DNA of 64,000 bases from Candidatus Zambryskiibacteriota bacterium (GTDB lineage Bacteria; Patescibacteriota; Minisyncoccia; Phycocordibacterales; DATDWN01), in the NCBI GenBank assembly GCA_026394775.1, contig JAPLZY010000008.1:53367-117366 (forward strand). Reading direction: 5' to 3'. The translations under genes and the position numbers were made by a program. Shown one piece after another: positions 1 to 64,000 of the stretch. The notes beneath the pieces are model-generated. The model had not been told where the DNA came from. It saw only the letters and a list, made by a program, of their open reading frames with translations, and ran no database searches. The number at the start of each line of letters is the position of its first letter. The first letter of the stretch is position 1.

Positions 1-2454
1 CCTAGGGTGTCTATCAACTGCATACCGACACATAACTACACTCTCTCACTCGTTCATCGAGAAGAGGATGTGGTTTCCTTTAGTTACGGAGTTGTGGATC
101 GGCAGTACTGTGTTAACGGTGTAGTTTCGTTTAATGGGTTTAATATAAATAATCTTCTGGTAACTCATGTGGATTCGTCTTGGTGGAACCATGTTCGTAC
201 ACCTCTTGAGTATGTTATAAAAGACACAACTACTCATTATTATAACGTATGTGACGAAGATCGTTGTGATCTTGTAAATCTAGATAGTTCTTCAAATAAT
301 TATGACAAAAGCGTATATTTAGCTTCATCAACAGTGTGGACTACAGTAGGAAAAGGCCCTGTGTTTACAACAGATGATAATGTGACTTGGAAAAATGTGA
401 AAGATGTCGCGCCTGCGCCTTATGGTCTTTCCAATGTTCTTTTTCTTCCAGGTTTTGAGGCAAGTCGGCTCTATAGAACAAGAAGTCTGACATGTCAGAT
501 TAATTGTGAAGATCAGTTGTGGGAATCAAACAAAAAATCCGACGTTGAAGATTTGTACCTAAACTCCGATGGAACAAGTAAGAAAACAGATATCTATACA
601 CGTGACGCAATTAGTGAGACAAATACGCCAGTACCCAGTGGCTTTGCCGGACAAAATATCTATAAAAGTTTCTTTAAAACACTCGATGACCTGACCGACC
701 CAGCGCTACCAAAGAGAATGGCCCGATGGGAAACATATGCTTATGACTGGCGACAAAGTGTTGATGATATTGTTGAGAATGGTACTCGATATAAAGGTGG
801 TAAAAAGTCTTTGGTTGCAACTTTAGAAAATCTCGTCGCTTCTTCGACAAGCGGGAAAGTAACTATCATTGCTCATAGTAACGGAGGACTTTTGGCAAAA
901 GCATTGATGGTAAAACTACAAGCAATGAAAAATGCAGGAACAAGTGACTTGATCGATAAAATTGATGTACTTGTGCTAGTGGCAAGTCCTCAGATAGGTA
1001 CAGCAGTAGCGGTACCTGCAGTGCTTCATGGGTATGACCAGAGAATAGGTGGAGGGCTACTTATGGACGAAGAACATGCTCGAGAGTTGGGGCGCAATAT
1101 GCCGGGGGCATATGGACTCCTACCTTCTAGGGAATATATAAATAGGATAGATATTGCCCCTGTAACTTTTATTGGTTCTGGTCTACCTGGTGCGGTAACC
1201 ACTCCTTTTATACAGGCATATGGGTCTACTACAGATTCATACTCTGAGTATAGAAGTTTTCTTTTGGGACAAGAGGGTAGAGTGAATCCTTTGTCATCTC
1301 TGACAAAGTTACCAATCAACCTTTCAGAAACATTGCTCGCTAAAAGTGAAACAATGCATACAAGTATTGACTACTGGGTGCCACCAACGACTATGCGTGT
1401 GGTGCAAGTTGCAGGATGGGGACTCGATACGGTAGCAAGTCTCAGTTATGTTCCAAAATATTCACAAGTGTGCAATGGGGTCGGCTTATTTAATTGTTAT
1501 GTTCTTGATGAAAAACCTATCTTTACAATAGATGGTGACAAGACAGTGGTAGAGCCGAGTGCACATTATATGGGAGGGGAGAAGTATTGGGTGAATTTTG
1601 AACGTTATAATGGTCAAATTTTAGGAGGATTTAGGTATAACAGAGAGCATAAAGATATTTTAGAAATCAATTCACTGAATAATCTAATTAAATCAGTTAT
1701 GCAAAAGACAGAGATTGTTTTCGATGCTGTTTTAAAAAATACAAAACCAGTTGATTCTAAAAACCGACTCCGTGTCAGTATTCACTCACCAGTATCGATT
1801 GGAGCCTATGATTCATTCGGTAATTTTACGGGTAAAATCTGTTCAGATACAGAAGATTTCTGCTATATTCAAGAAGATATTCCAAACAGCTCGTATCTTG
1901 AATTTGGAGAAGGGAAGTATGTAAATATGCCTGAAGAAGATATACAAAAAATAGTACTTCAGGGCACCGGTAGTGGAACCTTCACATTTATTTCTGAAAA
2001 AGTCGCACCTACAGGGGAAACCAGCATCTCCACATTTACAGATATTCCGGTGACCACTCAAACCCAAGGAGAAGTAGTGCTAAACACTGTAACTCAGGCC
2101 CCAGAACTCAAACTCGACGTCACAGGAGATGGTACTACTGACTTTACTCTCGCCCCTACAGTAGAGTTTGATCCAATTACTTTTCTTCAAATCATGAAGA
2201 CAACCATAAACTCTTTTGATATCAAACCGGCTCGAAAGACTACACTTTCAAAACGAATTGATGGTATTATTAAATCAATACAAAAAGGGAAGATATCCAA
2301 AGCACAGCTGAAAGCAGAGCGTTTCCAGAGTGTACTTAAGGTAAAGGTGGCAAAACCTCTTCCTAAGAAACCAAAACCACAGAGATTCACCAATGCAGAT
2401 GCAGAAGTATTGATTGGAATGCTTGAAACTTTATTAAATAATTTAGAGAAATAG
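1..2454 (+). CDS. LCAT/PGAP1-like alpha/beta-hydrolase (phospholipase/acyltransferase) with large C-terminal extension, probably 5'-truncated by the window edge
   Basis: Open frame runs to position 1 without a stop. Nucleophile elbow IIAHSNGGLL and the YAYDWRQS motif are characteristic of the LCAT/PDAT family (YDWR). Length is 815+ aa. Confidence 0.55.
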   Translation, partial: PRVSINCIPTHNYTLSLVHREEDVVSFSYGVVDRQYCVNGVVSFNGFNINNLLVTHVDSSWWNHVRTPLEYVIKDTTTHYYNVCDEDRCDLVNLDSSSNNYDKSVYLASSTVWTTVGKGPVFTTDDNVTWKNVKDVAPAPYGLSNVLFLPGFEASRLYRTRSLTCQINCEDQLWESNKKSDVEDLYLNSDGTSKKTDIYTRDAISETNTPVPSGFAGQNIYKSFFKTLDDLTDPALPKRMARWETYAYDWRQSVDDIVENGTRYKGGKKSLVATLENLVASSTSGKVTIIAHSNGGLLAKALMVKLQAMKNAGTSDLIDKIDVLVLVASPQIGTAVAVPAVLHGYDQRIGGGLLMDEEHARELGRNMPGAYGLLPSREYINRIDIAPVTFIGSGLPGAVTTPFIQAYGSTTDSYSEYRSFLLGQEGRVNPLSSLTKLPINLSETLLAKSETMHTSIDYWVPPTTMRVVQVAGWGLDTVASLSYVPKYSQVCNGVGLFNCYVLDEKPIFTIDGDKTVVEPSAHYMGGEKYWVNFERYNGQILGGFRYNREHKDILEINSLNNLIKSVMQKTEIVFDAVLKNTKPVDSKNRLRVSIHSPVSIGAYDSFGNFTGKICSDTEDFCYIQEDIPNSSYLEFGEGKYVNMPEEDIQKIVLQGTGSGTFTFISEKVAPTGETSISTFTDIPVTTQTQGEVVLNTVTQAPELKLDVTGDGTTDFTLAPTVEFDPITFLQIMKTTINSFDIKPARKTTLSKRIDGIIKSIQKGKISKAQLKAERFQSVLKVKVAKPLPKKPKPQRFTNADAEVLIGMLETLLNNLEK

Positions 2455-2455
2455 A

Positions 2456-2830
2456 ATGAAAAAGAAAACAAGTTTACTCGTACTAGTCTTATTGGTAGTT
2501 AATTTCTTATTGTTTCTTCCTTGTGACAAAGATTTGTATTGTGAGGGGTATTTGGCCAATGGTGCCCAGTACCCATTCCTATGGTTTCTAATTTTACTAC
2601 CGCTCAGTTTATTCGCTTTAACCCTTAATGATCAAAAATATAAGTTCTGGCTTAAGTTTACAGGAGTGTTTTTTTTGGTGGGAATGTTTTTTGTTCTAAT
2701 TTCACCAGAAACAGCTCGGGGTATTATGTTGAATCCTGATAAGGAATCAACAAACTGGTTCTTTGCTGGGTTTTACTCTTTTGTTTCCATAATCTACTTT
2801 ATTACTCAATTTGTGAAAAATAGAAGATAA
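2456..2830 (+). CDS. small integral membrane protein (hypothetical)
   Basis: 124 aa ORF with 3-4 hydrophobic helices, tightly following the upstream gene. Confidence 0.4.
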   Translation: MKKKTSLLVLVLLVVNFLLFLPCDKDLYCEGYLANGAQYPFLWFLILLPLSLFALTLNDQKYKFWLKFTGVFFLVGMFFVLISPETARGIMLNPDKESTNWFFAGFYSFVSIIYFITQFVKNRR

Positions 2831-2845
2831 GCATATTATTACTCC

Positions 2846-3004
2846 ATGAAAGAATACGTAGATGAAAAATTTTGGCGGATGTTTTCTGGGTTTGTTACCT
2901 TACTTGTAGTGAGTGTTATTTTTCTTATTGCCATAAAGATACATAAGAATAGTAAATCGGTGCCCGTAGAAACCACCGCTTCTGTTATAAACTATAACCA
3001 ATAG
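2846..3004 (+). CDS. possible 52-aa membrane micro-protein
   Basis: ATG-initiated ORF MKEYVDEKFWRMFSGFVTLLVVSVIFLIAIK... with one TM helix. It is below the ORF-track cutoff. Confidence 0.2.
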   Translation: MKEYVDEKFWRMFSGFVTLLVVSVIFLIAIKIHKNSKSVPVETTASVINYNQ

Positions 3005-3037
3005 CTTGCACCCAAACCTCGTACGAGGTTTTGTTGT

Positions 3038-3751
3038 ATGAAAATATTATATATAGCATGTATTGCTCTCCTGTGTTGTGTCGGATTTTGCGCAAGTGTT
3101 TTTGCTGAGGTCAGTCAGTTTACTTTTGTCACAAAAGAACAGGTAGTAGCTCCGCAGAGTATTTCAGGACCACTGACAATACAGTCGCAAAGCAGTGGAG
3201 GGGTAGGTGAGTCTGTGGTTGAAACAATGGACATGTTTTTCCAGAGTTCATCGGCTACGGGGAAGTTTTTAGGGAGCTCTGGTAAGACAGCTTCTAAAAC
3301 TATGTCAAAAAATACGAGCAACCGTACTTTTTATTACACTGACCCGACTCTTGGTAAGCACACAATAACAGTGAAGGTTATGGGTCGGACATCTAAAAAA
3401 TCTTACACTACTACACAAAGTATATTTATCGGCATACCTTCGGCGACTGTGCAGACAACAGTCTTACCTAGCGTTTCAAAAAAAGAAGTACTTAAAGAAA
3501 GTAAGAAGGTTTTAGTAAAGGTACCCCAAAAGCCTGTTTCTAAAAGTTATCCTGTAGATATAAAAAATACTATCTCGAAAACCGAAGTTTCGGATGCGGT
3601 GCCGATAAGTAGTTCAACTGTACCAGAAATCCATGCCACAACTTCAAGTATTGTTGCAAATGTGCAGTACAGTACACAAAACCCCTCAGCCCTCGAATCC
3701 ATGCTTTGGCTGCCTCGTAAAATATGGAGCACTCTCTTGAGGATATTTTGA
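3038..3751 (+). CDS. secreted Ser/Thr-rich protein (hypothetical)
   Basis: N-terminal signal peptide MKILYIACIALLCCVGFCASVFA. The rest is low complexity and S/T/V-rich. Confidence 0.5.
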   Translation: MKILYIACIALLCCVGFCASVFAEVSQFTFVTKEQVVAPQSISGPLTIQSQSSGGVGESVVETMDMFFQSSSATGKFLGSSGKTASKTMSKNTSNRTFYYTDPTLGKHTITVKVMGRTSKKSYTTTQSIFIGIPSATVQTTVLPSVSKKEVLKESKKVLVKVPQKPVSKSYPVDIKNTISKTEVSDAVPISSSTVPEIHATTSSIVANVQYSTQNPSALESMLWLPRKIWSTLLRIF

Positions 3752-3775
3752 CATTTTGTTGTATTTTGGTATAGT
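3748..3775 (+). promoter_or_regulatory. sigma70-like promoter TTGACA-16-TATAGT for rplJL
   Basis: ttgaca at 3748-3753 and tatagt at 3770-3775, about 190 nt upstream of rplJ. Confidence 0.4.
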
Positions 3776-3961
3776 GGTCTTCATAAGGTCAGAGACAGTA
3801 TGGTGGCGAAAGCCTTAATCAAACCCTAAACCTTTGCTTTACTAAGCAAAGGTCGGGCGAACAATTTTACTAAATTGTTCTAGCCTGCCGAGACAAACGT
3901 GCTTTATGCACTTTTCTCCTAAACCTTGGGTCGTATTACTAGATCGTTTAAAAAATAAAAT
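3776..3961 (+). promoter_or_regulatory. structured 5' leader of rplJ (candidate L10(L12)4 autoregulatory leader)
   Basis: 190-nt untranslated region with hairpins (for example gaacaattt-actaa-aattgttc at 3859-3881) directly upstream of rplJ. Position matches the bacterial L10 leader. Confidence 0.3.
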
Positions 3962-4450
3962 ATGGCTATTTCAAAAGAAAAAAAGTCAGGGATTCTTGAT
4001 AATCTTAAAAAGATTGTAAAAGAATCAAAATCTCTCGTGTTTTTAAATTTCAAAGGTTTGCCGGTTTCGGACACCAGTGAGATCAGAAAGACGCTTCGAG
4101 AAAAAGGTGTGGGCTACATGGTGGCAAAGAAAACTCTTTCAAAGAGAGCTTTGACAGAAGGTGGTGTCACAGGAGAGATGCCTGTTATGCCAGGCGAGTT
4201 TGCAATGGTATACGGGACAGATCTTTTAGATCCTGCTCGTGAAATCTTCACTTTCCAAAAAAAGTTTGATAAGAAGATTCAGATAGTGGGAGGAGTGTTC
4301 GAAGGGAAGTTTATGGACCAGTCTCAAATGACTATGGTTGCAAATATTCCTGGTATGAAAACTCTTCAGGCTCAGTTTGTTAATCTTATTAACTCTCCGA
4401 TCCAGCGCTTCGTAGTGGCACTCGGACAAATAGCAGAAAAGAAAAGTTAA
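3962..4450 (+). CDS. rplJ: 50S ribosomal protein L10
   Basis: MAISKEKK...VFLNFKGL..VAKKTLSKRAL is a typical uL10 sequence. It is followed by rplL. Confidence 0.9.
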   Translation: MAISKEKKSGILDNLKKIVKESKSLVFLNFKGLPVSDTSEIRKTLREKGVGYMVAKKTLSKRALTEGGVTGEMPVMPGEFAMVYGTDLLDPAREIFTFQKKFDKKIQIVGGVFEGKFMDQSQMTMVANIPGMKTLQAQFVNLINSPIQRFVVALGQIAEKKS

Positions 4451-4570
4451 ACATGTGAATATGCGAATGTACGAATAATGGGAATGGTTACAAATAAAAA
4501 ACCACAAGCATTCATTCGGAAACATTCGTATATTCGGAAATTATTCGTATATTTGTATAAACTAAAAATT

Positions 4571-4969
4571 ATGGAAACAGAAAATACAGTAGTTGCTACT
4601 CCTGCGAAGTTTAAATCTATCGTAGAAGCAATCGAAACAATGTCAGTGCTTGATCTTCATGAGTTGGTAAAACACCTTGAAGAAAAGTTTGGTGTATCAG
4701 CAGCAGCAGTTGCAGCAGCTCCAGCAGCGGGCGCAGGTGCGGGTGCAGCAGAAGAGAAATCTTCATTTGATGTAGAACTTACCGACGGTGGTGCTACAAA
4801 GATTGCAGTTATCAAGGTTGTAAAAGAAGCTCTTGCTCTTGGATTGAAAGAAGCAAAAGACCTTGTAGATGCAGCGCCAGCTATGCTTAAGACAGGTATG
4901 AAGAAAGAAGATGCAGATGCTCTTAAAGCAGCTGTAGAAGGTGCAGGAGGAAAAGTTACTTTCAAGTAA
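4571..4969 (+). CDS. rplL: 50S ribosomal protein L7/L12
   Basis: [42 protein letters not shown], then an Ala/Gly hinge, then the C-terminal domain KEAKDLVD...GGKVTFK. The ATG at 4571 is in frame with track ORF 4478. Confidence 0.9.
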
Positions 4970-4999
4970 TTCACCAAATAAACTCAAAAACAGAAAAAC

Positions 5000-5029
5000 A
5001 GGATGCTCTAAGAGCATCCTGTTTTTTTA
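5000..5029 (+). terminator. rho-independent terminator of rplJL
   Basis: Hairpin aggatgctct-a-agagcatcct followed by TTTTTTT. Confidence 0.8.
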
Positions 5030-5075
5030 TATTTGTCAATTATCAGAACCACCTCAACCTGCTATAATCACCCAT

Positions 5076-5687
5076 ATGGAAATATTGTCAAAACTCTTCG
5101 GCTCAGAAGCTCGTGTGAAAATCATGCGCCTTTTTTTGTTCAATCCTGACATCGTCTATGAAGTAAACAATATTGCAGAGCGAGTAAAAGAAGATCCTGT
5201 TCGTGTCCGCAAGGAACTCAATGCTCTTGAAAAAATATCCCTGATCAAACGAAAGGTTGTTGCAAAGATTCCGGTCAAACATGGCAAAAAAACAGAGATG
5301 CGTGTCACTGCATATGGCTATCATCTGAATCGGAATTTTTCATACATGGCACCACTTCAAAATTTTCTCATAAATGCAAAACCACTTCAGCCAAAAGAAA
5401 TAGTAAAAAAAATAACACAACTTGGTACAGTAAAACTTCTTGTTATTTCCGGTGTGTTTATCCAGGACTCTGAGAGTCGAGTCGATTTGCTTGTAGTGGG
5501 GGATAATATTAAAAAAACTCAGTTGGAAAATGTCGTAAAGACACTTGAAGCTGAGATCGGTAAAGAGCTCAAGTACGCCTACTTTACAACAACAGATTTT
5601 ATCTACCGTCTCTCTATGTACGACAAGCTAATTCGCGATATATTGGATTATCCACATGACAAGATTATCAACAAGCTTGGTCTCTAA
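5076..5687 (+). CDS. hypothetical protein with N-terminal winged-helix-like region
   Basis: ATG at 5076 is preceded by TATAAT (5063-5068). The track ORF 4941 is an upstream extension overlapping rplL. No confident family assignment. Confidence 0.45.
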   Translation: MEILSKLFGSEARVKIMRLFLFNPDIVYEVNNIAERVKEDPVRVRKELNALEKISLIKRKVVAKIPVKHGKKTEMRVTAYGYHLNRNFSYMAPLQNFLINAKPLQPKEIVKKITQLGTVKLLVISGVFIQDSESRVDLLVVGDNIKKTQLENVVKTLEAEIGKELKYAYFTTTDFIYRLSMYDKLIRDILDYPHDKIINKLGL

Positions 5688-5736
5688 ATTTCGTGATAAT
5701 ATGAGTGTATTAGAAAATATTAACTAACACTATATT

Positions 5737-6426
5737 ATGATGTTTCAATCGTGGGGAGGTGTGCTTGAGACTTCCTTTCAAAGTTTGTGGTCAGGTATTC
5801 TTTTATTCATTCCAAATCTCATTGTCGCATTAGTGATCTTGGGTCTTGGTTGGGCGATCGGTGCATTGGTAGGAAAAGCTGTCACCAAATTTCTCGATGC
5901 TGTGCATTTTGATGAGGCGTTGCGAAAAACTGGTTTTGAAAATGTTGTGAAGAAAGCTGGGCTTGAGCTTCGAGCATCTCATTTTGTGGGGTGGCTTATC
6001 AAGACAGTTATTATAATTATTTTCCTTATCGCAAGCTTCGATGTGCTTGGTCTTGTGCAGGTAACACAGTTCTTGAGTCAGGTGGTGCTTGGGTATCTTC
6101 CACAGCTCATTGTTGCAGTCCTTATCCTTTTGATCGGAGTAGTAGTAGGAGATGCGATTGAGCGGATCGTGGTAGCATCTTCTCGAACCGCTGGTCTTAC
6201 TTCTTCAGCAATACTTGGAAAGGTTTCAAAGTGGGCAATTTGGATTTTTGCAATTCTCGTTGCGCTTTCTCAGATGGGTATTGCGGGTGCATTTATTCAG
6301 ACACTCTTTACTGGTTTTGTGGTAGCGGTTTCTTTGGCACTCGGACTCGCATTTGGTCTTGGAGGACAGGAGGCAGCGGCGGATGCTATTAAGAAGGTAC
6401 GAGAGGAGATTAAAGAACGACGATAG
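5737..6426 (+). CDS. integral membrane protein (hypothetical, internally repeated)
   Basis: 229 aa with 5-6 TM helices and an internally duplicated architecture. Confidence 0.5.
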   Translation: MMFQSWGGVLETSFQSLWSGILLFIPNLIVALVILGLGWAIGALVGKAVTKFLDAVHFDEALRKTGFENVVKKAGLELRASHFVGWLIKTVIIIIFLIASFDVLGLVQVTQFLSQVVLGYLPQLIVAVLILLIGVVVGDAIERIVVASSRTAGLTSSAILGKVSKWAIWIFAILVALSQMGIAGAFIQTLFTGFVVAVSLALGLAFGLGGQEAAADAIKKVREEIKERR

Positions 6427-6471
6427 CTCGCCTCTCCGGCGAGTCTGCCGATGAGGCAGAAAGCATAAAAA

Positions 6472-6497
6472 ACCACCCTAAAAAGGGTGGTTTTTTG
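6472..6497 (+). terminator. rho-independent terminator
   Basis: ccaccct-aaaa-agggtgg followed by TTTTTT. Confidence 0.75.
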
Positions 6498-6547
6498 GTA
6501 CCCAAAAAAGCCCCTGAAAACCCTTTAAAAATAAGGGGAAAAGTCTG

Positions 6548-6576
6548 TTGACAGGGGAGGTGGTCTCGTATATACT
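6548..6576 (+). promoter_or_regulatory. 23S-5S rRNA promoter TTGACA-17-TATACT
   Basis: Consensus -35 and -10 hexamers with 17-nt spacer, about 280 nt upstream of the 23S 5' end. Confidence 0.6.
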
Positions 6577-7132
6577 AGCTTCATTCGGTATGAAAAAAAC
6601 ATTAGATTTAAAAAGCGGCGTTTGAGATAACAAGCTTAATTGATTGTTACCTGGACTCCGCTTTGTGCGGATTTTTTGTTTCTCGGCCTGGCTCGATATT
6701 TGACAACTTAATTCCGCCACTTACTACTGACCAATGATGGGTCTTTTCGGGTGGGTAGGCGGAGCAATACAATGTTACTAACATCGAATAGATATTAGAT
6801 AACAGAGTATGAATGTAAGAAATATAATTGTGGTTTTTAAATTTCCTAATGGGAAATTTAAGAGCATATGGTGGATGCCTAGACTCTAAAGGGCGATGAA
6901 AGACGCGGCATGGTGGCGATACGTTTCGGGGAGGTACCTAGCAACCTTTGATCCGGAAATCTCTGAATGGGGGAACCCAACAGCTTTTGCTGTTACTCTA
7001 CAAATTATGTAGAGCGCACACCCAGGGAAGTAAAACATTTCAGTACCTGGAGGAAAAGAAAACAATGTTCGTAAGAACGACATTTCGTTAGTAGCGGCGA
7101 GCGAACACGAATGAGCCCAAACCGGCACATCA

Positions 7133-7244
7133 CATTGAGCACGGGGAAAATTTTAAATTTAAAATTCTAAATTTCAAAACAAAATGCATGTGCATCCGTT
7201 TTAAAATTTGAAATTAGAAATTTGAAATTCATCCCGCTCTTAGC
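7133..7244 (+). repeat. AT-rich imperfect palindrome inserted in 23S domain I (helix 9-type IVS/expansion)
   Basis: gaaaattttaaatttaaaattctaaatttcaaaac ... gttttaaaatttgaaattagaaatttgaaattc forms a long hairpin. It is closed by ccggcacatcac/gtgatgtgccgg. Confidence 0.55.
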
Positions 7245-7466
7245 GTGATGTGCCGGGGTTGTAAGGTAACAACGTCAAATTTATTTGAGAGAAGTTAAAA
7301 AATAGTATGTTAATGGAATGCACTGGAAAGTGCGACCCTAGAGGGTAATAGTCCCGTACATGAAAATATACTATCTTCTTTGTTGTTATTCTTGAGTACC
7401 TCGAGACATGAATAGCTCGGGGGAATCTGCCGGTACTAACCGGTAAGGCTAAATACTTTTAGAGAT

Positions 7467-7505
<39 letters not shown>

Positions 7506-8922
7506 GTCCGAGAGGACGGTGAAATAGACCTGAAACCATATGCTTACAAGGAGTCGGAGCGGGCAGCAATGTCCCGTCACGGCGTGCCTATTGAAGAATG
7601 AGCCAACGAGTTGATGGATGCAGCAAGGCTAAGTCCTTTACCGGACGGAGTCGTAGGGAAACCGAGTGTGAATAGCGCGTTAAGTTGTATGCATCAGACC
7701 CGAAGCCAGAGCGAGCTTACCATGAGCAGGGTGAACTTTGTCGAAAGATGAAGGGAGGCCCGAACAGTTTAGCCGTGCAATACTATCTGATGACTTGTGG
7801 TAAGAAGTGAAAAGCTAATCGAGCCTGGTAATAGCTGGTTCTCTCCGAAATAGCTTTTGGGCTAGCGTTAGGTGATCCCTTCCGGGGTAGAGCACTGGAA
7901 GGACTCAACAGGGAGCAATCTCGTGAGTCCTATCAAACTCCGAATACGGAAGATTACAGCCTAGCAGTTAGACGGTGGGGGCTAAGCTCCATACGTCAAA
8001 AGGGAAACAGCCCTGATCTCTATTTAAGGTCCCTAAATCTATGTTAAGTACACTTAAGGTGGTGGATTTTCTTTGACACTGAGGAGGTTGGCTTAGAAGC
8101 AGCCATCCTTTAAAGATAGCGTAACAGCTCACTCAGTAAGAGAATCTGCGCCGCAAATAATCGGGGTTAAACATAGTACCGAAACTGAGGGTTTGTATTT
8201 GTTTTTACAAGTACAAGCGGTAGGAGAGTATTCGTATCTGCGCTGAAGCCAAAGGGGTGACCCATGGTGGAGCGATGCGAAGTAAGAATGTTGGCACAAG
8301 TAACCACAATGCAGGTGAAATCCCTGCACGCCGAAAGACTAAGGTTTCCTGTTCAATGTTAATCAGAGCAGGGTTAGTCGGGCCTAAGGAAATGGAGAGA
8401 TCCGCATCCGATGGACATGAGGTTAATATTCCTCAACTTTTATGTAATGCGATGGAAGGACGGAGTGCTGTATGTAGGGCTCATTATTGGATTTGAGTCA
8501 CTGTCGTGAGAATGTGTCCCAGGTAAATCCGGGCACTCACTTTAATGTGGTATTCGAGCGGTTGCGAAACCTTGCGATTCGTCAAGAGGGATTCTACAAA
8601 GCGCGCTTCCAAGAAAAGTTTCTAAGCTTAAGTACATAAGAACCGTACCGTAAACCGACACAGGTAGTCAGGTCGAGTAGACCAAGGCGAACGAGTGAGA
8701 GATCCCCAAGGAACTCGGCAAAAAAGCAGCCGTAACTTCGGAATAAGGCTTGCCCACTTTAATGTGGGCCGCAGCTAAAGTATTTCTGGCAACTGTTTAT
8801 CAAAAACACAGCTCCCTGCGAACTCGTAAGAGGATGTATAGGGGGTGACACCTGACCAATGCCAGAAGGTCAAATATGGGAGCTAAATGTCGCAAGACGC
8901 TAGGTTGACTGTATAAGCCCTG

Positions 8923-9416
<494 letters not shown>

Positions 9417-9955
9417 GCGCACGAATGGTGTAATGACTGGAAAACTGTCTCGGGGATTTGCTCGGTGAAAATACAATACCGGTGAAGATGCCGGTTACCT
9501 GCAGTTAGACGAAAAGACCCCAGGAGCTTTACTGCATCTTGATATTGAGAATATGACTTGCATGCGTAGCATAGTGGTGAGGATTTGAAGGGCACTCCCG
9601 GGTAGCCTGGATCCGTCAGTGAAATAGCCATCTTGTTTGTTATATTTTCTAACCTCGGCGGAAAAAACGACGAGAGACAGTGTCTGGTGGGCAGTTTTAG
9701 TGGGGCGCTATCCTCCTAAAAAGTAACGGAGGAGTTTATTAAGGTCAGCTAGCCGTGAATGGAAACCATGGCGATAGTGTAATGGCACAAGCTGGCTTAA
9801 CTGTGAGACGTACATGTCAAACAGATGCGAAAGCAGAACATAGTGAACCGACGGTCCGTGTTAGAGGCGGCCGGAGATTATCGGATAAAAGCTACCCTGG
9901 GGATAACAGGCTGGTTGTGCCTAAGCGTCCAAAGCGACGGCACAGTTCGGCACCT

Positions 9956-10801
9956 TAACTCTCAATGTAAAAATTGGGAAACATCGGGGTGCCTATGGGA
10001 GTAATTCCATACAAAAAATATTTGGCTTATAACGGTGGACTCCATATACAAGCGTTGTATCAGAAATGGTATAATTAAAACAATATGGACAATACCGCGG
10101 GAAGTTTAACTCAATTACAGAAGTCATTTGTTATTGGAACTCTTTTGGGAGACGGATATATTCGTCAAGCAAAAGGGAGAAAAAACGCATTTCTTGAAGT
10201 AAATCATTCAATTACTCAAAAAGAGTATGTTGAATGGAAATATAGTATCTTGAAAAATTTGACACGAAGCGGTCCAAAATCTAGAAATGGAAATGGAACA
10301 CGCATCGCGTATAGATTTTTTACTAGACAGCATCCAGAATTTACTAAAATTATGGATTTGTTCTATAAAGATAGAAAGAAATGTATTCCTAATCTAAAAT
10401 TAGATCCTTTAATGGTGGCAGTATGGTTCATGGACGATGGAAGTAGATGTAATAAAGAAAATGTATACCTTAATACTCAACAATTTGCTAAAGAAGATCA
10501 GTATAAACTACTTGAATCTTTGAAAGAGATTGGTTTAGAGGGAACTCTGAACAAAGATAAAGAGTATTATCGCATTAGAATTAAAACATCAAGTATTCCT
10601 AAGTTGTTTGGAATAATAAAAGAATTTATTATTCCTTCCATGAGATATAAAATTGGGTTATGACCCTGTAGAGACTTGACCTGAAAGATGGTCAGAGTGT
10701 GAAGGAAAACTTCATGCTAACACGCCGAACTCCCTTTCATTTAGAGAAAGGGATGAAGATATAGTCCGATCCTTCTGGTAACAGAAGAAAAATACGACAC
10801 G
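9956..10801 (+). mobile_element. group I intron 2 in 23S (domain V, near E. coli position ~2500) carrying an intact LAGLIDADG HEG
   Basis: Exon GGCACCT|...|CGATGTCGGCTCATC. R-like gaccctgtagagacttgacc and S-like gatgaagatatagtcc elements are present. Confidence 0.75.
10085..10663 (+). CDS. LAGLIDADG homing endonuclease (double-motif, monomeric type)
   Basis: Motif 1 VIGTLLGDGYI and motif 2 VAVWFMDDGS, 192 aa, located inside the 23S intron. Confidence 0.85.
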   Translation: MDNTAGSLTQLQKSFVIGTLLGDGYIRQAKGRKNAFLEVNHSITQKEYVEWKYSILKNLTRSGPKSRNGNGTRIAYRFFTRQHPEFTKIMDLFYKDRKKCIPNLKLDPLMVAVWFMDDGSRCNKENVYLNTQQFAKEDQYKLLESLKEIGLEGTLNKDKEYYRIRIKTSSIPKLFGIIKEFIIPSMRYKIGL

Positions 10802-10896
10802 CGATGTCGGCTCATCTTATCCTGGGGGTGGAGAAGCTCCCAAGGGTTTGGCTGTTCGCCAATTAAAAAGATACGCGAGCTGGGTTCAGACCGTGG

Positions 10897-11234
10897 AGAC
10901 GAGAAACTTCGGTTTCAAGTCTCCACAATCTGAATCCTTAGAGGTTTTTTCGTTTGAAAAGGAAAAAGAAATGTAAGAAATTTCTTAAATATAAAAAGAG
11001 CTCGCCTCATCGGCGAGTCCGTCGAAGAGACGGAATAGGAACAATCACATCACGGCGGCATTTTATGGAAACATAAAATAGAGAAGCTGGGTATTTCGGT
11101 AGAATCCATTTCTAAGTGGACAATGCCGAGGGTGACTAATAATTTAGTTACTTGTAGAGACTACATACCAGCCATCCATGCAAATGGATGAGCGCATAGT
11201 CCGAACCTTCGAGTAATCGGAGTAACATAAGCGT
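10897..11234 (+). mobile_element. group I intron 3 in 23S at the I-CreI-type site (near E. coli 2593), ORF-less
   Basis: Exon GACCGTG|...|AGACAGGTTGGTCTCCTATCT (E. coli CGTCGTGAGACAGTTCGG). R-like cttgtagagactaca and S-like gcgcatagtccgaacc are present. Boundaries are ±3 nt. Confidence 0.65.
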
Positions 11235-11295
11235 GAGACAGGTTGGTCTCCTATCTACTGCAGGCGTTGATTCTTGAGAAGATTTGCCCCTAGTA

Positions 11296-12105
11296 ATTGA
11301 ATTGCTACTTCAAGGAGTAATCCTTGATGAAATAGTGGCTAATAACGGTGAAGTCTTAAGTGTATTCTAGTCTGTTGATAACTATTCTTGTGACGGTCCG
11401 TCATGAGTAGTACAATTTGTTTAGTGATAAACAAGCTTGAAGACCAGAAATAATTAAGATAATACCGTGGGAAGTCGATCTATTATTGATAGAGCATATA
11501 TGCAGGATTTCTCGATGGCGATGGAAGCTTAATGCTTCAAATTAAGAAAAGAGCAGATGGAAAAAGTAAAATTCGTTTTATGGCAACCATTTGTTTCTAT
11601 CAAGATACTCGTCACGAAAAAGAATTGATTTGGATTCAGAAAGTTCTAGGTATCGGATACATCTCGCGCAGAAATGACGGGATGTCTGAGATTAGAATTA
11701 ATGGATTTAAAACAGTTAAAGAAATTCTGGAAGACTTGATACCATATATCAGGTTTAAAAGGATTCAAGCAAAAAGTTTGCTTGAATCGTGCACAATTTT
11801 GTCTTCGACAAAATTTAATATGCTCAATCGTGAACAGCTAACTAAACTTGTTAATCTTGTCTTAGTGATTCAGAATGAAAATTACGTCACTAAGAAGAAG
11901 AAAACACGAAGTGAATTGTTACAGATAATAGGTTTGACCCCGTAACGACTTGTTTGAGTAATGTCAAACAGATTTATGTAGTACTGGAAAGTCTTGTGTA
12001 CTGAAACATGAGACAGGGCTACATTTATAATACGCCAACACCCTCAACCTTTTAAGGTCGGGTGAAGATATAGTCTGTGCTCCTGGTAACAGGGGAATAA
12101 AACGA
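11296..12105 (+). mobile_element. group I intron 4 in 23S, inserted within the sarcin-ricin loop sequence (CTAGTA|CGAGAGGACC)
   Basis: Exon ...gcccctagta|...|cgagaggaccggggtgaactgacc. The downstream exon aligns base for base with E. coli 2658-2760. S-like ggtgaagatatagtctg is present near the 3' end. Confidence 0.65.
11458..11945 (+). pseudogene. degenerate I-CreI-like single-motif LAGLIDADG homing endonuclease (start codon lost, -1 frameshift before the motif)
   Basis: Frame 1 reads DNTVGSRSIIDRAY (compare MDNTAGSLTQL of the intact HEG), but its ATG is replaced by taaGAT. The frame shifts at about 11500-11504 into AGFLDGDGSLMLQIKKRADG...GIGYISRR..., which shows the I-CreI fold pattern. Confidence 0.6.
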
Positions 12106-12452
12106 CGAGAGGACCGGGGTGAACTGACCTCTGGTGTATCTGCTGTCTTGCCAAAGGCATCGCAGAGTAGCTAAGTTGGGAAATGATAAACGCTGAAAGC
12201 ATCTAAGCGTGAAGCATACTTCAAGATAAGGAATCGTTTGAGACCCGTAAGAGATGATTACGTGATAGGCACTCGGTGTACGCACAGCAATGTGTTGAGC
12301 CAAGGTGTACTAATTAGTCGATTCTTATTAGGAAATTTACGAACCACTCCACTTCGGTGTGGAGGTTATACAAAATACATTCATGCTCTGTTATCTGATA
12401 TTAATTTGTCAGAGTTTTTTGGCATAAAAAAGAAAATAAATAATTGAATCTT

Positions 12453-12586
12453 TAGTTCTGGTGATTCGTCGCAGATGGTCCGCCCTACAGGCGCTGTACA
12501 CCTTTTACATTTTGCTATTTATTAAAATCGCAAAATGATCAAGGTCTTGCGCTTGGGTCCCATCCCAAGCTCACCTGTTCTCATTC
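12453..12586 (+). pseudogene. partial 5S rRNA pseudo-copy interrupted by a 97-nt insert containing a REP-like hairpin
   Basis: 12453-12474 is identical to 5S nt 1-22 and 12572-12586 is identical to 5S nt ~27-42. Between them lies gcttggg-tcccat-cccaagc. The 3' two thirds of 5S are missing. Confidence 0.5.
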
Positions 12587-12610
12587 AATTAATACAATCA
12601 GTTGAAAATT

Positions 12611-12725
12611 TAGTTCTGGTGATTCGTCGCAAAGGTCACACCTGTTCTCATTCCGAACACAGTAGTTAAGCTTTGTTGAGGCGATGATACTCCGCAAGGG
12701 GGAAAGTAGCTAGTCGCCAGAACTA
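12611..12725 (+). rRNA. rrf: 5S rRNA
   Basis: agttctggtg...cacctgttctcattccgaacacag...ccagaacta. Helix I pairing and the conserved CCGAACAC loop are present. Confidence 0.85.
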
Positions 12726-12793
12726 AGAATTCAACTTAAAAAAAGACTCACAGAAATGCGGTTTTTTTCTTTTAGTTACTCTTTCTTTTTGGT

Positions 12794-14179
12794 ATGATAA
12801 GAGATATGGGTTCATGGTCATTTAGACGACAGCTTATGTATCTCGCGCTCCCACTTTTACTTGTATTAGGGGCTTTTGCATATGTTTTTTTTAACTACCT
12901 CTACAAGGCACCTTCATGTAATGACGGCTTAAGAAATGGAGATGAGACTGGGAGAGACTGCGGTGGATCATGCCAGCTTTTGTGTAAAGGAGATGGGTTA
13001 AACCCACTTGTGCGATGGTCTGAATCTTTTTTGGTTGCTGGGTCTTTGTGGAATGCAGGAGCGTATGTTGAAAATCCAAACATTTCTTCATGGGCACCTA
13101 AAGCGACGTACACTTTTTATCTGTATGACGAAAAAAACTTGCTTATCACATCGGTAAGTGGAGAAACAGAGATTCCAAAAAACAAAAAGTTTTTGGTATT
13201 TTATCCGACAATAAATACAAAAGGTAAAACAGTAAAACGTACTGATTTTGAATTTACTTCACCGATACAGTGGGTAAGTACAGACACTGCTTCACCTGAA
13301 CTTAAGGTAACACATGGCTTTATAGAAAAAGAAACTACCGCACCTGTTATTTCAGGAGTTGTAGAAAACACAGAAGCCAAAAGTTCGGGGCCTGTGGAGC
13401 TTTCGGTTATTGTCTATGATGGTCGACAAGATGCTATTGGCATATCTCGCACATATGTAGACGCTATAGCTCCGAGAGAGAAAGCGGTATTTGGCTTTAC
13501 CTGGCCTCGACCATTCAAAGAAACTCAAGCAGTCTGTAGTGTACCTTCAGATGTGCTTTTGGTTCTCGATCGCTCAGGAAGCATGGCAAGTATTTCACGT
13601 AATCCACCAGAGCCTCTGACGAGTGTAAAAAACACAGCGACAAATTTTGTAAGCTCGCTAACTTCAGGAGACCAGGTGGGAGTGGTGTCTTTTGCTAATG
13701 AAGCTTCAAACCCTCTCGACCACAGTCTTTCCTCAAGTATTTCGAGTGTAAAAGAGTCTATTGGTCAGATTTTTATTGCTACCACCTCAGCTCAAAATAC
13801 AAATATTGGAGATGGTTTGACGAAAGCTACAGAAGAGTTGTTGGGTGTTCGTGCGCGTACAGACTCAAAAAAAGTTATCGTGCTTTTGACAGATGGTGAT
13901 CCAACAGATCCAAAAATGTCGGACCAGAGCAACTACCCAACACTCTTTGCAGAAAGATCTGCTCAGGTGGCAAAAGATTCAAAAATAACTTTGTTTACTA
14001 TTGGCCTCGGGTCACTTGTAAATAATGACCTTTTGTCGAGATTAGCTTCTACACCAGCACAATATTTTGAAGCTCCTACGAGTGCAGATCTTGCGAGTAT
14101 CTACAAGAAGATCAGTAAAGATATTTGTACCTTGCGTCCAAATATTATTGAGGTGATCGCTATCCCAAGACAAAGATAA
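12794..14179 (+). CDS. membrane-anchored von Willebrand factor A (vWA) domain protein
   Basis: N-terminal TM helix. MIDAS-type motifs DVLLVLDRSGSM, VGVVSFAN and VIVLLTDGDPTD. Confidence 0.7.
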   Translation: MIRDMGSWSFRRQLMYLALPLLLVLGAFAYVFFNYLYKAPSCNDGLRNGDETGRDCGGSCQLLCKGDGLNPLVRWSESFLVAGSLWNAGAYVENPNISSWAPKATYTFYLYDEKNLLITSVSGETEIPKNKKFLVFYPTINTKGKTVKRTDFEFTSPIQWVSTDTASPELKVTHGFIEKETTAPVISGVVENTEAKSSGPVELSVIVYDGRQDAIGISRTYVDAIAPREKAVFGFTWPRPFKETQAVCSVPSDVLLVLDRSGSMASISRNPPEPLTSVKNTATNFVSSLTSGDQVGVVSFANEASNPLDHSLSSSISSVKESIGQIFIATTSAQNTNIGDGLTKATEELLGVRARTDSKKVIVLLTDGDPTDPKMSDQSNYPTLFAERSAQVAKDSKITLFTIGLGSLVNNDLLSRLASTPAQYFEAPTSADLASIYKKISKDICTLRPNIIEVIAIPRQR

Positions 14180-14183
14180 TTTT

Positions 14184-15314
14184 ATGAAGCGTTTCCTTGC
14201 ACTATTTTCATGTATCGACTGGATAATTACAGGGAGTATTGTTGTTTTGGTGTGTGCAGGTCTTGTAACTATGAATTCATTTGTAGGCACAACCTCTTTT
14301 TTTGATAAACAGGTTGTTTTATTTTTTGTTTCTTTTGGAATTTTTCTTTGTGCAAGTGTCGTGGACTGGAGATTTTTACGGAGAACTCAGGTGGTGATGG
14401 TACTCTATGGTCTTGCGGTGGTATTGCTTGCATCGCTTTTCGTAGTGGGCTCTGTGTTTAAAGGTGCGCAGAGCTGGTTTAGTATCGGAGGGTTCACGTT
14501 TCAGCCTGTTGACAGTGCCAAACTTGCGGTGATTTTGCTACTGTCAAAATATTTTTCTAGACGACATGTCGAGATTGCGCATATCCGACATATTATCGTC
14601 TCAGGTATGTATGTCGGCATAATCTTTCTTCTTGTGTTTTTACAACCAGACTTTGGTTCAGCTATTATTATTTTTGCTACCTGGCTCGGCATGGTCTTGG
14701 TGTCAGGTATTTCTAAAAAACATCTTGCTTTTGTAGCAATACTCGGAGTCTGTATGTTTGGCTTTTTATGGCTTTTTATATTTAGACCGTATCAAAAAGC
14801 GCGTATCATGACTTTTGTAAATCCGCTGACTGATATTCGTGGTTCGGGATATAACGCATATCAGTCGGTGATCGCGGTGGGTTCAGGAGAAATATTTGGT
14901 AAGGGTATTGGATACGGTACTCAAAGCAAGCTTCAGTTTTTACCAGAGTACCAAACAGACTTTATTTTTGCCGCATTCGCCGAAGAGTGGGGTTTTGCTG
15001 GAGTAATTATTCTTCTTGTTTTATACACTATCGTATTTACACGAATGCTTCGTATTGCTGCTCGAGGAGAATCCAATTTTGAAGTGTTGTTCGGTACTGG
15101 ACTCACTATTTTATTTATGACACATGCCACAATTCATATTGGTATGAATATAGGACTGCTTCCTGTGACAGGAAACACCTTGCCGTTTATGAGCTACGGC
15201 GGGTCACATTTACTCAATGAGTTTCTCGCACTTGGGATCTTGATGGGGATGAACAAGTACAGTCGCGCGGTACATAAGGATTTGGCTCAAAATGAGATTC
15301 TTGGCATTAACTAA
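14184..15314 (+). CDS. ftsW: SEDS-family peptidoglycan polymerase FtsW/RodA
   Basis: Ten TM helices. Conserved LPEYQTDFIFAAFAEEWGF and YGGSHLL motifs. Confidence 0.85.
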   Translation: MKRFLALFSCIDWIITGSIVVLVCAGLVTMNSFVGTTSFFDKQVVLFFVSFGIFLCASVVDWRFLRRTQVVMVLYGLAVVLLASLFVVGSVFKGAQSWFSIGGFTFQPVDSAKLAVILLLSKYFSRRHVEIAHIRHIIVSGMYVGIIFLLVFLQPDFGSAIIIFATWLGMVLVSGISKKHLAFVAILGVCMFGFLWLFIFRPYQKARIMTFVNPLTDIRGSGYNAYQSVIAVGSGEIFGKGIGYGTQSKLQFLPEYQTDFIFAAFAEEWGFAGVIILLVLYTIVFTRMLRIAARGESNFEVLFGTGLTILFMTHATIHIGMNIGLLPVTGNTLPFMSYGGSHLLNEFLALGILMGMNKYSRAVHKDLAQNEILGIN

Positions 15315-16471
15315 AAATCACCATTGTATACATGTATTGTTTGAGCGATCTGTTGTTGGAGTGAAAAATTCTTCTCTATTTTTTGCTTTAATTTTAGACC
15401 ATACTCGGTGCGTTTTTGTTGTTGTGAGAGAAGGTGTTCGAGACCTTGTTGCATGGAGTCACTACGGGGTCTTACAAGAACTCCGTTGACTCCGTTGTCT
15501 ATTATCTCCGAGATCCCTCCAACTCTTGTGGCGAGTACTGGTAGCTCAGAGAGCCCAGCTTCAAGGAGGGTGTAGGGGAGTGCTTCGGTGCGCGAAGTGA
15601 GAGTAAAAATATCAAAAGCTTTAAGATATTTTTTTGCGTCAGGAATATTTCCAAGAAGGTATATTTTTGTTTCAAGGTTTAGTGTGCGTATAAGACTTTC
15701 AAGTTCTAGCTTTTTTTCGCCACCACCAATGATTAAAAAAATAAATGGAGTGGCGATGTGTGAAAGTGCGTGGATAGCGAGGTCGAGACCTTTGTTTGTG
15801 TGAAGTTCGGAGATAGTACCGATCCAGTGTGTACCTGGGTCTTCGTGTAGTCCAATAGTTGAGCGTATTTTTGTTCGAGCATCTTCTTTTGTATAGAGTT
15901 CAAATGGACTTATGCCGTTGTAAATAACGCATGTTTTGTCGCCTACCAAGCTGAGCCCTGCCATGTCATTTTTGGTTTTTTTGGAAACACAGATGGTTCG
16001 GTCAGAGAGTAGTATTGTTTTCCAATGTAAAAGCAAAAAGAATTTTCGGATAATCCATGGACGATCTTCGTTTGATGCCCATGCATGTCCAGTAAAAATA
16101 ATACGAGGTACACGCGCAATACGTCCAGCAAGTGCTCCCAAGAGTCCTGCTTTTGAGCTATTGGTATGAAGTACATCTGGCTTAAGCTTCTTGAGTTTTT
16201 TGATGAGTGCAAAAAAAGCACGTATTTCAGAAACAGGGTTTATGTCTCGTCCTAAATAGGGAATTGTCTCAGTCCATATACCCGAAGCTTCGAGGCGCTC
16301 CTTGAGCTCTCCATCGCCTCCCATAAGGACGATAGACTCAAACTCGGCCTTTGGAAGGTTGGTGGCGAGGGTAAAGACGTAGTTTTGGGCACCTCCGTAG
16401 GGAGAGCCTTTGGTTATCAGATGCACTACTCTCTTTGCTTTTTTGTCTTGCATATGGCGATATTGTAGCAT
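15311..16471 (-). CDS. GT4 family glycosyltransferase
   Basis: GT-B fold with EX7E-type motif ALPYTLLEAGLSELPVLATRVGGISEII. It converges on and overlaps the ftsW stop. Confidence 0.8.
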   Translation of the reverse strand: MLQYRHMQDKKAKRVVHLITKGSPYGGAQNYVFTLATNLPKAEFESIVLMGGDGELKERLEASGIWTETIPYLGRDINPVSEIRAFFALIKKLKKLKPDVLHTNSSKAGLLGALAGRIARVPRIIFTGHAWASNEDRPWIIRKFFLLLHWKTILLSDRTICVSKKTKNDMAGLSLVGDKTCVIYNGISPFELYTKEDARTKIRSTIGLHEDPGTHWIGTISELHTNKGLDLAIHALSHIATPFIFLIIGGGEKKLELESLIRTLNLETKIYLLGNIPDAKKYLKAFDIFTLTSRTEALPYTLLEAGLSELPVLATRVGGISEIIDNGVNGVLVRPRSDSMQQGLEHLLSQQQKRTEYGLKLKQKIEKNFSLQQQIAQTIHVYNGDF

Positions 16472-16488
16472 ATTATACTAACTATATT

Positions 16489-17838
16489 ATGACTATTTCA
16501 AATAAAAGAGAGGTGTTTCTTCTTTTTTTCGGTGATGTGTTTTTTTACGTTTTTTCATTATGGCTCGCTCTCTCTGTGCGTATTGGAGATACCCCTTCAC
16601 TTGCGCTTTATTTCCAGCATCTCTTGCCATTTGGTATTCTTTTTTTTATCTGGTTTTTGGTCTACTACATTGCCGGACTTTATGAAAAACACACCCTCAT
16701 CATTACGTCGCAACTGCCGAGTATTATTTTTAATGCCCAAATCGCAAATTCAGTATTAGCTGTCGTATTTTTCTATGCTTTTCCGCAGTTTGGTATCACT
16801 CCTAAAACAATCCTTCTGTTGTTTGTGGTAATCTCTTTTATTCTTGGAGTTTTCTGGAGGGTGTACGGTGTAAAGATTTTTGGTTCTAAAGAAAAAGAGC
16901 AGGTTCTTTTGATCGGCTCAGGTAAAGAAATGAAAGAACTTTTTGAAGAAGTAAATCATAAAGGGAGATATGCGGTTGAATTTGTTTCCTCAATCAATGT
17001 TGATGATGTAGGAGAACTCAATATTCAAGAAGATATCGTTCAGGCGATCTACAAAAACAATGTGAAGCTCGTCGCGATTGATTTTTCAAGCGAAAAAGTA
17101 AGGCCGCTTTTGCCACATCTCTATAACCTCATGTATTCAAAAATTCACTTCATTGATTCTCATAAGATCTACGAAGATGTGTTTAACCGTATTCCACTTT
17201 CTCTTGTGACCTACAGCTGGTTTCTTGAAAATATTTCTGTTTCGCCAAAGTTTACGTACGACTTTTTGAAACGTGTTTTTGATATTGTTCTTTCCTTTAT
17301 TCTCGGAGTTGTTTCTTTGATTGTGTATCCGTTTGTAATGCTTCTGATTAAACTCGATGATGGGGGAAAGTATTTCATTTCTCAAGAAAGAGTGGGGCAC
17401 AATAACAAACTGGTGAGGATTATTAAATTCCGAACCATGTCAGTGGATGACAGTGGAGAAGGCTCGGGCGACCGTCATATGAAAGTTACACGAGTAGGGC
17501 GCTTCTTACGTGCCAGCCGTATCGACGAGTTACCACAGTTGTGGAATGTTTTCTTCGGGGATATTTCTCTTATTGGTCCACGTCCAGAGCTCCCAAACCT
17601 CGTTAAACTCTACGAAAAAGAAATCAGCTTTTACACCGTCCGTCACCTGATCAAACCAGGGCTCTCAGGCTGGGCACAGCTCTACCAAAAAGACCCACCA
17701 AAGTTTGGTACCGACGTAGACCTTACAAAAACAAAGCTTTCCTACGACCTCTTCTATATAAAAAATCGCTCATTCTGGCTGGATATTAAAATCGCCCTAA
17801 AAACTGTAAAAACCCTCCTGTCACGAAGTGGGGTTTGA
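16489..17838 (+). CDS. undecaprenyl-phosphate sugar phosphotransferase (WbaP/bacterial sugar transferase family)
   Basis: KRVFDIVLS...RVGHNNKLVRIIKFRTM...DELPQLWNVFFGDISLIGPRPELP...GLSGWAQ. ATG at 16489 is in frame with track ORF 16435. Confidence 0.85.
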   Translation: MTISNKREVFLLFFGDVFFYVFSLWLALSVRIGDTPSLALYFQHLLPFGILFFIWFLVYYIAGLYEKHTLIITSQLPSIIFNAQIANSVLAVVFFYAFPQFGITPKTILLLFVVISFILGVFWRVYGVKIFGSKEKEQVLLIGSGKEMKELFEEVNHKGRYAVEFVSSINVDDVGELNIQEDIVQAIYKNNVKLVAIDFSSEKVRPLLPHLYNLMYSKIHFIDSHKIYEDVFNRIPLSLVTYSWFLENISVSPKFTYDFLKRVFDIVLSFILGVVSLIVYPFVMLLIKLDDGGKYFISQERVGHNNKLVRIIKFRTMSVDDSGEGSGDRHMKVTRVGRFLRASRIDELPQLWNVFFGDISLIGPRPELPNLVKLYEKEISFYTVRHLIKPGLSGWAQLYQKDPPKFGTDVDLTKTKLSYDLFYIKNRSFWLDIKIALKTVKTLLSRSGV

Positions 17839-17878
17839 CGATATTACTTTTTAGTGTTATATTCGTAATAGGAGGAGA

Positions 17879-18091
17879 GTGATGGATGCTAACACTCTAA
17901 TTGCAGGAAGTGAACTCCCTGCACGGATAAGAAATCTTTGCAGGGATTATCCCTATTTAGGTAAAACCTTTGGGGACCTTGCAACCTATAAGTCCTATGA
18001 GCTCCGCCGATGGCGTCATGTCGGAGAAGGGATTGTTGAGGAGACAAAAGTTGTCCTCAAAAAGGCAGGTCTCGAATTTACCGACAACTAA
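17879..18091 (+). CDS. stand-alone RNA polymerase alpha-subunit C-terminal domain (alphaCTD)-like protein
   Basis: 70 aa ELPARIRNLCRDYPYLGKTFGDLATYKSYELRRWRHVGEGIVEETKVVLKKAGL matches the alphaCTD helix-hairpin-helix pattern. A GGAGG lies upstream, which is rare here. Confidence 0.45.
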   Translation: MMDANTLIAGSELPARIRNLCRDYPYLGKTFGDLATYKSYELRRWRHVGEGIVEETKVVLKKAGLEFTDN

Positions 18092-18097
18092 AAAGAA

Positions 18098-18130
18098 GGA
18101 CTGGAAGCATAATGTTTCCAGTCCTTTAAA
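18098..18130 (+). terminator. hairpin, weak terminator
   Basis: ggactggaa-gcataatgt-ttccagtcc followed by ttt. Confidence 0.4.
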
Positions 18131-18171
18131 TTATTAAAATCTTCTCTCAGTAAAAGTCCTTATAAATATTT

Positions 18172-18192
18172 CCCCAAGGCCGGGCCTTGGGG
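18172..18192. repeat. REP-like palindrome upstream of the RAYT-like gene
   Basis: ccccaagg-ccggg-ccttgggg, a perfect 8-bp stem. Confidence 0.6.
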
Positions 18193-18223
18193 AAAGTACC
18201 TGCTTGGTTTATCATATTAGAAT

Positions 18224-18886
18224 ATGACGACCAGAAAAGAAAATTTTGCTGAAGGAGAGTATTATCATATCTATAATCGAGGTAATAGTAAGCAAATTAT
18301 TTTTCTTGATGATCAAGATAGGGATAGGTTTGTGAAGTTACTTTATCTTTGTAACTCAGGAAAAAATATAAATTTTAGGGATGACATTACTGAAAGGGGA
18401 ATTGACGCTTTTGACTTTGACAGAGGAGAGCAAATCGTTTCTATCGGAGCTTGGGTTTTAATGCCTAATCATTTCCATATCTACATCACCCCTAGGCGAG
18501 GCCTAGGGGTAGAAGATGATAATTTTCTTGCGAATTTTATTCATAAGCTTTGCACGAGTTATTCTATGTATTTTAATAGAAAGTATAAGAGAACAGGGAA
18601 GTTATTTGAGGGAGTTTTTAAATCGACTCATGTTGAAAGTGATGAACAGGCAAAGTATAACTGTTCTTATATTCATCTTAATCCTGTTAAATTGATTGAT
18701 TCGCTTTGGAGAGAAAATGGAATACAGGATATTAAAAAAGCACTAGAATTTTTAGATACTTATAAGTGGAGCAGTTATCTGGATTATAAAGGGACAAAGA
18801 GGTCTGAAAATAAGATTATTTTCCCAGAGGATTTTCCTGATTATTTTTCTGACAAAAAAGTTTTTGAGGAAGAGATTTTTGAATAG
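18224..18886 (+). CDS. HUH Y1 tyrosine transposase, IS200/IS605-like (REP-associated RAYT family)
   Basis: GEYYHIYNRGNSKQIIF...LMPNHFHIYITP (HuH motif) ... YIHLNPVKL (catalytic Tyr region), 220 aa. Confidence 0.7.
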   Translation: MTTRKENFAEGEYYHIYNRGNSKQIIFLDDQDRDRFVKLLYLCNSGKNINFRDDITERGIDAFDFDRGEQIVSIGAWVLMPNHFHIYITPRRGLGVEDDNFLANFIHKLCTSYSMYFNRKYKRTGKLFEGVFKSTHVESDEQAKYNCSYIHLNPVKLIDSLWRENGIQDIKKALEFLDTYKWSSYLDYKGTKRSENKIIFPEDFPDYFSDKKVFEEEIFE

Positions 18887-18915
18887 TTAAATTATGGTAA
18901 TAGGTAAAAGGTTCC

Positions 18916-18934
18916 ACCAAGGGGTACCCTTGGG
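18916..18934. repeat. REP-like palindrome downstream of the RAYT-like gene
   Basis: ccaaggg-gtac-ccttgg(gg) shares a CCAAGG/CCTTGG core with the upstream element. Confidence 0.6.
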
Positions 18935-18990
18935 GAAAAATAATACGGCGACATTGCATTTCCCCTCAAAATCCCTATAATAAGCCGCAT

Positions 18991-20337
18991 ATGTTTAAAT
19001 ATCGCATTTGGTCTGTTTTCCTTATTATTATAATCGCAGGACTCGGTTTTTTTGCTTACGACTCACAGGTTAATCCTAAGTCATATTTTGCTAAATATAA
19101 GTTTACACTTGGTCTCGACTTAAACGGTGGAACAGAGCTGGTCTATCGAGCAGATGTTTCGAAAATTCCAGCATCAGAAATCGGAGGTGCTATGTCTTCT
19201 CTTCGAGACGTGATCGAACGACGCGTCAATGTGTTTGGTGTGTCAGAGCCAATCATCCAGGTGGAAGAAGCAGGGCTTGTGTCAGGTCAAAAAGACCATC
19301 GACTTATCGTTGAGCTCCCAGGGGTGGCTGATGTAGAACAAGCAATCAAACTTTTGGGCGAGACTCCTCGTCTTGAATTTATGCTCCTTCGTCCTGAAGC
19401 AAAAGGACTCACCGAAGCTGAGCTTGCAACAAAAACAGTAGATGAGGTCTTTATGCCGACAGGTATCACTGGGGCACTCCTTTCAAAAGCAACTCTTGAA
19501 TTTTCTCAATCAAACCAAGGTATTGCAGGGAAGCCGACTGTAGGTCTTTCATTTAATGCTGAAGGGCGAGACTTGTTTGCAAAAGTAACACGAGAAAATA
19601 AAGGACAAGTACTTGCGATCTTTCTTGATGGAAGTGTGATTTCAAGCCCTGTTATCAATGAAGAAATTTCAGATGGGAAAGCAGTGATCTCTGGATCATT
19701 TACCCGAGAAGAAGCAAAAGCGCTCGTGCGAAACCTCAACTACGGAGCACTTCCTGTACCGATCGAACTTCTTTCAACTCAAACAGTTGGCCCATCACTT
19801 GGAGTAAATGCACAGCAGGCTGGCGTAAAAGCTGGTGTTGTAGGGTTTATAATCCTCACGCTTTTCCTTGTACTTTATTACCGACTCCCAGGGTTTGTAT
19901 CAGTAGTATCGCTCCTTATGTATATTGTAGTATCTCTACTTCTCTTCAAACTGATTCCTGTAACACTCACTGCAGCAGGTATTGCAGGGTTTATTCTTTC
20001 TATTGGTATGGCAGTGGATGCCAACGTGCTTATCTTTGAGCGATTTAAAGAAGAGCTTAAGAAAGGAAATACTATCAGCGATGCGATGACTCTCGGTTTC
20101 TCTCGTGCGTGGCTTTCAATCCGAGACTCAAACATATCTTCAATGATTACTGCCGGAGTGCTCTTCTGGCTTGGAACATCTGCAGTAAAAGGATTTGCAC
20201 TTACTTTTGGTATCGGTGTGCTCGTCTCAATGTTTACCGCAATCACTGTCTCTCGAACATTCCTTGCTACAATCAGCCCAAAGACAGACTCAGGTTTCAA
20301 AAGATTTCTTTTTAGTAATGGCTTTCATATCCGGTAA
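18991..20337 (+). CDS. secD: protein translocase subunit SecD
   Basis: LGLDLNGGTELVYRADVS..., a periplasmic domain and six C-terminal TM helices. Confidence 0.9.
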   Translation: MFKYRIWSVFLIIIIAGLGFFAYDSQVNPKSYFAKYKFTLGLDLNGGTELVYRADVSKIPASEIGGAMSSLRDVIERRVNVFGVSEPIIQVEEAGLVSGQKDHRLIVELPGVADVEQAIKLLGETPRLEFMLLRPEAKGLTEAELATKTVDEVFMPTGITGALLSKATLEFSQSNQGIAGKPTVGLSFNAEGRDLFAKVTRENKGQVLAIFLDGSVISSPVINEEISDGKAVISGSFTREEAKALVRNLNYGALPVPIELLSTQTVGPSLGVNAQQAGVKAGVVGFIILTLFLVLYYRLPGFVSVVSLLMYIVVSLLLFKLIPVTLTAAGIAGFILSIGMAVDANVLIFERFKEELKKGNTISDAMTLGFSRAWLSIRDSNISSMITAGVLFWLGTSAVKGFALTFGIGVLVSMFTAITVSRTFLATISPKTDSGFKRFLFSNGFHIR

Positions 20338-20366
20338 TATAAAATTTTAAAATAAAATTAAATACC

Positions 20367-21275
20367 ATGACTATCGTTAAATACAGAATTATATTTTTTA
20401 TCCTTTCACTTCTTCTCATCGCAGGGTCTTTTGGGGTGATTGCAAAGTATGGTCTTAACTATGGTATTGATTTCAAAGGGGGATCAATTCTTGGGGTGAC
20501 CTATGTTGATGTAGAAGGTTCAGTAACCCCGACACTCACTGAAGTGAAAACTATTCTTGCTGACACAGGTCTTTCAAATACACTTGTATCTCCACGAGGG
20601 GACAAAGGATATGTGATCAAAATGAGAGAGCTTTCTTCTGAAGAAAAAAATGCAACTCTTCGAGCACTTACTTTAGCGGGTAGTAATCCTGTGACAGTAG
20701 AAAAGTTTAATGCTATTGGGCCAGTGGTGGGAGATGAGCTTCGTTCAAAAGCTTATGTTGCGATCGTTGTAGTGCTCTTCTGTATTATCCTCTTTATTCT
20801 TTTTGCATTCCGAAAAGTAAAGAATCCATTAAACTACGGTATTGCAACTATTGTCGCACTTGCTCATGATGTGATTATTCCAACAGGTATTTATGTACTC
20901 TGGTCACAACATACTGGAGCAGAGATTGACTTGCTGTTCGTATCAGCGCTCCTCGCTATCCTTGGATACTCTGTGCATGACACTATCGTGGTGTTTGACC
21001 GAGTGCGAGAAAATGCCCTAAAGAATGCTGGAGTAAAAAATGGTCTTTCATTTGAAGAGGTGGTAGGTAAATCGGTAACAGAAACAATGGCACGATCTAT
21101 CAACACGTCACTGACAACAGCGATCACACTTCTTGCATTGTATTTTGTTGGAGGTTCATCAACACAAAACTTCGCATTTATTCTCCTTATGGGAATTATT
21201 GTTGGAACATACTCATCTATCTTTATTGCGAGTCCACTTCTTGTGACTCTTGAAGGTTGGAGAAAGAAAAAATAG
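20367..21275 (+). CDS. secF: protein translocase subunit SecF
   Basis: YGLNYGIDFKGGSILGV... with a C-terminal TM bundle, immediately downstream of secD. Confidence 0.9.
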   Translation: MTIVKYRIIFFILSLLLIAGSFGVIAKYGLNYGIDFKGGSILGVTYVDVEGSVTPTLTEVKTILADTGLSNTLVSPRGDKGYVIKMRELSSEEKNATLRALTLAGSNPVTVEKFNAIGPVVGDELRSKAYVAIVVVLFCIILFILFAFRKVKNPLNYGIATIVALAHDVIIPTGIYVLWSQHTGAEIDLLFVSALLAILGYSVHDTIVVFDRVRENALKNAGVKNGLSFEEVVGKSVTETMARSINTSLTTAITLLALYFVGGSSTQNFAFILLMGIIVGTYSSIFIASPLLVTLEGWRKKK

Positions 21276-21302
21276 ACGTCCATATTTGGCCAATCTCATC
21301 GT

Positions 21303-21365
21303 CTAAAATATAAAAAATATTCTCCACCGTACAACGAGTACGTCTGCAAATATTTTTTATATTTT
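21303..21365. repeat. nested perfect palindrome (17-nt arms)
   Basis: aaaatataaaaaatatt ... aatattttttatatttt, with an inner palindrome cgtacaacgagtacg. Confidence 0.6.
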
Positions 21366-21378
21366 ATACGCGACCTTG
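21361..21378. repeat. left 18-bp inverted repeat of a GC-rich single-gene cassette
   Basis: attttatacgcgaccttg is the exact reverse complement of 21982-21999. Confidence 0.7.
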
Positions 21379-21416
21379 GCTCAAATCTGAACGTCTTAGA
21401 ATTCATATTTCAATAA

Positions 21417-21438
21417 AAACCGGGCAACCGGTTTTTTG
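21417..21438 (+). terminator. terminator of secDF
   Basis: aaaaccgg-gcaa-ccggtttttt. Confidence 0.7.
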
Positions 21439-21450
21439 GTAAATGAAATC

Positions 21451-21480
21451 CCCGCCGGTTGAGCCGGCGGGGAGGTTAGG
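21451..21480 (-). terminator. GC hairpin downstream of the minus-strand cassette gene
   Basis: ccccgccggttgagccggcgggg. Confidence 0.4.
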
Positions 21481-21484
21481 AAAC

Positions 21485-21880
21485 TTATTGCTTCGGTTCG
21501 CGTCTGCGAACTCCAAGCAAAACCAGTTGATCGGGAACTTCTTGTTTAGAGTTCATAAACGGTTTAACGACAAACCGTAGTGCGTCGATGAAATCGTCGA
21601 CACTGACTCCGAACATCCAATTCCCCCAGGCGATCTTGCCTTGTTCGATATGAATCTGGTCGATTGAATCCGACCCGCTCCATTTGAAGGCGATGATTCG
21701 CTCCAGGGCGAACAGTTGCTCTGGGGTAAGACGGTGGATGAGGAATTCTTCCGTCATCCTTGCCGCATTCCAGCTCATTGTCGCGAGGTTTGCGCTGTCT
21801 GTAAGACCGCACATCTGGCGCTCAAGACGAGCAAGCTCTTGTTCAGAGAACTTGCCGATAGGGAGGGTTTGATTTGTCAT
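21485..21880 (-). CDS. hypothetical protein (131 aa) encoded in a GC-rich (~52%) island
   Basis: Clean ORF whose GC content is ~12 points above its surroundings. It has a perfect own promoter and no recognisable family. Confidence 0.5.
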   Translation of the reverse strand: MTNQTLPIGKFSEQELARLERQMCGLTDSANLATMSWNAARMTEEFLIHRLTPEQLFALERIIAFKWSGSDSIDQIHIEQGKIAWGNWMFGVSVDDFIDALRFVVKPFMNSKQEVPDQLVLLGVRRREPKQ

Positions 21881-21893
21881 ATGTTCTGTTTAT

Positions 21894-21922
21894 ACTATAC
21901 ACCCTATTAGTATACTTGTCAA
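21894..21922 (-). promoter_or_regulatory. promoter TTGACA-17-TATAGT on the minus strand driving the cassette gene
   Basis: Reverse complement reads cTTGACAagtatactaatagggtgTATAGTataaacagaacATG. Confidence 0.6.
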
Positions 21923-21981
21923 GTAGTTTTGAACCAAAAAACAAGGCTTTTAAATATAAAGAATCTCGGAGAATTTTTGGA

Positions 21982-21999
21982 CAAGGTCGCGTATAAAAT
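21982..21999. repeat. right 18-bp inverted repeat of the cassette
   Basis: caaggtcgcgtataaaat. Confidence 0.7.
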
Positions 22000-22117
22000 C
22001 GGCAAAAGGAACGGAGGCGTAGTTAGCGCTACGGTGAGTACCTTTTGCCGATTTTAGGCGATGAAATTGTGCCAAAAAGGCCCGAGCTGTAGCCATAAAA
22101 ACCACTTTCTACCACGC

Positions 22118-22145
22118 TTGACTTAGTTGGGAATATGACTATACT
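22118..22145 (+). promoter_or_regulatory. 16S rRNA promoter TTGACT-16-TATACT
   Basis: About 300 nt upstream of the 16S 5' end. Confidence 0.5.
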
Positions 22146-22393
22146 GTATGGGTGCTTAAAAAAGCACGAGTTCGTTGACATTTCAATATTGAATTAAGAA
22201 GACAGGTGGTATTTTTGCTTAGGCAGAGGTGCCACCATTGAAGAGAATGCAAGTTCTCAAATTTCTTTTAATTTCCGGATAGTAGTAACTTTCAAACTAC
22301 GATCTATACAATTCATCAATTTACAAGCAGCGCTTCCTGAGCTGTCAAAGAACAAACCAGGAATAAAAAATAAGATATCAGTTAGCAATAATT

Positions 22394-22420
22394 AGTATTC
22401 TATATTTTGTTCCGTTCTAT
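22394..22420 (+). promoter_or_regulatory. 5' strand of the 16S processing stem
   Basis: agtattctatattttgttccgttctat is complementary to 25506-25531 (tagaacggaacaaaatatagaata). Confidence 0.6.
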
Positions 22421-22744
22421 ATAAAATTTGCTTTTGCAATTTTTACCAAGAGTTTGATCCTAGCTCAGGATGAACGCTGGCGGCGTGGATAAGGCATGCA
22501 AGTCGAGCGCCTCGCAAGAGGAGCGGCGAACGAGGTAGTAACACGTTGGTACACACCCTTTAGTCAGGAATAACTAGTCGAAAGATTAGCTAATACTTGA
22601 TAGTCTCTTCGGAGTAAAGATTTATCGCTAAAGGAGTGGCCTGCGGAGTATCAGCTAGTTGGTAAGGTAATGGCTTACCAAGGCTATGACGCTTAGAGGA
22701 CCTGAGAGGGTGACCCTCACCGATGGTACTGAGACACGGACCAT

Positions 22745-22775
<31 letters not shown>

Positions 22776-22904
22776 CCGCAATGGGCGAAAGCCTGACGGA
22801 GCGACGCCGCGTGATTGATGAAGTCCCTCTGGGATGTAAAGATCTTTTATGAGGGAGAAAGTTTATTGATAGTACCTCATGAATAAGGGGTTGCTAAACT
22901 CGTG

Positions 22905-23838
22905 AGAGGCAGATTAAGCATCTGCAATCCTAATTTAGTAACAGCATTAAAAATTCGTATTTACCGTGCGCGACTTTGAACCGTAAGGTTCTTAGCAAAT
23001 TCGGCTTATATGCTGGGACTCTGTACAGAGCTGCGTTCAACACATGTTGAATTCTCTACAGACAATCAGCAGGGAAGTCGGATATAATAAAGGTAATGTC
23101 TTTATCGCAAATTCAACAATATATTCTCACAGGGCTTTTGCTTGGAGATGGTTGTCTTGAACGAAAGTCCAAGAACAGCCGACTCCAGGTCAAACAGTCA
23201 GTAGGTAAGAAAGAATATGTATTCTGGTTATATAATTATTTTTCTGAATTCGTAAAAACTCCTCCCCAACAAAGGAAGGATACAAATCAGTGGTATTTTG
23301 CCACTCGATCTTTATCTCAATTTGAAGAATGGAATGCGGTGTTTTACAAAAACAGAAAGAAAATTGTTCCAGAAAATATATCAGAGTTATTGGCTTCGCC
23401 GATAACACTTGCCGTATGGATGATGGAACTCTCGATTATCGAGAGAAATCACATTATTCATTTACCTATAGTACTGACTCGTTTAGTGTAGAAGAGGTTT
23501 CTCTTCTACAGGATGCTTTGTTAGAAAACTTTGGGATAGAATCATCGATTCAAACTCCAAAGTCGCGAGGAAAAAAATATACAAAATTGTATATTGGAAA
23601 AAATGGGCGAGAGCGATTTATAAAAATCATTCAGCCTCACATCCTCGATTGTTTTCCGTATAAAGTGCCTCCAATTATATCTTGACCCCTCAGAGACTGA
23701 TCCTGCGGACATATTAATGTATGTCTTGAGGGTGAGATAGAGAGATTTTTTTAAATCTTCTATCAGACGCCGAACCCCATTTTTTATAGAATGGGTGATG
23801 ATATAGTCCAATCCTCGTAGTGATATGAGAACAACTGG
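22905..23838 (+). mobile_element. group I intron in the 16S 530-loop region (near E. coli 516-518) with a decayed HEG
   Basis: Exon ...gctaaactcgtg|...|ccagcagcagcggtaatac. R-like ccctcagagactgatcc and S-like ggtgatgatatagtcc are present. Confidence 0.75.
23096..23685 (+). pseudogene. frameshifted double-motif LAGLIDADG homing endonuclease
   Basis: Motif 1 LTGLLLGDGCL lies in one frame and motif 2 ...LAVWMM/MDDGTLDYREK continues in the -1 frame. The break is at about 23415-23430, within the direct repeat tggatgatgga. Confidence 0.65.
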
Positions 23839-24471
23839 CCAGCAGCAGCGGTAATACGAGTGCCCCAAGCGTTATCCGGAATTATTGGGCGTAAAGGGTG
23901 TGTAGGTGGTAGTGTTAGTCTTTTGTAAAATCTCCAGGCTTAACCTGGAAACCGCGAAAGAAACGGCACAACTAGAGGGTGCGAGGGATGTATGGAACTC
24001 ATGGAGTAGGGGTGAAATCCGTTGATATCATGGGGAACACCAAAAGCGAAGGCAATACATTGGCGCATTCCTGACACTGAAACACGAAAGCGTGGGTAGC
24101 GAATGGGATTAGATACCCCAGTAGTCCACGCCCTAAACGATCTTCTCTAGCTTTTCGGAGTATCGACCCTCTGAGAGGCGAAGCTAACGCGTTAAGAGAA
24201 GCGCCTGGGTAGTACGACCGCAAGGTTAAAACTCAAAGGAATAGACGGGGACTTGCACAAGCAGAGGATTATGTGGTTTAATTCGACGATAAACGAAGAA
24301 TCTTACCAAGGTTTGAAACCTAGCTGAATATATTTGGAAACAGATATAGTCTCACAAGGACAGTTAGGCAGGTGATGCATGGCCGTCGTCAGTTCGTGAT
24401 TTGAATTGTTCCCTTAAGTGGGGTAACGAACGCAACCCTCGTTGTCTGTTACAAGTGTCAGGCGAGACTGC

Positions 24472-24612
24472 TCAGCTCTTTGCGTAGAAAAGCAAAGAGG
24501 ACATAAAACAGAAACGAGATGAAACGATAACTATAAATAATAAGTAGAAAGTAAAAGAAGGAAGTGATTCGGGACGTCCCGTTTCTGTTAGCTTTTGTAA
24601 ATAAAGAGCTGA
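24472..24612 (+). other. ~130-nt expansion of 16S helix 40
   Basis: gactgctcagctcttt...aaagagctgag-aggaaggtg replaces the E. coli CCAGTGATAAACTGG hairpin. Confidence 0.5.
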
Positions 24613-24837
24613 GAGGAAGGTGAGGATGACGCCAGGTCAGCATGTCCCTCTGATACCTTGGGCTACACACATAATACAATGGTCACTACAACGCGTCGCG
24701 ACGGGGAAACCCTGAGCCAATCGTAATAAAAGTGGCCCCAGTTCGGATTGAGGGCTGAAACTCGACCTCATGAAGTTGGATTTGCTAGTAATCGCGGGTC
24801 AGACATACCGCGGTGAATACGTTCTCAAGTCTTGTAC

Positions 24838-25257
24838 TCAAAATTAAAAGCGCCGGGCAGGTAATAAATCTAGTTGGTTAAAATCCAACCTTGAAAAAGT
24901 AGCGAAAGGGTAATCTGCTGACCGTGAGGTTGGCAGGTGAAGGATCCTAGTAGCAAAAAGCAGCCTATTTATAAAAAGAGAGGTACGACCCATCAGGTGA
25001 GTCATGGGGAAGTATCAACAAAATTAAGTTTTTGGTCTCAAGTAGGATGCAAGGAACAGAGTTATTACTGACCCCTGGGAGATCTCATGGTGTAAAAGAC
25101 AATGAATAAGTACCTTGAGAAGTCAGCTGCGTCGTAGTAGTTTCGATCTAGTATCGGAATGAAGGACAAAATCGTTAGTTTTTGAAACTAACGAACTCGC
25201 GTAGTGCGGGAAATCCGCACGCTACGTGGGAACGCGAAATATTGTTAAATTATCGCC
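24838..25257 (+). mobile_element. ~420-nt intron-like insertion in 16S adjacent to the decoding-centre sequence (TTGTAC|...|CCGCCCGTCA), ORF-less, class uncertain
   Basis: The exons align to E. coli 1385-1405 with the insert between them. R/S-like gacccctgggagatc and cgatctagtatcgg are only loosely canonical. Confidence 0.55.
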
Positions 25258-25505
25258 ATCCGCCCGTCAACTCAAGGGAGATGGGAATACCCGAAGCCTC
25301 ACGTATGTGAGTTCACGGTAAGTTCATCGACAGGGAGTAAGTCGTAACAAGGCACGGCTAGCGGAAGCTGGTCGTGGATTAATTCAATTTGAAACCTATT
25401 TCGCTTTGCGAAATATTAAGGTGTCGATATTGGAGATCTCGATCGAGTCTCTAATGGACTATGACTGTAGTCTTAAAAACAGTATGACACCAGAGAAAGA
25501 TCTGG

Positions 25506-25531
25506 TAGAACGGAACAAAATATAGAATAGT
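25506..25531 (+). promoter_or_regulatory. 3' strand of the 16S processing stem
   Basis: Complementary to 22394-22420. Confidence 0.6.
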
Positions 25532-25542
25532 ATTTTTAGAAA

Positions 25543-25568
25543 AAACGCCCATAACAAGGCGTTTTTTC
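25543..25568 (+). terminator. terminator after 16S
   Basis: aaaacgcc-cataacaa-ggcgtttttt. Confidence 0.7.
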
Positions 25569-25584
25569 TATGTAAAAACAAAGC

Positions 25585-25614
25585 TTGACTTATAGAAGTC
25601 ATGCGTTGTATAAT
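25585..25614 (+). promoter_or_regulatory. promoter TTGACT-18-TATAAT
   Basis: Upstream of a small ORF and the tRNA-Ile locus. Confidence 0.45.
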
Positions 25615-25622
25615 ATTTTCAG

Positions 25623-25865
25623 ATGAGATACCAAAAAACAATCACATGTTTGTTTATGGTTTTGGCAATCGGTCTGCTTTGCGGTATCAAGCCTGATCAG
25701 ACGGCGTTGTCATCGGTCCTGCACGTAGCAGGGATTGTCGTGTGTATTGTGGTGCTTTTCTTCAATGATGTGCTTCCTGATCTTCAGGGGGCAAAAAAAG
25801 AAGAGTGGGAGATGCGCCACCCTGCCTCAAATAATCCTTCGCGTCACCTTGTCGTGCGGAGGTAA
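25623..25865 (+). CDS. possible small membrane protein (80 aa)
   Basis: ATG sits 9 nt after the -10 box. Two hydrophobic helices are predicted. Could be spurious. Confidence 0.3.
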   Translation: MRYQKTITCLFMVLAIGLLCGIKPDQTALSSVLHVAGIVVCIVVLFFNDVLPDLQGAKKEEWEMRHPASNNPSRHLVVRR

Positions 25866-25993
25866 AATTTTGGAAGACCGCCGAGTCTTCCAACAAAGCC
25901 GGTATGCCCTGCGGGATCCGGCTTTTGTCTTGTAAAAATGACCTTTTTCTGATATATTTTTGTGGTTATTGTTTTAGAAATTGTGTTAAAAGT

Positions 25994-26017
25994 GCGCGTG
26001 TAGCTCAGCTGGTGGAG
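25994..26017 (+). pseudogene. 5' fragment of tRNA-Ile (acceptor and D arm), identical to nt 1-20 of the intact gene
   Basis: gcgcgtgtagctcagctggtGgag followed immediately by the 31-nt module tgaggttgggtagggacccaaccgcaagacc. Confidence 0.5.
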
Positions 26018-26177
26018 TGAGGTTGGGTAGGGACCCAACCGCAAGACCGGAGGCCGACGGGCCGAGGTGGGGTCGCGAGCAAAGTCAGTAGACTTTGACA
26101 TGTGGCATCGACTGACCTCTTGCAGAGGCTGTATACCTTTTGGATCTTTTTCAAAAAATAATAATAATTGATTCTGT

Positions 26178-26250
26178 GCGCGTGTAGCTCAGCTGGTAGA
26201 GCAATCGACTGATACTCGGTAGGTCCCAAGTTCGACCCTTGGCACGCGCA
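26178..26250 (+). tRNA. tRNA-Ile (anticodon GAT)
   Basis: Manual fold gives a 7-bp acceptor gcgcgtg/cacgcgc, D stem gctc/gagc, anticodon stem atcga/tcggt, loop ctGATac, T stem ccaag/cttgg, T loop ttcgacc and discriminator A. No CCA is encoded. Confidence 0.8.
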
Positions 26251-26329
26251 CAAAGTCTGGAATTATTATTTTTTTAAAAAATCTCAAAAAGTCTTGTGAA
26301 ATGAAGTCAGTCACTTTTACTCGGTAGGC

Positions 26330-26449
26330 TGAGGTTGGGGAGGGACCCAACCGAAGAACCTTTTGAGGTTTTTTATGAGTTTGCGAAATAAAAAATCCAA
26401 AAGGTATACTGCGCCTGTAGGGCGACATGTCGACCCTTGGCACGCGCAC
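26330..26449 (+). pseudogene. 3' fragments of tRNA-Ile (actcggtagg, then a 100-nt insert, then tcgacccttggcacgcgca)
   Basis: 26430-26449 is identical to the last 20 nt of the intact tRNA. A second copy of the 31-nt module lies at 26330-26360. Confidence 0.5.
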
Positions 26450-26549
26450 AAAATTCGGTATATACAAACAAAAGATTTCAGATTGCTTCAGAAATCAATA
26501 GATTGCATTATTTCTAGTTTGTGTTTATATAATAGATGGGAGGTGCCAA

Positions 26550-26732
26550 ATGTTTGCACCAGTTCCTCGATTCAACATCATTCGGAAAGTAAAAAATACC
26601 TACTTTTCCTGGTTTTCACCGCTCGAGGTTAGTGTGGGAGTAGTAATACTTCTCGTGCTCGCCTACTATGCAGTGTTACTTTTGGGACCCTGGCTCGCTG
26701 CCTTTGATCCCTCCACCTGGAAGCATGTCTAA
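26550..26732 (+). CDS. small membrane protein (60 aa)
   Basis: GGGAGG lies 7 nt upstream of the ATG. One TM helix VSVGVVILLVLAYYAVLLLGPWLAA. Confidence 0.35.
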   Translation: MFAPVPRFNIIRKVKNTYFSWFSPLEVSVGVVILLVLAYYAVLLLGPWLAAFDPSTWKHV

Positions 26733-26813
26733 ACCTTTTCAGAGGCGCCGTAGCGATACGGCGCTTTTCGCTTCCTTGCCACAAGAGCATCTAGGGTATA
26801 GGATAAAAGCTAT

Positions 26814-27455
26814 ATGAAAAAAACATTTAGTGTTGTTGAGGTTTTAAAAAGTGCTTGGCAGTTATTTTTAATACACAAGAAGTTCTATATTAAGACGGTT
26901 TTGATATATGGACTTATTGCGGTTGCGGCCGACCTGCTTTCAGGTGATAAGTCGATGCGACTTGTTGATACTATCCTCGGACTCGTGAGCACTATATCTT
27001 CATGGTATGGAACTTTTATCTTAATAAAGGCCTCTTTGTCTCTTACGCAAAACAAACCCATCCCGACAGACGTTTCCAGTCTTAGTTTGATGTCTGCTGT
27101 ATATCTTGTGCTCGCATCTATTCTAGTTGCGTGTGGTGTATTTTTGGGACTCATTTTATTTATTGTCCCAGGTCTTATCTTTGCGGTACGAAGTTCTCTT
27201 GCTCAGTACATCATCATTGATCAAAATGAAAAAGTGATCCCTGCAATCAAAAAAAGTATGGCGCTGACAAAAGGGTATTTTTGGAGTTTTGCTCGACTGA
27301 TTCTTTGTATTTGTGTTCTCGGTCTTCTTTCTATGTTTCCACTATTTGGACTCGGCTTCATTGTTCTTATTCCCGTATCAACGATAGCAATGTCTTTGGT
27401 GTATCGAAAGATAAGTAAAATGAACGAGGGATCTTTAGAACAAGTTATTGTATAA
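26814..27455 (+). CDS. integral membrane protein (hypothetical)
   Basis: 213 aa with 5-6 TM helices. Confidence 0.5.
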   Translation: MKKTFSVVEVLKSAWQLFLIHKKFYIKTVLIYGLIAVAADLLSGDKSMRLVDTILGLVSTISSWYGTFILIKASLSLTQNKPIPTDVSSLSLMSAVYLVLASILVACGVFLGLILFIVPGLIFAVRSSLAQYIIIDQNEKVIPAIKKSMALTKGYFWSFARLILCICVLGLLSMFPLFGLGFIVLIPVSTIAMSLVYRKISKMNEGSLEQVIV

Positions 27456-27482
27456 ATTTAAGTTGTGTGCTTTAATATTTTA

Positions 27483-27572
27483 ATGGATCTCGGGAAAATT
27501 ACGAAAGGCCTCCTTGTTGGGGCAAGTGTACTTTCTTGTGTCACGGCTTTCGCCTTGATACTCACCAGATAA
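27483..27572 (+). CDS. possible 29-aa single-TM micropeptide
   Basis: MDLGKITKGLLVGASVLSCVTAFALILTR followed directly by a strong terminator. Below the ORF-track size cutoff. Confidence 0.2.
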   Translation: MDLGKITKGLLVGASVLSCVTAFALILTR

Positions 27573-27576
27573 CCCA

Positions 27577-27604
27577 AGGGGTGCCCGCGAGGGCACCCTT
27601 TTTG
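27577..27604 (+). terminator. rho-independent terminator
   Basis: gggtgccc-gcg-agggcaccc followed by TTTTT. Confidence 0.7.
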
Positions 27605-27857
27605 CCGGAAGATGTTGTATACTTTACATATGATACACGCTGTCACATTGCTCGTATTAGTCTTTGGTGAGTCGGGTGCCTTGTTTTATGGCGTCTGGTC
27701 TCTCACCAAAGGCAACTGTTAACTAACCCAGGCGCCTCAACAGAGGCGCCTGTACTTTAATACACCTACTCGCATTTTTCTTCTTTTTCCTGTACAATAC
27801 CGTCTTGTGGATTAGAGTCCTCAAACATTATTTACCGTTTAATTAATAAGTTTCAGT

Positions 27858-29261
27858 ATGAAAAAAACAAAAATTGTAGCAACTATAGGTCCTGCAACAG
27901 AGAGTGAAGCAATGCTTACAAAGCTTCTAGAGGCAGGTATGAACGTGATGCGTCTCAACTTTTCGCACGGAGATTTCAAAGAACATCAGGATCGAGTAAA
28001 CAATCTTCGAAAAGCAATGAAGAAGACAGGAATGCCTGCAGCAATTCTTCAAGACCTCGGTGGACCAAAGATCCGTATTGGAATGTTTAAAACAGACTCT
28101 GTAATGTTGAAAGTAGGACAGACATTTACACTCACTACTGACAAGATTGAAGGGGATGAAAATATCGTTTCTATCAACTACCCACTTCTTCCAAAAGAAG
28201 TACAGAAAGGTCACATCATCTTTTTGCATGATGGAAAAAAGAAACTCCAGGTTACCGATATCAAAGGTAACAATGTGGTATGTAAAGTTCTCGTGGGCGG
28301 GGATATAAAAGGAAAGCGTGGAGTAAACCTCCCGGACTCTGATCTTTCTATTAAAGCACTCACTGACAAAGATCTTGCTGATCTTGAGTTTGGTATTAAA
28401 AACAAAGTAGACTATGTCGCACTTTCTTTTGTACGACGACCATCAGATATTACTGAGCTTCGTGAAATCCTTAACAAACGAAAATGTGATGCAGGTATTA
28501 TCGCAAAGATAGAGACACCACAGGCAATCGAAAACATTGATGAGATTATTGCTCTCTGTGACGGTATCATGGTAGCTCGAGGAGACTTGGCTATCGAAGT
28601 GCCCTATGCAAAAGTGCCAATGATGCAGAAAATGATGATCGAAAAGTGTAATGCACTCGGTAAGCCAATCATTACTGCAACTCAGATGATGGAGTCTATG
28701 ATCAAGTCACCTGTAGCAACACGAGCTGAAGTTTCAGACGTTGCAAACGCTATTATCGACGGTACTGATGCAGTGATGCTTTCAGAGGAAACTACTCTTG
28801 GAGAATTTTCTGTAGAGGCTGTGACTGTTATGGCGACTGTGGCAGAAGAAATCGAGTCTGAATACTCAACTGGTTTTGCAATTTCAGAAACACCAGAAGG
28901 GACTTTGTCATCTGTCGATGCACTCTCTGCAGGAGTAGTAAATGTGGCTGAAGACACTGCAAGTGAAGCGATCATTGTCCTTTCAGACGATGCATCTGCT
29001 GCTCAAATGGTTTCTCGGTTTAAAGCTTCAATGCCTGTAATCGCAGCGACAACCAATGAACGAACTTACAATAAGCTTAGTCTTTCATGGGGTGTAACAC
29101 CACTTCTTGTAAAGAAAGCAAAGACTTTCGCTGAAGCACTCAAGGGAGTAAAAGCAGAGGTTGTGAAAATGAAAGTAGGATCAAAGGGAGATACAGTTTC
29201 AGTGCTTGGATCAATGGATCAAAAAGGAGAAGCAAACATTCTTTTTGTGGACAAAATATAA
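27858..29261 (+). CDS. pyk: pyruvate kinase
   Basis: MKKTKIVATIGPATES...MNVMRLNFSHGDFKEHQ...GDLAIEVP...MVARGDL are canonical PK motifs, 467 aa. Confidence 0.9.
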   Translation: MKKTKIVATIGPATESEAMLTKLLEAGMNVMRLNFSHGDFKEHQDRVNNLRKAMKKTGMPAAILQDLGGPKIRIGMFKTDSVMLKVGQTFTLTTDKIEGDENIVSINYPLLPKEVQKGHIIFLHDGKKKLQVTDIKGNNVVCKVLVGGDIKGKRGVNLPDSDLSIKALTDKDLADLEFGIKNKVDYVALSFVRRPSDITELREILNKRKCDAGIIAKIETPQAIENIDEIIALCDGIMVARGDLAIEVPYAKVPMMQKMMIEKCNALGKPIITATQMMESMIKSPVATRAEVSDVANAIIDGTDAVMLSEETTLGEFSVEAVTVMATVAEEIESEYSTGFAISETPEGTLSSVDALSAGVVNVAEDTASEAIIVLSDDASAAQMVSRFKASMPVIAATTNERTYNKLSLSWGVTPLLVKKAKTFAEALKGVKAEVVKMKVGSKGDTVSVLGSMDQKGEANILFVDKI

Positions 29262-29324
29262 AACTACACCATACTTTTAAAAATTTGATGGGGACCATCA
29301 AATTCAGCAAATTGTGGTTATGTG

Positions 29325-29352
29325 CAAAAAACAGCTCCATTGGGGCTGTTTT
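29325..29352 (+). terminator. terminator after pyk
   Basis: aaacagctcc-attg-gggctgttttt. Confidence 0.6.
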
Positions 29353-29450
29353 TGTTAACCTAAAAAAACAATCTTGTTTATTTCAAAAAAATGTTTTCCG
29401 CTACCGTATTCACTTTTTACTTTCGACACTTGGGGCTATAATGTGACCAC

Positions 29451-29732
29451 ATGATCACATCAAGACGCAATCTTATTCTCGGTATCTGCATTGTCATTAT
29501 TCCATTTCTTGGCTTTCCTTCGCTATGGAAAACTTTTTTTGTGGTTGCCTCAGGTTTGGTGCTTGTTGGTTTTTCTGTCCAGATTAATATTCCTAAAAAG
29601 ATAGTGAGAAAAGCTCGCCGGAAAGAAACTATCGCTACTGCGTTTCGTGAAAGCATAATGAGTAGTCCTCGAAGTAAAGAAAAAAATACTGATCTTGCTC
29701 GAGTTGATACTACCGAAGAAAATGAACAATGA
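29451..29732 (+). CDS. small membrane protein (hypothetical)
   Basis: 93 aa with two TM helices. It overlaps the downstream start by 4 nt. Confidence 0.35.
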   Translation: MITSRRNLILGICIVIIPFLGFPSLWKTFFVVASGLVLVGFSVQINIPKKIVRKARRKETIATAFRESIMSSPRSKEKNTDLARVDTTEENEQ

Positions 29733-30955
29733 AAAAAGGTGCCTACTCTAAAGAGGTAATGATTGTTGGAGGAATTTTGGTTCTCGTAGCTATTGTTCTT
29801 TTTGGTTTACCACAGGTTTTCCCTGATACATATACTAACCAAGCTTTGGTGCTCGCCATTAAAGAAGAGAGTAAGGTAGAGGATATACCAGCTCCCCAGG
29901 TGGCGACTCATGTTGCTACTCCTTCTGCGGTTAAAGCAATCTACATGTCACAGTGTGTGGTAGGGACACCGAGTTTTAGAAAAAAGCTCGTTGATTTGGT
30001 GGACACTACTGAACTTAATTCGATCATGATCGACATTAAAGACTTCTCGGGGACTATTGGCTTTAAAACAACAAACCCACTTCTTGCCTCTGCTTCTATG
30101 AAAGGATGTGGAGCATATGATATGAAAGAATTTATCGCGAGCCTTCATGAAAAAAATATTTATGTCATCGGTCGCATTACCGTCTTCCAGGATCCATTTT
30201 ATACAAAAGCATATCCAGAGCAGGCTGTGCAAAGCAAGTCTTCGGGTACACCATGGAAAGACCGTAAAGGGCTTTCATTTATCGATGTCTCAAGCAGGCC
30301 CTATTGGGATGTAGTTGTGGCACTTTCCAAAGAGTCGTATGAGCTTGGTTTTGATGAATTAAATTATGATTACATTCGATATCCGTCTGATGGAAATATG
30401 ACAGATACGTCGTATGTAAACCCTAATAAGCAAGAAGCGCTCGAAACCTTTTTTAAGTATCTTCATGAGAAAGTAAGTCCACTTGGAGTGGTTACCTCTG
30501 CAGACTTGTTTGGCATGACAACAGTCGCATATGACGATATGGGTATAGGGCAGATTCTTGAGCGAGCACTACCATATTTTGATTATATTGCACCTATGGT
30601 CTACCCATCTCATTTTGCAAAAAATTTCAATGGATACGCTGATCCAAATAAAAATGTGTACGGGGTGATTGAGCATTCGATGAGTGAAGCAGTAAAGCGA
30701 ACAGAAGCGACAACAACACGCTTTGCATTTATCGGAGCAGAACCTATTGCATCTACTTCACCAAAGCTTTACAAGAAACCTGCATATCCGCGCACCAAAC
30801 TACGCCCATGGCTTCAAGATTTTAGTTATGGAGGAACCTATGGTCCAAAAGAGGTGAGAGACCAGATACAAGCAACCTATGATGTAGGGCTGACTTCGTG
30901 GATGTTGTGGGCTCCTTCGAATAACTATACAAAGGGTGCTTTGGAATCAATTTAA
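29729..30955 (+). CDS. membrane-anchored putative glycoside hydrolase (TIM-barrel GHL10/DUF4015-like)
   Basis: N-terminal TM anchor. Motifs GFDELNYDYIRYPSDGN, YVIGRITVFQDP and PWLQDFSYGG are typical of the family. Confidence 0.5.
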   Translation: MKKGAYSKEVMIVGGILVLVAIVLFGLPQVFPDTYTNQALVLAIKEESKVEDIPAPQVATHVATPSAVKAIYMSQCVVGTPSFRKKLVDLVDTTELNSIMIDIKDFSGTIGFKTTNPLLASASMKGCGAYDMKEFIASLHEKNIYVIGRITVFQDPFYTKAYPEQAVQSKSSGTPWKDRKGLSFIDVSSRPYWDVVVALSKESYELGFDELNYDYIRYPSDGNMTDTSYVNPNKQEALETFFKYLHEKVSPLGVVTSADLFGMTTVAYDDMGIGQILERALPYFDYIAPMVYPSHFAKNFNGYADPNKNVYGVIEHSMSEAVKRTEATTTRFAFIGAEPIASTSPKLYKKPAYPRTKLRPWLQDFSYGGTYGPKEVRDQIQATYDVGLTSWMLWAPSNNYTKGALESI

Positions 30956-31044
30956 AATTTAAAATTTGAAATTATTTTCTTACCTATACACAGCAACACT
31001 AAGGTGCATTGTGCATACTTTCTATTGTATAATAACTAATAATT

Positions 31045-33264
31045 ATGGACCCTCAAAAAATAACCTATTTTGGTGAGACCGATGCTCGAGGCAAAAAGAT
31101 CAAATTTGGTATCAAGGCCAAAGATCGCCTGAAGCATATGTACATTATCGGGAAAACCGGTATGGGTAAGTCGACTCTTCTTGAAAACTTAGCAATCCAA
31201 GATATTCAAAACGGCGAAGGCTTGGCTTTTGTTGACCCGCACGGAGGTACAGCAGAAAAACTTCTCGAGTATGTCCCTGAGCATCGTGTTAAAGATGTGT
31301 TGTATTTTGCACCTTTTGATATGGAGTACCCGATTTCTTTCAATGTGATGGAAGATATTGGGGCAGACAAAAGACACTTGGTGGTCAACGGTCTCATGTC
31401 TACGTTTGAAAAGATTTGGGTAGATGCGTGGTCTGCACGTATGGCGTATATTTTAAATAACACACTCTTGGCTCTTTTGGAGTACCCGGGCTCTACACTT
31501 CTTGGTGTAAACAAAATGCTTTCTGACAAAGAATACAGAAAGAGAGTGGTAGAAAATATAAAAGATACTTCAGTAAAAGCTTTCTGGGTAGACGAGTTTG
31601 GAAAGTGGACTGAAAAATTTATTGCAGAAGCGATCCCTGCAATCCAAAACAAGGTGGGGCAGTTTACTTCAAACCCGCTTGTTCGAAACCTGTTGGGTCA
31701 ACCGCAGTCATCTTTCGATATTCGAAAGATGATGGATGAGAAAAAGATCCTCATTGTAAACCTTTCAAAAGGTCGTGTGGGTGAAGGTAATGCAAACCTG
31801 ATCGGCTCGATGTTGATCACCAAAATATACCTCGCTGCTATGTCACGTGCAGATGCATCTGAAGCAGACCTCAACAAGCTTCCAAACTTCTACCTCTATG
31901 TAGACGAATTTCAATCTTTTGCCAACAAATCTTTTGCAGATATTTTGTCTGAGGCACGAAAATATAAACTCAATCTGACCATTGCTCACCAGTATATAGA
32001 ACAAATGGAAGAGGAGGTGAGAGACGCGGTTTTTGGTAACGTGGGAACCATGGTTACATTTCGTGTAGGAGCATTTGATGCGGAAGTTTTGGAAAAAGAA
32101 TTTGCTCCTGTGTTTACTGCTGAGGACTTGGTAAACCTTGGCTTTACCCAAATCTATCTGAAGCTCATGATTGACGGAGTTTCTTCGCAACCTTTTTCAG
32201 CTACCACCATGGCTCCTATTGCGCGCCCTGAAGTTTCTTTCAAGGAAGATGTTATCAATGCATCACGTCAACAGTTTGCAAACCCACGTATGGAAGTGGA
32301 AGAAAAGATCTTGAAATTTCATGAGGAAAACAGAGTAGAGTCTGGAGGCCAAAAAATGCAAGAGAGGGGGAGAAGTGACAACAGACCTAATGATCGACAG
32401 GAATTTAGAGGCGAGCGTCGAGATGAACGTCCAAATGACCGAATGAATGATAGGGGAAGTGGAGGTGCTGACCGGTCACATGATAGGCCGATGGATCGCC
32501 CTTTTGAGTCACGAGAAACTCCACGTCCATTTGAGAAAAAATTTGATACTCCGAAGCCTATATATACCGAGGTGCCACCTTTGGGAGTAGAACAAAAACC
32601 AGAAAACCCAAACGAAGATCAAAATAAAATGGCTTTTTTGAAAGTGGCAGAAGAGCTACGACAAAAAGAGTTATTGAAAAATCCTTCCCCAGAAAAAGAA
32701 GTTTCAACACCAGCATTGGAAACTCCTTCTCTACCTGCTCTTGCCTCGACCACATCTTTACCTGTTGTAAAAGCTGAAACAAGACCTGAGCCAGACCCAA
32801 AGCCTGTGGGGGGAAATATGCCTTCGACCAGTGCACCTGTTGTACCAAAAGTGTCTTTACAAGATTTGAAACCAAATCATGAAAAAGCAAAAGTACCAAC
32901 ACAAGAAAATATTTCAAGTCTAAAAAGTGCTCTTTCTTCGGTGCTTGCAAAAGCTGCGGTAGGGCAAAGTAAAGCGCCTGTAGTCCCAATAGCTCCCGTG
33001 AGGCCTGAGCCCGTGTCAGCACCTCTCGTAGCAAAAGTTGTTACCAAAGAGCCTGTAGAGGCTCCAAAGCAAGAACCAGAACGAGTCCAGCCAGTAGTGG
33101 AGACACAGAAGCCAGCACCAGAGGTAAAAGTACCAGAACCACCACAACAGAAAGAAGCGGTAGTCGAGCAGGAAAAACCTAAAGAATATGGTACTGTAAG
33201 CCAAGCTCCCTATGTGAAAGAAGTGCCAGAAGACGTATTACGCACATTGCTTAAAATGGAGTAG
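31045..33264 (+). CDS. P-loop ATPase of the TraG/VirD4/HerA (DUF87-like) clade with ~330-aa disordered C-terminal tail
   Basis: Walker A IIGKTGMGKSTL and Walker B LYVDEFQSF. The C-terminus carries DR-dipeptide repeats (RPNDRQEFRGERRDERPNDRMNDRG...) and a Pro/Glu/Lys/Val-rich low-complexity region. Confidence 0.55.
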   Translation: MDPQKITYFGETDARGKKIKFGIKAKDRLKHMYIIGKTGMGKSTLLENLAIQDIQNGEGLAFVDPHGGTAEKLLEYVPEHRVKDVLYFAPFDMEYPISFNVMEDIGADKRHLVVNGLMSTFEKIWVDAWSARMAYILNNTLLALLEYPGSTLLGVNKMLSDKEYRKRVVENIKDTSVKAFWVDEFGKWTEKFIAEAIPAIQNKVGQFTSNPLVRNLLGQPQSSFDIRKMMDEKKILIVNLSKGRVGEGNANLIGSMLITKIYLAAMSRADASEADLNKLPNFYLYVDEFQSFANKSFADILSEARKYKLNLTIAHQYIEQMEEEVRDAVFGNVGTMVTFRVGAFDAEVLEKEFAPVFTAEDLVNLGFTQIYLKLMIDGVSSQPFSATTMAPIARPEVSFKEDVINASRQQFANPRMEVEEKILKFHEENRVESGGQKMQERGRSDNRPNDRQEFRGERRDERPNDRMNDRGSGGADRSHDRPMDRPFESRETPRPFEKKFDTPKPIYTEVPPLGVEQKPENPNEDQNKMAFLKVAEELRQKELLKNPSPEKEVSTPALETPSLPALASTTSLPVVKAETRPEPDPKPVGGNMPSTSAPVVPKVSLQDLKPNHEKAKVPTQENISSLKSALSSVLAKAAVGQSKAPVVPIAPVRPEPVSAPLVAKVVTKEPVEAPKQEPERVQPVVETQKPAPEVKVPEPPQQKEAVVEQEKPKEYGTVSQAPYVKEVPEDVLRTLLKME

Positions 33265-33278
33265 GTCGCCTCAATCTT

Positions 33279-34403
33279 ATGAAAAAACGTGCGCTCATAT
33301 ATTCAATAGCTTATTATCCACTGGTTGGTGGGGCTGAAGTCGCGGTAAAAGAAATCACTGACCGAATACCAGAAATTGAGTGGCATATGGTCACTCGCCG
33401 TTTTGACCCTACTCATCCGGCATATGAAATAATTGGAAATGTTCATGTGTATCGAGTAAGTACTCCGAAAATACTTTTCCCGTTTGTTTCTTTTTGGAAA
33501 GGAAGGCAACTGCATAAGAAAAGCCAATTTGATGCGGTATGGAGCATGATGACTTTTGCAGGTTTTCCTGGACTTTTTTTTAAGATATTTTTCCCTAAAG
33601 TTTTTTTTGTACTTTCTTTGCAAGAAGGTACTCCTTTTGCTGACATAAAACGCAAAGTTTTTTTTGTATACCCACTCTTTAGACTTATGTTTAAACAGGC
33701 TGACTGTGTTCAGGTGATCTCACAATTTTTGGCTCAGATGGCGCGTGACATTGGTCGTAAAAAAGAGATTGTGGTTATACCAAATGGTGTTTATATTACA
33801 TTGTTTGGTACAGAGCCGAGTCTACCTCTTGTGCTCAGTCTTGCAGAGAGACTTGTTAAAACTGAAAAGGATATCTATATGGTAACAACCTCAAGACTGA
33901 GTAAGAAAAATGGTATTGATGATGCAATACGAGCGTTGGTATATCTACCAGAGTATGTGAAATTTTTAATTGTCGGAGTAGGGGAAGATGAAGCGAAACT
34001 TCGAGCACTTGCACAGGAAATGGGAGTACGAGAGAGGGTGTGGTTTGCTGGCTTTGTCGATCAAAAAGATATTCCTGTGTTTCTTCGTGTTTCAGATATT
34101 TTTGTGAGAGCTTCTCGTTCGGAAGGTTTTGGTAATTCATTTATTGAAGCAATGGCAGCAGGTCTCCCAGTGATCGCCACGCCTGTCGGAGGGATACCTG
34201 ATTTTATTGATGATAAAGAAACAGGTGTTTTTGCTTGTGCAGACAATCCAAAAAGTATCGCCGAAGCGGTGATGGAAATAGTGCAAAACCCAGAACTTCG
34301 AGAGAAAATAATCCGCCTAGGAAGAGAGCGTGTGCTTAGGCGGTATAGCTGGGACACAGTTGTTTCTCTTATGAAAGAAAAAGTATTCCAGGATTTGCTA
34401 TAA
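33279..34403 (+). CDS. GT4 family glycosyltransferase
   Basis: GT-B fold. RASRSEGFGNSFIEAMAAGLPVIATPVGGIPDFI. Confidence 0.8.
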   Translation: MKKRALIYSIAYYPLVGGAEVAVKEITDRIPEIEWHMVTRRFDPTHPAYEIIGNVHVYRVSTPKILFPFVSFWKGRQLHKKSQFDAVWSMMTFAGFPGLFFKIFFPKVFFVLSLQEGTPFADIKRKVFFVYPLFRLMFKQADCVQVISQFLAQMARDIGRKKEIVVIPNGVYITLFGTEPSLPLVLSLAERLVKTEKDIYMVTTSRLSKKNGIDDAIRALVYLPEYVKFLIVGVGEDEAKLRALAQEMGVRERVWFAGFVDQKDIPVFLRVSDIFVRASRSEGFGNSFIEAMAAGLPVIATPVGGIPDFIDDKETGVFACADNPKSIAEAVMEIVQNPELREKIIRLGRERVLRRYSWDTVVSLMKEKVFQDLL

Positions 34404-35413
34404 TGGTCCTATCTATGAAAATAGTCATTGCAACACCCTTGTTTCCACCACATATAGGAGGACCAGCCCTTTATGCAGAGCTTTTTTCGCGCACATGGAA
34501 GGCGGCGGGGCATGAGGTGACTGTGGTTTCTAGTGACTCTTTACGTAATATGCCAAGCGGCATACGGCATTTTTTATATGCCTGCAAACTGTTGCCAAGC
34601 ATATTTCGTGCAGATGTGGTCTATGTTCTCGATACATTCAGTGTCGCCATTCCTACTACTATTTTGTGCCATATCCTAAAGAAAAAAATTATTGTCCGAG
34701 TCGGTGGAGATTTCTTGTGGGAGTCATATGTAAACCGTACATATGAAGCAGTATTTCTGTCGGAGTTTTATACAGAAGAAAGAAACTTTACCTTTAAAGA
34801 AAATACAATTTTCGATCTAACAAATTTTGTGTTTGCGTATGCTGATAAAATTGTTTTTTCAACAAACTGGCAAAAAGATATATACCTCGATGCATATACA
34901 CTCGATACGGCAAAAGTGCATGTGGTGGAAAATCTCTATATGCAAAGAACAAAGCGAAATATTGTTCCTAAAAACAGAGTAGTGCTTTCTCCTGCACGTG
35001 ATATTTTTTTAAAAAATAAAAAAGGACTCGAAGAGGCTTTTAAAAATTTAAAAGAGAGATTTTTTGATGCAACACTGGATACAAGCACATCGACACACGA
35101 AGAACTGCTTTCGAGGATTTCTGAAGCATACTGTGTTGTCGTACCTTCTTTTTCTGAAGTAAGTCCAAACTTAGTGCTAGACGCAATCTCTCTCGGGGTC
35201 CCTGTTGTGGTGACAATGGATTGTGGGATAAAAGACCGTCTTGGAGACAGTGTGCTTTGGGTAAATCCAAAAGACCCTCAGTCAATACAAGAGGGTATAG
35301 AGACTCTCATGGATGCACGCACCTACAGTGAATACATGACTCGTATGTCCAAATTTGCCTTTGAGCGAGGAGAAGAAGTGGTGGCCCGAGATTTTTTAAT
35401 ATTAGGATCATGA
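34403..35413 (+). CDS. GT-B-fold glycosyltransferase-like protein (paralog of 37921)
   Basis: N-terminal IVIATPLFPPHIGGPALYAELF...AGHEVTVV. C-terminal VVPSFSEVSPNLVLDAISLGVPVV. Confidence 0.5.
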   Translation: MVLSMKIVIATPLFPPHIGGPALYAELFSRTWKAAGHEVTVVSSDSLRNMPSGIRHFLYACKLLPSIFRADVVYVLDTFSVAIPTTILCHILKKKIIVRVGGDFLWESYVNRTYEAVFLSEFYTEERNFTFKENTIFDLTNFVFAYADKIVFSTNWQKDIYLDAYTLDTAKVHVVENLYMQRTKRNIVPKNRVVLSPARDIFLKNKKGLEEAFKNLKERFFDATLDTSTSTHEELLSRISEAYCVVVPSFSEVSPNLVLDAISLGVPVVVTMDCGIKDRLGDSVLWVNPKDPQSIQEGIETLMDARTYSEYMTRMSKFAFERGEEVVARDFLILGS

Positions 35414-36540
35414 TACAAGTACTTTCAATCGGAACAGATAGAAAAATGTTTGAAGAAAAAAGCGCAGTCTCTCTGCGTGCGATGTTGTATGGAAAAAAAG
35501 CAGGACACATGTCTGTCATTGTATTTTCACTCGCATCACTCGGGCTTTCTAAAAAAGTGCTTTCGCCTGAAGTCACCGTGTACCCAACCAATTCTTCAAG
35601 CAGACTCGGGTATGTGTTTGACGCCATTCGTATCGGTAAAGAGATTATAAAAAATGAAAAATTTGTCAGAGGTCAGAGCGTGGTCACATGTCAAGATCCG
35701 TTTGAGTGTGGTTTGGTGGGTTGGCGTATTAGCCGATACTTTAGATTGCCACTTCATCTACAGCTACATACAGATTTTTTGAGTCCATATTTTAAAACAT
35801 CGTTTCTCCAAACTCTCCGAGTTATTTTGGGGCGTTTTTTGCTCCCAAGAGCATCTGGAGTGCGGGTGGTATCAAAACATATTGCCGAGTCTTTGGTGAG
35901 AAATAACATACATCTGAAACATAACCCTGATGTATTGCCTATACGGGTGAGTATAAAACCAGATGAAGTACAAAAAATACCAGATTTTTTTCCTCAGTTT
36001 AATTTTGTTATTTTGGTTGCGTCTCGCCTAGAAAAAGAAAAACGTATACAAGACGCCATCAATGCATTTGCTTCTGTGGTTAAACAATTTCCCAAAGCAG
36101 GGCTCTTGATAGCAGGCTCTGGGTCACAAGAATCTGCATTAAAATCCCAGGTTAGTTCTCTTGGACTATCTTCATCAGTAGTTTTTCTGGGCTGGGTCGA
36201 GTCTGTAGCTTCATATATCAAATCCGCTGATGTGTTTTTATCTACCTCAGAATACGAAGGGTATGGTATGTCAGTTGTAGAAGCCGGACTCCTCGGTACG
36301 CCGGTAGTGACCACAAAAGTAGGTCTGGCAGGTGAGATACTAATAGACAAAGTAAACTCGTTTGTCTGTCCGGTAGGTGATACACTATGTATTACACGTT
36401 CTTTAGTTGAGCTTATTGCTCACAACGAAAAACGCAATATTTTGTCTCAAGCACTACAAAGCGATGTGAGGAAGACGATACCCACAGAAGAGTCGTATGT
36501 GGATGCATTTGTGCATAGTTTCCAAAAAACATTACAATAA
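35410..36540 (+). CDS. GT4 family glycosyltransferase
   Basis: STSEYEGYGMSVVEAGLLGTPVVTTKVGLAGEIL. Confidence 0.75.
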   Translation: MIQVLSIGTDRKMFEEKSAVSLRAMLYGKKAGHMSVIVFSLASLGLSKKVLSPEVTVYPTNSSSRLGYVFDAIRIGKEIIKNEKFVRGQSVVTCQDPFECGLVGWRISRYFRLPLHLQLHTDFLSPYFKTSFLQTLRVILGRFLLPRASGVRVVSKHIAESLVRNNIHLKHNPDVLPIRVSIKPDEVQKIPDFFPQFNFVILVASRLEKEKRIQDAINAFASVVKQFPKAGLLIAGSGSQESALKSQVSSLGLSSSVVFLGWVESVASYIKSADVFLSTSEYEGYGMSVVEAGLLGTPVVTTKVGLAGEILIDKVNSFVCPVGDTLCITRSLVELIAHNEKRNILSQALQSDVRKTIPTEESYVDAFVHSFQKTLQ

Positions 36541-36546
36541 TTCTTT

Positions 36547-36963
36547 ATGAAAAGATTTACAAAACATTTGATTGTACGTTATATAATAGCCGGAGGCACG
36601 AGCGCAGCTGTAAACTTGGGGCTACTTTCTCTTTTGTACTACGTGTTTGATATCTATTACCTCTACGCATCTATTTTTTCATCAGTGGTTGCTTTCTTTG
36701 TAAGTCTTACATTGCATAAATTTTGGACATTCCAAGATTATTCTCGTAAAGATATTTATACCCAAATCGGTAAATACAGCATGACTTCACTTTTTGGTCT
36801 TTTATTGAACACGACACTTCTCTATGTGTTTGTAGACCACTTTCACTTTTTCGTATACTTCAGTCAGATTTTGGCCGGTGGTTTAGTAGCAGGTATCACT
36901 TTTTTTATTTCGCGAAGCCTTGTCTTTAAAGGCAAAACAGATTTGTTTAGTTTTAATATATAA
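36547..36963 (+). CDS. GtrA-family membrane protein
   Basis: 138 aa with four TM helices. VRYIIAGGTSAAVNLGLL...HKFWTFQD is GtrA-like. Confidence 0.65.
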   Translation: MKRFTKHLIVRYIIAGGTSAAVNLGLLSLLYYVFDIYYLYASIFSSVVAFFVSLTLHKFWTFQDYSRKDIYTQIGKYSMTSLFGLLLNTTLLYVFVDHFHFFVYFSQILAGGLVAGITFFISRSLVFKGKTDLFSFNI

Positions 36964-36969
36964 ATATAT

Positions 36970-37920
36970 ATGAAAATTTTTATTACTGGTATTGCGGGTG
37001 CGATCGGGTCTCATATGGCAGAGCGCTTGTTGGCAGAGGGACATGAGGTTGTCGGTGTCGATGCTCTCACACCTTACTATTCGCCGGACATAAAGAAGAT
37101 AAATATTTCTGACATAGAGGCAAAAGGCGCAAAAGTTTTTATCAAAGATCTTGTTGTGGATGATCTTGGCGCCTTACTTGAAGGTGTTGAATATATTTTT
37201 CACTTTGCCGCTCAACCAGGTATTTCAGCTTCTACTGCTTTCGATGAATATGTTCGTAATAATATTGTGGCAACAGAAAAATTACTTCACGTGGCACAAA
37301 ATCTGCCCACCCTCAAAGGTTTTATTCATGCATCCACCTCTTCAGTATATGGATCTTTTGCGGGAGGAGATGAAGAGACTGTGCCTCAACCAACCTCGTA
37401 TTATGGAGTAACAAAGCTGGCCGCAGAGCAACTCGCTTTGTCATATGGTCGAAACAAAGGGCTTCCTGTTTCTGTTCTTCGTTTCTTTTCTGTATATGGT
37501 GAACGAGAGAGACCAGAAAAACTTTACCACAAGCTCATCAAGGCAGTACTCGAAGACAAAGAGTTTAGTATATATGAAGGTGCAGAAAAACATATCAGAA
37601 GTTATACATATGTAAGCGACATCATAGATGGGTGCATGCTCGTGCTCAATGATTTCCAAAAAGCAAAAGGACAGATTTTTAATCTCGGAAATGACACGAC
37701 CATGACTACAGGCGAGGGGATAGATTTAATAGAAGAAATTATTGGGAAAAAAGTAAAACGTGTCGTGCTTCCTCCACGTTCAGGAGATCAGCTGGAAACT
37801 TCTGCAAATATTACAAAAATGCGAAAGACTTTTGGGTATAATCCAAAGGTGCAGTTAAAGGAAGGTTTGGAGGCGGAAGTCTTGTGGTTTAAATATAAGA
37901 TTTGGAATAAGGGTATTTAA
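36970..37920 (+). CDS. NAD-dependent epimerase/dehydratase (extended SDR)
   Basis: MKIFITGIAGAIGSHMAERLL Rossmann motif. YGVTKLAAE is the catalytic YxxxK. Confidence 0.8.
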   Translation: MKIFITGIAGAIGSHMAERLLAEGHEVVGVDALTPYYSPDIKKINISDIEAKGAKVFIKDLVVDDLGALLEGVEYIFHFAAQPGISASTAFDEYVRNNIVATEKLLHVAQNLPTLKGFIHASTSSVYGSFAGGDEETVPQPTSYYGVTKLAAEQLALSYGRNKGLPVSVLRFFSVYGERERPEKLYHKLIKAVLEDKEFSIYEGAEKHIRSYTYVSDIIDGCMLVLNDFQKAKGQIFNLGNDTTMTTGEGIDLIEEIIGKKVKRVVLPPRSGDQLETSANITKMRKTFGYNPKVQLKEGLEAEVLWFKYKIWNKGI

Positions 37921-38943
37921 ATGAGCACAGAAAAACTCTCCATCGTCATCGCAACAGGTATATATCCTCCAGAGCTTGGTGGGCCAGCAGAGTATGCAAA
38001 AAATTTAGCGCATGTGTGGAGAGCTGGAGGGCATAGTGTGCATGTAGAGGTCTTTAGTCGCTTTAACAATCTTTTGACAGGGGTTCGTCATTGTGTATAT
38101 TTTATTACTCTTTTTAAGAGTGTACGCAATGCCGATTTTGTGTATATTCTCGATACATTTAGTGCTGCACTTCCTGCACTTGTTATGTCAAAAATACTTG
38201 GTAAAACTACAATTTTACGCACGGGTGGGGATTTCCTTTGGGAAGGGTATGTAGAGCGGACAGGGGATTTGGTGTTGTTGAAAGATTTTTATACAAAACA
38301 CACACATCCATTTTCACTAAAAGAGAAAATAATTTTTACACTTATTAAGTGCATTCTGCAGCACGTTGACCTTGTTGTATGGAGTACAGCTTGGCAGAAA
38401 GATATTTTTGTAGAGCCCTATGGACTTCAGAAACAGAGGTGTGAAATTATTGAAAATTATTATGGTGAGCGATATGAATATGTCCCTTTTCAAAATAAAA
38501 ATTTCGTTGGAGGAACACGTGTGTTGAAATGGAAAAATTTAGCTATATTGAATGAGGTCTTTCAAGACACAGACGTTCTTGTTTCGGGAGCAAAACTCGA
38601 TCTAGAAAGAATGCCACATGCAGAGTTTTTAGAAAAAATAAAACAATCATACGCGGTTATTATCCCGTCTCTTGGCGATATTAGCCCAAACACTATTCTC
38701 GATGCAATTCGTTGTCAAAAACCTTTTATCGTAACAAGAGAAACTGGTCTATATGAACGCATCGCCCCGATTGCTCTTTTCGTAGACCCAAAAAACCCCG
38801 ATGATATAAAAGAAAAAGTGCTCTGGCTTTCAGACGAAGAAAATTATAAAAACCAATGTGCTAAAATAAAAGCATATACACATACACATAGTTGGGAAGA
38901 GATCGCAAAAGAATATGAAGAAGCGTATTTAAAAATTAAATGA
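37921..38943 (+). CDS. GT-B-fold glycosyltransferase-like protein (paralog of 34403)
   Basis: LSIVIATGIYPPELGGPAEYAKNL...GGHSVHV ... IIPSLGDISPNTILDAIRCQKPFIV. Confidence 0.5.
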   Translation: MSTEKLSIVIATGIYPPELGGPAEYAKNLAHVWRAGGHSVHVEVFSRFNNLLTGVRHCVYFITLFKSVRNADFVYILDTFSAALPALVMSKILGKTTILRTGGDFLWEGYVERTGDLVLLKDFYTKHTHPFSLKEKIIFTLIKCILQHVDLVVWSTAWQKDIFVEPYGLQKQRCEIIENYYGERYEYVPFQNKNFVGGTRVLKWKNLAILNEVFQDTDVLVSGAKLDLERMPHAEFLEKIKQSYAVIIPSLGDISPNTILDAIRCQKPFIVTRETGLYERIAPIALFVDPKNPDDIKEKVLWLSDEENYKNQCAKIKAYTHTHSWEEIAKEYEEAYLKIK

Positions 38944-40031
38944 AAATTCTTGTTATAACACAAACTGTCGATATTCATAGCACCACTCTTGGTTTTTTCA
39001 CGCGCTGGATAGAGGAGTTTTCAAAGCGCTTTGAGACAGTTGAGGTGGTATGTCTTTTGGAAGGAAAGTGTGTGCTTCCTACAAATGTTCGAGTTCACTC
39101 GCTCGGAAAAGAGGAGCTAGAAGGAATAGGTCACCTACCTGCGCAGGCAGGGATGTCAGAAGTTAGAAAAAAGATACAGTATATAATTAAATTCTATTCA
39201 TATATTTGGAAGTATCGAAATGAATATGATGCTGTGTTTGTACACATGAACCAAGAGTACATAGTGCTCGGTGGATTTTTATGGAAACTTCTTAGTAAGA
39301 AAATATTTTTCTGGAGAAATCATCCATACGGAAATACGTGGACACGCATAGCAGTGTGGTTTTCAGACATGGTGTTTTGTACAGCAGATAAATCTTTTAC
39401 TGCATCGTATAAAAAAACAAAGCTCATGCCAGCAGGTGTGGACACAGGAATATTTACCATTGATCCTAATGTTACAAGAGAGAAAAATTCACTGCTTTGT
39501 TTTGGGCGGATCGCTCCGGTAAAACGTATAGAGAGAGCTATCGACCTGACCGCTACCTTGTTGGCAAAAGGCATATCGGTGACTCTTTCTGTTGTAGGAG
39601 ACGCTCTTCCGAGAGATGCGGTATATGTCGAGGAGCTGAAAAAACGCGTAATGGAGGCCAAAATAGAGCCCGCAGTGCACTTTGTGAGAGGTGTAGACTT
39701 CATACGTGCCCCAGAGGCTTACCAAAGCCACGAGGTACTTTTAAACTTTACTGACTCAGGGAGTTTTGACAAAACAGTGATCGAAGCCCTGGCTTGTGGG
39801 GCAAAAGTGCTCGTCTCCAATACCTCAATGAAAGACATCCTCCCTCAAGGTTCTTTCACACCTGGGGACATAGAAGATGTCCAGGAAAAAATAAAAAATC
39901 TACTATCTTTAAATGGTGTTGAAAGTGCTCAATATGAAAACATGGCAAAGGAGTTGGTGGAAAAGCAAAGCCTTAAAGTCCTCATGGATAGATTGGCTTC
40001 ATATATTTCTAACTCAAAAATTTCTCTTTAA
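38940..40031 (+). CDS. GT4-like glycosyltransferase
   Basis: GRIAPVKRIERAID...DSGSFDKTVIEALACGAKVLVSN. Confidence 0.6.
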   Translation: MKILVITQTVDIHSTTLGFFTRWIEEFSKRFETVEVVCLLEGKCVLPTNVRVHSLGKEELEGIGHLPAQAGMSEVRKKIQYIIKFYSYIWKYRNEYDAVFVHMNQEYIVLGGFLWKLLSKKIFFWRNHPYGNTWTRIAVWFSDMVFCTADKSFTASYKKTKLMPAGVDTGIFTIDPNVTREKNSLLCFGRIAPVKRIERAIDLTATLLAKGISVTLSVVGDALPRDAVYVEELKKRVMEAKIEPAVHFVRGVDFIRAPEAYQSHEVLLNFTDSGSFDKTVIEALACGAKVLVSNTSMKDILPQGSFTPGDIEDVQEKIKNLLSLNGVESAQYENMAKELVEKQSLKVLMDRLASYISNSKISL

Positions 40032-40692
40032 TAATAATCCAGATACCTTTAACTCCATCTCGGTAGCGAATTTTTTTACCATCATCAAATGATCTTGGTT
40101 TGTGTGAGATAGGTACTTCAATAATACTAAAGTTATTTTTTACAATTCTTGCTGAAAATAAAAGTTCTGATTCAAAACCTCCGTTAGTAAAATAAGAAGA
40201 AGCTTCCTTTGGAAAAAGTTTGTAGCATGTCCAGAGGTCAGTGAGGTTGGTTTTGTAGAGTGTGTTGAAAAGAGCCGTAATAAACCACACTCCGACTCGG
40301 GGAATAAGCATCATTTTCCTGTCTTTTATTATGAGATTTCTTGAACCGTACACCACAGTGTTTTTGTTACTACCGAGTGCAGCTGTGAGTGCAGGTATCT
40401 CATCTGGGTTGTATTCCAGATCGGCATCTTGGATAAGTATATAGTCGCCTGTAGCACGCGTCAGACCTGTTGTAACCGCACTGCCTTTACCTTGGTTTTT
40501 TTCATGGTGGACTATGATGCAAGAGTCTTTGAAAGAAGCGAGTAATTCTCGTGTTCCGTCAGTTGATGCATCGTCCACAATTACAATTTCAATCGTCCAG
40601 TCTGGAATACTGAGTGACGAGACTTTGTGTACTATTTCTCTAATTGTTTTCTTTTCATTCCAGACAGGTATAACAATAGAGAGTTTTTTCAT
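40009..40692 (-). CDS. GT2 family glycosyltransferase (polyprenyl-phosphate sugar synthase-like)
   Basis: LSIVIPVWNEKKTI...VIVDDASTDGT...DADL. Confidence 0.8.
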   Translation of the reverse strand: MKKLSIVIPVWNEKKTIREIVHKVSSLSIPDWTIEIVIVDDASTDGTRELLASFKDSCIIVHHEKNQGKGSAVTTGLTRATGDYILIQDADLEYNPDEIPALTAALGSNKNTVVYGSRNLIIKDRKMMLIPRVGVWFITALFNTLYKTNLTDLWTCYKLFPKEASSYFTNGGFESELLFSARIVKNNFSIIEVPISHKPRSFDDGKKIRYRDGVKGIWIIIKEKFLS

Positions 40693-40798
40693 ATAGGGGG
40701 ATAGTAAAGAAATTTTATCAGAAAAAACTGCTTTTGGAAAAATCTTTGTACTTTTTCTTGATTTGCCTTTTTGGGTTTAATGCACTACTGTTTACTGT

Positions 40799-41512
40799 AT
40801 GTATAGAGGTAAAAAAGTAAGTGTTGTTATACCAACATATAATGAATCTCAGACTATCAGACAAGTGATCGATAGTTTTTTTGCGACAGGTTTTGTCGAT
40901 GAGGTGTTGGTGGTAGACAACAATGCAATCGGGAATACAAAAGAAGAGGTGGGTAAGACTCGGGCACGATTGATAGTGGAAACCAAGCAGGGTTATGGAA
41001 ATGCATTGATGTGCGGCCTTGCACAAGCGTCGGGAGATTTGGTTGTTATGGTGGAAGCGGATGGTACGTTTGAGCCTGCGGATTTACATAAGTTTCTACT
41101 TTACAGTGACGACTTTCCGGTAGTTTTTGGTACTCGCACATCACGTGCAGCTATTTGGTCTGGAGCTTTCATGCCGTTTCCGGTACGTTTTGCCAACTGG
41201 CTCTGGGCGAAGGTGATTGAAGTTTTGTATAATGGTCCTGTCCTCACCGATGTGGGCTGTACGTTTAAACTAATCAACCGAAACTCTCTTGAGAAAATAA
41301 AAAAATACTTTGCCTTGTCGAAAGGGGACGGCACCTTTTCTCCAGAGTTGATGATATGGCTTGTTCACCACGAAAAGAAAATCATCGAAATTCCTGTGAT
41401 TTACAAAGAACGAGTGGGTGAGTCAGGGTATACAGGTAGTGTATGGAAAGCAGGGAAGCTTGGATTTAAAATGTTGCCACTTATTATCAAATATAGATTT
41501 AAGAAAATATAA
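40799..41512 (+). CDS. GT2 family glycosyltransferase (DPM1/ArnC-like)
   Basis: VSVVIPTYNESQTI...VVDNN...MVEADG. Confidence 0.8.
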   Translation: MYRGKKVSVVIPTYNESQTIRQVIDSFFATGFVDEVLVVDNNAIGNTKEEVGKTRARLIVETKQGYGNALMCGLAQASGDLVVMVEADGTFEPADLHKFLLYSDDFPVVFGTRTSRAAIWSGAFMPFPVRFANWLWAKVIEVLYNGPVLTDVGCTFKLINRNSLEKIKKYFALSKGDGTFSPELMIWLVHHEKKIIEIPVIYKERVGESGYTGSVWKAGKLGFKMLPLIIKYRFKKI

Positions 41513-43011
41513 TGTACCTTGCTCGTATTAAAGATGTTATAAAAAATAATAAAACAGAAATTATTATTTTTTTTGTTGCAATTTTTTTCTCATTCTGCGC
41601 TTTTTATTTTAATACCGTTAAATTTCAGAACGATGATCAGTTTACTATTTACCGGTATATAGAAAACATAGCGGATGGAAAGGGTTTTGTATTTAATGAA
41701 GGTGAGCGTGTTCTCGGCTCAACCACACCGCTCTTTACACTGCTTGGTGCGATATTGAAATATATATTTCCAACTGTTTCAACTCAGTTGTTGATTGCAG
41801 TATTAAATTCACTGCTCATCTCTTTGTCGGCCGTGTGGTTTTTTAGGTTGAGCACCCTCATGATGTCACGGCAGTTTTCCTTGGCTTCAGTTTTTATTTT
41901 TATATTACATATGTCAAAAACTGTATCCGCAGGAATGGAAACCCCACTGTGCGTACTTTTCTTTTTGATTTTTCTTGCTTATGTTTTTTCGGGTCGTCAT
42001 ATGTATGCCGCACTTGCCCTCGGGGGTGCCATACTCACTCGTCCGGATGCTTTGTTGGTTGCAGCGCTTGCGTGTGTTTTTTGGCTTACAACTATTGGGT
42101 TTAAGAAAACAGTTGTGTACGGACTTGTTATGTCCGCCGTAATATTTCCGTGGACTATGTTTGCAACACTGTATTTCGGATCACCAATACCTCAATCTCT
42201 GGTAACCAAGTCGCATGTTTCTGATATTGTCTATCAACCAAGATTCCAGGCATTTAAAGGCCAACTTGCAGAAATGAGTCGAATGTATTGGGGTAAAGTT
42301 ATTGACCCAGAAAATATTCCAGTTCAGTCGGTAATAAATCTATTACCTTTTCTTGTGATGGTAGCTTTTGGTGTGCGGTATTATGGGAAGAAATATTGGC
42401 TATTGTTTGCTATTCCATTGGCGTATCTTATAAGTTATGGATATTCAAACCCGGTTATGTATCCGTGGTATATAAGTCAGCTTACTCCGTTTTGGCTCCT
42501 GTGCTCTCTTTTGGGTGTGTATAAAATTTATGAGTATGTTGTCGAGAGGGTGGGGTCACATCAGCGGTGGATATATGCAGGTGTAATTACGTTGCTTGTT
42601 TTTGGTCCTTTGTACGGCTACGCACAGCTCGCTGGCTCTCGTGGTGAAGGAAGTAAGATCACGTTATATAAAATGGCGCTCTATATTAAAGAGCATAAAC
42701 AAGTTGGTGATACGGTTGGCTTAAGTAATATTGGTATTGTAAGTCATACACTGAACGATACCTACATCTATGATTTTATTGGCCTGACACGTAAAGACAC
42801 TCTAAAATATTATCCGATCAAAGATGAGTGTCTCGTCAAAAATCAATATGTCATACCTCCACAAATGGTAAAAGATATGCAACCCGATTGGATTATTGCA
42901 GGTGAGGCTGAGTGGGTACCGTGCTTTGTGCAGAGTGAATGGTTTTTGTCTCGTTATAAACCGGTATACAATGCGGGTACGACTGCATATGTGTGGCAGA
43001 AAATAAAGTAG
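41512..43011 (+). CDS. polytopic membrane protein, putative GT-C glycosyltransferase (ArnT-like)
   Basis: 499 aa with about 11 TM helices. Lies between a GT2 and an SMR-type gene. Confidence 0.45.
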   Translation: MYLARIKDVIKNNKTEIIIFFVAIFFSFCAFYFNTVKFQNDDQFTIYRYIENIADGKGFVFNEGERVLGSTTPLFTLLGAILKYIFPTVSTQLLIAVLNSLLISLSAVWFFRLSTLMMSRQFSLASVFIFILHMSKTVSAGMETPLCVLFFLIFLAYVFSGRHMYAALALGGAILTRPDALLVAALACVFWLTTIGFKKTVVYGLVMSAVIFPWTMFATLYFGSPIPQSLVTKSHVSDIVYQPRFQAFKGQLAEMSRMYWGKVIDPENIPVQSVINLLPFLVMVAFGVRYYGKKYWLLFAIPLAYLISYGYSNPVMYPWYISQLTPFWLLCSLLGVYKIYEYVVERVGSHQRWIYAGVITLLVFGPLYGYAQLAGSRGEGSKITLYKMALYIKEHKQVGDTVGLSNIGIVSHTLNDTYIYDFIGLTRKDTLKYYPIKDECLVKNQYVIPPQMVKDMQPDWIIAGEAEWVPCFVQSEWFLSRYKPVYNAGTTAYVWQKIK

Positions 43012-43376
43012 TACTTATGGCTTATATATATCTTATATGTGCGTTTATATTGAATGCCTCAGGAAATATTTTTCTGAAGCTCGGTTCTCGGCAGGGCCTC
43101 AATTTTTCTTCGTTTGTTCCAACTGTATTTTTGTTTTCAAACTGGCAGTTTGTTCTCGGATGTGTGCTGTTTGTTTTAAACGTACCTCTTTATTTTCTTG
43201 CATTAAGAAACATAGAACTTTCTACTGCGTATCCGATCATGGTCGGAATGAGTTTTCTTATTGTAAACAGTACAGCATTCTTTTTGTTTAAAGAGTCGGT
43301 GAGTGTGTTGCAAATACTTGGGTATGTGTGTATGGTGGTGGGTATTATACTTGTGGTTGCATATGGACGTCCGTAG
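42993..43376 (+). CDS. SMR/EamA-like 4-TM transporter (ArnE/ArnF-like flippase subunit)
   Basis: 127 aa with four TM helices. NASGNIFLKLG is ArnE/EmrE-like. Confidence 0.5.
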   Translation: MAENKVVLMAYIYLICAFILNASGNIFLKLGSRQGLNFSSFVPTVFLFSNWQFVLGCVLFVLNVPLYFLALRNIELSTAYPIMVGMSFLIVNSTAFFLFKESVSVLQILGYVCMVVGIILVVAYGRP

Positions 43377-44631
43377 AAATACTATTTATACAGCAGAACT
43401 CAGATACGCACCCGAGAGTACTTTGATACTCGATATTGACGGTACTCTTGTGCCGGATAAGTCAAATCACATACCACGAGATCTTTTTCTATATATTGAG
43501 CAACTAAAATCTTCCCATCGGGTATATGTTTGCTCCAATGGTGATGTAGGGCGCACAGAAAGTATTGCCAAAAAATTAGGAGTACCGGTACTTGAAGTAC
43601 ATAAGCCGTTTGGAAAAATACCTGACTTTTGGTCACCTGAAGGTGATGTGCTGGTGGTGGGTGACAAATACCTCACGGACGGTTTGTTTGCAGAAAGATT
43701 GAATGCACGTTTTATAAAAGTTGATCATGTGAAGTCCTATACCGACTCTCGAAACATTAATATTTCATATGCACTCGATGATGTGGTTTGGTTTGCAAAA
43801 CTTGCTGTAAAACTAGCAAGACCTTTTCAGTGGGTAAAAAATATTTTAGTCTATGCTCCGTTGTTTTTTGCAAGTGAATTTTTAACGATAAAACTTGTCG
43901 ATGTTACGCTTGCATGTATTATTTTTTCAGTATCTGCGAGTGCGGTATATATATTCAATGATATAAGTGATGCAAGTAAAGATGCGCTACATCCGGTGAA
44001 AAAATACAGACCGATCGCATCTGGTCAAATGTCACATACGCAAGCATATATATTGCTTTTTGTATTGCTGTGTATTGTTGGTGTCGGTCTTTATGTATTG
44101 CCGGTACTTTTCTTACCTATACTTTTATATATAAGTGCAAACATTTTATATTCGAAGTGGCTAAAACACGTTGCTGTTCTCGACATGCTACTGGTGGCTT
44201 CTTTTTATGTTGTGCGAGTTGTGGCGGGAGGAATGGTTGCTCAGGTGCCATTGTCTCCATGGATACTCCTCTGTGTCTTTTTTGGAGCCTTGTTTATTGT
44301 GGTAGGGAAAAGAAGAGCGGAGTATGGTAGAGAGGTCAGAAGAGAGGTGCTCGAAGAATATTCAGAAAAAGCTCTAGACTATATGTTTGCCGGGTCTGTG
44401 GCGATAGCCATTCTTACCTACGGTATTTACACTATTATAGGTCACATATCTTCGTATCTTGTGTACTCAACATTTTTTGTGGTGCTTGCACTGTTTCGTG
44501 TACTCAATCGCATCTATACACACCCAGAGCAAGCAGAATCACCCGAAGTGCTCGTCTTTAAAGATCTTTTTGTACTCGGGTCTTTTGTCGCATGGGGCAT
44601 ATATGTGTTTATAGTTTTTTATATTACATAA
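43363..44631 (+). CDS. fusion protein: N-terminal HAD-superfamily phosphatase domain plus C-terminal UbiA-family prenyl-phosphate phosphoribosyl/glycosyl-transferase (DPPR-synthase-like)
   Basis: HAD motif I LILDIDGTLVPD and motif GDKYLTDG. UbiA Asp-rich motifs NDISDASKDALHP and VVGKRRAE across about nine TM helices. ATG at 43363 overlaps the previous stop by 14 nt. Confidence 0.6.
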   Translation: MDVRRNTIYTAELRYAPESTLILDIDGTLVPDKSNHIPRDLFLYIEQLKSSHRVYVCSNGDVGRTESIAKKLGVPVLEVHKPFGKIPDFWSPEGDVLVVGDKYLTDGLFAERLNARFIKVDHVKSYTDSRNINISYALDDVVWFAKLAVKLARPFQWVKNILVYAPLFFASEFLTIKLVDVTLACIIFSVSASAVYIFNDISDASKDALHPVKKYRPIASGQMSHTQAYILLFVLLCIVGVGLYVLPVLFLPILLYISANILYSKWLKHVAVLDMLLVASFYVVRVVAGGMVAQVPLSPWILLCVFFGALFIVVGKRRAEYGREVRREVLEEYSEKALDYMFAGSVAIAILTYGIYTIIGHISSYLVYSTFFVVLALFRVLNRIYTHPEQAESPEVLVFKDLFVLGSFVAWGIYVFIVFYIT

Positions 44632-44729
44632 TACTTTACAAATAGTTGTATAGGTATAGTATGGTTCGCAGAGTAAAAAACATGAATAAAATTAAGCTAT
44701 GAATCGCTACGTTAGTCGTAGGGCAATGG

Positions 44730-45185
44730 ATGCCGTGGATGGGGACTGTAGGCAGCTTCCTCTCAATTCCTCTGTGTGTAGGTGTCGTTCGTCTTGGTGT
44801 CTATACGGGACACCCCTTAGGAGTACTCGTAATAGCTAGTGCTCTTACATTGTTACTGGGAGTTTGGAGTATCCCAGTGGCTGAAAAATTGCTTGGTCCG
44901 AGGACGGATCCATTTAAAAGGGTTCGTAGTCACGATCATAACCAGATCGCTATAGATGAAACACTGGGGATGTTGGTGGGTACAATCGCACTGATACTTA
45001 CAGCGCATACCAGTTGGATTCACTACGGTTTACTTTTTATTGTATTTCGTTTTTTTGACGTCATCAAAGTGTGGCCAGCATCGTATTTCGACAACACACA
45101 AAGTCCGTGGGCTGTAATGCTCGACGATGTGTGTGCAGGTATATACGCCGCAGCTGTGCTTTACAGCTTGTTCATTTTTATATAA
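44730..45185 (+). CDS. phosphatidylglycerophosphatase A (PgpA) family protein
   Basis: MGTVGSF, DETLGM and LDDVCAG are conserved PgpA motifs. GC is about 48%. Confidence 0.6.
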   Translation: MPWMGTVGSFLSIPLCVGVVRLGVYTGHPLGVLVIASALTLLLGVWSIPVAEKLLGPRTDPFKRVRSHDHNQIAIDETLGMLVGTIALILTAHTSWIHYGLLFIVFRFFDVIKVWPASYFDNTQSPWAVMLDDVCAGIYAAAVLYSLFIFI

Positions 45186-45204
45186 CAAAAGGCAAGGGGA
45201 GTTT

Positions 45205-45765
45205 ATGAGTAAATTTCAGTTGGTATGCGGGCTTTTAAACCCTAGGCTGAAGGCGATGTATTCGAAAGATTTTGATGGTGCTACTGCAGTTATTGCGGCA
45301 CCGTTTAATCGGTATTTACCAAACGAAACACCTGATGTGTCTAATGCTCAAATTGCAGACATTGCAGGAAAAATATGTAAGCAAGTGGGGTTAGCCTTCT
45401 TAGGTCAAGGTGAACAGGTAGACATACTTGATTCACGGGTTTGTTCGGTGAGGTATCGATCACAAGCCGGAGCGTGGGTGCAGACTCATGTGCTGGTCCG
45501 CTGGATTGCCGCTGAAGTTCTTAAATTAGGCAAAGGATCAACTGTGGTACTGGTGGGACATCCACACCATGTTCGGAGGATTTCGTTACTTGCTCGATAC
45601 TATCGTTTAAACCCTTTGGTGTCTGCTAGGTGTGAATCAGTCCCGTACGATGGGTCTGATCGCGAGGGTGCTCAATGGTGGTGTAAGTCTGTGTGGAGGT
45701 ATATTCCTTGGGAGTATGCTTCCCGGGCAGTGCTTATTGCGAAGCTCTTGATGGGACAAATATGA
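45205..45765 (+). CDS. hypothetical protein (possibly DUF218/YdcF-like)
   Basis: ATG at 45205 after aagggga. GC is about 50%. VVLVGHPHHVRR. Confidence 0.4.
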   Translation: MSKFQLVCGLLNPRLKAMYSKDFDGATAVIAAPFNRYLPNETPDVSNAQIADIAGKICKQVGLAFLGQGEQVDILDSRVCSVRYRSQAGAWVQTHVLVRWIAAEVLKLGKGSTVVLVGHPHHVRRISLLARYYRLNPLVSARCESVPYDGSDREGAQWWCKSVWRYIPWEYASRAVLIAKLLMGQI

Positions 45766-45778
45766 CAAATATGAAGAG

Positions 45779-45808
45779 TGACAGGTTGGCAGTATGCCAA
45801 CCTGTTTT
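45779..45808 (+). terminator. rho-independent terminator
   Basis: acaggttggc-agtat-gccaacctgt followed by TTTTTT. Confidence 0.75.
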
Positions 45809-45834
45809 TTGTTTCTATAAAGTCGTGATATATT

Positions 45835-46875
45835 TTGACTATGAAATATTTTATAACAGGAGGATCTGGTTTTTTGGGAATAAATTTGACTCGACATCTT
45901 TTGAGTCGAGGACATGAGGTAATAATATATGACTTGTTGCCTTTTGACTACCCTGAAAAAAATAAAGTTACGTCGATAATCGGTGATATTAGAAATTTTG
46001 ATTTTCTGAAAGAAAGCATGAAGGGTGCTGATATTGTAGTGCATACGGCAGCGGCATTGCCATTGTATAGTACAGAGGATATCCGAACAACAGATATCGA
46101 TGGTACGAGAAACGTGTGTCAGGCTTCATTCGATAACGGGGTAGCGCGTATGGTGCATATTTCTTCAACAGCGGTATACGGCATTCCAGACCACCATCCG
46201 CTTTTTGAGACAGATAAACTCGATGGTGTTGGTGAGTACGGCAAAGCTAAAATAGCAGCTGAAGAGATTTGTAAAAATTTTAGAAAAAAAGGTTTGGTAG
46301 TGCCAATACTTCGACCAAAGTCTTTCATAGGTCCTGAGCGACTAGGTGTATTTGCATTGTTCTATGATTGGGCTTCGACAGGTCACGGTTTTCCTATGAT
46401 TGGTAACGGCAAAAACAGATACCAGCTCATGGATGTTGAAGATTTTTGTGAAGGAATATACCTTGCTGCAACTGTGGATGCGTCTAAAGCAAATGATGTA
46501 TTTAATTTTGGAGCGAAAGAATTTATGACAATGAAAGAAGACTACCAGGCGGTGCTCGATGAAGCAGGGTTTGGTAAAAAAATATCAGGTTTTCCTGCAA
46601 CTCCAATGATCTGGACTCTGAGGCTTCTTGAGTTGTTGCACATTTCACCACTCTACAAATGGGTCTACGAGACTGCATCTAAAGATAGTTTTGTGTCTAT
46701 ACAAAAAGCAGAGGAGGTGCTTGGATATGCACCAACATATTCAAATAAAGACGCCTTGGTAAGAAATTATAAGTGGTATCTTGAACACAGAAAAGATTTT
46801 GAAGGAAAAAGTGGAGTGTCACATCGAGTACCATGGAAGCAGGGAATACTTGGTTTTGCAAAATTGTTTTTCTAA
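45835..46875 (+). CDS. NAD-dependent epimerase/dehydratase
   Basis: YFITGGSGFLGINLTRHLL and YGKAKIAAE. Confidence 0.8.
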   Translation: MTMKYFITGGSGFLGINLTRHLLSRGHEVIIYDLLPFDYPEKNKVTSIIGDIRNFDFLKESMKGADIVVHTAAALPLYSTEDIRTTDIDGTRNVCQASFDNGVARMVHISSTAVYGIPDHHPLFETDKLDGVGEYGKAKIAAEEICKNFRKKGLVVPILRPKSFIGPERLGVFALFYDWASTGHGFPMIGNGKNRYQLMDVEDFCEGIYLAATVDASKANDVFNFGAKEFMTMKEDYQAVLDEAGFGKKISGFPATPMIWTLRLLELLHISPLYKWVYETASKDSFVSIQKAEEVLGYAPTYSNKDALVRNYKWYLEHRKDFEGKSGVSHRVPWKQGILGFAKLFF

Positions 46876-46944
46876 AAATTAAACATAAAAAATAAAAAAA
46901 GCAATACTTTGAGCGTATATGGAATGTGGTAGCATAAGAGCACT

Positions 46945-48633
46945 ATGACATCAATTAAACAGTGGTTTGTAGGCCATCAATACTGGATTATTCTCGCGGT
47001 GCTGTTTATCTCATTTTTAACACTTCGTCTCCCGGGTCTTGATATTCCGTACCATCAAGACGAATATAAATGGCCACTCTACGCCAACCCTGCAGTGTTT
47101 GCACCAGGGAGTGTGCCACATCCACCGCTTACGGAGTTGATCTATCGTGTAGGAGGTCATGCAATTGGATATGATAATTTCCGAATGATACCCCTGGGTT
47201 TTAGTGTGTTAAATTTTCTTCTTGTTGCATACGCGGGGTATCTAATGTTTGGGAAAAGAGGTTCGTTGTGGATTTCTGGATTATTCACATTTTCTTTTTA
47301 TGGGTTACTTGCGTCACTGACGGTGGATGTTGACGGTGCGGTGATGGTGTTCTTTTTTCTTTCTGCACTCGTTTGCTATTTGAATTTTAAATCAAAAGAG
47401 TATCGCGTCTCAAAAAGTACGATATTTTGGTTACTTGGTTTTATTATTTCAATAGCACTCGGTTTTCTTATAAAGCTTAGTTTTATTATTCCTATCGGAG
47501 TATTCGCAACAGATTTCTTTTTAGAAAAAGGATATTTTAAAAATAAGAAAAAGATACTGTTGTCTCTTGGGTATAGTGTCGTAGGGCTACTTAGTCTTGG
47601 TTTACTCGTGTATCTTTCTCAGTTTTTGTTTCCGTTTTTTAGACTCGGATGGTCAATAGGATATTGGGATACTTTTATTAAATTTTCACACCGCGGATGG
47701 TTTCAGACGGGGATACAGTTTGCAAAAGCGCTGATGTATCTTTCACCTTTTTTAGTACTTGTTCCATTGCTTTCCACGAAAGAGCTGTATAAGCAAAACA
47801 GAATATTCTGGTTGTTTATTGGGTACGGTCTCGTGTTTTACCTTTTTTTGTTTGATTTCTCTATTGGAGCGCTTGATCGATATTTTGCTTTTTTGGTTGT
47901 ACCGCTGTGTTTTATTGTAGGGTCTGTGTTTGCAAAAGAGTCTGAATCTTCAGATGGAAGGGTGGCTATTCAAAAAAGAGACACTGTGTTTATTTTGCTA
48001 CTCAGTTCTATCATCTTCGGTTCTCAGTTTTTGGCACACAGTGTGCCACCACAACACCCAAAGGCCGAATGGATTAATGCAATAACTTCAATGCATTGGA
48101 ACTTCCTCTTTCCGTTTACAGGAGGTTCGGGTCCTACTGGTTTCTATATGTCATTTTTTCTAATTGGTATCACCTGGGTCATTTCGTTTTTATTTGTCTT
48201 GTTTGTTCGCACTAAACCTCGATTTAAAAAGGTCATACTTTTTTTCTTGCTGGTGCTCGGTATTCTTTACAACGGAGTGTTTATAGAAGAGTACGTATAT
48301 GGACGTATTAACGGTAGTCCGTATGGTCTTTTTGCAAACGCAAAGAACTTTATTATTGAAAATAAAGATATTACGCAGGTTGTGGTTTATAATGATATCG
48401 GTGGATATGAAATACGAGAGACAGGGAAATACGCAAGACGTATGTATGCCACCCCGCAGTTTAGTGCAGAATATGAAAAATATTTCTCTACATTTAGCGG
48501 ACACGTGCTCTATATAGATATTCCGCGGATCGGAAAAGATACCATGTATATGAATTATTTTAATACATGTCAGGTGATATATTCTGATACAGACAAAAAC
48601 GTTCACGCCACAATTTACGATTGTAGAAAATAA
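46945..48633 (+). CDS. GT-C family membrane glycosyltransferase (ArnT/PMT-like)
   Basis: More than 12 TM helices. An early loop carries YHQDEYKW (DE motif). Confidence 0.55.
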   Translation: MTSIKQWFVGHQYWIILAVLFISFLTLRLPGLDIPYHQDEYKWPLYANPAVFAPGSVPHPPLTELIYRVGGHAIGYDNFRMIPLGFSVLNFLLVAYAGYLMFGKRGSLWISGLFTFSFYGLLASLTVDVDGAVMVFFFLSALVCYLNFKSKEYRVSKSTIFWLLGFIISIALGFLIKLSFIIPIGVFATDFFLEKGYFKNKKKILLSLGYSVVGLLSLGLLVYLSQFLFPFFRLGWSIGYWDTFIKFSHRGWFQTGIQFAKALMYLSPFLVLVPLLSTKELYKQNRIFWLFIGYGLVFYLFLFDFSIGALDRYFAFLVVPLCFIVGSVFAKESESSDGRVAIQKRDTVFILLLSSIIFGSQFLAHSVPPQHPKAEWINAITSMHWNFLFPFTGGSGPTGFYMSFFLIGITWVISFLFVLFVRTKPRFKKVILFFLLVLGILYNGVFIEEYVYGRINGSPYGLFANAKNFIIENKDITQVVVYNDIGGYEIRETGKYARRMYATPQFSAEYEKYFSTFSGHVLYIDIPRIGKDTMYMNYFNTCQVIYSDTDKNVHATIYDCRK

Positions 48634-48653
48634 TTATTTTTAACGTATCCACC

Positions 48654-49247
48654 ATGAACTATACACAATTTGTAGACGAGAAAATGCATGCAATAAGTAA
48701 AGAAAAAATTATCCTCGATGTGGGTGGGGGAGATAAATTTCAAAAATGGCTCAGTAAGTACAAACCTCTCTTTGAGCATACTGAATATAAAACAATGGAT
48801 TATGATGCGACGACCAACCCTACAATCGTAGGAGATATTCATGCTATCCCGCTTTTGGATGAAAGTGTTGATGCTATTATTTGTAGTTCTGTTCTTGAGC
48901 ATGTAAACAACCCAGTGAAAGCGACCGAAGAGATGTATCGAATTTTAAAGAAAAGGGGAAAACTTTTTATCTATGTACCTTCTATATATCCATACCACGC
49001 ACGTAAAGGTCATTACCCCGATATGTGGAGGTTTTTTGATGATTCGTTGAAGTATCTCTGTCGAGACTTTTCACAAGTTGAGCTCTGTAAATTTGGTGGA
49101 TATTTTAAAGCCTTGGCATTTTTTGTTCCATTCCAGCACAAGCTTCAGTGGTTATTGAAGCCAACTACAAAAGCTCTTGATACTCTTTTTTCTACCACAA
49201 CAAAAAGAAATACAACTGCCGGGTATTTTGTATATGCAATAAAATAA
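48654..49247 (+). CDS. class I SAM-dependent methyltransferase
   Basis: ILDVGGGDKF ... AIICSSVLEHV. Confidence 0.7.
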   Translation: MNYTQFVDEKMHAISKEKIILDVGGGDKFQKWLSKYKPLFEHTEYKTMDYDATTNPTIVGDIHAIPLLDESVDAIICSSVLEHVNNPVKATEEMYRILKKRGKLFIYVPSIYPYHARKGHYPDMWRFFDDSLKYLCRDFSQVELCKFGGYFKALAFFVPFQHKLQWLLKPTTKALDTLFSTTTKRNTTAGYFVYAIK

Positions 49248-49252
49248 TACAT

Positions 49253-50332
49253 ATGGACCAATCTGTTGTTTTTTTCATCAACAATTTAGGGCAAGGTGGA
49301 GCAGAGAGAGTGTTCGTAAATGATGCAAACGCACTTGCAAGACAAGGGTACAATGTTTCTTTCATTATCTTGTATGGAGATATGGATAAAAGCCCGCTTG
49401 CAAAAGACCTTGAGATCGGCTCTTCGCATATCTATTTTATAAACGCAAAAAATATTTTTGATTATCGTGCATATGTGCGGATAGTAAAAATAGTAAAACA
49501 GATTCGGACACGTGTGTTGTACGCAACACTACACGACGCTACATTTGTGGCTCGTGTGGTTGCTTTGTTTTTACCTCGTGTTCGTTTGGTGACGCGAGAA
49601 GCAAATACAACTGAATTTAAATCAGTGTTACATAAAATTTCTGATGCACTCATGAATTGGAGGGTACATTCTCTTGTTGCCGTTTCAGAAGAAGTAAAAA
49701 AGTCGATGCTTTCATATCAGATGTGGTACGCAAATAAAATAGCCATACTTTATAATGGTGTTTCTACACCCACAGTAGACTCAAACTACACTCATGAAAA
49801 AAAGATAATCCTCGCAGTGGGAAGTCTTACCCCGAAGAAAAATTATATGATGCTTTTTGAAGCGTTTGCTCAAGTTCATGCATCATTCCCTGATACTGAG
49901 CTTCGTATCGTAGGCTCTGGTGTGTTGAAAGGAGCGCTTGAAGAGTGGGTACATAAAAACTCACTAGAGGGCGCTATAGTTTTCCTCGGAAGTATGAACC
50001 ATTCTGAAGTGGAAAAACAGTACCAAGAAGCAAGTATTTTTGCGCTTTCTTCTGACCAAGAGGGGTGTCCAAATGTGCTCCTCGAGGCAATGTCTTATGG
50101 CGTGCCTTCTGTGGCTACAGCAGTGGGTGCAGTGCCTGAAATCATAGAAAACGGCATTTCAGGCTTTACAGTGCCTCGCAGGGAGAGTGCCCAGTTTGCT
50201 TCGGCACTAAAAGAACTGCTCACCTTCGAGGAGACTCGAAAACTTTTAGGTACAAACGGTAGAGAACGAGTAAAAAATATTTTTTCAAATGAGGTGCATA
50301 TACAAAAGGTAAAGGATATACTTCATATATGA
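49253..50332 (+). CDS. GT4 family glycosyltransferase
   Basis: SSDQEGCPNVLLEAMSYGVPSVATAVGAVPEII. Confidence 0.8.
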   Translation: MDQSVVFFINNLGQGGAERVFVNDANALARQGYNVSFIILYGDMDKSPLAKDLEIGSSHIYFINAKNIFDYRAYVRIVKIVKQIRTRVLYATLHDATFVARVVALFLPRVRLVTREANTTEFKSVLHKISDALMNWRVHSLVAVSEEVKKSMLSYQMWYANKIAILYNGVSTPTVDSNYTHEKKIILAVGSLTPKKNYMMLFEAFAQVHASFPDTELRIVGSGVLKGALEEWVHKNSLEGAIVFLGSMNHSEVEKQYQEASIFALSSDQEGCPNVLLEAMSYGVPSVATAVGAVPEIIENGISGFTVPRRESAQFASALKELLTFEETRKLLGTNGRERVKNIFSNEVHIQKVKDILHI

Positions 50333-51243
50333 ACAACACTCTCGTAAAACCAGAATGTCATATTTGCAACAGTCGCTCTGATTTTTTTATGAATAAAGAT
50401 CAGCATGATTTGTATCTTTGTCCTACGTGCGACCTTGTGTTTGTGTATCCGCTTGCGACACCAGAGAGTCTTCAGAAAAAATTGTATTCGTACGAATCGG
50501 GCTATCAGTCAAATAGGGTAGAGGACCTTACAGTCAGACCAGAGTATCCTCGCTGTAAGGTAGTGCTCGATTATGCACAAGAACTAAAACCCGCTTCTCA
50601 TTTTCTTGATGTGGGGTGCGGTAACGGCCAGCTTACGTATTGGGCACAAAAAAGAGGTTTTGACGCTGAGGGTGTAGAGGTAAATGAACGAACATCTGAG
50701 TATGCGAAAAGTCAGGGTCTGAAAGTGTTTACAGGTTTTCTTGAAGACGCGCCTTTGGAAAGTGCATCGTTTGATGTGGTTTTTCTAGGTGAGCTTATTG
50801 AACATGTGACAAACCCTCGTCTTATGATAGAGCAGTGTCACAAACTCTTGAATACGAAGGGGATTTTGATCATCACGACACCAAATATTGACTGTTTGTG
50901 GTCCCGTACCACATTGCAGTTTTACTATTGGTTTGGCATTCCGTGGTCTTCGGTCACACCGCCGTATCACCTTCATCAGTTCAATTCGACAAATATGGAT
51001 CTTCTCGTGGAGAAACAAGGTTTTGTTCTTGAACGCGAGTCATATTTAAGAATTCCACCTCTTAAGTATGAAATAGGGATGCTACACCTTCTTAAGCGAT
51101 ACAAAAAAAGTAAAAAAATAAGTGATTGTGTATTTATGCTCTTTTCTTATAGCCTGTACACTCTTACTCATACATTTTTCTTGCTCGCACATCCTTTCAT
51201 GAAAAAAGATTTCCAGATGATAAAGGTATATAAGAAGATATAG
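50329..51243 (+). CDS. SAM-dependent methyltransferase with N-terminal Zn-ribbon
   Basis: CHICNS...CPTCDL, then FLDVGCGNGQL. Confidence 0.7.
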   Translation: MNNTLVKPECHICNSRSDFFMNKDQHDLYLCPTCDLVFVYPLATPESLQKKLYSYESGYQSNRVEDLTVRPEYPRCKVVLDYAQELKPASHFLDVGCGNGQLTYWAQKRGFDAEGVEVNERTSEYAKSQGLKVFTGFLEDAPLESASFDVVFLGELIEHVTNPRLMIEQCHKLLNTKGILIITTPNIDCLWSRTTLQFYYWFGIPWSSVTPPYHLHQFNSTNMDLLVEKQGFVLERESYLRIPPLKYEIGMLHLLKRYKKSKKISDCVFMLFSYSLYTLTHTFFLLAHPFMKKDFQMIKVYKKI

Positions 51244-51246
51244 AGC

Positions 51247-52068
51247 ATGAAAAAACTATCAGATAAAACCTACTGGGACTCTATATATCAAGATATGCCG
51301 GAAAGAACAACACGCCACTCTTTCTCTGCTATCTTCAAAGAAAAGCTCAAGCGTCTTACGCGTGATCATAGTAATTTTGTTATATGGGAAGTGTTAGCTA
51401 AAAAATATCTCCCACACAACCCTTCGTATAAAGTTTTGGAAGTGGGCTGTGCTCCAGGTAAATATCTCATGCATTTTAATACATCATATGGTTACAAACC
51501 CTATGGAGTAGAGTATTCAGAAAAAGGTGTCCAACTGACAAAAGAAAATTTTGTAAAAGCAGGATTAGATACATCAACTATATTGTTTGCAGATTTTTTT
51601 GATACAGAGTTTCAGGAGAAAAATAGAGAACAATACAATGTTGTCTTTTCGAGAGGCTTTATTGAGCATTTTGATAATGTAAAAGAAGTTGTAGACCTGC
51701 ACGCAAACCTTCTTATGTCAGGTGGGACTCTCATGGTGATGATACCAAACCTTAGTGGGATAAATAAAATCCTAGCAAAATATCTAAATAAAAAGTCGTA
51801 CGACCTTCATAATATAAGTATTATGAATAAAGAATCTTTCAACAATCTTTTTCCAGATAAAGAATTTAAAAAAATGTATTGCGATTATGTGGGTCTTTTT
51901 AGTATAGGTCTCTTTAATACTGATGCGGTATGGAAGTATCGCTTGTACCGAGTGCTTCTCGTACTTCAGCGTCCCGTAGACTTTTTCCTTAGAGTACTTT
52001 TTAAAAGTTACAGTTCGCATTTTGCCTCCACGAGTCCGTATTTACTCTGTATCGCACAGAAAAAATAG
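51247..52068 (+). CDS. class I SAM-dependent methyltransferase
   Basis: VLEVGCAPGKYL. Confidence 0.6.
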   Translation: MKKLSDKTYWDSIYQDMPERTTRHSFSAIFKEKLKRLTRDHSNFVIWEVLAKKYLPHNPSYKVLEVGCAPGKYLMHFNTSYGYKPYGVEYSEKGVQLTKENFVKAGLDTSTILFADFFDTEFQEKNREQYNVVFSRGFIEHFDNVKEVVDLHANLLMSGGTLMVMIPNLSGINKILAKYLNKKSYDLHNISIMNKESFNNLFPDKEFKKMYCDYVGLFSIGLFNTDAVWKYRLYRVLLVLQRPVDFFLRVLFKSYSSHFASTSPYLLCIAQKK

Positions 52069-52104
52069 CTCATTGAAAGAGAGTCTTTTGGGTGATACCA
52101 TATA

Positions 52105-53016
52105 TTGTGTATGGAACCTATGAAATCATTCTTTAGACCTCTCTGGAATTCCCCGATTGTCTATCGTGTAAGAGGAGTATTGTTCGATGTTTGCGAAGTC
52201 CTGACAGGCTATAGTGTAGAGAAAAAAAGATTTGAATCCAAAGTGGGCTATGTTCCTAACATACAGCATCCACGAAGTTTTAGTGAACATATTGTGTACA
52301 AAAAACTCTATGACCGCAACCCCTTGTTGGCTGTTGTGTCTGATAAATATGCAGTAAGAGGGTATATAAAAAAAATTCTTGGAGAAGAGGAGTCGAGCAA
52401 GGTTTTAATACCACTTCTCTATGCGACAAGTGATCTGCAAACAATCCCTTTCGACACGCTCTCTGGTGAATACATTATAAAAGCAAACCACAATTCCGGT
52501 CCGCATTTTATTGTTGAGAAAAACCAAATTCCAGACAGGGAACATATTATTTCAAGTCTCGAGAAACAGATTGCAATACCCTATGGCATATTAAAGCATG
52601 AGTGGGCATACAAAAAAATAAAAAATAAAATGGTGGTGGTGGAGCGTCTTCTTCGAGATGAAGACGGTAATATACCAAAAGATTATAAGTTCCATATGGT
52701 GAAAGGCCAGTGTGTTTTTATCCAGGTAGACTTTGACCGTTTTTCTAATCATTCACGAACACTCTATGACAAAGACTGGAACTATCTGCCGGTTACTTTA
52801 AAGTTTCCACAGGGTCCAGAGAAAGAAAGACCGGAGAATTTGGATAAAATGCTCAAACTCGCAACCCTCTTGTCGGCAGGATTTGATTATATACGTATTG
52901 ATCTTTATACTATCAAAGAAGATGTATATTTCGGAGAAATGACACACTATCCTGGCTCAGGGATGGAAAAATTTACACCAGAAGAGTTTGATTTTACACT
53001 CGGAACATATTGGTAG
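52105..53016 (+). CDS. putative ATP-grasp enzyme (TupA-like)
   Basis: YIIKANHNSGPHFIV ... GEMTHYPGSG. Placement within a glycan locus supports the call. The fit is weak. Confidence 0.4.
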   Translation: MCMEPMKSFFRPLWNSPIVYRVRGVLFDVCEVLTGYSVEKKRFESKVGYVPNIQHPRSFSEHIVYKKLYDRNPLLAVVSDKYAVRGYIKKILGEEESSKVLIPLLYATSDLQTIPFDTLSGEYIIKANHNSGPHFIVEKNQIPDREHIISSLEKQIAIPYGILKHEWAYKKIKNKMVVVERLLRDEDGNIPKDYKFHMVKGQCVFIQVDFDRFSNHSRTLYDKDWNYLPVTLKFPQGPEKERPENLDKMLKLATLLSAGFDYIRIDLYTIKEDVYFGEMTHYPGSGMEKFTPEEFDFTLGTYW

Positions 53017-53025
53017 CTTATATAT

Positions 53026-54396
53026 ATGACAGAAAAACATTTTAATCCTCAAGTTTCTTGTGTACAGACGGGCGAGATGTACCCGGATTTTCCGTATGCT
53101 TCAGGTGGAGAATTAGAGAAAAACCTCAGAGATCTTTTAGAAGGTCTCGGCCTTTCAAGAGAAAATCCTTTTTCTTCATATGTAAAACCTGGTCAAACTG
53201 TATTGATCAAACCAAACTGGGTAAGAGATCGAAACCCACTCGGATACGACATATCTTCTCTTATTACCCACACATCTCTGATTAAATACGTAATTGATTT
53301 TTTGCTTGTCGCTATGGAAGGAAAAGGGAAGATAGTGATTGCTGATGCACCGCTTCAAAATTGTAATTTCTCTAACCTTAGAAAAGAAATCCGAATTGAT
53401 GAGTTGGTAGAAAGTGTGCTTAAAAAGTATCCAGATATGGATATTGTCATTGAAGACTGGAGGCTCACTACGATACGTAGTTCAGATACGCATGAACCAA
53501 AGGTTCAAAATTTTAAAGAGAGTTCAGAATACAGACTTGTTGATCTGGGTAAAGAGAGTTTACTTGAAGATGTTTCAAAATATTCAGATAGATTTAGGGT
53601 TACAAAGTATAAAAGAAGTTTGATGGCTCCGCATCATCAAAAGGGTATTCATGAATACTTGGTCTCTCGACGTATTCATGAGGCTGATTTTTTTATAAAT
53701 ATGCCAAAAATGAAGACGCATATTAAGGCAGGTCTTACATGTTCAATGAAGAACTTGGTAGGTATCAATGGTCACAAAGAGTTTTTACCACATCACATCA
53801 AAGGTTCGTATTTTGAAGGAGGAGACAACTACTCTCGCTCAAGCTGGCTTCGTGCTCGCTATGAAGATCTCTATGATTATGTATGGGAAAATATCAATAA
53901 CTTTTCGGTTCTTAAAAGAAAAATATTGATGCGAGCACTTCAGTACCTATGGGCCTTGGCAAATATTGTAGATAAAGAAAATATTTCAGCGGGAAGTTGG
54001 AGAGGGAATGATACTATATGGCGTACTACTCTCGACCTCAACCATATTGCCTATTTTGATGGAGCTAAGCCTCTAAAGATCCTTACTATAGTTGACGGTA
54101 TCATTGCAGGTGAAGGTCAGGGTCCGCTTGAGCCTACACCTAAACCTCTCGGGATTCTTTTGGCAGGAGAAAACCCTGCGTATATCGATGCTGTTGTGGC
54201 GCAGATGATGGGCTTTACTGTTGCCCGAATACCGACCGTATACAACGCTATCTATAACAGGAAATCAAAATTTTCAGATGTCTTTTTGGAAGATTTTAAA
54301 CTCGATTTCAAAGATCAAGAAGGGACTAAAAAAGTAGTGTTTTCTGAGATTCCTGATTTTAATTTTAAAAAGCCTTTGTTTTGGGAAGGGGCTTAA
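53026..54396 (+). CDS. hypothetical protein (DUF362-like)
   Basis: 456 aa, soluble, with GKIVIADAPLQNC. Confidence 0.35.
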   Translation: MTEKHFNPQVSCVQTGEMYPDFPYASGGELEKNLRDLLEGLGLSRENPFSSYVKPGQTVLIKPNWVRDRNPLGYDISSLITHTSLIKYVIDFLLVAMEGKGKIVIADAPLQNCNFSNLRKEIRIDELVESVLKKYPDMDIVIEDWRLTTIRSSDTHEPKVQNFKESSEYRLVDLGKESLLEDVSKYSDRFRVTKYKRSLMAPHHQKGIHEYLVSRRIHEADFFINMPKMKTHIKAGLTCSMKNLVGINGHKEFLPHHIKGSYFEGGDNYSRSSWLRARYEDLYDYVWENINNFSVLKRKILMRALQYLWALANIVDKENISAGSWRGNDTIWRTTLDLNHIAYFDGAKPLKILTIVDGIIAGEGQGPLEPTPKPLGILLAGENPAYIDAVVAQMMGFTVARIPTVYNAIYNRKSKFSDVFLEDFKLDFKDQEGTKKVVFSEIPDFNFKKPLFWEGA

Positions 54397-54410
54397 TATA
54401 GCTTGGCTAC

Positions 54411-55214
54411 ATGAAAATTAGCATTATTATTCCAACGTACAATCGGCCGAACCTTTTGAGTCGAGCACTTGAAAGTGTGTTTGCGCAAAAAGGTGATTTT
54501 GAGATTGTAGTGATCGATGATGCGAGTACGCCAGAAACTAAAAAAGTTGTAGATCTATATTTACAGAAAAGCCCTGTGCCTATGTTTTATATACAGCAGG
54601 AGACAAACAGAGGTGTAAATGCTGCGCGCAATCGAGGGATTAAGGAGGCAGGAGGAGAGTGGATTTTTTGTCTCGATGATGACGATGAACTTCTTTCGGG
54701 AGCAATCGCTTCTGTGTCAGAGAAGATCGATACACTTCCTCTAAACATAGATGTTATGTATTTTAATTCGATTATATACAACGGCACAACATGTGTTGAT
54801 GGAGGCTTTCAGTTTACAGAAGGTGCTCTATTGTATGACCCTACATATGAAGACACCATGACCAAGTTCGGTCTCAAAGGTGACTGCAAGCCAGTGTTTA
54901 GAAAGTCTTTATTCAAAAATCCTCGATACCTATTTCCTGAAACATTAAATGGATTTGAATCGTATACCATGAGTTTGCTTGCTCGAGACAAAAAAGGTAT
55001 TAGATACTTTAAAGAAAAAAGTACGCGTATTCACTTTAATCCAAAAGGAAATCACTTGAGCAATACTGCCCCTCGAAAAAACCCTATTCCTTTGTTTAAA
55101 ATTCACTGTAAACAACTCGGTGAGCATGCTTCTTTTTATCTTACTCATCCTATCTTCTCTCTCAAGAAAATAAAAGTAATGCTCAAGCTTTTAATTCGAG
55201 TTTTCCTCCGCTAA
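54411..55214 (+). CDS. GT2 family glycosyltransferase
   Basis: ISIIIPTYNRPNLL...IVVIDDASTPET...LDDDD. Confidence 0.75.
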   Translation: MKISIIIPTYNRPNLLSRALESVFAQKGDFEIVVIDDASTPETKKVVDLYLQKSPVPMFYIQQETNRGVNAARNRGIKEAGGEWIFCLDDDDELLSGAIASVSEKIDTLPLNIDVMYFNSIIYNGTTCVDGGFQFTEGALLYDPTYEDTMTKFGLKGDCKPVFRKSLFKNPRYLFPETLNGFESYTMSLLARDKKGIRYFKEKSTRIHFNPKGNHLSNTAPRKNPIPLFKIHCKQLGEHASFYLTHPIFSLKKIKVMLKLLIRVFLR

Positions 55215-56504
55215 CTCAGGGGAGTCGGTAAATGTCTCTGCTTTAGACCAGTAAAAAAGTATAGTCACGATAAAGAAAGATAGTGTTCTGCCGATAAGCT
55301 GAGAGTATACGGCACCCCAGAGGCCCCATATGCTAATACAGAGTATATTTAATCCAATCTGGATGGTATTACTTGATACAGTAAAAATATAAAGTTGTTT
55401 ATTGTAGCCCTTAACCTGAAGCGCTGTTTGAGGAAGTATAGATGCGATTGTACAGAGACTCAAAGCAAAAACTTGAGAAAATTTTACCGCATCGATGTAT
55501 TGTTTAAAAAATAGTGAAAATATATATGGTGCAGCAAGAGCATAGAGAGCGCCTACGGCAATAGTGGCTCCAAGTGCAAGTAAAATATATTTAAGCATTC
55601 CTTTTTTAATAGATTCGAGACTTCGTTTTTCAAAACGTGTAAAAATAAGTCGAGAAAAGCCTTTAAAAACACTACGAATTTGTTCAGGTATTGCGATTGC
55701 AAAGAGGTATTGTGCAAGAGGCATACCTCCTATTATTTGGAACACTAGAATTTTATCTATTTGTGAAGCAACAACTCCCAAAAAAGAAAGCGCACTCTGG
55801 TGAAGACCGTAGGATACAAATTCTTTTGCATTAAATTCTTGAAATTTAGTTACAAATTTTTTTATATACACGTATGCACCCGCGTTTAGTAGTATTGTTG
55901 CAGAAAGACTAACAATAATAAGAAGAAGAGGGTAGTCTACAAACCGAGTATCTTTCACTAGCAATAACCATAGTATTAAAGCTACAGAAACACCTGCGTT
56001 TATACTTCCAGCATAGAGAGAAGATTCTCTAAATTTTTGTTGACCATTTAAAAATGAAGCAAAAAAAGTGAGACCATTAATAAGTGGGTAGCTTATCCCG
56101 ATAAGACCAATGCCAAATCCAAGTGTTTGGTTTCCATGTATAAAATAATAGCCTGCAGTTGCAAGGGAGATCAAGGTGAAAGGTATACTCCATATAATAT
56201 TTTTGTTAAAACCAAATGAAAGAGAGTTGTCTGCCCCTTGAGTTGTGTACTTCATTACACTCATGGCAAGGCCAAGTGGTGCAAAGGAACTCAAGAGGGC
56301 AGCGACAGTAAACACATATTTATATTGAGCATATACTTCTGGATTTACCCAGTTTGCAAAAGCAAGTCCCGCTAGAAAAGTGCTTCCAGATGCAAGTATT
56401 TGAAAGACGAGGTTCCATTTGGTCCCGGTATAGAGGTACGGTATGTCTATACCAAATGTGTTTTGTAGTCTTTGGCCGAGTTTGTTTTTTATGTCGAGTA
56501 GCAT
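55191..56504 (-). CDS. polysaccharide flippase (Wzx/MOP-family oligosaccharide flippase)
   Basis: 437 aa with 12-14 TM helices and the typical Wzx topology. Confidence 0.65.
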   Translation of the reverse strand: MLLDIKNKLGQRLQNTFGIDIPYLYTGTKWNLVFQILASGSTFLAGLAFANWVNPEVYAQYKYVFTVAALLSSFAPLGLAMSVMKYTTQGADNSLSFGFNKNIIWSIPFTLISLATAGYYFIHGNQTLGFGIGLIGISYPLINGLTFFASFLNGQQKFRESSLYAGSINAGVSVALILWLLLVKDTRFVDYPLLLIIVSLSATILLNAGAYVYIKKFVTKFQEFNAKEFVSYGLHQSALSFLGVVASQIDKILVFQIIGGMPLAQYLFAIAIPEQIRSVFKGFSRLIFTRFEKRSLESIKKGMLKYILLALGATIAVGALYALAAPYIFSLFFKQYIDAVKFSQVFALSLCTIASILPQTALQVKGYNKQLYIFTVSSNTIQIGLNILCISIWGLWGAVYSQLIGRTLSFFIVTILFYWSKAETFTDSPELAEENSN

Positions 56505-56567
56505 ACGTTGATAGTATCACAGGAGTGACTAGCGATGAAGACATGCCTTTGATACAATACTCCTTAT

Positions 56568-58727
56568 ATGAACATCAAAAATATTTTAAAGTGGGGAGTG
56601 ATTGGAGGACTTTTTGCGGTCCCGTTTGTGCCGTTTATTGTTTCTTCAAGCATGCTCTTTCCGTTTATCACCGGCAAAGGCTTTGCGTTTCGAATTATTG
56701 TTGAAATAGTGGCGGTGTTGTATGTGCTTCTCGCACTTATCGATGTCGAGTATCGACCAAAGTTTTCTCTTATTACAAAAGCAGTGCTTGTCTTTACGGG
56801 AGTAGTCTTGTTGGCAGATCTACTCGGAGAAAATCCGTTTAAGAGTCTGTGGTCAAACTACGAGCGAATGGAAGGTTTTGTGCTTATCGCACATCTCGCT
56901 GTCTACTATATAGTGGCGAGTAGTGTCTTTCATACAAAAGAGTGGTGGGACAAATTTTGGAACACATCTCTCGTTGCTTCAGGACTCATGTCTCTCTATG
57001 GCTTTTACCAACTCTCAGGTCAAGCTGTTATAAACCAAGGAGGAGTACGTGTTGATGCTACATTTGGTAATGCATCATATTTGGCTATCTACATGGTTTT
57101 CCATATGTTTCTGTCTGCAAACTTTTTCCTCACAGCAAAAGAAAAAATGTGGCGATGGATCTACGGAGCTCTTTTTCTGGGTCAAGGTGTCATACTTTAT
57201 TTTACCGCAACTCGAGGTGCAATACTTGGACTCATTGGCGGAGCGCTCATTACTGTAGGTATTATTGCATGGAAAGAGCGAGCAAACGCTCAGGTAAGGA
57301 AAATCGCTATAGGCTTTGGGGCATGTATTGTACTCTTAGTCCTCATATTTGCAGGAATAAGAAATACAGAGTTTGTGCAAAAGAGCCCTGTGCTTTCTCG
57401 TTTCTCTACACTCTCATTTGCCGAAATCAAAACACAAGGACGATATTATGTGTGGCCGATGGCTATTGAAGGTTTCAAAGAGCGACCAATACTCGGTTGG
57501 GGACAGGAAAACTTCAACTATGTATTTAATAAAAATTACAACCCACTCATGTATGGACAAGAGCAGTGGTTTGACCGCACACACAACGTAGTGCTCGACT
57601 GGCTTATCGCAGGAGGTATCCTTGGACTTCTCTCATATCTTTCTTTGTATGGAGCACTATTGTATTTCATGTGGAAAAAGTCAGACTTTAGTCTTGAAGA
57701 AAAAGCAATCTTTACAGGATTTCTCGCAGCGTACTTCTTTCATAACTTCTTCGTATTCGACAATCTCGTAAGTTATATTATTTTCTTCTCACTTCTTGCC
57801 TATGTTCACGGGAGAAGTGTTCACCAGGGTCTCTGGGCGCGTCTTACGACACGCACATTAGGTAAAGATACCTTTACCTATGTAGCAATACCTGTAGCAG
57901 CTCTCGCACTTGTTGCATTGGTTTACTTTGTAAATGTGCCAGCGATCAGCGCATCTACTAATCTCATTTACGCTATCAGTCCTCAGAAAGAAGGTCCTGC
58001 AAAAAACCTGGAGTACTTCAAGAAAACATTTGCGTACAATTCATTTGGTCAAAGTGAAGCACTCGAACAGCTCGTGCCTGCCACTTCACAGCTACTTCAA
58101 GGTGAAGTGTCAGATGCGTTGAAACAGGATTTCCTTACCTTTACAGAAGTGCAGGTGGAAGCAAAAGTAAAACAAGCACCAGAAGATGCGCGTTACCTTC
58201 TTTTCGCAGGTTCGTTCTACAATCGAACAGGACAGTACGACAAAGCAATCGCTCATCTAGAAAATGCGGTCAAGTATTCTCCAAAGAAACCAACAATGTA
58301 CTTTGAACTCGGCTCAAGTTACTTGGGTAAAAAAGATTATGCAAAAACATTTGAGTATTTTGAAAAAGGTTACTTACTTGAACCACGTTTCCAAGATGCA
58401 GATATTATCTACACGATCGGTGCACTCTACGCTGGTAAGAAAGATGTCGCACAGAAAATGCTTGCAGAGCTCGGTTTGCGTGCGATCAGTGATGACCGAA
58501 TCTTGCGAACATTTGCAGACTTGAAAGACTATCAAACAGTAATCGCAATACTCAGTGCGCGTATACAAGCAGATCCAAAGAATCCACAAAACTTACTCAC
58601 GCTTGCAGGTGTATATGCAGAGATTGGTCAGAAACAACAAGCCATTGCGATCATTCAAAATTTGATCAAGGAGTATCCTGAATTTAAGTTACAAGGGGAT
58701 TCCTATATTAAAGAGTTGAGTAAATAA
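56568..58727 (+). CDS. O-antigen ligase/polymerase-like (Wzy_C) membrane protein with C-terminal TPR repeats
   Basis: N-terminal 10-12 TM helices with a large loop (RYYVWPMAIEGFKERPILGWGQENF). The C-terminal ~250 aa form TPR repeats. Confidence 0.65.
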   Translation: MNIKNILKWGVIGGLFAVPFVPFIVSSSMLFPFITGKGFAFRIIVEIVAVLYVLLALIDVEYRPKFSLITKAVLVFTGVVLLADLLGENPFKSLWSNYERMEGFVLIAHLAVYYIVASSVFHTKEWWDKFWNTSLVASGLMSLYGFYQLSGQAVINQGGVRVDATFGNASYLAIYMVFHMFLSANFFLTAKEKMWRWIYGALFLGQGVILYFTATRGAILGLIGGALITVGIIAWKERANAQVRKIAIGFGACIVLLVLIFAGIRNTEFVQKSPVLSRFSTLSFAEIKTQGRYYVWPMAIEGFKERPILGWGQENFNYVFNKNYNPLMYGQEQWFDRTHNVVLDWLIAGGILGLLSYLSLYGALLYFMWKKSDFSLEEKAIFTGFLAAYFFHNFFVFDNLVSYIIFFSLLAYVHGRSVHQGLWARLTTRTLGKDTFTYVAIPVAALALVALVYFVNVPAISASTNLIYAISPQKEGPAKNLEYFKKTFAYNSFGQSEALEQLVPATSQLLQGEVSDALKQDFLTFTEVQVEAKVKQAPEDARYLLFAGSFYNRTGQYDKAIAHLENAVKYSPKKPTMYFELGSSYLGKKDYAKTFEYFEKGYLLEPRFQDADIIYTIGALYAGKKDVAQKMLAELGLRAISDDRILRTFADLKDYQTVIAILSARIQADPKNPQNLLTLAGVYAEIGQKQQAIAIIQNLIKEYPEFKLQGDSYIKELSK

Positions 58728-58769
58728 AACTTTCATATCTGAAAGTCTAAGAAAAAAATAATTTTAAAA

Positions 58770-58800
58770 AATAATTCTGAGAAATCAGAATTATTTTTTA
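58770..58800 (+). terminator. rho-independent terminator
   Basis: aataattctga-gaaa-tcagaattatt followed by TTTTT. Confidence 0.65.
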
Positions 58801-58974
58801 TGTAAAATAAAAAAAAGTTATCCACAACATTTATTAAAAAAATATTGTAATGGAATCAAACTCGTATGATAATTAACGCAGGTCGGAATAATAAATGTGA
58901 AAATATTTATTACGAACTTTTAAAAATTAATTTATTTTGTGTCGACCGGCAACGGAAGATGCTAAAAAAATAAC

Positions 58975-59061
58975 ATGGCAGCAAAAAAGAAAGTTGTAAA
59001 GAAAGTTGCAAAAAAAGCAGCTCCAAAGAAGAAGAAAGTAGCAGCAAAAAAGAAAAAGTAA
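58975..59061 (+). CDS. 28-aa Lys/Ala-rich basic micro-protein
   Basis: MAAKKKVVKKVAKKAAPKKKKVAAKKKK, followed 12 nt later by a terminator (59074-59101). Confidence 0.3.
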   Translation: MAAKKKVVKKVAKKAAPKKKKVAAKKKK

Positions 59062-59073
59062 TTTCTCAAAAAA

Positions 59074-59101
59074 CCGTCCGATTTTAATCGGGCGGTTTTT
59101 T
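59074..59101 (+). terminator. rho-independent terminator
   Basis: ccgtccg-attttaat-cgggcgg followed by TTTTTT. Confidence 0.65.
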
Positions 59102-59238
59102 GTTTTACTTTTTTTAAAGCAAATTATGTGTCGAGTGCGTCTATAAGTCGAGATAGGGCAAGGGGGTCAAAGAGAGAGTGCATGGGGCTCTTTTTTGTGC
59201 TAGAATAAACCAACAAAGACAGTATAAACCCGACATAT

Positions 59239-61746
59239 ATGAGTATTTTCAGTAAAATATTTGGCAGTCAAAACGATAAAGAAATCCAGAAACTCCAACC
59301 ACTCGTGGAGCGTATAAACTCGTACGAAGAAGACTATATAAAGCTTTCATCTGAAGAACTAAAAGCAAAGACAGCTTTATTTAAAGAACGTATCACAAAA
59401 GGTGAGACCATCGACTCGCTTGTACCAGAAGCCTTTGCGCTGGTAAGAGAAATGTCTAAACGCACACTTGGTCAAAGACATTTCGATGTTCAGTTCTTGG
59501 GAGGTTTGATACTCCATCAAGGAGGTATTCCTGAAATGCGAACAGGAGAAGGAAAGACGCTTGTTGCAACACTACCGGTCTACACACAAGCACTTGCAGG
59601 TCTCGGAGTGCATGTGGTTACCGTTAACGACTATCTCTCTCGTCGTGATGCAAGCTGGATGGGGCAGATATATGATGCACTTGGTCTTTCGGTGGGAGTG
59701 ATCAACCACGACGAATCTTTTCTTTATGACTCAACTCATGTTGAAAAAGATACAGAGCGCGACCAAGTCGGTTCATTTAAAGTGGTCAATGAATTCCTTC
59801 GACCATGTACGCGAAAAGAAGCGTATGCCGCAGATATTACCTACGGTACAAACAATGAATTCGGTTTTGACTTCTTGAGAGATAATATTGAATACGAAAC
59901 AGCGCGTCTCCGACAGCGCGGTCATCATTTTGCTATTGTCGACGAAGTTGACTCTATCTTGATCGACGAAGCACGAACACCACTCATCATCTCTGCACCA
60001 TCATCTGACTCAGGAGAACTCTACGCTCGATTCGCAGACATTGCATCAAAGCTTAGTCCTGAAACAGACTATACCGTGGATGAAAAATACAAGTCCATAT
60101 CACTCACAGATGCGGGTATCACGCACGCAGAAAAACTACTCGGTGTAGAAAATATTTATACAGAAAAAGGTATCAAGTACGTGCACCATTTGGAGACTGC
60201 GGTCAAAGCTCGTGCACTCTTTATCAACGACAAAGAATATGTAGTTAAAGACGATGAGATTATTATTGTCGATGAATTTACTGGCCGTCTCCAACCAGGC
60301 CGTCGATGGTCAGAAGGACTTCATCAGGCTATCGAGGCAAAAGAAAAAGTGTCTATTCAAAAAGAGTCAAAGACTTTTGCATCGATTACATTTCAAAATT
60401 ATTTTAGACTCTACACCAGACTCTCAGGTATGACCGGTACTGCCCGCACATCTTCTGAAGAGTTTTTCAAGGTGTATGGACTTCATGTTGTTTCTGTTCC
60501 TACAAACAAACCGGTAGCACGTATCGACAAAAATGACCTTATCTTTAAAACAGAAATAGGAAAGTTTAAAGCTATTGCTCGAGAAGTAAAAGAACGATGG
60601 CAAAAAGGTCAGCCGGTACTTGTTGGTACAGTTTCTATTGAGCGCAATGAGCTCTTGTCTGAATTTTTAAAAGCAGAAGGTATTCCACATGAATTATTGA
60701 ATGCTAAAAACCATGCACGAGAAGGGGAGATTATCGCTCAAGCAGGAAAAAAAGGTTCTGTAACTATCGCAACCAACCTCGCTGGACGAGGAGTGGATGT
60801 TAAACTCGGTGGAAATCCATCGACACATGAAGAGTCTGAAAAAGTAAAAGAGCTCGGAGGACTCTTTGTGCTCGGTACCGAACGTCATGATGCTCGTCGT
60901 ATAGACAACCAACTTCGAGGGCGCTCAGGGCGCCAGGGTGACCCAGGTGAGACACAGTTCTTCGTGTCTCTTGAAGATACGCTTATGCGTGTATTTGGAG
61001 GAGATCGCTTGAAGTCAATGATGACAAAACTCGGAGTGCCCGATGATGAGGCTATTGAAAACAGCTTTATCACTCGTTCAATAGAGCAAGCTCAAGAGAA
61101 AATAGAAGGATTTAATTTTGATGCACGAAAACACGTACTTGAATTTGATGATGTACTAAACTATCAACGTAAGATTTTTTACGAACGAAGAAATAAGGTT
61201 TTGACGGGAGGGGTGGATGCTGTAGGGGAATTTGTTGAGCCGCTTCTTCACAAACTTACAGAAGAAGACAGAAAGGCGATTACAGAAAAGCTCGGCTCAG
61301 ATAAAGAGGCTGTGCTTGGTGTTGTTAGACAGATTGTACTTCAGACCATGGACATGTATTGGGTAGAACATTTGGAGGTGATGGACTATATGCGAAGCAG
61401 TGTAAACTTGCGTGCATACGGACAGCGTGACCCACTCACAGAATACAAACGAGAAGGCTTGAGGCTCTTTAAAGAGATGGAAGTTTCTATTGAAAACCAG
61501 ATCCTAAAACTCATCCCCGAAATACAGCCACAAACTTTGTTTGCACAAGAAACTACACCTGAGCTCAGGGAGACCAGAGAAGGTGCAGAGGCACTGACCA
61601 CAGAAAAACAAGTAAGTGCTGATGGGGTCGCAGATATGGTGGGGAGAAATGACCCGTGTCCATGTGGAGCAGTAAACCCGGAGACAGGTGAAGTCTACAA
61701 ATACAAAAAATGCGGAATGATAAACGCACCGCATCATAAAAAATAA
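59239..61746 (+). CDS. secA: preprotein translocase ATPase SecA
   Basis: N-terminal MSIFSKIFGSQNDKEI, DEAD-like motor, MTGTA and a C-terminal Zn finger CPCGAVNPETGEVYKYKKCG. Confidence 0.9.
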   Translation: MSIFSKIFGSQNDKEIQKLQPLVERINSYEEDYIKLSSEELKAKTALFKERITKGETIDSLVPEAFALVREMSKRTLGQRHFDVQFLGGLILHQGGIPEMRTGEGKTLVATLPVYTQALAGLGVHVVTVNDYLSRRDASWMGQIYDALGLSVGVINHDESFLYDSTHVEKDTERDQVGSFKVVNEFLRPCTRKEAYAADITYGTNNEFGFDFLRDNIEYETARLRQRGHHFAIVDEVDSILIDEARTPLIISAPSSDSGELYARFADIASKLSPETDYTVDEKYKSISLTDAGITHAEKLLGVENIYTEKGIKYVHHLETAVKARALFINDKEYVVKDDEIIIVDEFTGRLQPGRRWSEGLHQAIEAKEKVSIQKESKTFASITFQNYFRLYTRLSGMTGTARTSSEEFFKVYGLHVVSVPTNKPVARIDKNDLIFKTEIGKFKAIAREVKERWQKGQPVLVGTVSIERNELLSEFLKAEGIPHELLNAKNHAREGEIIAQAGKKGSVTIATNLAGRGVDVKLGGNPSTHEESEKVKELGGLFVLGTERHDARRIDNQLRGRSGRQGDPGETQFFVSLEDTLMRVFGGDRLKSMMTKLGVPDDEAIENSFITRSIEQAQEKIEGFNFDARKHVLEFDDVLNYQRKIFYERRNKVLTGGVDAVGEFVEPLLHKLTEEDRKAITEKLGSDKEAVLGVVRQIVLQTMDMYWVEHLEVMDYMRSSVNLRAYGQRDPLTEYKREGLRLFKEMEVSIENQILKLIPEIQPQTLFAQETTPELRETREGAEALTTEKQVSADGVADMVGRNDPCPCGAVNPETGEVYKYKKCGMINAPHHKK

Positions 61747-61752
61747 TTAAAA

Positions 61753-61776
61753 AAATCCCGTGAGGGATTTTTTTAA
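61753..61776 (+). terminator. terminator after secA
   Basis: aaatcccg-tga-gggattttttt. Confidence 0.7.
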
Positions 61777-61843
61777 TAAACAGACTTTTGATTCTATCTC
61801 CTAGGCAAAGTTATTTTTTAAAGATTCTGATATAATCAACCTA

Positions 61844-62482
61844 ATGATTTCAATAGCTGTAAATTTACTTGAAAAGTTTGTAGTACCACTCGGAGGCTGG
61901 GGTGTTTTTCTTGCCGAAGTGCTCGAAGAGGTGGTAGTGCCCATACCTTCTGCAGGTATTTTGCTTGGTTCAGGGTTTTTATTCCTGAAGGGTCCACTTA
62001 CACTAGCTCTTCTACAGACTTTATTTTTTACCGTTGTGATACCTGCAGCACTCGGCCTGACTCTTGGTTCTTTGGTCATCTATGCACTTGCGTACAAAGG
62101 AGGAAAGCCTTTTTTATTACGGTATGGAAAGTGGTTTGGTGTAGGTTGGGAAGATGTAGAGGAGGTCAATACCAAGTTTCAAAGCGGTTCATATGACGAA
62201 TGGTCCATCATACTCGCACGAGTATTTCCTATCATACCAAGTGTTTTGATAGCGGTATTTTGTGGTGTCACGCGCATGCCCGTAAAAAAATATATTGTTC
62301 TTACACTGATCGGAGCATTTTTCAAAGCATTGTTTTTAGGGGTTGTGGGTTGGCAGGTGGGAGCACTCTATATGGAGTATGCAGGGGTGATAGGAAAAGT
62401 TGAAAACCTCGTACTTCTAGTCATAATTCTCGCCTTTGGAGCCTTCGTTTTCTATAGAAAAAGAAAAAAGAAAGTGCTATAA
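61844..62482 (+). CDS. DedA/TVP38-family membrane protein
   Basis: 212 aa. FPIIPSVLIAVFCGVTRMP matches the DedA pattern. Confidence 0.55.
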   Translation: MISIAVNLLEKFVVPLGGWGVFLAEVLEEVVVPIPSAGILLGSGFLFLKGPLTLALLQTLFFTVVIPAALGLTLGSLVIYALAYKGGKPFLLRYGKWFGVGWEDVEEVNTKFQSGSYDEWSIILARVFPIIPSVLIAVFCGVTRMPVKKYIVLTLIGAFFKALFLGVVGWQVGALYMEYAGVIGKVENLVLLVIILAFGAFVFYRKRKKKVL

Positions 62483-62491
62483 TAGGGGTAT

Positions 62492-62872
62492 ATGAAAAAG
62501 CAAATCCTTATCATTTTAGCGGTGTTGGTAGTAGTGCTTGGTGGTGCTTTTTTTGCAAGAAAAAACACAGCACCGAGTATATATGACACATTTGCTCAGT
62601 GTATAACAGACAGCGGAGCAAAGTTTTACGGTGCATTTTGGTGTCCACATTGTCGAGACCAAAAGGCAATGTTTGGAAGCAGTGCCAAGCTCTTGCCTTA
62701 TGTAGAGTGTTCAACTCCAGATGGACAAAGTCAGACACCGATATGTAAAGAAAAAGAGGTGAAGAGTTATCCTACATGGACTTTCACAAATGCTTCAAGT
62801 ACCACAGGTACAGTCGAGCTCGCTGACCTTGCAACAAAAACAGGGTGCGCGCTTCCCGTAGTAACAAACTAA
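62492..62872 (+). CDS. thioredoxin-fold protein (periplasmic partner of the VKOR-like protein)
   Basis: Signal/TM anchor followed by the FWCPHC redox motif. Confidence 0.6.
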   Translation: MKKQILIILAVLVVVLGGAFFARKNTAPSIYDTFAQCITDSGAKFYGAFWCPHCRDQKAMFGSSAKLLPYVECSTPDGQSQTPICKEKEVKSYPTWTFTNASSTTGTVELADLATKTGCALPVVTN

Positions 62873-62877
62873 TTTCC

Positions 62878-63411
62878 ATGGAAGCAACTCTTTTACAATC
62901 AATCGCATCTCCCACTATAGTCACTGCGACTTTGGTGTCCAATATTATTTTTGTCGCATTTTTGATTGCGTACAATGTATCAGGAGATGTAGAGAGGGGA
63001 GCTAAAAATTATCTTAAAAAAAATATAACCCTCGTGCTCTTTGTTGTCAGCGCCACAGCATTTGTCGGAAGTCTCGCTTATTCAAATATTGTAGGCTTCC
63101 CACCGTGCGAGCTTTGTTGGTGGACACGCATCCTCATGTATCCGCAGGTACTTCTTACGGCCTGTGCATTATGGAAGAAAGATTCAAATATTGTAAATAC
63201 ACTTCTTCCTCTTTCAGTACTTGGTTTTCTTTTGACCCTGTACCACTCATTCATCCTCTGGGGAGGGAAGTCCATACTGCCTTGTACCCAAGAGGGGGCA
63301 GCATGCAGTAAGCTCTATGTCATGGAATATGGATACATCACTATTCCGGTGATGGCACTCTCATGTTTTGTTTACTTACTGACCGCTACTTACATATACA
63401 AAAAATTTTAA
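62878..63411 (+). CDS. VKOR/DsbB-like membrane thiol oxidoreductase
   Basis: Four TM helices with membrane-embedded CELCWW and a loop Cys pair. ATG at 62878 is in frame with track ORF 62845. Confidence 0.6.
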   Translation: MEATLLQSIASPTIVTATLVSNIIFVAFLIAYNVSGDVERGAKNYLKKNITLVLFVVSATAFVGSLAYSNIVGFPPCELCWWTRILMYPQVLLTACALWKKDSNIVNTLLPLSVLGFLLTLYHSFILWGGKSILPCTQEGAACSKLYVMEYGYITIPVMALSCFVYLLTATYIYKKF

Positions 63412-63414
63412 ATC

Positions 63415-63440
63415 AAATCATCCGCACATGCGGATGATTT
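63415..63440 (+). terminator. hairpin terminator
   Basis: atcatccgca-ca-tgcggatgat followed by ttt. Confidence 0.6.
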
Positions 63441-63473
63441 TAATAAGATGTATTAGTCACACAGGACTTATCC

Positions 63474-63660
63474 GGCCTATAAGACCTATCTGACTTATGT
63501 ATGTCCTATCAGCTTAAGTCCTCTATCTGACCTATGCACCTCATATGACCTATCGGTCATATCTGACCTATTGTGTCATATTGGATTAAGACCTATTTGA
63601 CCAATAAGACTTTACACAGGCACAAGACCAACTCGACTTATTTGACCAATCAGTCCTATT
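63474..63660. repeat. iteron-like array of ~10 direct heptamer repeats GAC(C/T)TAT
   Basis: gacctat at 63483, 63529, 63547, 63565 and 63590. gacttat at 63492 and 63635. gtcctat at 63503 and 63653. ggcctat at 63474. Two 16-mers, gacctatttgaccaat and gacttatttgaccaat, lie 45 bp apart. Confidence 0.6.
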
Positions 63661-63676
63661 AATTTAATTTTAAAAT

Positions 63677-64000
63677 ATGGAAAAAAATAAAATAACAATC
63701 GCAGTCCACAATGGAAGTTTTCATGCTGACGATGTCTTTGCTGTCGCCACACTTCTTCTTATGATTGAGGAAAAATATAATAAAGAATTGTCAGGGGAGA
63801 AGTATGGCGTGGAGGTGGTACGTACAAGAGACCCAGAGGTTATAAAAAACGCAACGCATGTGGTGGATGTGGGCGGGGTCTATGATCCAGAGACAAACCG
63901 CTTTGACCATCATCAGGAAGGGGGAGCAGGAGTACGAGAAGACGGCATACCATATGCCTCATTTGGGTTGGTGTGGAAGCAATACGGGGAAGAGCTTTCA
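63677..64000 (+). CDS. MYG1/UPF0160-family metal-dependent hydrolase (3'-truncated by the window edge)
   Basis: ITIAVHNGSFHADDVFAVATLLL is the typical N-terminus of the family. The ORF is open to the window end. Confidence 0.5.
   Translation, partial: MEKNKITIAVHNGSFHADDVFAVATLLLMIEEKYNKELSGEKYGVEVVRTRDPEVIKNATHVVDVGGVYDPETNRFDHHQEGGAGVREDGIPYASFGLVWKQYGEELS

Follow-up and report, generated by a model that had tools for sequence, protein, structure and literature searches.

A conserved HAD-UbiA fusion gene and its neighbours as a probable pentofuranose-glycosylation module in Patescibacteria

A single reading frame in the stretch of patescibacterial DNA analysed here (Zambryskibacteria, candidate phyla radiation; 64,000 nucleotides; hereafter the window) joins a HAD domain to a UbiA-family domain, which raises the question of whether such a protein is genuine and, if so, which lipid-linked sugar it supplies to its neighbours. 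In the list of open reading frames it closes a tightly packed row of four genes on one strand (Table 1), and the order first proposed for them, namely a GT2 glycosyltransferase, a multi-pass GT-C protein, a four-helix SMR protein and the single frame, is indeed found. The row stands among genes for Wzx, Wzy_C and many GT4 proteins (Pfam scan of neighbouring genes). The GT2 and GT-C (GTC499) frames share 1 nt at 41512, and the ATG of the fusion gene lies inside the SMR gene. Of the two overlapping stop-starts in the initial annotation, the latter (43376/43363) stands with 14 nt, whereas the other (43011/42993) needs a GTG start; orthologues of the SMR-like protein align from the downstream ATG, leaving a 5-nt gap after GTC499 and no overlap. 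Most likely, the fusion protein makes lipid-linked ribose, and the neighbouring flippase, epimerase and membrane glycosyltransferases would serve to place this sugar on the cell surface. The region can be given a probability of roughly 70% of being the core of a "three-component" module for extracytoplasmic pentofuranose glycosylation, lying within a surface-glycan cluster of the Wzx/Wzy type, a reading for which domain identities, catalytic-residue conservation, folds and synteny are observed, and from which we infer substrates, step order, the pairing of GT-C and donor, the epimer and the acceptor.

Table 1. Features of the module and of its downstream flank (positions in the window)
Feature	Position	Strand	Remarks
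GT2 glycosyltransferase	40799..41512	+	237 aa, no TM segment
AftB-like GT-C glycosyltransferase (GTC499)	41512..43011	+	499 aa, ~11-12 TM helices
SMR/ArnE-F-like small 4-TM membrane protein	43017..43376	+	119 aa; alternative GTG start 42993
HAD-UbiA fusion protein	43363..44631	+	422 aa, one ORF
Capless HAD-IIIA-type phosphatase domain	43414..43746	+	residues 18-128 of fusion
UbiA-superfamily phosphoribosyltransferase domain	43795..44628	+	residues 145-422 of fusion, nine TM helices
PgpA	44730-45185	+	PF04608, E 2e-26
ORF of no assigned family	~45205-45765	+	between PgpA and hairpin
Terminator-like hairpin	45780-45806	+	12 pairs, then T-run
Extended SDR "epimerase"	45841..46875	+	344 aa; PF01370, E 4e-37
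Second multi-pass membrane protein, probable PMT_2/ArnT-type GT-C	46945..48633	+	562 aa

The two halves of the fusion are recognised by different Pfam and NCBIfam models, residues 20-124 by HAD-IIIA/YqeG and PGP-phosphatase models and residues 145-421 by those of decaprenyl-phosphate phosphoribosyltransferases, and AlphaFold models the entire protein with high confidence (pLDDT 94.9, pTM 0.89), in agreement with the single fused frame originally described. The DIDGT motif (residues 24-28, nt 43432-43446) and NDxxDxxxD signature (NDISDASKD, residues 199-207, nt 43957-43983) are both present. Full-length homologues with 34-74% identity occur across Patescibacteria in more than 100 clusters at 90% identity, and close homologues share the start ATG (MDVRRNTIYT). 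The HAD motifs (I, D24/D26/T28; II, S58-N59; III, K81-P82; IV, G100-D101-K102 and D106), which form a DxD...S...K...GDxxxD set, are conserved in 69-72 of 72 aligned homologues. Since the N-terminal domain is conserved, the true start is not downstream of it. That the fusion is an artefact of annotation or assembly, the gene starting downstream and the N-terminal segment being untranslated or a pseudo-domain, might be read from one public orthologue annotation (P0081, 287 aa) that begins after the HAD part, but that call cuts short a frame that is intact at 422 aa and has all HAD motifs, and both the domain and its catalytic residues are retained in 72 independent full-length homologues, which come from many samples; together with the confident whole-chain model, this leaves such a reading practically no probability, and the conservation data already refute it. 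Judged from these sequences, with HAD catalytic motifs and PRPP/Mg contacts kept in the 72 full-length homologues, the fusion is genuine and under selection.

The UbiA part is, by sequence and model comparison, a close relative of Rv3806c, as had been supposed: it matches the Rv3806c structure 8j8j with E 6.6e-39 in a profile search of PDB, and Foldseek superposes the two with E 7e-14, TM 0.83 and 33% identity. The NCBIfam model for DPPR synthase, NF008977, gives 178 bits, below its equivalog cut-off of 234, and a further equivalog match gives 175 against 207. Its key residues are N199, D200, D203 and D207, plus K316, R317 and E320. The PRPP/Mg contacts of Rv3806c (K28, Y70, N73, D77, Q135 and Y157; PMC10994848) map to K159, Y196, N199, D203, N260 and Y282 of the fusion and are conserved in 64-72 of 72 sequences. 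Because three of these conserved contacts bind the 5′-phosphate, the product should carry a 5′-phosphate. The 422-aa protein is predicted to act as both polyprenyl-phosphate 5-phosphoribosyltransferase and 5′-phosphatase.

The HAD domain has a b-a-b Rossmannoid core without a cap insertion in the AlphaFold model, and its profile matches in PDB are all HAD phosphatases. It matches TIGR01668 YqeG with E 3e-10; PF09419 is matched by 17 of 20 HAD domains, that of the window alone scoring 22.2 bits against a cut-off of 20.4. The nearest family is PGP phosphatase, which acts on a lipid headgroup, the best Pfam family being mitochondrial PGP phosphatase. Furthermore, the domain stands alone in 111 of the 150 best representatives and is elsewhere joined to unrelated partners, namely proteins of the GT2, GT-C, Wzx-like and GtrA kinds, a sign that it could act on a different, more general lipid-linked phosphate. 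These observations, with a PgpA gene directly 3′ of the fusion in the window, favour a general membrane-tethered lipid phosphatase (e.g., for PGP or for polyprenyl-diphosphate recycling) that rides any membrane protein, the 5′-phosphate being removed by another enzyme such as PgpA. This is nevertheless very improbable. Every fusion partner comes from polyprenyl-linked glycan pathways; unfused HAD genes still adjoin UbiA genes, overlapping in the order HAD then UbiA (L090) or adjacent in the order UbiA then HAD (L007); PgpA is missing from 13 of 13 related loci; the conserved 5′-phosphate pocket of UbiA requires a phosphatase; and a proven analogue, ORF15 of Citrobacter youngae, performs exactly this step with a HAD domain. 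The preferred substrate, the 5′-phosphate of lipid-linked ribose, would follow from linkage and precedent, the subfamily here differing from that of the proven PRP domain.

This precedent is among the closest known systems. The O1/O2 three-component pentofuranose side-chain system of C. youngae comprises ORF15 (PRP-PPPRS), ORF14 (small transporter), ORF12 (GT-C, GT136) and ORF13 (SDR epimerase), and ORF15, a polyprenyl-phosphoribofuranose synthase of HAD-UbiA build, uses PRPP to form farnesyl-P-Ribf, whereas the 5-phosphate form builds up with the D18A mutant (Kelly et al., PNAS 2024, PMC11127046). As in the window, an N-terminal HAD is fused to a C-terminal Rv3806c-like phosphoribosyltransferase, and the gene shares a surface-polysaccharide locus with those for a small transporter of the EmrE/ArnEF type, an SDR epimerase and one or more GT-C proteins. 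The two-step logic assumed from the start, in which phosphoribosyl is moved from PRPP to polyprenyl phosphate and the 5-phosphate is then removed, rests on good grounds, whereas the supposition that a covalent fusion would be unusual is not borne out: the same activity has been shown biochemically for ORF15 (PMC11127046), the NCBIfam model NF006088 describes such fusions, and fusions of this kind are found in 80 plasmid records. The module is a genuine and conserved variant of a pathway that was reported for the first time in 2024, and its fusion is not unprecedented. It differs in that ORF15 is ~50-70 residues longer and its HAD bears an alpha-helical cap (ORF12-15 being compared by description), and in that the GT-C of C. 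youngae is ArnT-like GT136 and that of the window AftB-like. Fusions of the NF006088 (PRK08238) kind in Alpha- and Betaproteobacteria, e.g., Paracoccus methylovorus WP_205295244 and Rhizobium leguminosarum WP_094088385, likewise carry HAD and UbiA in a single chain and adjoin GT-C-type or GtrA genes and epimerase genes, but their HAD is of the capped IB subfamily; the match of this ORF15-type model to the window protein is confined to the UbiA part, with 145 bits against a cut-off of 351, and hhalign gives a probability of 2.4% between the window HAD and a HAD-IB partner domain. The novelty of the variant lies in a HAD-IIIA domain that has no cap and is not related to the capped HAD-IB of known fusions, in a single extended SDR where DprE1/E2 would stand, and in a host phylum whose envelope glycobiology was so far undescribed; Patescibacteria are not mentioned in the survey of the 2024 paper (PMC11127046).

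The mycobacterial decaprenyl-phospho-arabinose pathway (Rv3806c, Rv3807c, DprE1/DprE2, Rv3789, AftB and other Araf transferases) shares with the window a UbiA PRPP:polyprenyl-phosphate phosphoribosyltransferase with the same PRPP contacts, a subsequent dephosphorylation, and an AftB homologue with catalytic DD and Arg. In M. tuberculosis, aftB (Rv3805c) likewise adjoins Rv3806c. Epimerisation there uses the FAD oxidase DprE1 and the classical SDR DprE2, whereas the window has one extended SDR and its module no DprE1-type FAD oxidase; the flippase type also differs, and GTC499, with 499 aa, is shorter than AftB, with 669 aa. In mycobacteria the phosphatase is a protein in its own right and belongs to an unrelated family (PMC11127046).

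The initial annotation called the gene set Arn-like and its GT-C ArnT-like, which the membrane glycosyltransferase does not bear out. GTC499 has no match in the Pfam scan; its AlphaFold model (pLDDT 94.3, pTM 0.93) is a GT-C fold with a C-terminal extracytoplasmic alpha/beta domain, for which the best Foldseek matches are AftB (9dlh/9dlf, E 5e-8) and ArnT comes 14th, and among PDB sequences its family profile matches only AftB (E 3.9e-18). In the profile alignment its catalytic DD motif, D41-D42 (nt 41632-41637), and phosphate-binding Arg, R177 (nt 42040-42042), fall on D61-D62 and R221 of AftB, where D62 and R221 are functionally tested residues (PMC12041299), and 64 of 64 sequences carry D41, D42 and R177. 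By these sequence and model comparisons GTC499 is AftB-like, not ArnT-like. The GT2 protein (PF00535, E 6e-22) resembles polyprenyl-phosphate sugar synthases (AglJ, DPM, ArnC); its best NCBIfam matches, AglJ and dolichyl-P-hexose transferase, are far below cut-offs, and its best PDB match is ArnC (9hwj, E 7e-10). Most likely it makes a second polyprenyl-phosphate sugar donor or partners the AftB-like GT-C.

It is conceivable, though unlikely, in an Arn/Gtr-like reading that comes nearest to the initial annotation, that GT2, GTC499 and the SMR protein form a self-contained set that loads a hexose or amino sugar from a nucleotide sugar onto polyprenyl phosphate, flips and transfers it, the fusion belonging to a separate set with the SDR and the 562-aa GT-C. 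The Arn pathway of polymyxin resistance (ArnC, ArnE/F, ArnT) follows the same logic, in which a GT2 loads undecaprenyl phosphate, an SMR-type flippase follows and a GT-C transfers, and ArnE/F are among the best NCBIfam matches of the SMR protein. Besides the 1-nt overlap and the ArnC match, a GT2 orthologue of 68-74% identity immediately precedes GTC499 in L001, L082 and L085, and the two form a single chain in four protein clusters, which suggests that the donor of the AftB-like GT-C may be the GT2 product instead. Moreover, the order UbiA-SDR-GT-C(PMT_2-like) recurs in L001, L082, L083, L084 and L085, in most loci the GT-C after the SDR is the PMT_2-like one and not GTC499, and a fecal phage-like contig with UbiA, HAD-IB, SMR and SDR genes has a large membrane protein after the SDR. 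However, AftB, which GTC499 specifically resembles, is a pentofuranosyl transferase; GTC499 adjoins SMR-HAD-UbiA-SDR with no GT2 beside it in three loci (L010, L086 and P0012), a GT2 paralogue there pairing with the PMT_2-like GT-C; and the SMR gene accompanies the fusion even in loci that lack GTC499 (L083, L084, L090). Every score for an Arn family falls well short of its cut-off (44 against 529, 31 against 99 and 25 against 92), the Arn pathway has a pair of SMR genes against one here, and no ArnA/B/D-type Ara4N-synthesis genes occur among the scanned neighbours. This set and the pentofuranose module are not mutually exclusive.

The neighbourhood recurs in 13 related loci, and the arrangement, with the fusion at full length in so many clusters, is far beyond chance. 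An SMR orthologue adjoins the fusion gene in 9 of the 13, the SDR lies immediately downstream in 10, and GTC499 is present in 7; for 28 of 75 GTC499 orthologue clusters there is a fusion match on a contig of equal length, which serves as a proxy for a shared contig. The unit thus reaches downstream beyond its first delimitation (40799-44631), whose genes are right but whose boundary leaves out the SDR, the most conserved partner, and the second GT-C. The SDR, whose motifs TGGSGFLG and YGKAK stand at residues 6 and 133, is 64-81% identical at loci where it adjoins the fusion, itself 37-53% identical there, and also adjoins unfused UbiA genes in Gracilibacteria, Spirochaetaceae and others; it is a candidate polyprenyl-phospho-pentofuranose epimerase. 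The SMR-like protein (PF00893, 32.4 bits, cut-off 23.7; weak NCBIfam matches to ArnF and ArnE) is a candidate flippase for the polyprenyl-phosphate sugar. The position of the proton-coupling Glu of EmrE, located by E. coli reference sequences, is Asn in 10 of 10 orthologues. The 562-aa protein has ~12 hydrophobic segments; the window copy has no Pfam or NCBIfam match, and orthologues of 42-48% identity in L001, L081, L082 and L085 carry PF13231 PMT_2 matches, so that it is probably a PMT_2/ArnT-type GT-C.

In the proposed pathway, the UbiA domain would first move 5-phosphoribosyl from PRPP onto polyprenyl, probably undecaprenyl, phosphate at the cytoplasmic face. Second, the capless HAD domain, held on the same face by a long helix, would take off the 5′-phosphate to yield polyprenyl-phospho-ribofuranose. 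Third, the SDR would probably convert the ribose on the lipid, by epimerisation, into a different pentofuranose, either Araf or Xylf. The SMR/ArnEF-like protein would then flip the lipid-linked sugar, and the AftB-like GT-C, the PMT_2-like GT-C or both would pass the pentofuranose on to a glycan at the cell surface.

In favour of this pathway, comparable gene sets occur in two other settings: UbiA, HAD-IB, SMR and SDR genes with one for a large membrane protein on the fecal phage-like contig, and, on a Rhizobium plasmid, a HAD-IB-UbiA fusion with GtrA, FAD oxidoreductase, SDR and a 518-aa hypothetical protein. The Rhizobium partners, GtrA with a DprE1-like FAD oxidoreductase and a DprE2-like SDR, are unlike those in the window. 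The insert between fusion and SDR (44730..45806; PgpA, ORF and hairpin) is probably not part of the module; it is missing from 13 of 13 related loci, where the SDR lies directly 3′ of the fusion.

ORF calling recovered the four co-directional open reading frames that the initial annotation had described at 40799-44631, and the DIDGT and NDISDASKD motifs were located where it had placed them, in the last frame. This frame encodes a 422-aa protein with an N-terminal HAD domain and a C-terminal UbiA domain, and is preceded by genes for a GT2 glycosyltransferase, a 499-aa GT-C protein and an SMR protein (see the table). The stop of the GT2 gene and the start of the 499-aa gene have one base in common. 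Of two further overlaps that had been proposed, the one at the fusion stands: its ATG at 43363, also the start in close homologues, lies 14 nt inside the end of the SMR gene. The other (43011/42993) requires a GTG start; the alignment of SMR orthologues begins at the ATG at 43017, so a gap of 5 nt is more likely here than an overlap. The functional unit reaches beyond the proposed interval and includes an extended SDR and a second GT-C encoded downstream. The G+C content of the window is about 40%. The fusion protein has a 100% identical GenBank entry in a metagenome-assembled genome of "Candidatus Zambryskibacteria", which places the host in the candidate phyla radiation (CPR; Patescibacteria).

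Features of the window, and residues of the 422-aa protein with their conservation among 72 fusion homologues
Feature	Position or residues	Size, match or conservation
TrwB/VirD4-like coupling ATPase	31045-33264	
Glycan cluster	33279-58727	~25 kb
GT2 glycosyltransferase	40799-41512	237 aa; PF00535, E 6e-22
Multi-pass membrane protein (GT-C)	41512-43011	499 aa; no Pfam match
SMR protein	43017-43376	119 aa, four-helix; above Pfam SMR threshold, weak ArnE/ArnF resemblance
HAD-UbiA fusion	43363-44631 (+)	422 aa; residues 20-124, HAD-IIIA/YqeG and PGP-phosphatase models; 145-421, decaprenyl-phosphate phosphoribosyltransferase models, 175-178 bits
HAD motif I	D24, D26	72/72
HAD motif I	T28	69/72
HAD motif II	S58, N59	70/72 each
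HAD motif III	K81, P82	72/72
HAD motif IV	G100, D101, D106	72/72
UbiA Asp-rich loop	N199, D200, D203, D207	72/72
Terminator hairpin	45780-45806	12-bp stem
Extended SDR	45841-46875	344 aa
Second GT-C	46945-48633	562 aa
TupA-like ATP-grasp	52105-53016	conserved in L081 (a homologous locus)
DUF362 protein	53026-54396	conserved in L081
23S rRNA gene	6848-10013	
LAGLIDADG endonuclease ORFs	10085-10663, 11532-11945	after 23S, before 5S
5S rRNA gene	12615-12722	
16S rRNA gene in two pieces	22450-976, 23689-24889	
LAGLIDADG_2 ORF	23096-23491	in 16S gap
Group-II-intron D1-D4 match	25082-25167	just after 16S

The fusion could have been spurious if its N-terminal segment lacked HAD motifs or if the true start lay downstream of that segment, and neither is the case. 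A search of 5.8 billion proteins found more than 100 clusters with 34-74% identity and 95-100% query coverage, all from Patescibacteria (CPR) or unclassified metagenomes. In the alignment of 72 fusion homologues from which the conservation counts were taken, D24, D26, K81, D101 and D106 are invariant, and the N-terminal domain carries the HAD superfamily motif set DxDx(T/V); S/T; K; (G)DxxxD. The start is common to close homologues, and the HAD residues behind it are conserved. A 287-aa Zambryskibacteria orthologue in GenBank (P0081) begins after the HAD domain. In the corresponding DNA (locus L001, 9983-11251) the ORF is intact at 422 aa and carries every HAD motif. The public entry is therefore a shortened call, and the reading with a downstream start was rejected.

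An AlphaFold2 model of the fusion built on the 72-sequence alignment (pLDDT 94.9, pTM 0.89) consists of a minimal Rossmannoid HAD core without a cap, a long helix (130-152) and nine transmembrane helices. The HAD strands (20-24, 53-57, 96-100 and 116-119) alternate with helices at pLDDT >90, and the spacing of motifs I-II (30 residues, one helix) and II-III (23 residues) holds no cap insertion. Residues 1-146 gave no match in the PDB with phmmer; with a 20-sequence profile every match was a HAD phosphatase (best E 3e-4). Foldseek matches to HAD domains were weak (E ~0.1), as the whole chain was the query and its UbiA part outweighs the rest. PF09419 matches the isolated domain with 22.2 bits (cut-off 20.4) and recognizes 17 of 20 homologues, and TIGR01668 (40, cut-off 89) and TIGR01662 (20.8, cut-off 44.6) stay below their cut-offs. 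By these profiles HAD-IIIA/YqeG/PGP phosphatase is the nearest subfamily, short of membership in the YqeG equivalog.

The UbiA half is closest to the mycobacterial phosphoribosyltransferase Rv3806c, both in sequence (E 6.6e-39 against the M. tuberculosis protein) and in its nine-helix fold, for which the best PDB match was Rv3806c itself (8j8j; Foldseek E 7e-14, target TM 0.83, 33% identity), the next-best UbiA structures reaching only E ~2e-5. In Rv3806c, K28, Y70 and Y157 bind the 5′-phosphate of PRPP, N73 and D77 hold Mg2+ and pyrophosphate, and Q135 touches ribose O3 (PMC10994848). HMMER alignment maps these residues to K159, Y196, Y282, N199, D203 and N260 of the fusion, respectively. K159, Y196, N199 and D203 occur in all 72 homologues, Y282 in 64 (Phe in 7 more), and N260, an Asn in place of Gln, in 64. 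Since the 5′-phosphate pocket is conserved, the lipid product should bear a 5′-phosphate and a phosphatase should therefore be needed. The UbiA part scores below the NCBIfam cut-offs for NF008977 (178.3 vs 234), NF008978 (174.9 vs 207) and NF008976 (139 vs 474), which makes it related to the actinobacterial equivalogs without belonging to them; it is predicted to be a PRPP:polyprenyl-phosphate phosphoribosyltransferase of the Rv3806c type. The Asp-rich loop of Rv3806c lies on cytoplasmic loop 1, after TM2 (PMC10994848), which by analogy would make the N-terminus of the fusion cytoplasmic and put the HAD domain on the same membrane face as the transferase site. Judged from residues and model, both halves look active.

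The initial annotation had proposed that the two domains act in consecutive steps, and this logic is right, with an experimental precedent in ORF15 of Citrobacter youngae (Kelly et al., PNAS 2024; PMC11127046). ORF15 combines an N-terminal HAD "phosphoribosyl-phosphatase" with a C-terminal Rv3806c-like UbiA domain and yields farnesyl-phospho-ribofuranose from PRPP in vitro, and with the D18A mutation the 5-phosphate form builds up (PMC11127046). Its partners are a small EmrE/ArnEF-like transporter and the GT-C enzyme that founded GT136; in serotype O2 an SDR epimerase converts Ribf to Xylf. The authors named this arrangement a widespread "three-component system" and also mentioned systems with multiple GT-C enzymes (PMC11127046). 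HAD-UbiA fusions are modelled by NF006088 of NCBIfam, which a Paracoccus plasmid protein next to a GT87 GT-C matches with 576 bits over positions 9-480, along with HAD-IB models, and full-length fusions of this type occur in 80 plasmid records. ORF15, NF006088 and the plasmid fusions thus leave the proposed rarity of such a covalent fusion without support.

The window protein resembles ORF15 and the NF006088 fusions in carrying an N-terminal HAD and a UbiA domain in one polypeptide and in having genes for a transporter, GT-C enzyme(s) and an epimerase close by. However, it matches NF006088 only at profile positions 186-378, the UbiA part (145 bits vs 351), and its HAD domain lacks a cap and comes nearest to PGP phosphatases and HAD-IIIA/YqeG, whereas that of the known fusions is a capped HAD-IB. 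NF006088 plasmid members and a fecal phage-like contig stood in for the ORF12-15 sequences themselves in this comparison; ORF15 appears to be of the NF006088 type, from matching residue numbering and common taxa in the supplementary information of PMC11127046. The phage-like contig (L088; MT837543.1, "Bacteriophage sp.", 898-5419) carries five genes in a row for an unfused UbiA (293 aa), HAD-IB (199 aa), SMR (118 aa), SDR (321 aa) and the DUF6044 membrane protein (565 aa). With hhalign the CPR HAD profile and this HAD-IB partner gave a non-significant probability of 2.4%. Because L088 holds the five parts with a HAD-IB, one job appears to be filled by two HAD subfamilies, and DUF6044, as a part of this module, may be a GT-C family using polyprenyl-phospho-pentofuranose. 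Phosphoribosyl transfer and dephosphorylation thus appear to have become coupled on two or more occasions that involved unrelated HAD subfamilies, which supports the idea that channelling of the 5-phosphorylated lipid intermediate is advantageous. Supplementary Fig. S4 of PMC11127046 labels EmrE/ArnEF-like transporters "MATE" and GtrA/Rv3789 "SMR"; the ORF14 "MATE" flippase is therefore probably of the same type as the PF00893 protein of the window.

The CPR HAD domain also occurs outside this fusion. An exhaustive HMM search returned 197 representatives at E <= 1e-30, and among the best 150 of them 111 have stand-alone size (135-200 aa, typically ~150 aa), 24 the size of HAD-UbiA and 15 other lengths. 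Five metagenomic proteins of the last group were inspected (P0267, P0304, P0274, P0247 and P0375), in which the domain is fused to a DPM1-like GT2, two GT-C-like proteins (at either end), a Wzx-like flippase and GtrA. Unfused HAD genes directly adjoin UbiA in L090, where overlapping genes encode SMR, HAD (156 aa), UbiA (281 aa) and SDR in this order, and in L007, with the order UbiA, HAD, SMR and SDR. The capless domain thus seems to require a membrane tether near its lipid substrate, the tether itself being variable.

Synteny was followed in gene tables of seven homologous loci and by a tblastn search of 13 fusion-bearing loci with the window proteins. SMR adjoins the fusion in nine of the 13, an extended SDR of ~345 aa lies directly downstream of it in 10, the 499-aa protein is present in seven, and the 562-aa protein in four, with weaker paralogues in two more. 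Saccharibacteria MAGs are among the carriers of the module (L003, L010). No other gene of the neighbourhood is nearly as conserved as the SDR (64-81% identity across loci in which the fusion has 37-53%). SDR orthologues (59-79% identity) also accompany UbiA genes that lack a fusion, in Gracilibacteria, in a Spirochaetaceae MAG (L049), in others and on a 3.6-Mb contig (L012); L049 and L012 are outside CPR. A scan of genome contigs with a UbiA-only pattern gave, among the matches listed, mostly actinobacterial stand-alone DPPRS and about seven fusion loci. In the window, a gene for phosphatidylglycerophosphatase A (PgpA), an ORF of ~186 aa without assignment and a terminator hairpin separate the fusion from the SDR (44730-45806). 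By tblastn and gene tables none of the 13 related loci has this segment, and it looks like an insertion. Promoter and terminator counts did not exceed those in shuffled sequence, except for this strong hairpin.

The SDR has TGGSGFLG and YGKAK motifs, and its best solved relative is dTDP-glucose dehydratase (88 bits), a close one being absent. By analogy with ORF13 of C. youngae it was assigned as a candidate epimerase of the lipid-linked pentose. Its C-terminal segment is amphipathic-looking (PWKQGILGFAKLFF). Actinobacteria and Rhizobium use DprE1/E2-type pairs, whereas the window has this single SDR; on a Rhizobium plasmid, genes for GtrA, an FAD oxidoreductase, an SDR and a hypothetical protein of 518 aa come after that of the fusion. 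The SMR protein of the window (PF00893, 32.4 bits vs 23.7) has four hydrophobic segments and an Asn at what we take to be the position of the conserved proton-coupling Glu of EmrE; it is therefore probably not a drug/H+ antiporter.

The Arn-like labels given to the upstream genes are not supported. Scores are 44 vs 529 for ArnC, 31 vs 99 for ArnF and 25 vs 92 for ArnE, no ArnA/B/D-like protein was found among 20 neighbouring ORFs scanned (31045-55214), and the 499-aa protein matches neither ArnT nor PMT. CPR-type sequences alone make up its family, whose 75 clusters have >= 37% identity and beyond which the score falls steeply. With equal longest-contig size as a proxy, 28 of the 75 clusters, and 23 of the 43 on contigs >= 10 kb, apparently share a contig with a listed fusion match. 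A 64-sequence profile of the family had a sole match in the PDB, the arabinofuranosyl GT-C AftB (family GT89) of M. chubuense (E 3.9e-18). In this alignment, which spans residues 17-233 and leaves AftB R372 outside, D41-D42 and R177, all invariant in the 64 sequences, correspond to D61-D62 and R221. D62 of AftB is the proposed catalytic nucleophile, its alanine mutant being inactive, and R221 stabilises the leaving phosphate (PMC12041299). The AlphaFold model of the 499-aa protein (pLDDT 94.3) has a GT-C(A) fold, and Foldseek ranked the AftB structures 9dlh and 9dlf first and second (E 5e-8, TMq 0.61), with ArnT at rank 14 and AftA at rank 23. NF041481, the AftB model, matches only the N-terminal 100 residues (30.6 bits vs 1050). 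Since AftB uses decaprenyl-phospho-arabinofuranose, the 499-aa protein is, from profile and model, a good candidate for a pentofuranosyl transferase.

Four clusters (P0139, P0142, P0149 and P0164) encode GT2 and an AftB-like GT-C as a single chain of ~730 aa, which implies that the two work together. In most loci the GT-C after the SDR is the PMT_2-like one rather than the 499-aa type. Given these two arrangements, the lipid-linked pentose may be the donor for the AftB-like GT-C, for the PMT_2-like one or for both. Pairwise comparisons of the GT-Cs of 499 and 562 aa and the DUF6044 protein of the phage contig detected no similarity.

The module lies inside a glycan cluster with genes for six GT4 enzymes, GtrA, another epimerase, more GT2 enzymes, methyltransferases, TupA-like ATP-grasp and DUF362 proteins, a Wzx-type flippase and a Wzy_C-TPR protein, and the gene order of the cluster is repeated in L082 and L085. 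Because of this setting, the acceptor is likely a surface glycan made by Wzx/Wzy. The coupling ATPase gene stands directly before the cluster, likewise in L082 and L085.

The module predicts polyprenyl-phospho-pentofuranose and a pentofuranose-bearing surface glycan in these cells. A broader reading, to which we give a probability of about 0.35, is that CPR widely encode a streamlined mycobacterial-like route to arabinan precursors and that an arabino- or xylofuranose surface glycan is phylum-wide. A capless HAD-IIIA would have been recruited independently of the known PRP domain and anchored to any membrane enzyme available in the pathway; the lone, extremely conserved SDR would carry out the ribose epimerisation done by DprE1 and DprE2 in Actinobacteria; and AftB-like GT-Cs would consume its product, by which ultra-small, host-dependent cells would put arabino- or xylofuranose on their envelope. 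If true, a surface glycan trait of the whole phylum would so far have gone unrecognised. Envelope glycans of CPR are almost unknown, and as the cells live attached to hosts, surface chemistry probably decides the interaction. The SDR beside UbiA may do alone the work of DprE1/DprE2, a drug-target pair in tuberculosis, and could serve glycoengineering. The literature search found no paper joining Patescibacteria with UbiA phosphoribosyltransferases. New here are the different HAD subfamily, the modular tethering of that domain, the single extended SDR in place of a DprE1/E2-type pair, the AftB-like GT-C and a phylum without prior description in the literature found; the 2024 discovery is extended to a new phylum and domain architecture, and current understanding is not overturned.

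As a separate observation, the 16S and 23S rRNA genes of the window are unlinked and interrupted.

Follow-up and report, generated by a model that had tools for sequence, protein, structure and literature searches.

Near the end of the 64,000-nt stretch of DNA analyzed here (the window), one heptamer motif is densely repeated between the genes for a DsbB-family and a MYG1-family protein. The locus raises the question of whether these repeats are replication iterons or another protein-binding array, as the original prediction proposed from the density of the motif, or a repeat of a different kind. The array was found to be real and statistically solid, and its reading as an origin wrong. The features of the locus, all on the + strand, are listed below.

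62878–63411, +: DsbB-family disulfide oxidoreductase gene (gene call in the identical Logan contig L001; Pfam DsbB 34.5 bits, cutoff 22.1)
63416–63441, +: terminator-like hairpin, AATCATCCGC / GCGGATGATT, with a 10-bp stem and loop ACAT, then TTTT (read from the sequence)
63465–63661, +: nonamer array of ~22 head-to-tail 9-bp units, consensus GACCTAT+NN
63642–63670, +: candidate MYG1 promoter, TTGACC (63642–63647), 17-bp gap, TAATTT (63665–63670) (read from the sequence)
63677–64000, +: start of the MYG1-family gene (311 aa), which continues past the window end (gene call in L001)

Structure and surroundings of the array

The array lies in a 265-bp spacer (63412–63676) that runs from the stop codon of the DsbB-family gene to the ATG of MYG1. 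In this spacer, the hairpin with its TTTT is followed by ~23 nt of unique sequence, the array, 15 nt of AT-rich sequence, and the ATG. Dynamic-programming segmentation of 63465–63661 resolved ~22 units compared to the ~10 originally predicted, and the dense repetition of one motif between an operon terminator and a MYG1-like gene is thus stronger than claimed. The units follow the formula GWCYTAT (the 7-bp core) plus two free bases, with the whole array on the + strand. Fifteen of the 22 units were well preserved, four had a length other than 9 bp, and GTCCTAT, GTCATAT, GACCAAT, and GACTTAT occurred as variants. Rather than recurring every 9–25 bp, as first described, the block was strictly periodic at 9 bp by both segmentation and autocorrelation. 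The latter peaked at lags of 9, 18, 27, and 36 (0.44, 0.45, 0.38, and 0.35, respectively; other lags ~0.2–0.3), and the array was the most periodic stretch of the 64-kb window. The two longer units that had been noticed 45 bp apart were recovered at 63590 and 63635, where they are 89% identical over 19 nt.

Exact GACYTAT occurred 25 times in the 64-kb window (14.75 ± 3.8 expected), with 8 of the 25 occurrences in 63465–63641, all on the + strand. By our own arithmetic, its density in the array is ~300-fold that of the rest of the window. The more degenerate GWCYTAT matched the array region 10 times on the + strand and twice on the − strand. The two-unit pattern GACCTATNNGACCTAT, with up to three mismatches, matched the window 15 times compared to 3.8 ± 1.95 expected (shuffle maximum 8), and 11 of these matches fell in the array. 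Elsewhere in the window GACYTAT was not enriched, a result that counts against the original prediction. Neither a second array nor a second copy of the block was found in ~80 kb of this genome, and a small candidate array at 17983 lies within a small ORF and was dismissed as a chance match.

The upstream gene had been called VKOR, but its Pfam match is DsbB; it ends a DedA / thioredoxin-like / DsbB run. The mechanical ORF of this gene opens at a GTG at 62845, overlapping the thioredoxin-like gene, whereas the contig gene call opens at 62878. The identification of the downstream gene as MYG1-like was borne out (Pfam MYG1_exonuc, 222 bits), and the identical protein P0001 is the MYG1 family protein of a Candidatus Zambryskibacteria MAG (NCBI). 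Relatives are Paceibacteria / Parcubacteria. Identical Logan contigs extend 7.5 kb before the window start (FtsK, large ORFs, L10/L12) and 8 kb past its end (MYG1, Obg, GatB, a MerR-like gene, and a large ORF).

The hairpin at 63416–63441 also appeared in the inverted-repeat listing and was not flagged by the consensus scanner. A homologous hairpin is present at the equivalent position in the related locus L086 (GCA_046599035.1), and analogous ones in L088, L330, L331, L334, and L335. In array-free relatives, the terminator is followed by the MYG1 ATG after only ~20 nt. The consensus scan of the spacer detected no promoter and a single weak hairpin, which lies inside the array. The candidate MYG1 promoter, whose −35-like TTGACC comes from the penultimate repeat unit, likewise fails the scanner; from its position we infer only that transcription from it would begin at or near the MYG1 ATG. 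A collagen-like or ISP-repeat pseudogene or other coding repeat was rejected, as all six frames of 63465–63661 contain at least two stops, and no gene occupies the position of the array in any relative examined.

The sequence of the array was identical in four independent metagenome assemblies (SRR20698652, ERR15302172, ERR15302175, and ERR15302191). In a further sample, ERR15302176, contig L003 ends at ~63655 and L084 begins at 63632, both inside the 3′ part of the array, and in L003, unit 5 has lost 1 bp (GTCC-AT). This break and deletion hint at within-population variation or at an assembly problem at the repeat. Together with a weak 20-nt inverted repeat that flanks the block (63440–63459 / 63643–63662, 75% complementary), they are what could be cited for a MITE or other mobile-element insertion, or for a phase-variable contingency repeat controlling MYG1. 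Both of these are very improbable. The MITE was rejected, having only this weak inverted repeat and no second block copy in ~80 kb, and the arrays of relatives described below vary in length and flanks and have neither terminal inverted repeats nor target duplications. The same unit number in the four independent assemblies argues against a rapidly switching contingency locus, and the tract lies upstream of the −35 element, not between promoter elements or in an ORF.

The origin question

The part of the original prediction that concerned replication did not hold. No dnaA, dnaN, or rep gene was found in the ~80 kb that comprise the window and its flanks (7.5 kb on the upstream side, 8 kb on the downstream side); that the window itself has no adjacent rep or dnaA gene had been correctly noted, and this extends over the 8 kb past its end. 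The proposed link to oriC through GC skew was not seen: the skew is positive across the locus and for 4.5 kb beyond the array, with no switch in the ~80 kb. DnaA boxes (TTATCCACA, up to one mismatch) were at chance frequency (20 matches compared to 18.9 expected), and none lies in the spacer. Replication iterons have units of ~17–22 bp, whereas the units of the window are 9 bp long and contiguous, which is outside iteron length and is not iteron phasing. In relatives, the same nonamer forms several arrays per 10 kb, some of them within ORFs, and we know of no origin whose repeat occupies several spacers of a 10-kb region and also lies within coding genes. Because there is no dnaA or rep gene, no excess of DnaA boxes, and no skew switch, and because the unit is 9 bp and relatives carry arrays in ORFs, the array is not a replication origin. 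Direct repeats of one motif, densely packed beside a short AT-rich stretch, do resemble initiator iterons or an oriC-associated array, but against this evidence such an assignment has next to no chance of being correct. The other part of the prediction stands, in that a binding array remains a plausible reading of a dense, one-strand motif.

A single perfect DnaA-box-like GTTATCCACA is located elsewhere in the window, in an AT-rich stretch at 58815–58826 (AAAAGTTATCCACAAC). It is just upstream of a promoter-like TTGTA...TATGATAAT, ahead of a tiny lysine-rich ORF (58967–59061, MAAKKKVVKK...) that precedes secA. This layout is kept across many Paceibacteria loci (L086 ~4200, L088 ~5530, L331 ~1840, L335 ~2080, L008, L015, L021, L044, L066, L068, and L074). 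In L332 (~6700) and L333 (~5760), a similar box precedes the large ORF downstream of the MerR-like gene.

The same nonamer in related genomes

The window was compared with ten closest-clade loci, whose MYG1 is 59–66% identical to that of the window (61–68% by global alignment); SecA is 83–90% identical among six of these loci and the window. Three of the ten (L086, L331, and L333) carried nonamer arrays, at 2–6 arrays per 6–10 kb. L086 has 5–6 arrays in 10.5 kb, filling the junctions of its DedA-Trx-DsbB-MYG1-Obg run; one of them has ~14 units. Its orthologous DsbB–MYG1 spacer contains a 4-unit array directly after the homologous terminator hairpin. L331 has two arrays, with inverted units at their 5′ edge. 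L333 has four arrays, and both ends of its contig fall inside arrays. The L333 array before Obg has ~19 units, and an L333 array is built from a 27-bp higher-order repeat of three units (5.3 copies, 97% match). Within GatB of L333 (4292–4386), GCCCTATAA is repeated 10.6 times and is read in frame as (Ile-Ser-Pro)n. This (ISP)n sits in a 60-residue insertion, which is missing from the GatB proteins of the window, L088, and L329. The large downstream ORF of L333 (6128–6240) contains 12.6 copies of GTCCAATTA without a mismatch, again in frame as (ISP)n, giving a perfect (ISP)12. Counting the one in the window and the 11 in these three relatives, 10 of the 12 clade arrays are intergenic.

Among the loci examined, no nonamer array was found in L005 (62%) or in six further close relatives (L088, L329, L330, L332, L334, and L335), and no nonamer cluster in 77 GTDB species with a MYG1 homologue (≤62% identity, ~10 kb per locus). 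In these 77 species, the DsbB and MYG1 genes mostly abut or overlap without a motif cluster, and a conserved MYG1 regulatory element was therefore discarded. Shuffle controls yielded 0–0.25 arrays per locus. A motif-blind scan for 9-bp periodicity over ~90 Patescibacteria loci recovered only these nonamer arrays and no 9-bp array of another motif in the relatives. A weak candidate upstream of DsbB in L075 was below the threshold. Since relatives bear the same nonamer and neither the shuffles nor the blind scan show arrays otherwise, the array in the window is shown to be a member of a dispersed, clade-restricted family of 9-bp tandem repeats, and not a single-copy control element.

The number of units at the orthologous DsbB–MYG1 site was 22, 4, or 0. 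The comparison shows that growing arrays add one to several units at a time and that arrays are gained or lost among close relatives. They fill spacers which measure ~0–12 nt in array-free relatives. The last unit is ~12 to 35 nt from the next start codon in the relatives, and arrays often open at the preceding stop codon. This behavior is what would be expected of a selfish or neutral satellite, i.e., junk that is generated in a reduced, repair-poor genome through slippage or unequal recombination, has no host function, and is tolerated in spacers and, if the reading frame is kept, in ORFs. The patchy presence among relatives with 83–90% SecA identity, the variable unit number at the orthologous site, the perfect 9-bp and 27-bp expansions and in-frame (ISP)n insertions in GatB and the large ORF of L333, the filling of whole spacers, the breaking of contigs at arrays, and the lack of a fixed distance from unit to start codon all speak for such a satellite. 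What speaks against it is that a single motif underlies all strong 9-bp arrays in ~90 loci, which random slippage would not give, that the window array is invariant across four samples, and that its positions are not eroded equally (see the next section). A functionless satellite is thus a serious possibility, although we think it somewhat unlikely.

Beyond the clade, the pattern GWCCTAT-NN × 3 was searched in viral and metagenome collections, and the following statements cover the matches listed. Most of the viral matches listed were unrelated collagen-like Gly-Pro-Ile/Met (GPI/GPM) coding repeats and were rejected as relatives. At least 47 metagenome matches were short non-coding arrays in soil contigs of 50–65% GC. 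Examples are given below.

L209–L328: soil-contig arrays, e.g., L215:1606–1707, L258:342/7668/9477, L276:378–415, and L232:13170–13207

Among the matches listed, the unit of the soil contigs is the palindrome TAGGWCCTA, present 3–5 times directly after stop codons, often between convergent genes. Some of these listed arrays are inverted pairs that form a long hairpin, often flanked by heptamer-repeat hairpins. One soil contig was assigned to Pyrinomonadaceae (Acidobacteriota) by named homologues at 63–78% identity. The arrays of soil contigs and of Patescibacteria may share a common mechanism or the motif alone.

Several further repeats were observed. In the metagenome contigs L222, L266, and L304, nonamer arrays encode (Y-R/K-S/T)n in frame, as insertions immediately ahead of the conserved Y-K/R-TGDL motif in what appear to be NRPS adenylation domains. 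L281 (37% GC) carries a five-unit nonamer array on its minus strand (3068–3604), antisense to the flanking ORFs, and at 2336–2378 an SPSYPSYPSYPS insertion in a UvrC-like protein. In the window, AT-rich 7-bp tandem units (AAATTTT / TTTGAAA, AATTTAA) form intergenic hairpins or tracts at 7146–7229, 9271–9302, and 30949–30973, which resemble STRR-type repeat hairpins. Similar heptamer hairpins were seen in the relatives L027 (~5276), L053 (~7830), and L079 (~800).

Every array in the clade is sense to its flanking genes. The array might therefore act at the RNA level: transcribed as intercistronic or 5′-leader RNA, its GACCUAU motifs could serve as sites for a multimeric RNA-binding protein or could influence the stability or termination of the transcript. 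Several arrays end too close to the next start codon for a promoter to fit in between and must thus be transcribed, the + strand of the window array is C-rich and G-poor (C 50, G 28), and for the STRR repeats of cyanobacteria, an influence on the stability of transcripts or on translational coupling has been proposed (PMC2670836). However, in the Rfam scan of the spacer nothing came close to a gathering score, and the sense strand folds with a z of only −2.2 compared to −4.5 for the antisense strand (both relative to shuffles). The window array is located downstream of a terminator hairpin. The gene strand equals the direction of replication in every case, so the orientation is uninformative, and the low-GC contig L281 bears a similar array antisense to its neighbors. 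Altogether, an RNA-level element appears improbable, and the co-orientation of all arrays with flanking genes does not separate it from a role at the DNA level.

Conservation of the core and comparison with known systems

The nine positions of the unit are not equally conserved: every array keeps the core, and its two spacer bases vary at random. In the window array, G1 and C3 were each found in 18 of 21 units, A6 in 20 of 21, and T7 in 17 of 21, and core positions 2, 4, and 5 are two-state, whereas the information at spacer positions 8 and 9 amounts to 0.16 and 0.09 bit. The match to the consensus was 0.77 in the core compared to 0.36 in the spacer (Fisher p = 1.3e-6), with significant heterogeneity over the positions (chi-square 36.5, p = 1.4e-5). 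Pairwise identity between units was 0.61 for the core and 0.255 for the spacer, with a compositional background of 0.26. At every lag from 1 to 10 units, spacer identity equaled the background and core identity remained at 0.61. No trace of recent duplication is therefore left in the window array, yet the core persists.

The register of the repeat was set using the core, which may bias these values toward core conservation. However, 57 distinct units from relatives independently gave the same profile: 1.70, 0.70, 1.16, 0.59, 1.04, 1.78, and 1.44 bits over the core and 0.05 and 0.34 bits in the spacer. The spacer dinucleotides vary from array to array, which means that the arrays do not represent copies of a single module. 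Simple neutral decay after duplication of a unit, which should erode all nine positions equally, does not explain this core-only conservation. With the core conserved and the spacer at background, something apparently reads the 7-bp core.

The maintenance of the core and the satellite-like spread are most economically reconciled by a factor that recognizes the core, either a DNA-binding protein or an enzyme that propagates the arrays. Our preferred reading, to which we assign a probability of about 0.5, is that the window array is an old, locally expanded member of the family whose cores are maintained by a putative sequence-specific factor, with cooperative DNA binding as the favored form. 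Sequence-specific recognition would keep the 7-bp cores intact. The putative trans-acting factor would place one subunit on each core, keeping strictly to a 9-bp (weakly 18-bp) register, and cover the spacer by cooperative binding, as ribbon-helix-helix proteins do on contiguous heptads or met boxes. The coated stretch would span from just past the DsbB terminator to the −35 region of MYG1, and its likeliest effect would be on MYG1 transcription or on the insulation of MYG1 from the upstream operon. Alternatively, the factor reading the core could be an enzyme that propagates the arrays.

This factor is supported by the kept core and background-level spacer, in the window and independently in the 57 units of relatives, and by the stability of the array, identical in four samples. 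The contiguous, in-register units on one strand would also agree with cooperative binding. On the other hand, no small DNA-binding gene specifically linked to the arrays was found, and none is adjacent to the window array; array-free relatives, too, have the nearby MerR/HTH_17 gene. Equally close relatives have no arrays. With a unit-to-start distance of ~12–35 nt and arrays that open at stop codons, there is no fixed operator–promoter geometry. The perfect recent expansions and the in-frame arrays in GatB and the other ORF show that the repeat spreads regardless of the regulatory context, and a 9-bp period sets successive sites on different faces of the helix.

A more far-reaching version is that the GWCCTAT+NN nonamer is a self-propagating repeat of a previously undescribed kind, its spread and maintenance driven by a dedicated core-recognizing factor in at least two phyla (Patescibacteria and, through Pyrinomonadaceae, Acidobacteriota). 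We regard this version as unlikely. If true, it would mean that such a repeat has spread in spacers and, in frame, in essential genes.

If the cores are kept by a binding factor, they would point to an unrecognized protein–DNA or protein–RNA system in a small-genome lineage. Such a system would coat intergenic spacers and could remodel operon structure, because the repeats open up spacers where the same genes adjoin each other in relatives; it could also add peptide repeats to housekeeping enzymes. On the practical side, short-read assemblies of Patescibacteria MAGs are interrupted at nonamer arrays, and such arrays can be misread as origins or operators.

Searches of the literature for this sequence, for nonamer repeats, and for tandem repeats of Patescibacteria returned nothing relevant, and we found no published description of this nonamer repeat. 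Several known systems share part of its properties. Ribbon-helix-helix proteins bind arrays of abutting 7–11 bp units, such as the omega heptads of pSM19035, the 8-bp met boxes of MetJ, and the ParR/ParG repeats, with one dimer per unit, cooperative binding, and tolerance of occasional inverted units. The nonamer units similarly abut without gaps, have a conserved core, and include inverted units at the 5′ edge of the L331 arrays. In contrast to these systems, no cognate gene adjoins the window array; its 22 units are more than is typical, and the family also occurs inside ORFs and in many spacers.

Iterons and DnaA-box clusters, like the window array, are direct, protein-binding-like motifs on one strand. 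The nonamer differs from them in unit length and phasing, in having no initiator gene, unwinding-element architecture, or skew switch, and in forming multiple arrays per 10 kb in relatives. REP/BIME elements are likewise short, dispersed, and extragenic, and the Acidobacteriota version of the nonamer, TAGGWCCTA, is palindromic and located just after stop codons. The window array is direct and non-palindromic, and neither a RAYT-like gene nor REP architecture was seen. The Rickettsia palindromic elements are repeat DNA of a reduced genome that is found in spacers and, in frame, in unrelated housekeeping genes (PMC10969869); the (ISP)n arrays in GatB of L333 recall them. However, those elements are ~150 bp long and palindromic, whereas the nonamer family consists of arrays of a 9-bp unit.

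The known system that comes closest is the STRR family of cyanobacteria, made of tandem short (7-bp) units that are dispersed, mostly intergenic, lineage-restricted, and of no known function (PMC2670836). These repeats are also reported inside functional genes, as in the RNase P RNA gene. As in the STRR of heterocystous cyanobacteria, the window array has a short head-to-tail unit, and its clade family is dispersed, lineage-restricted, and mostly non-coding. The multi-locus character of STRR is seen in L086, L331, and L333, with one array in ~80 kb of the genome of the window. The nonamer differs from STRR in its 9-bp unit, in which a 7-bp core is joined to two free spacer bases, and in its host, a reduced-genome Patescibacterium. 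This unit is frame-neutral and, within protein genes, is read in frame. Should the arrays be no more than selfish satellites, they would present a 9-bp, frame-neutral counterpart of the STRR puzzle of cyanobacteria.
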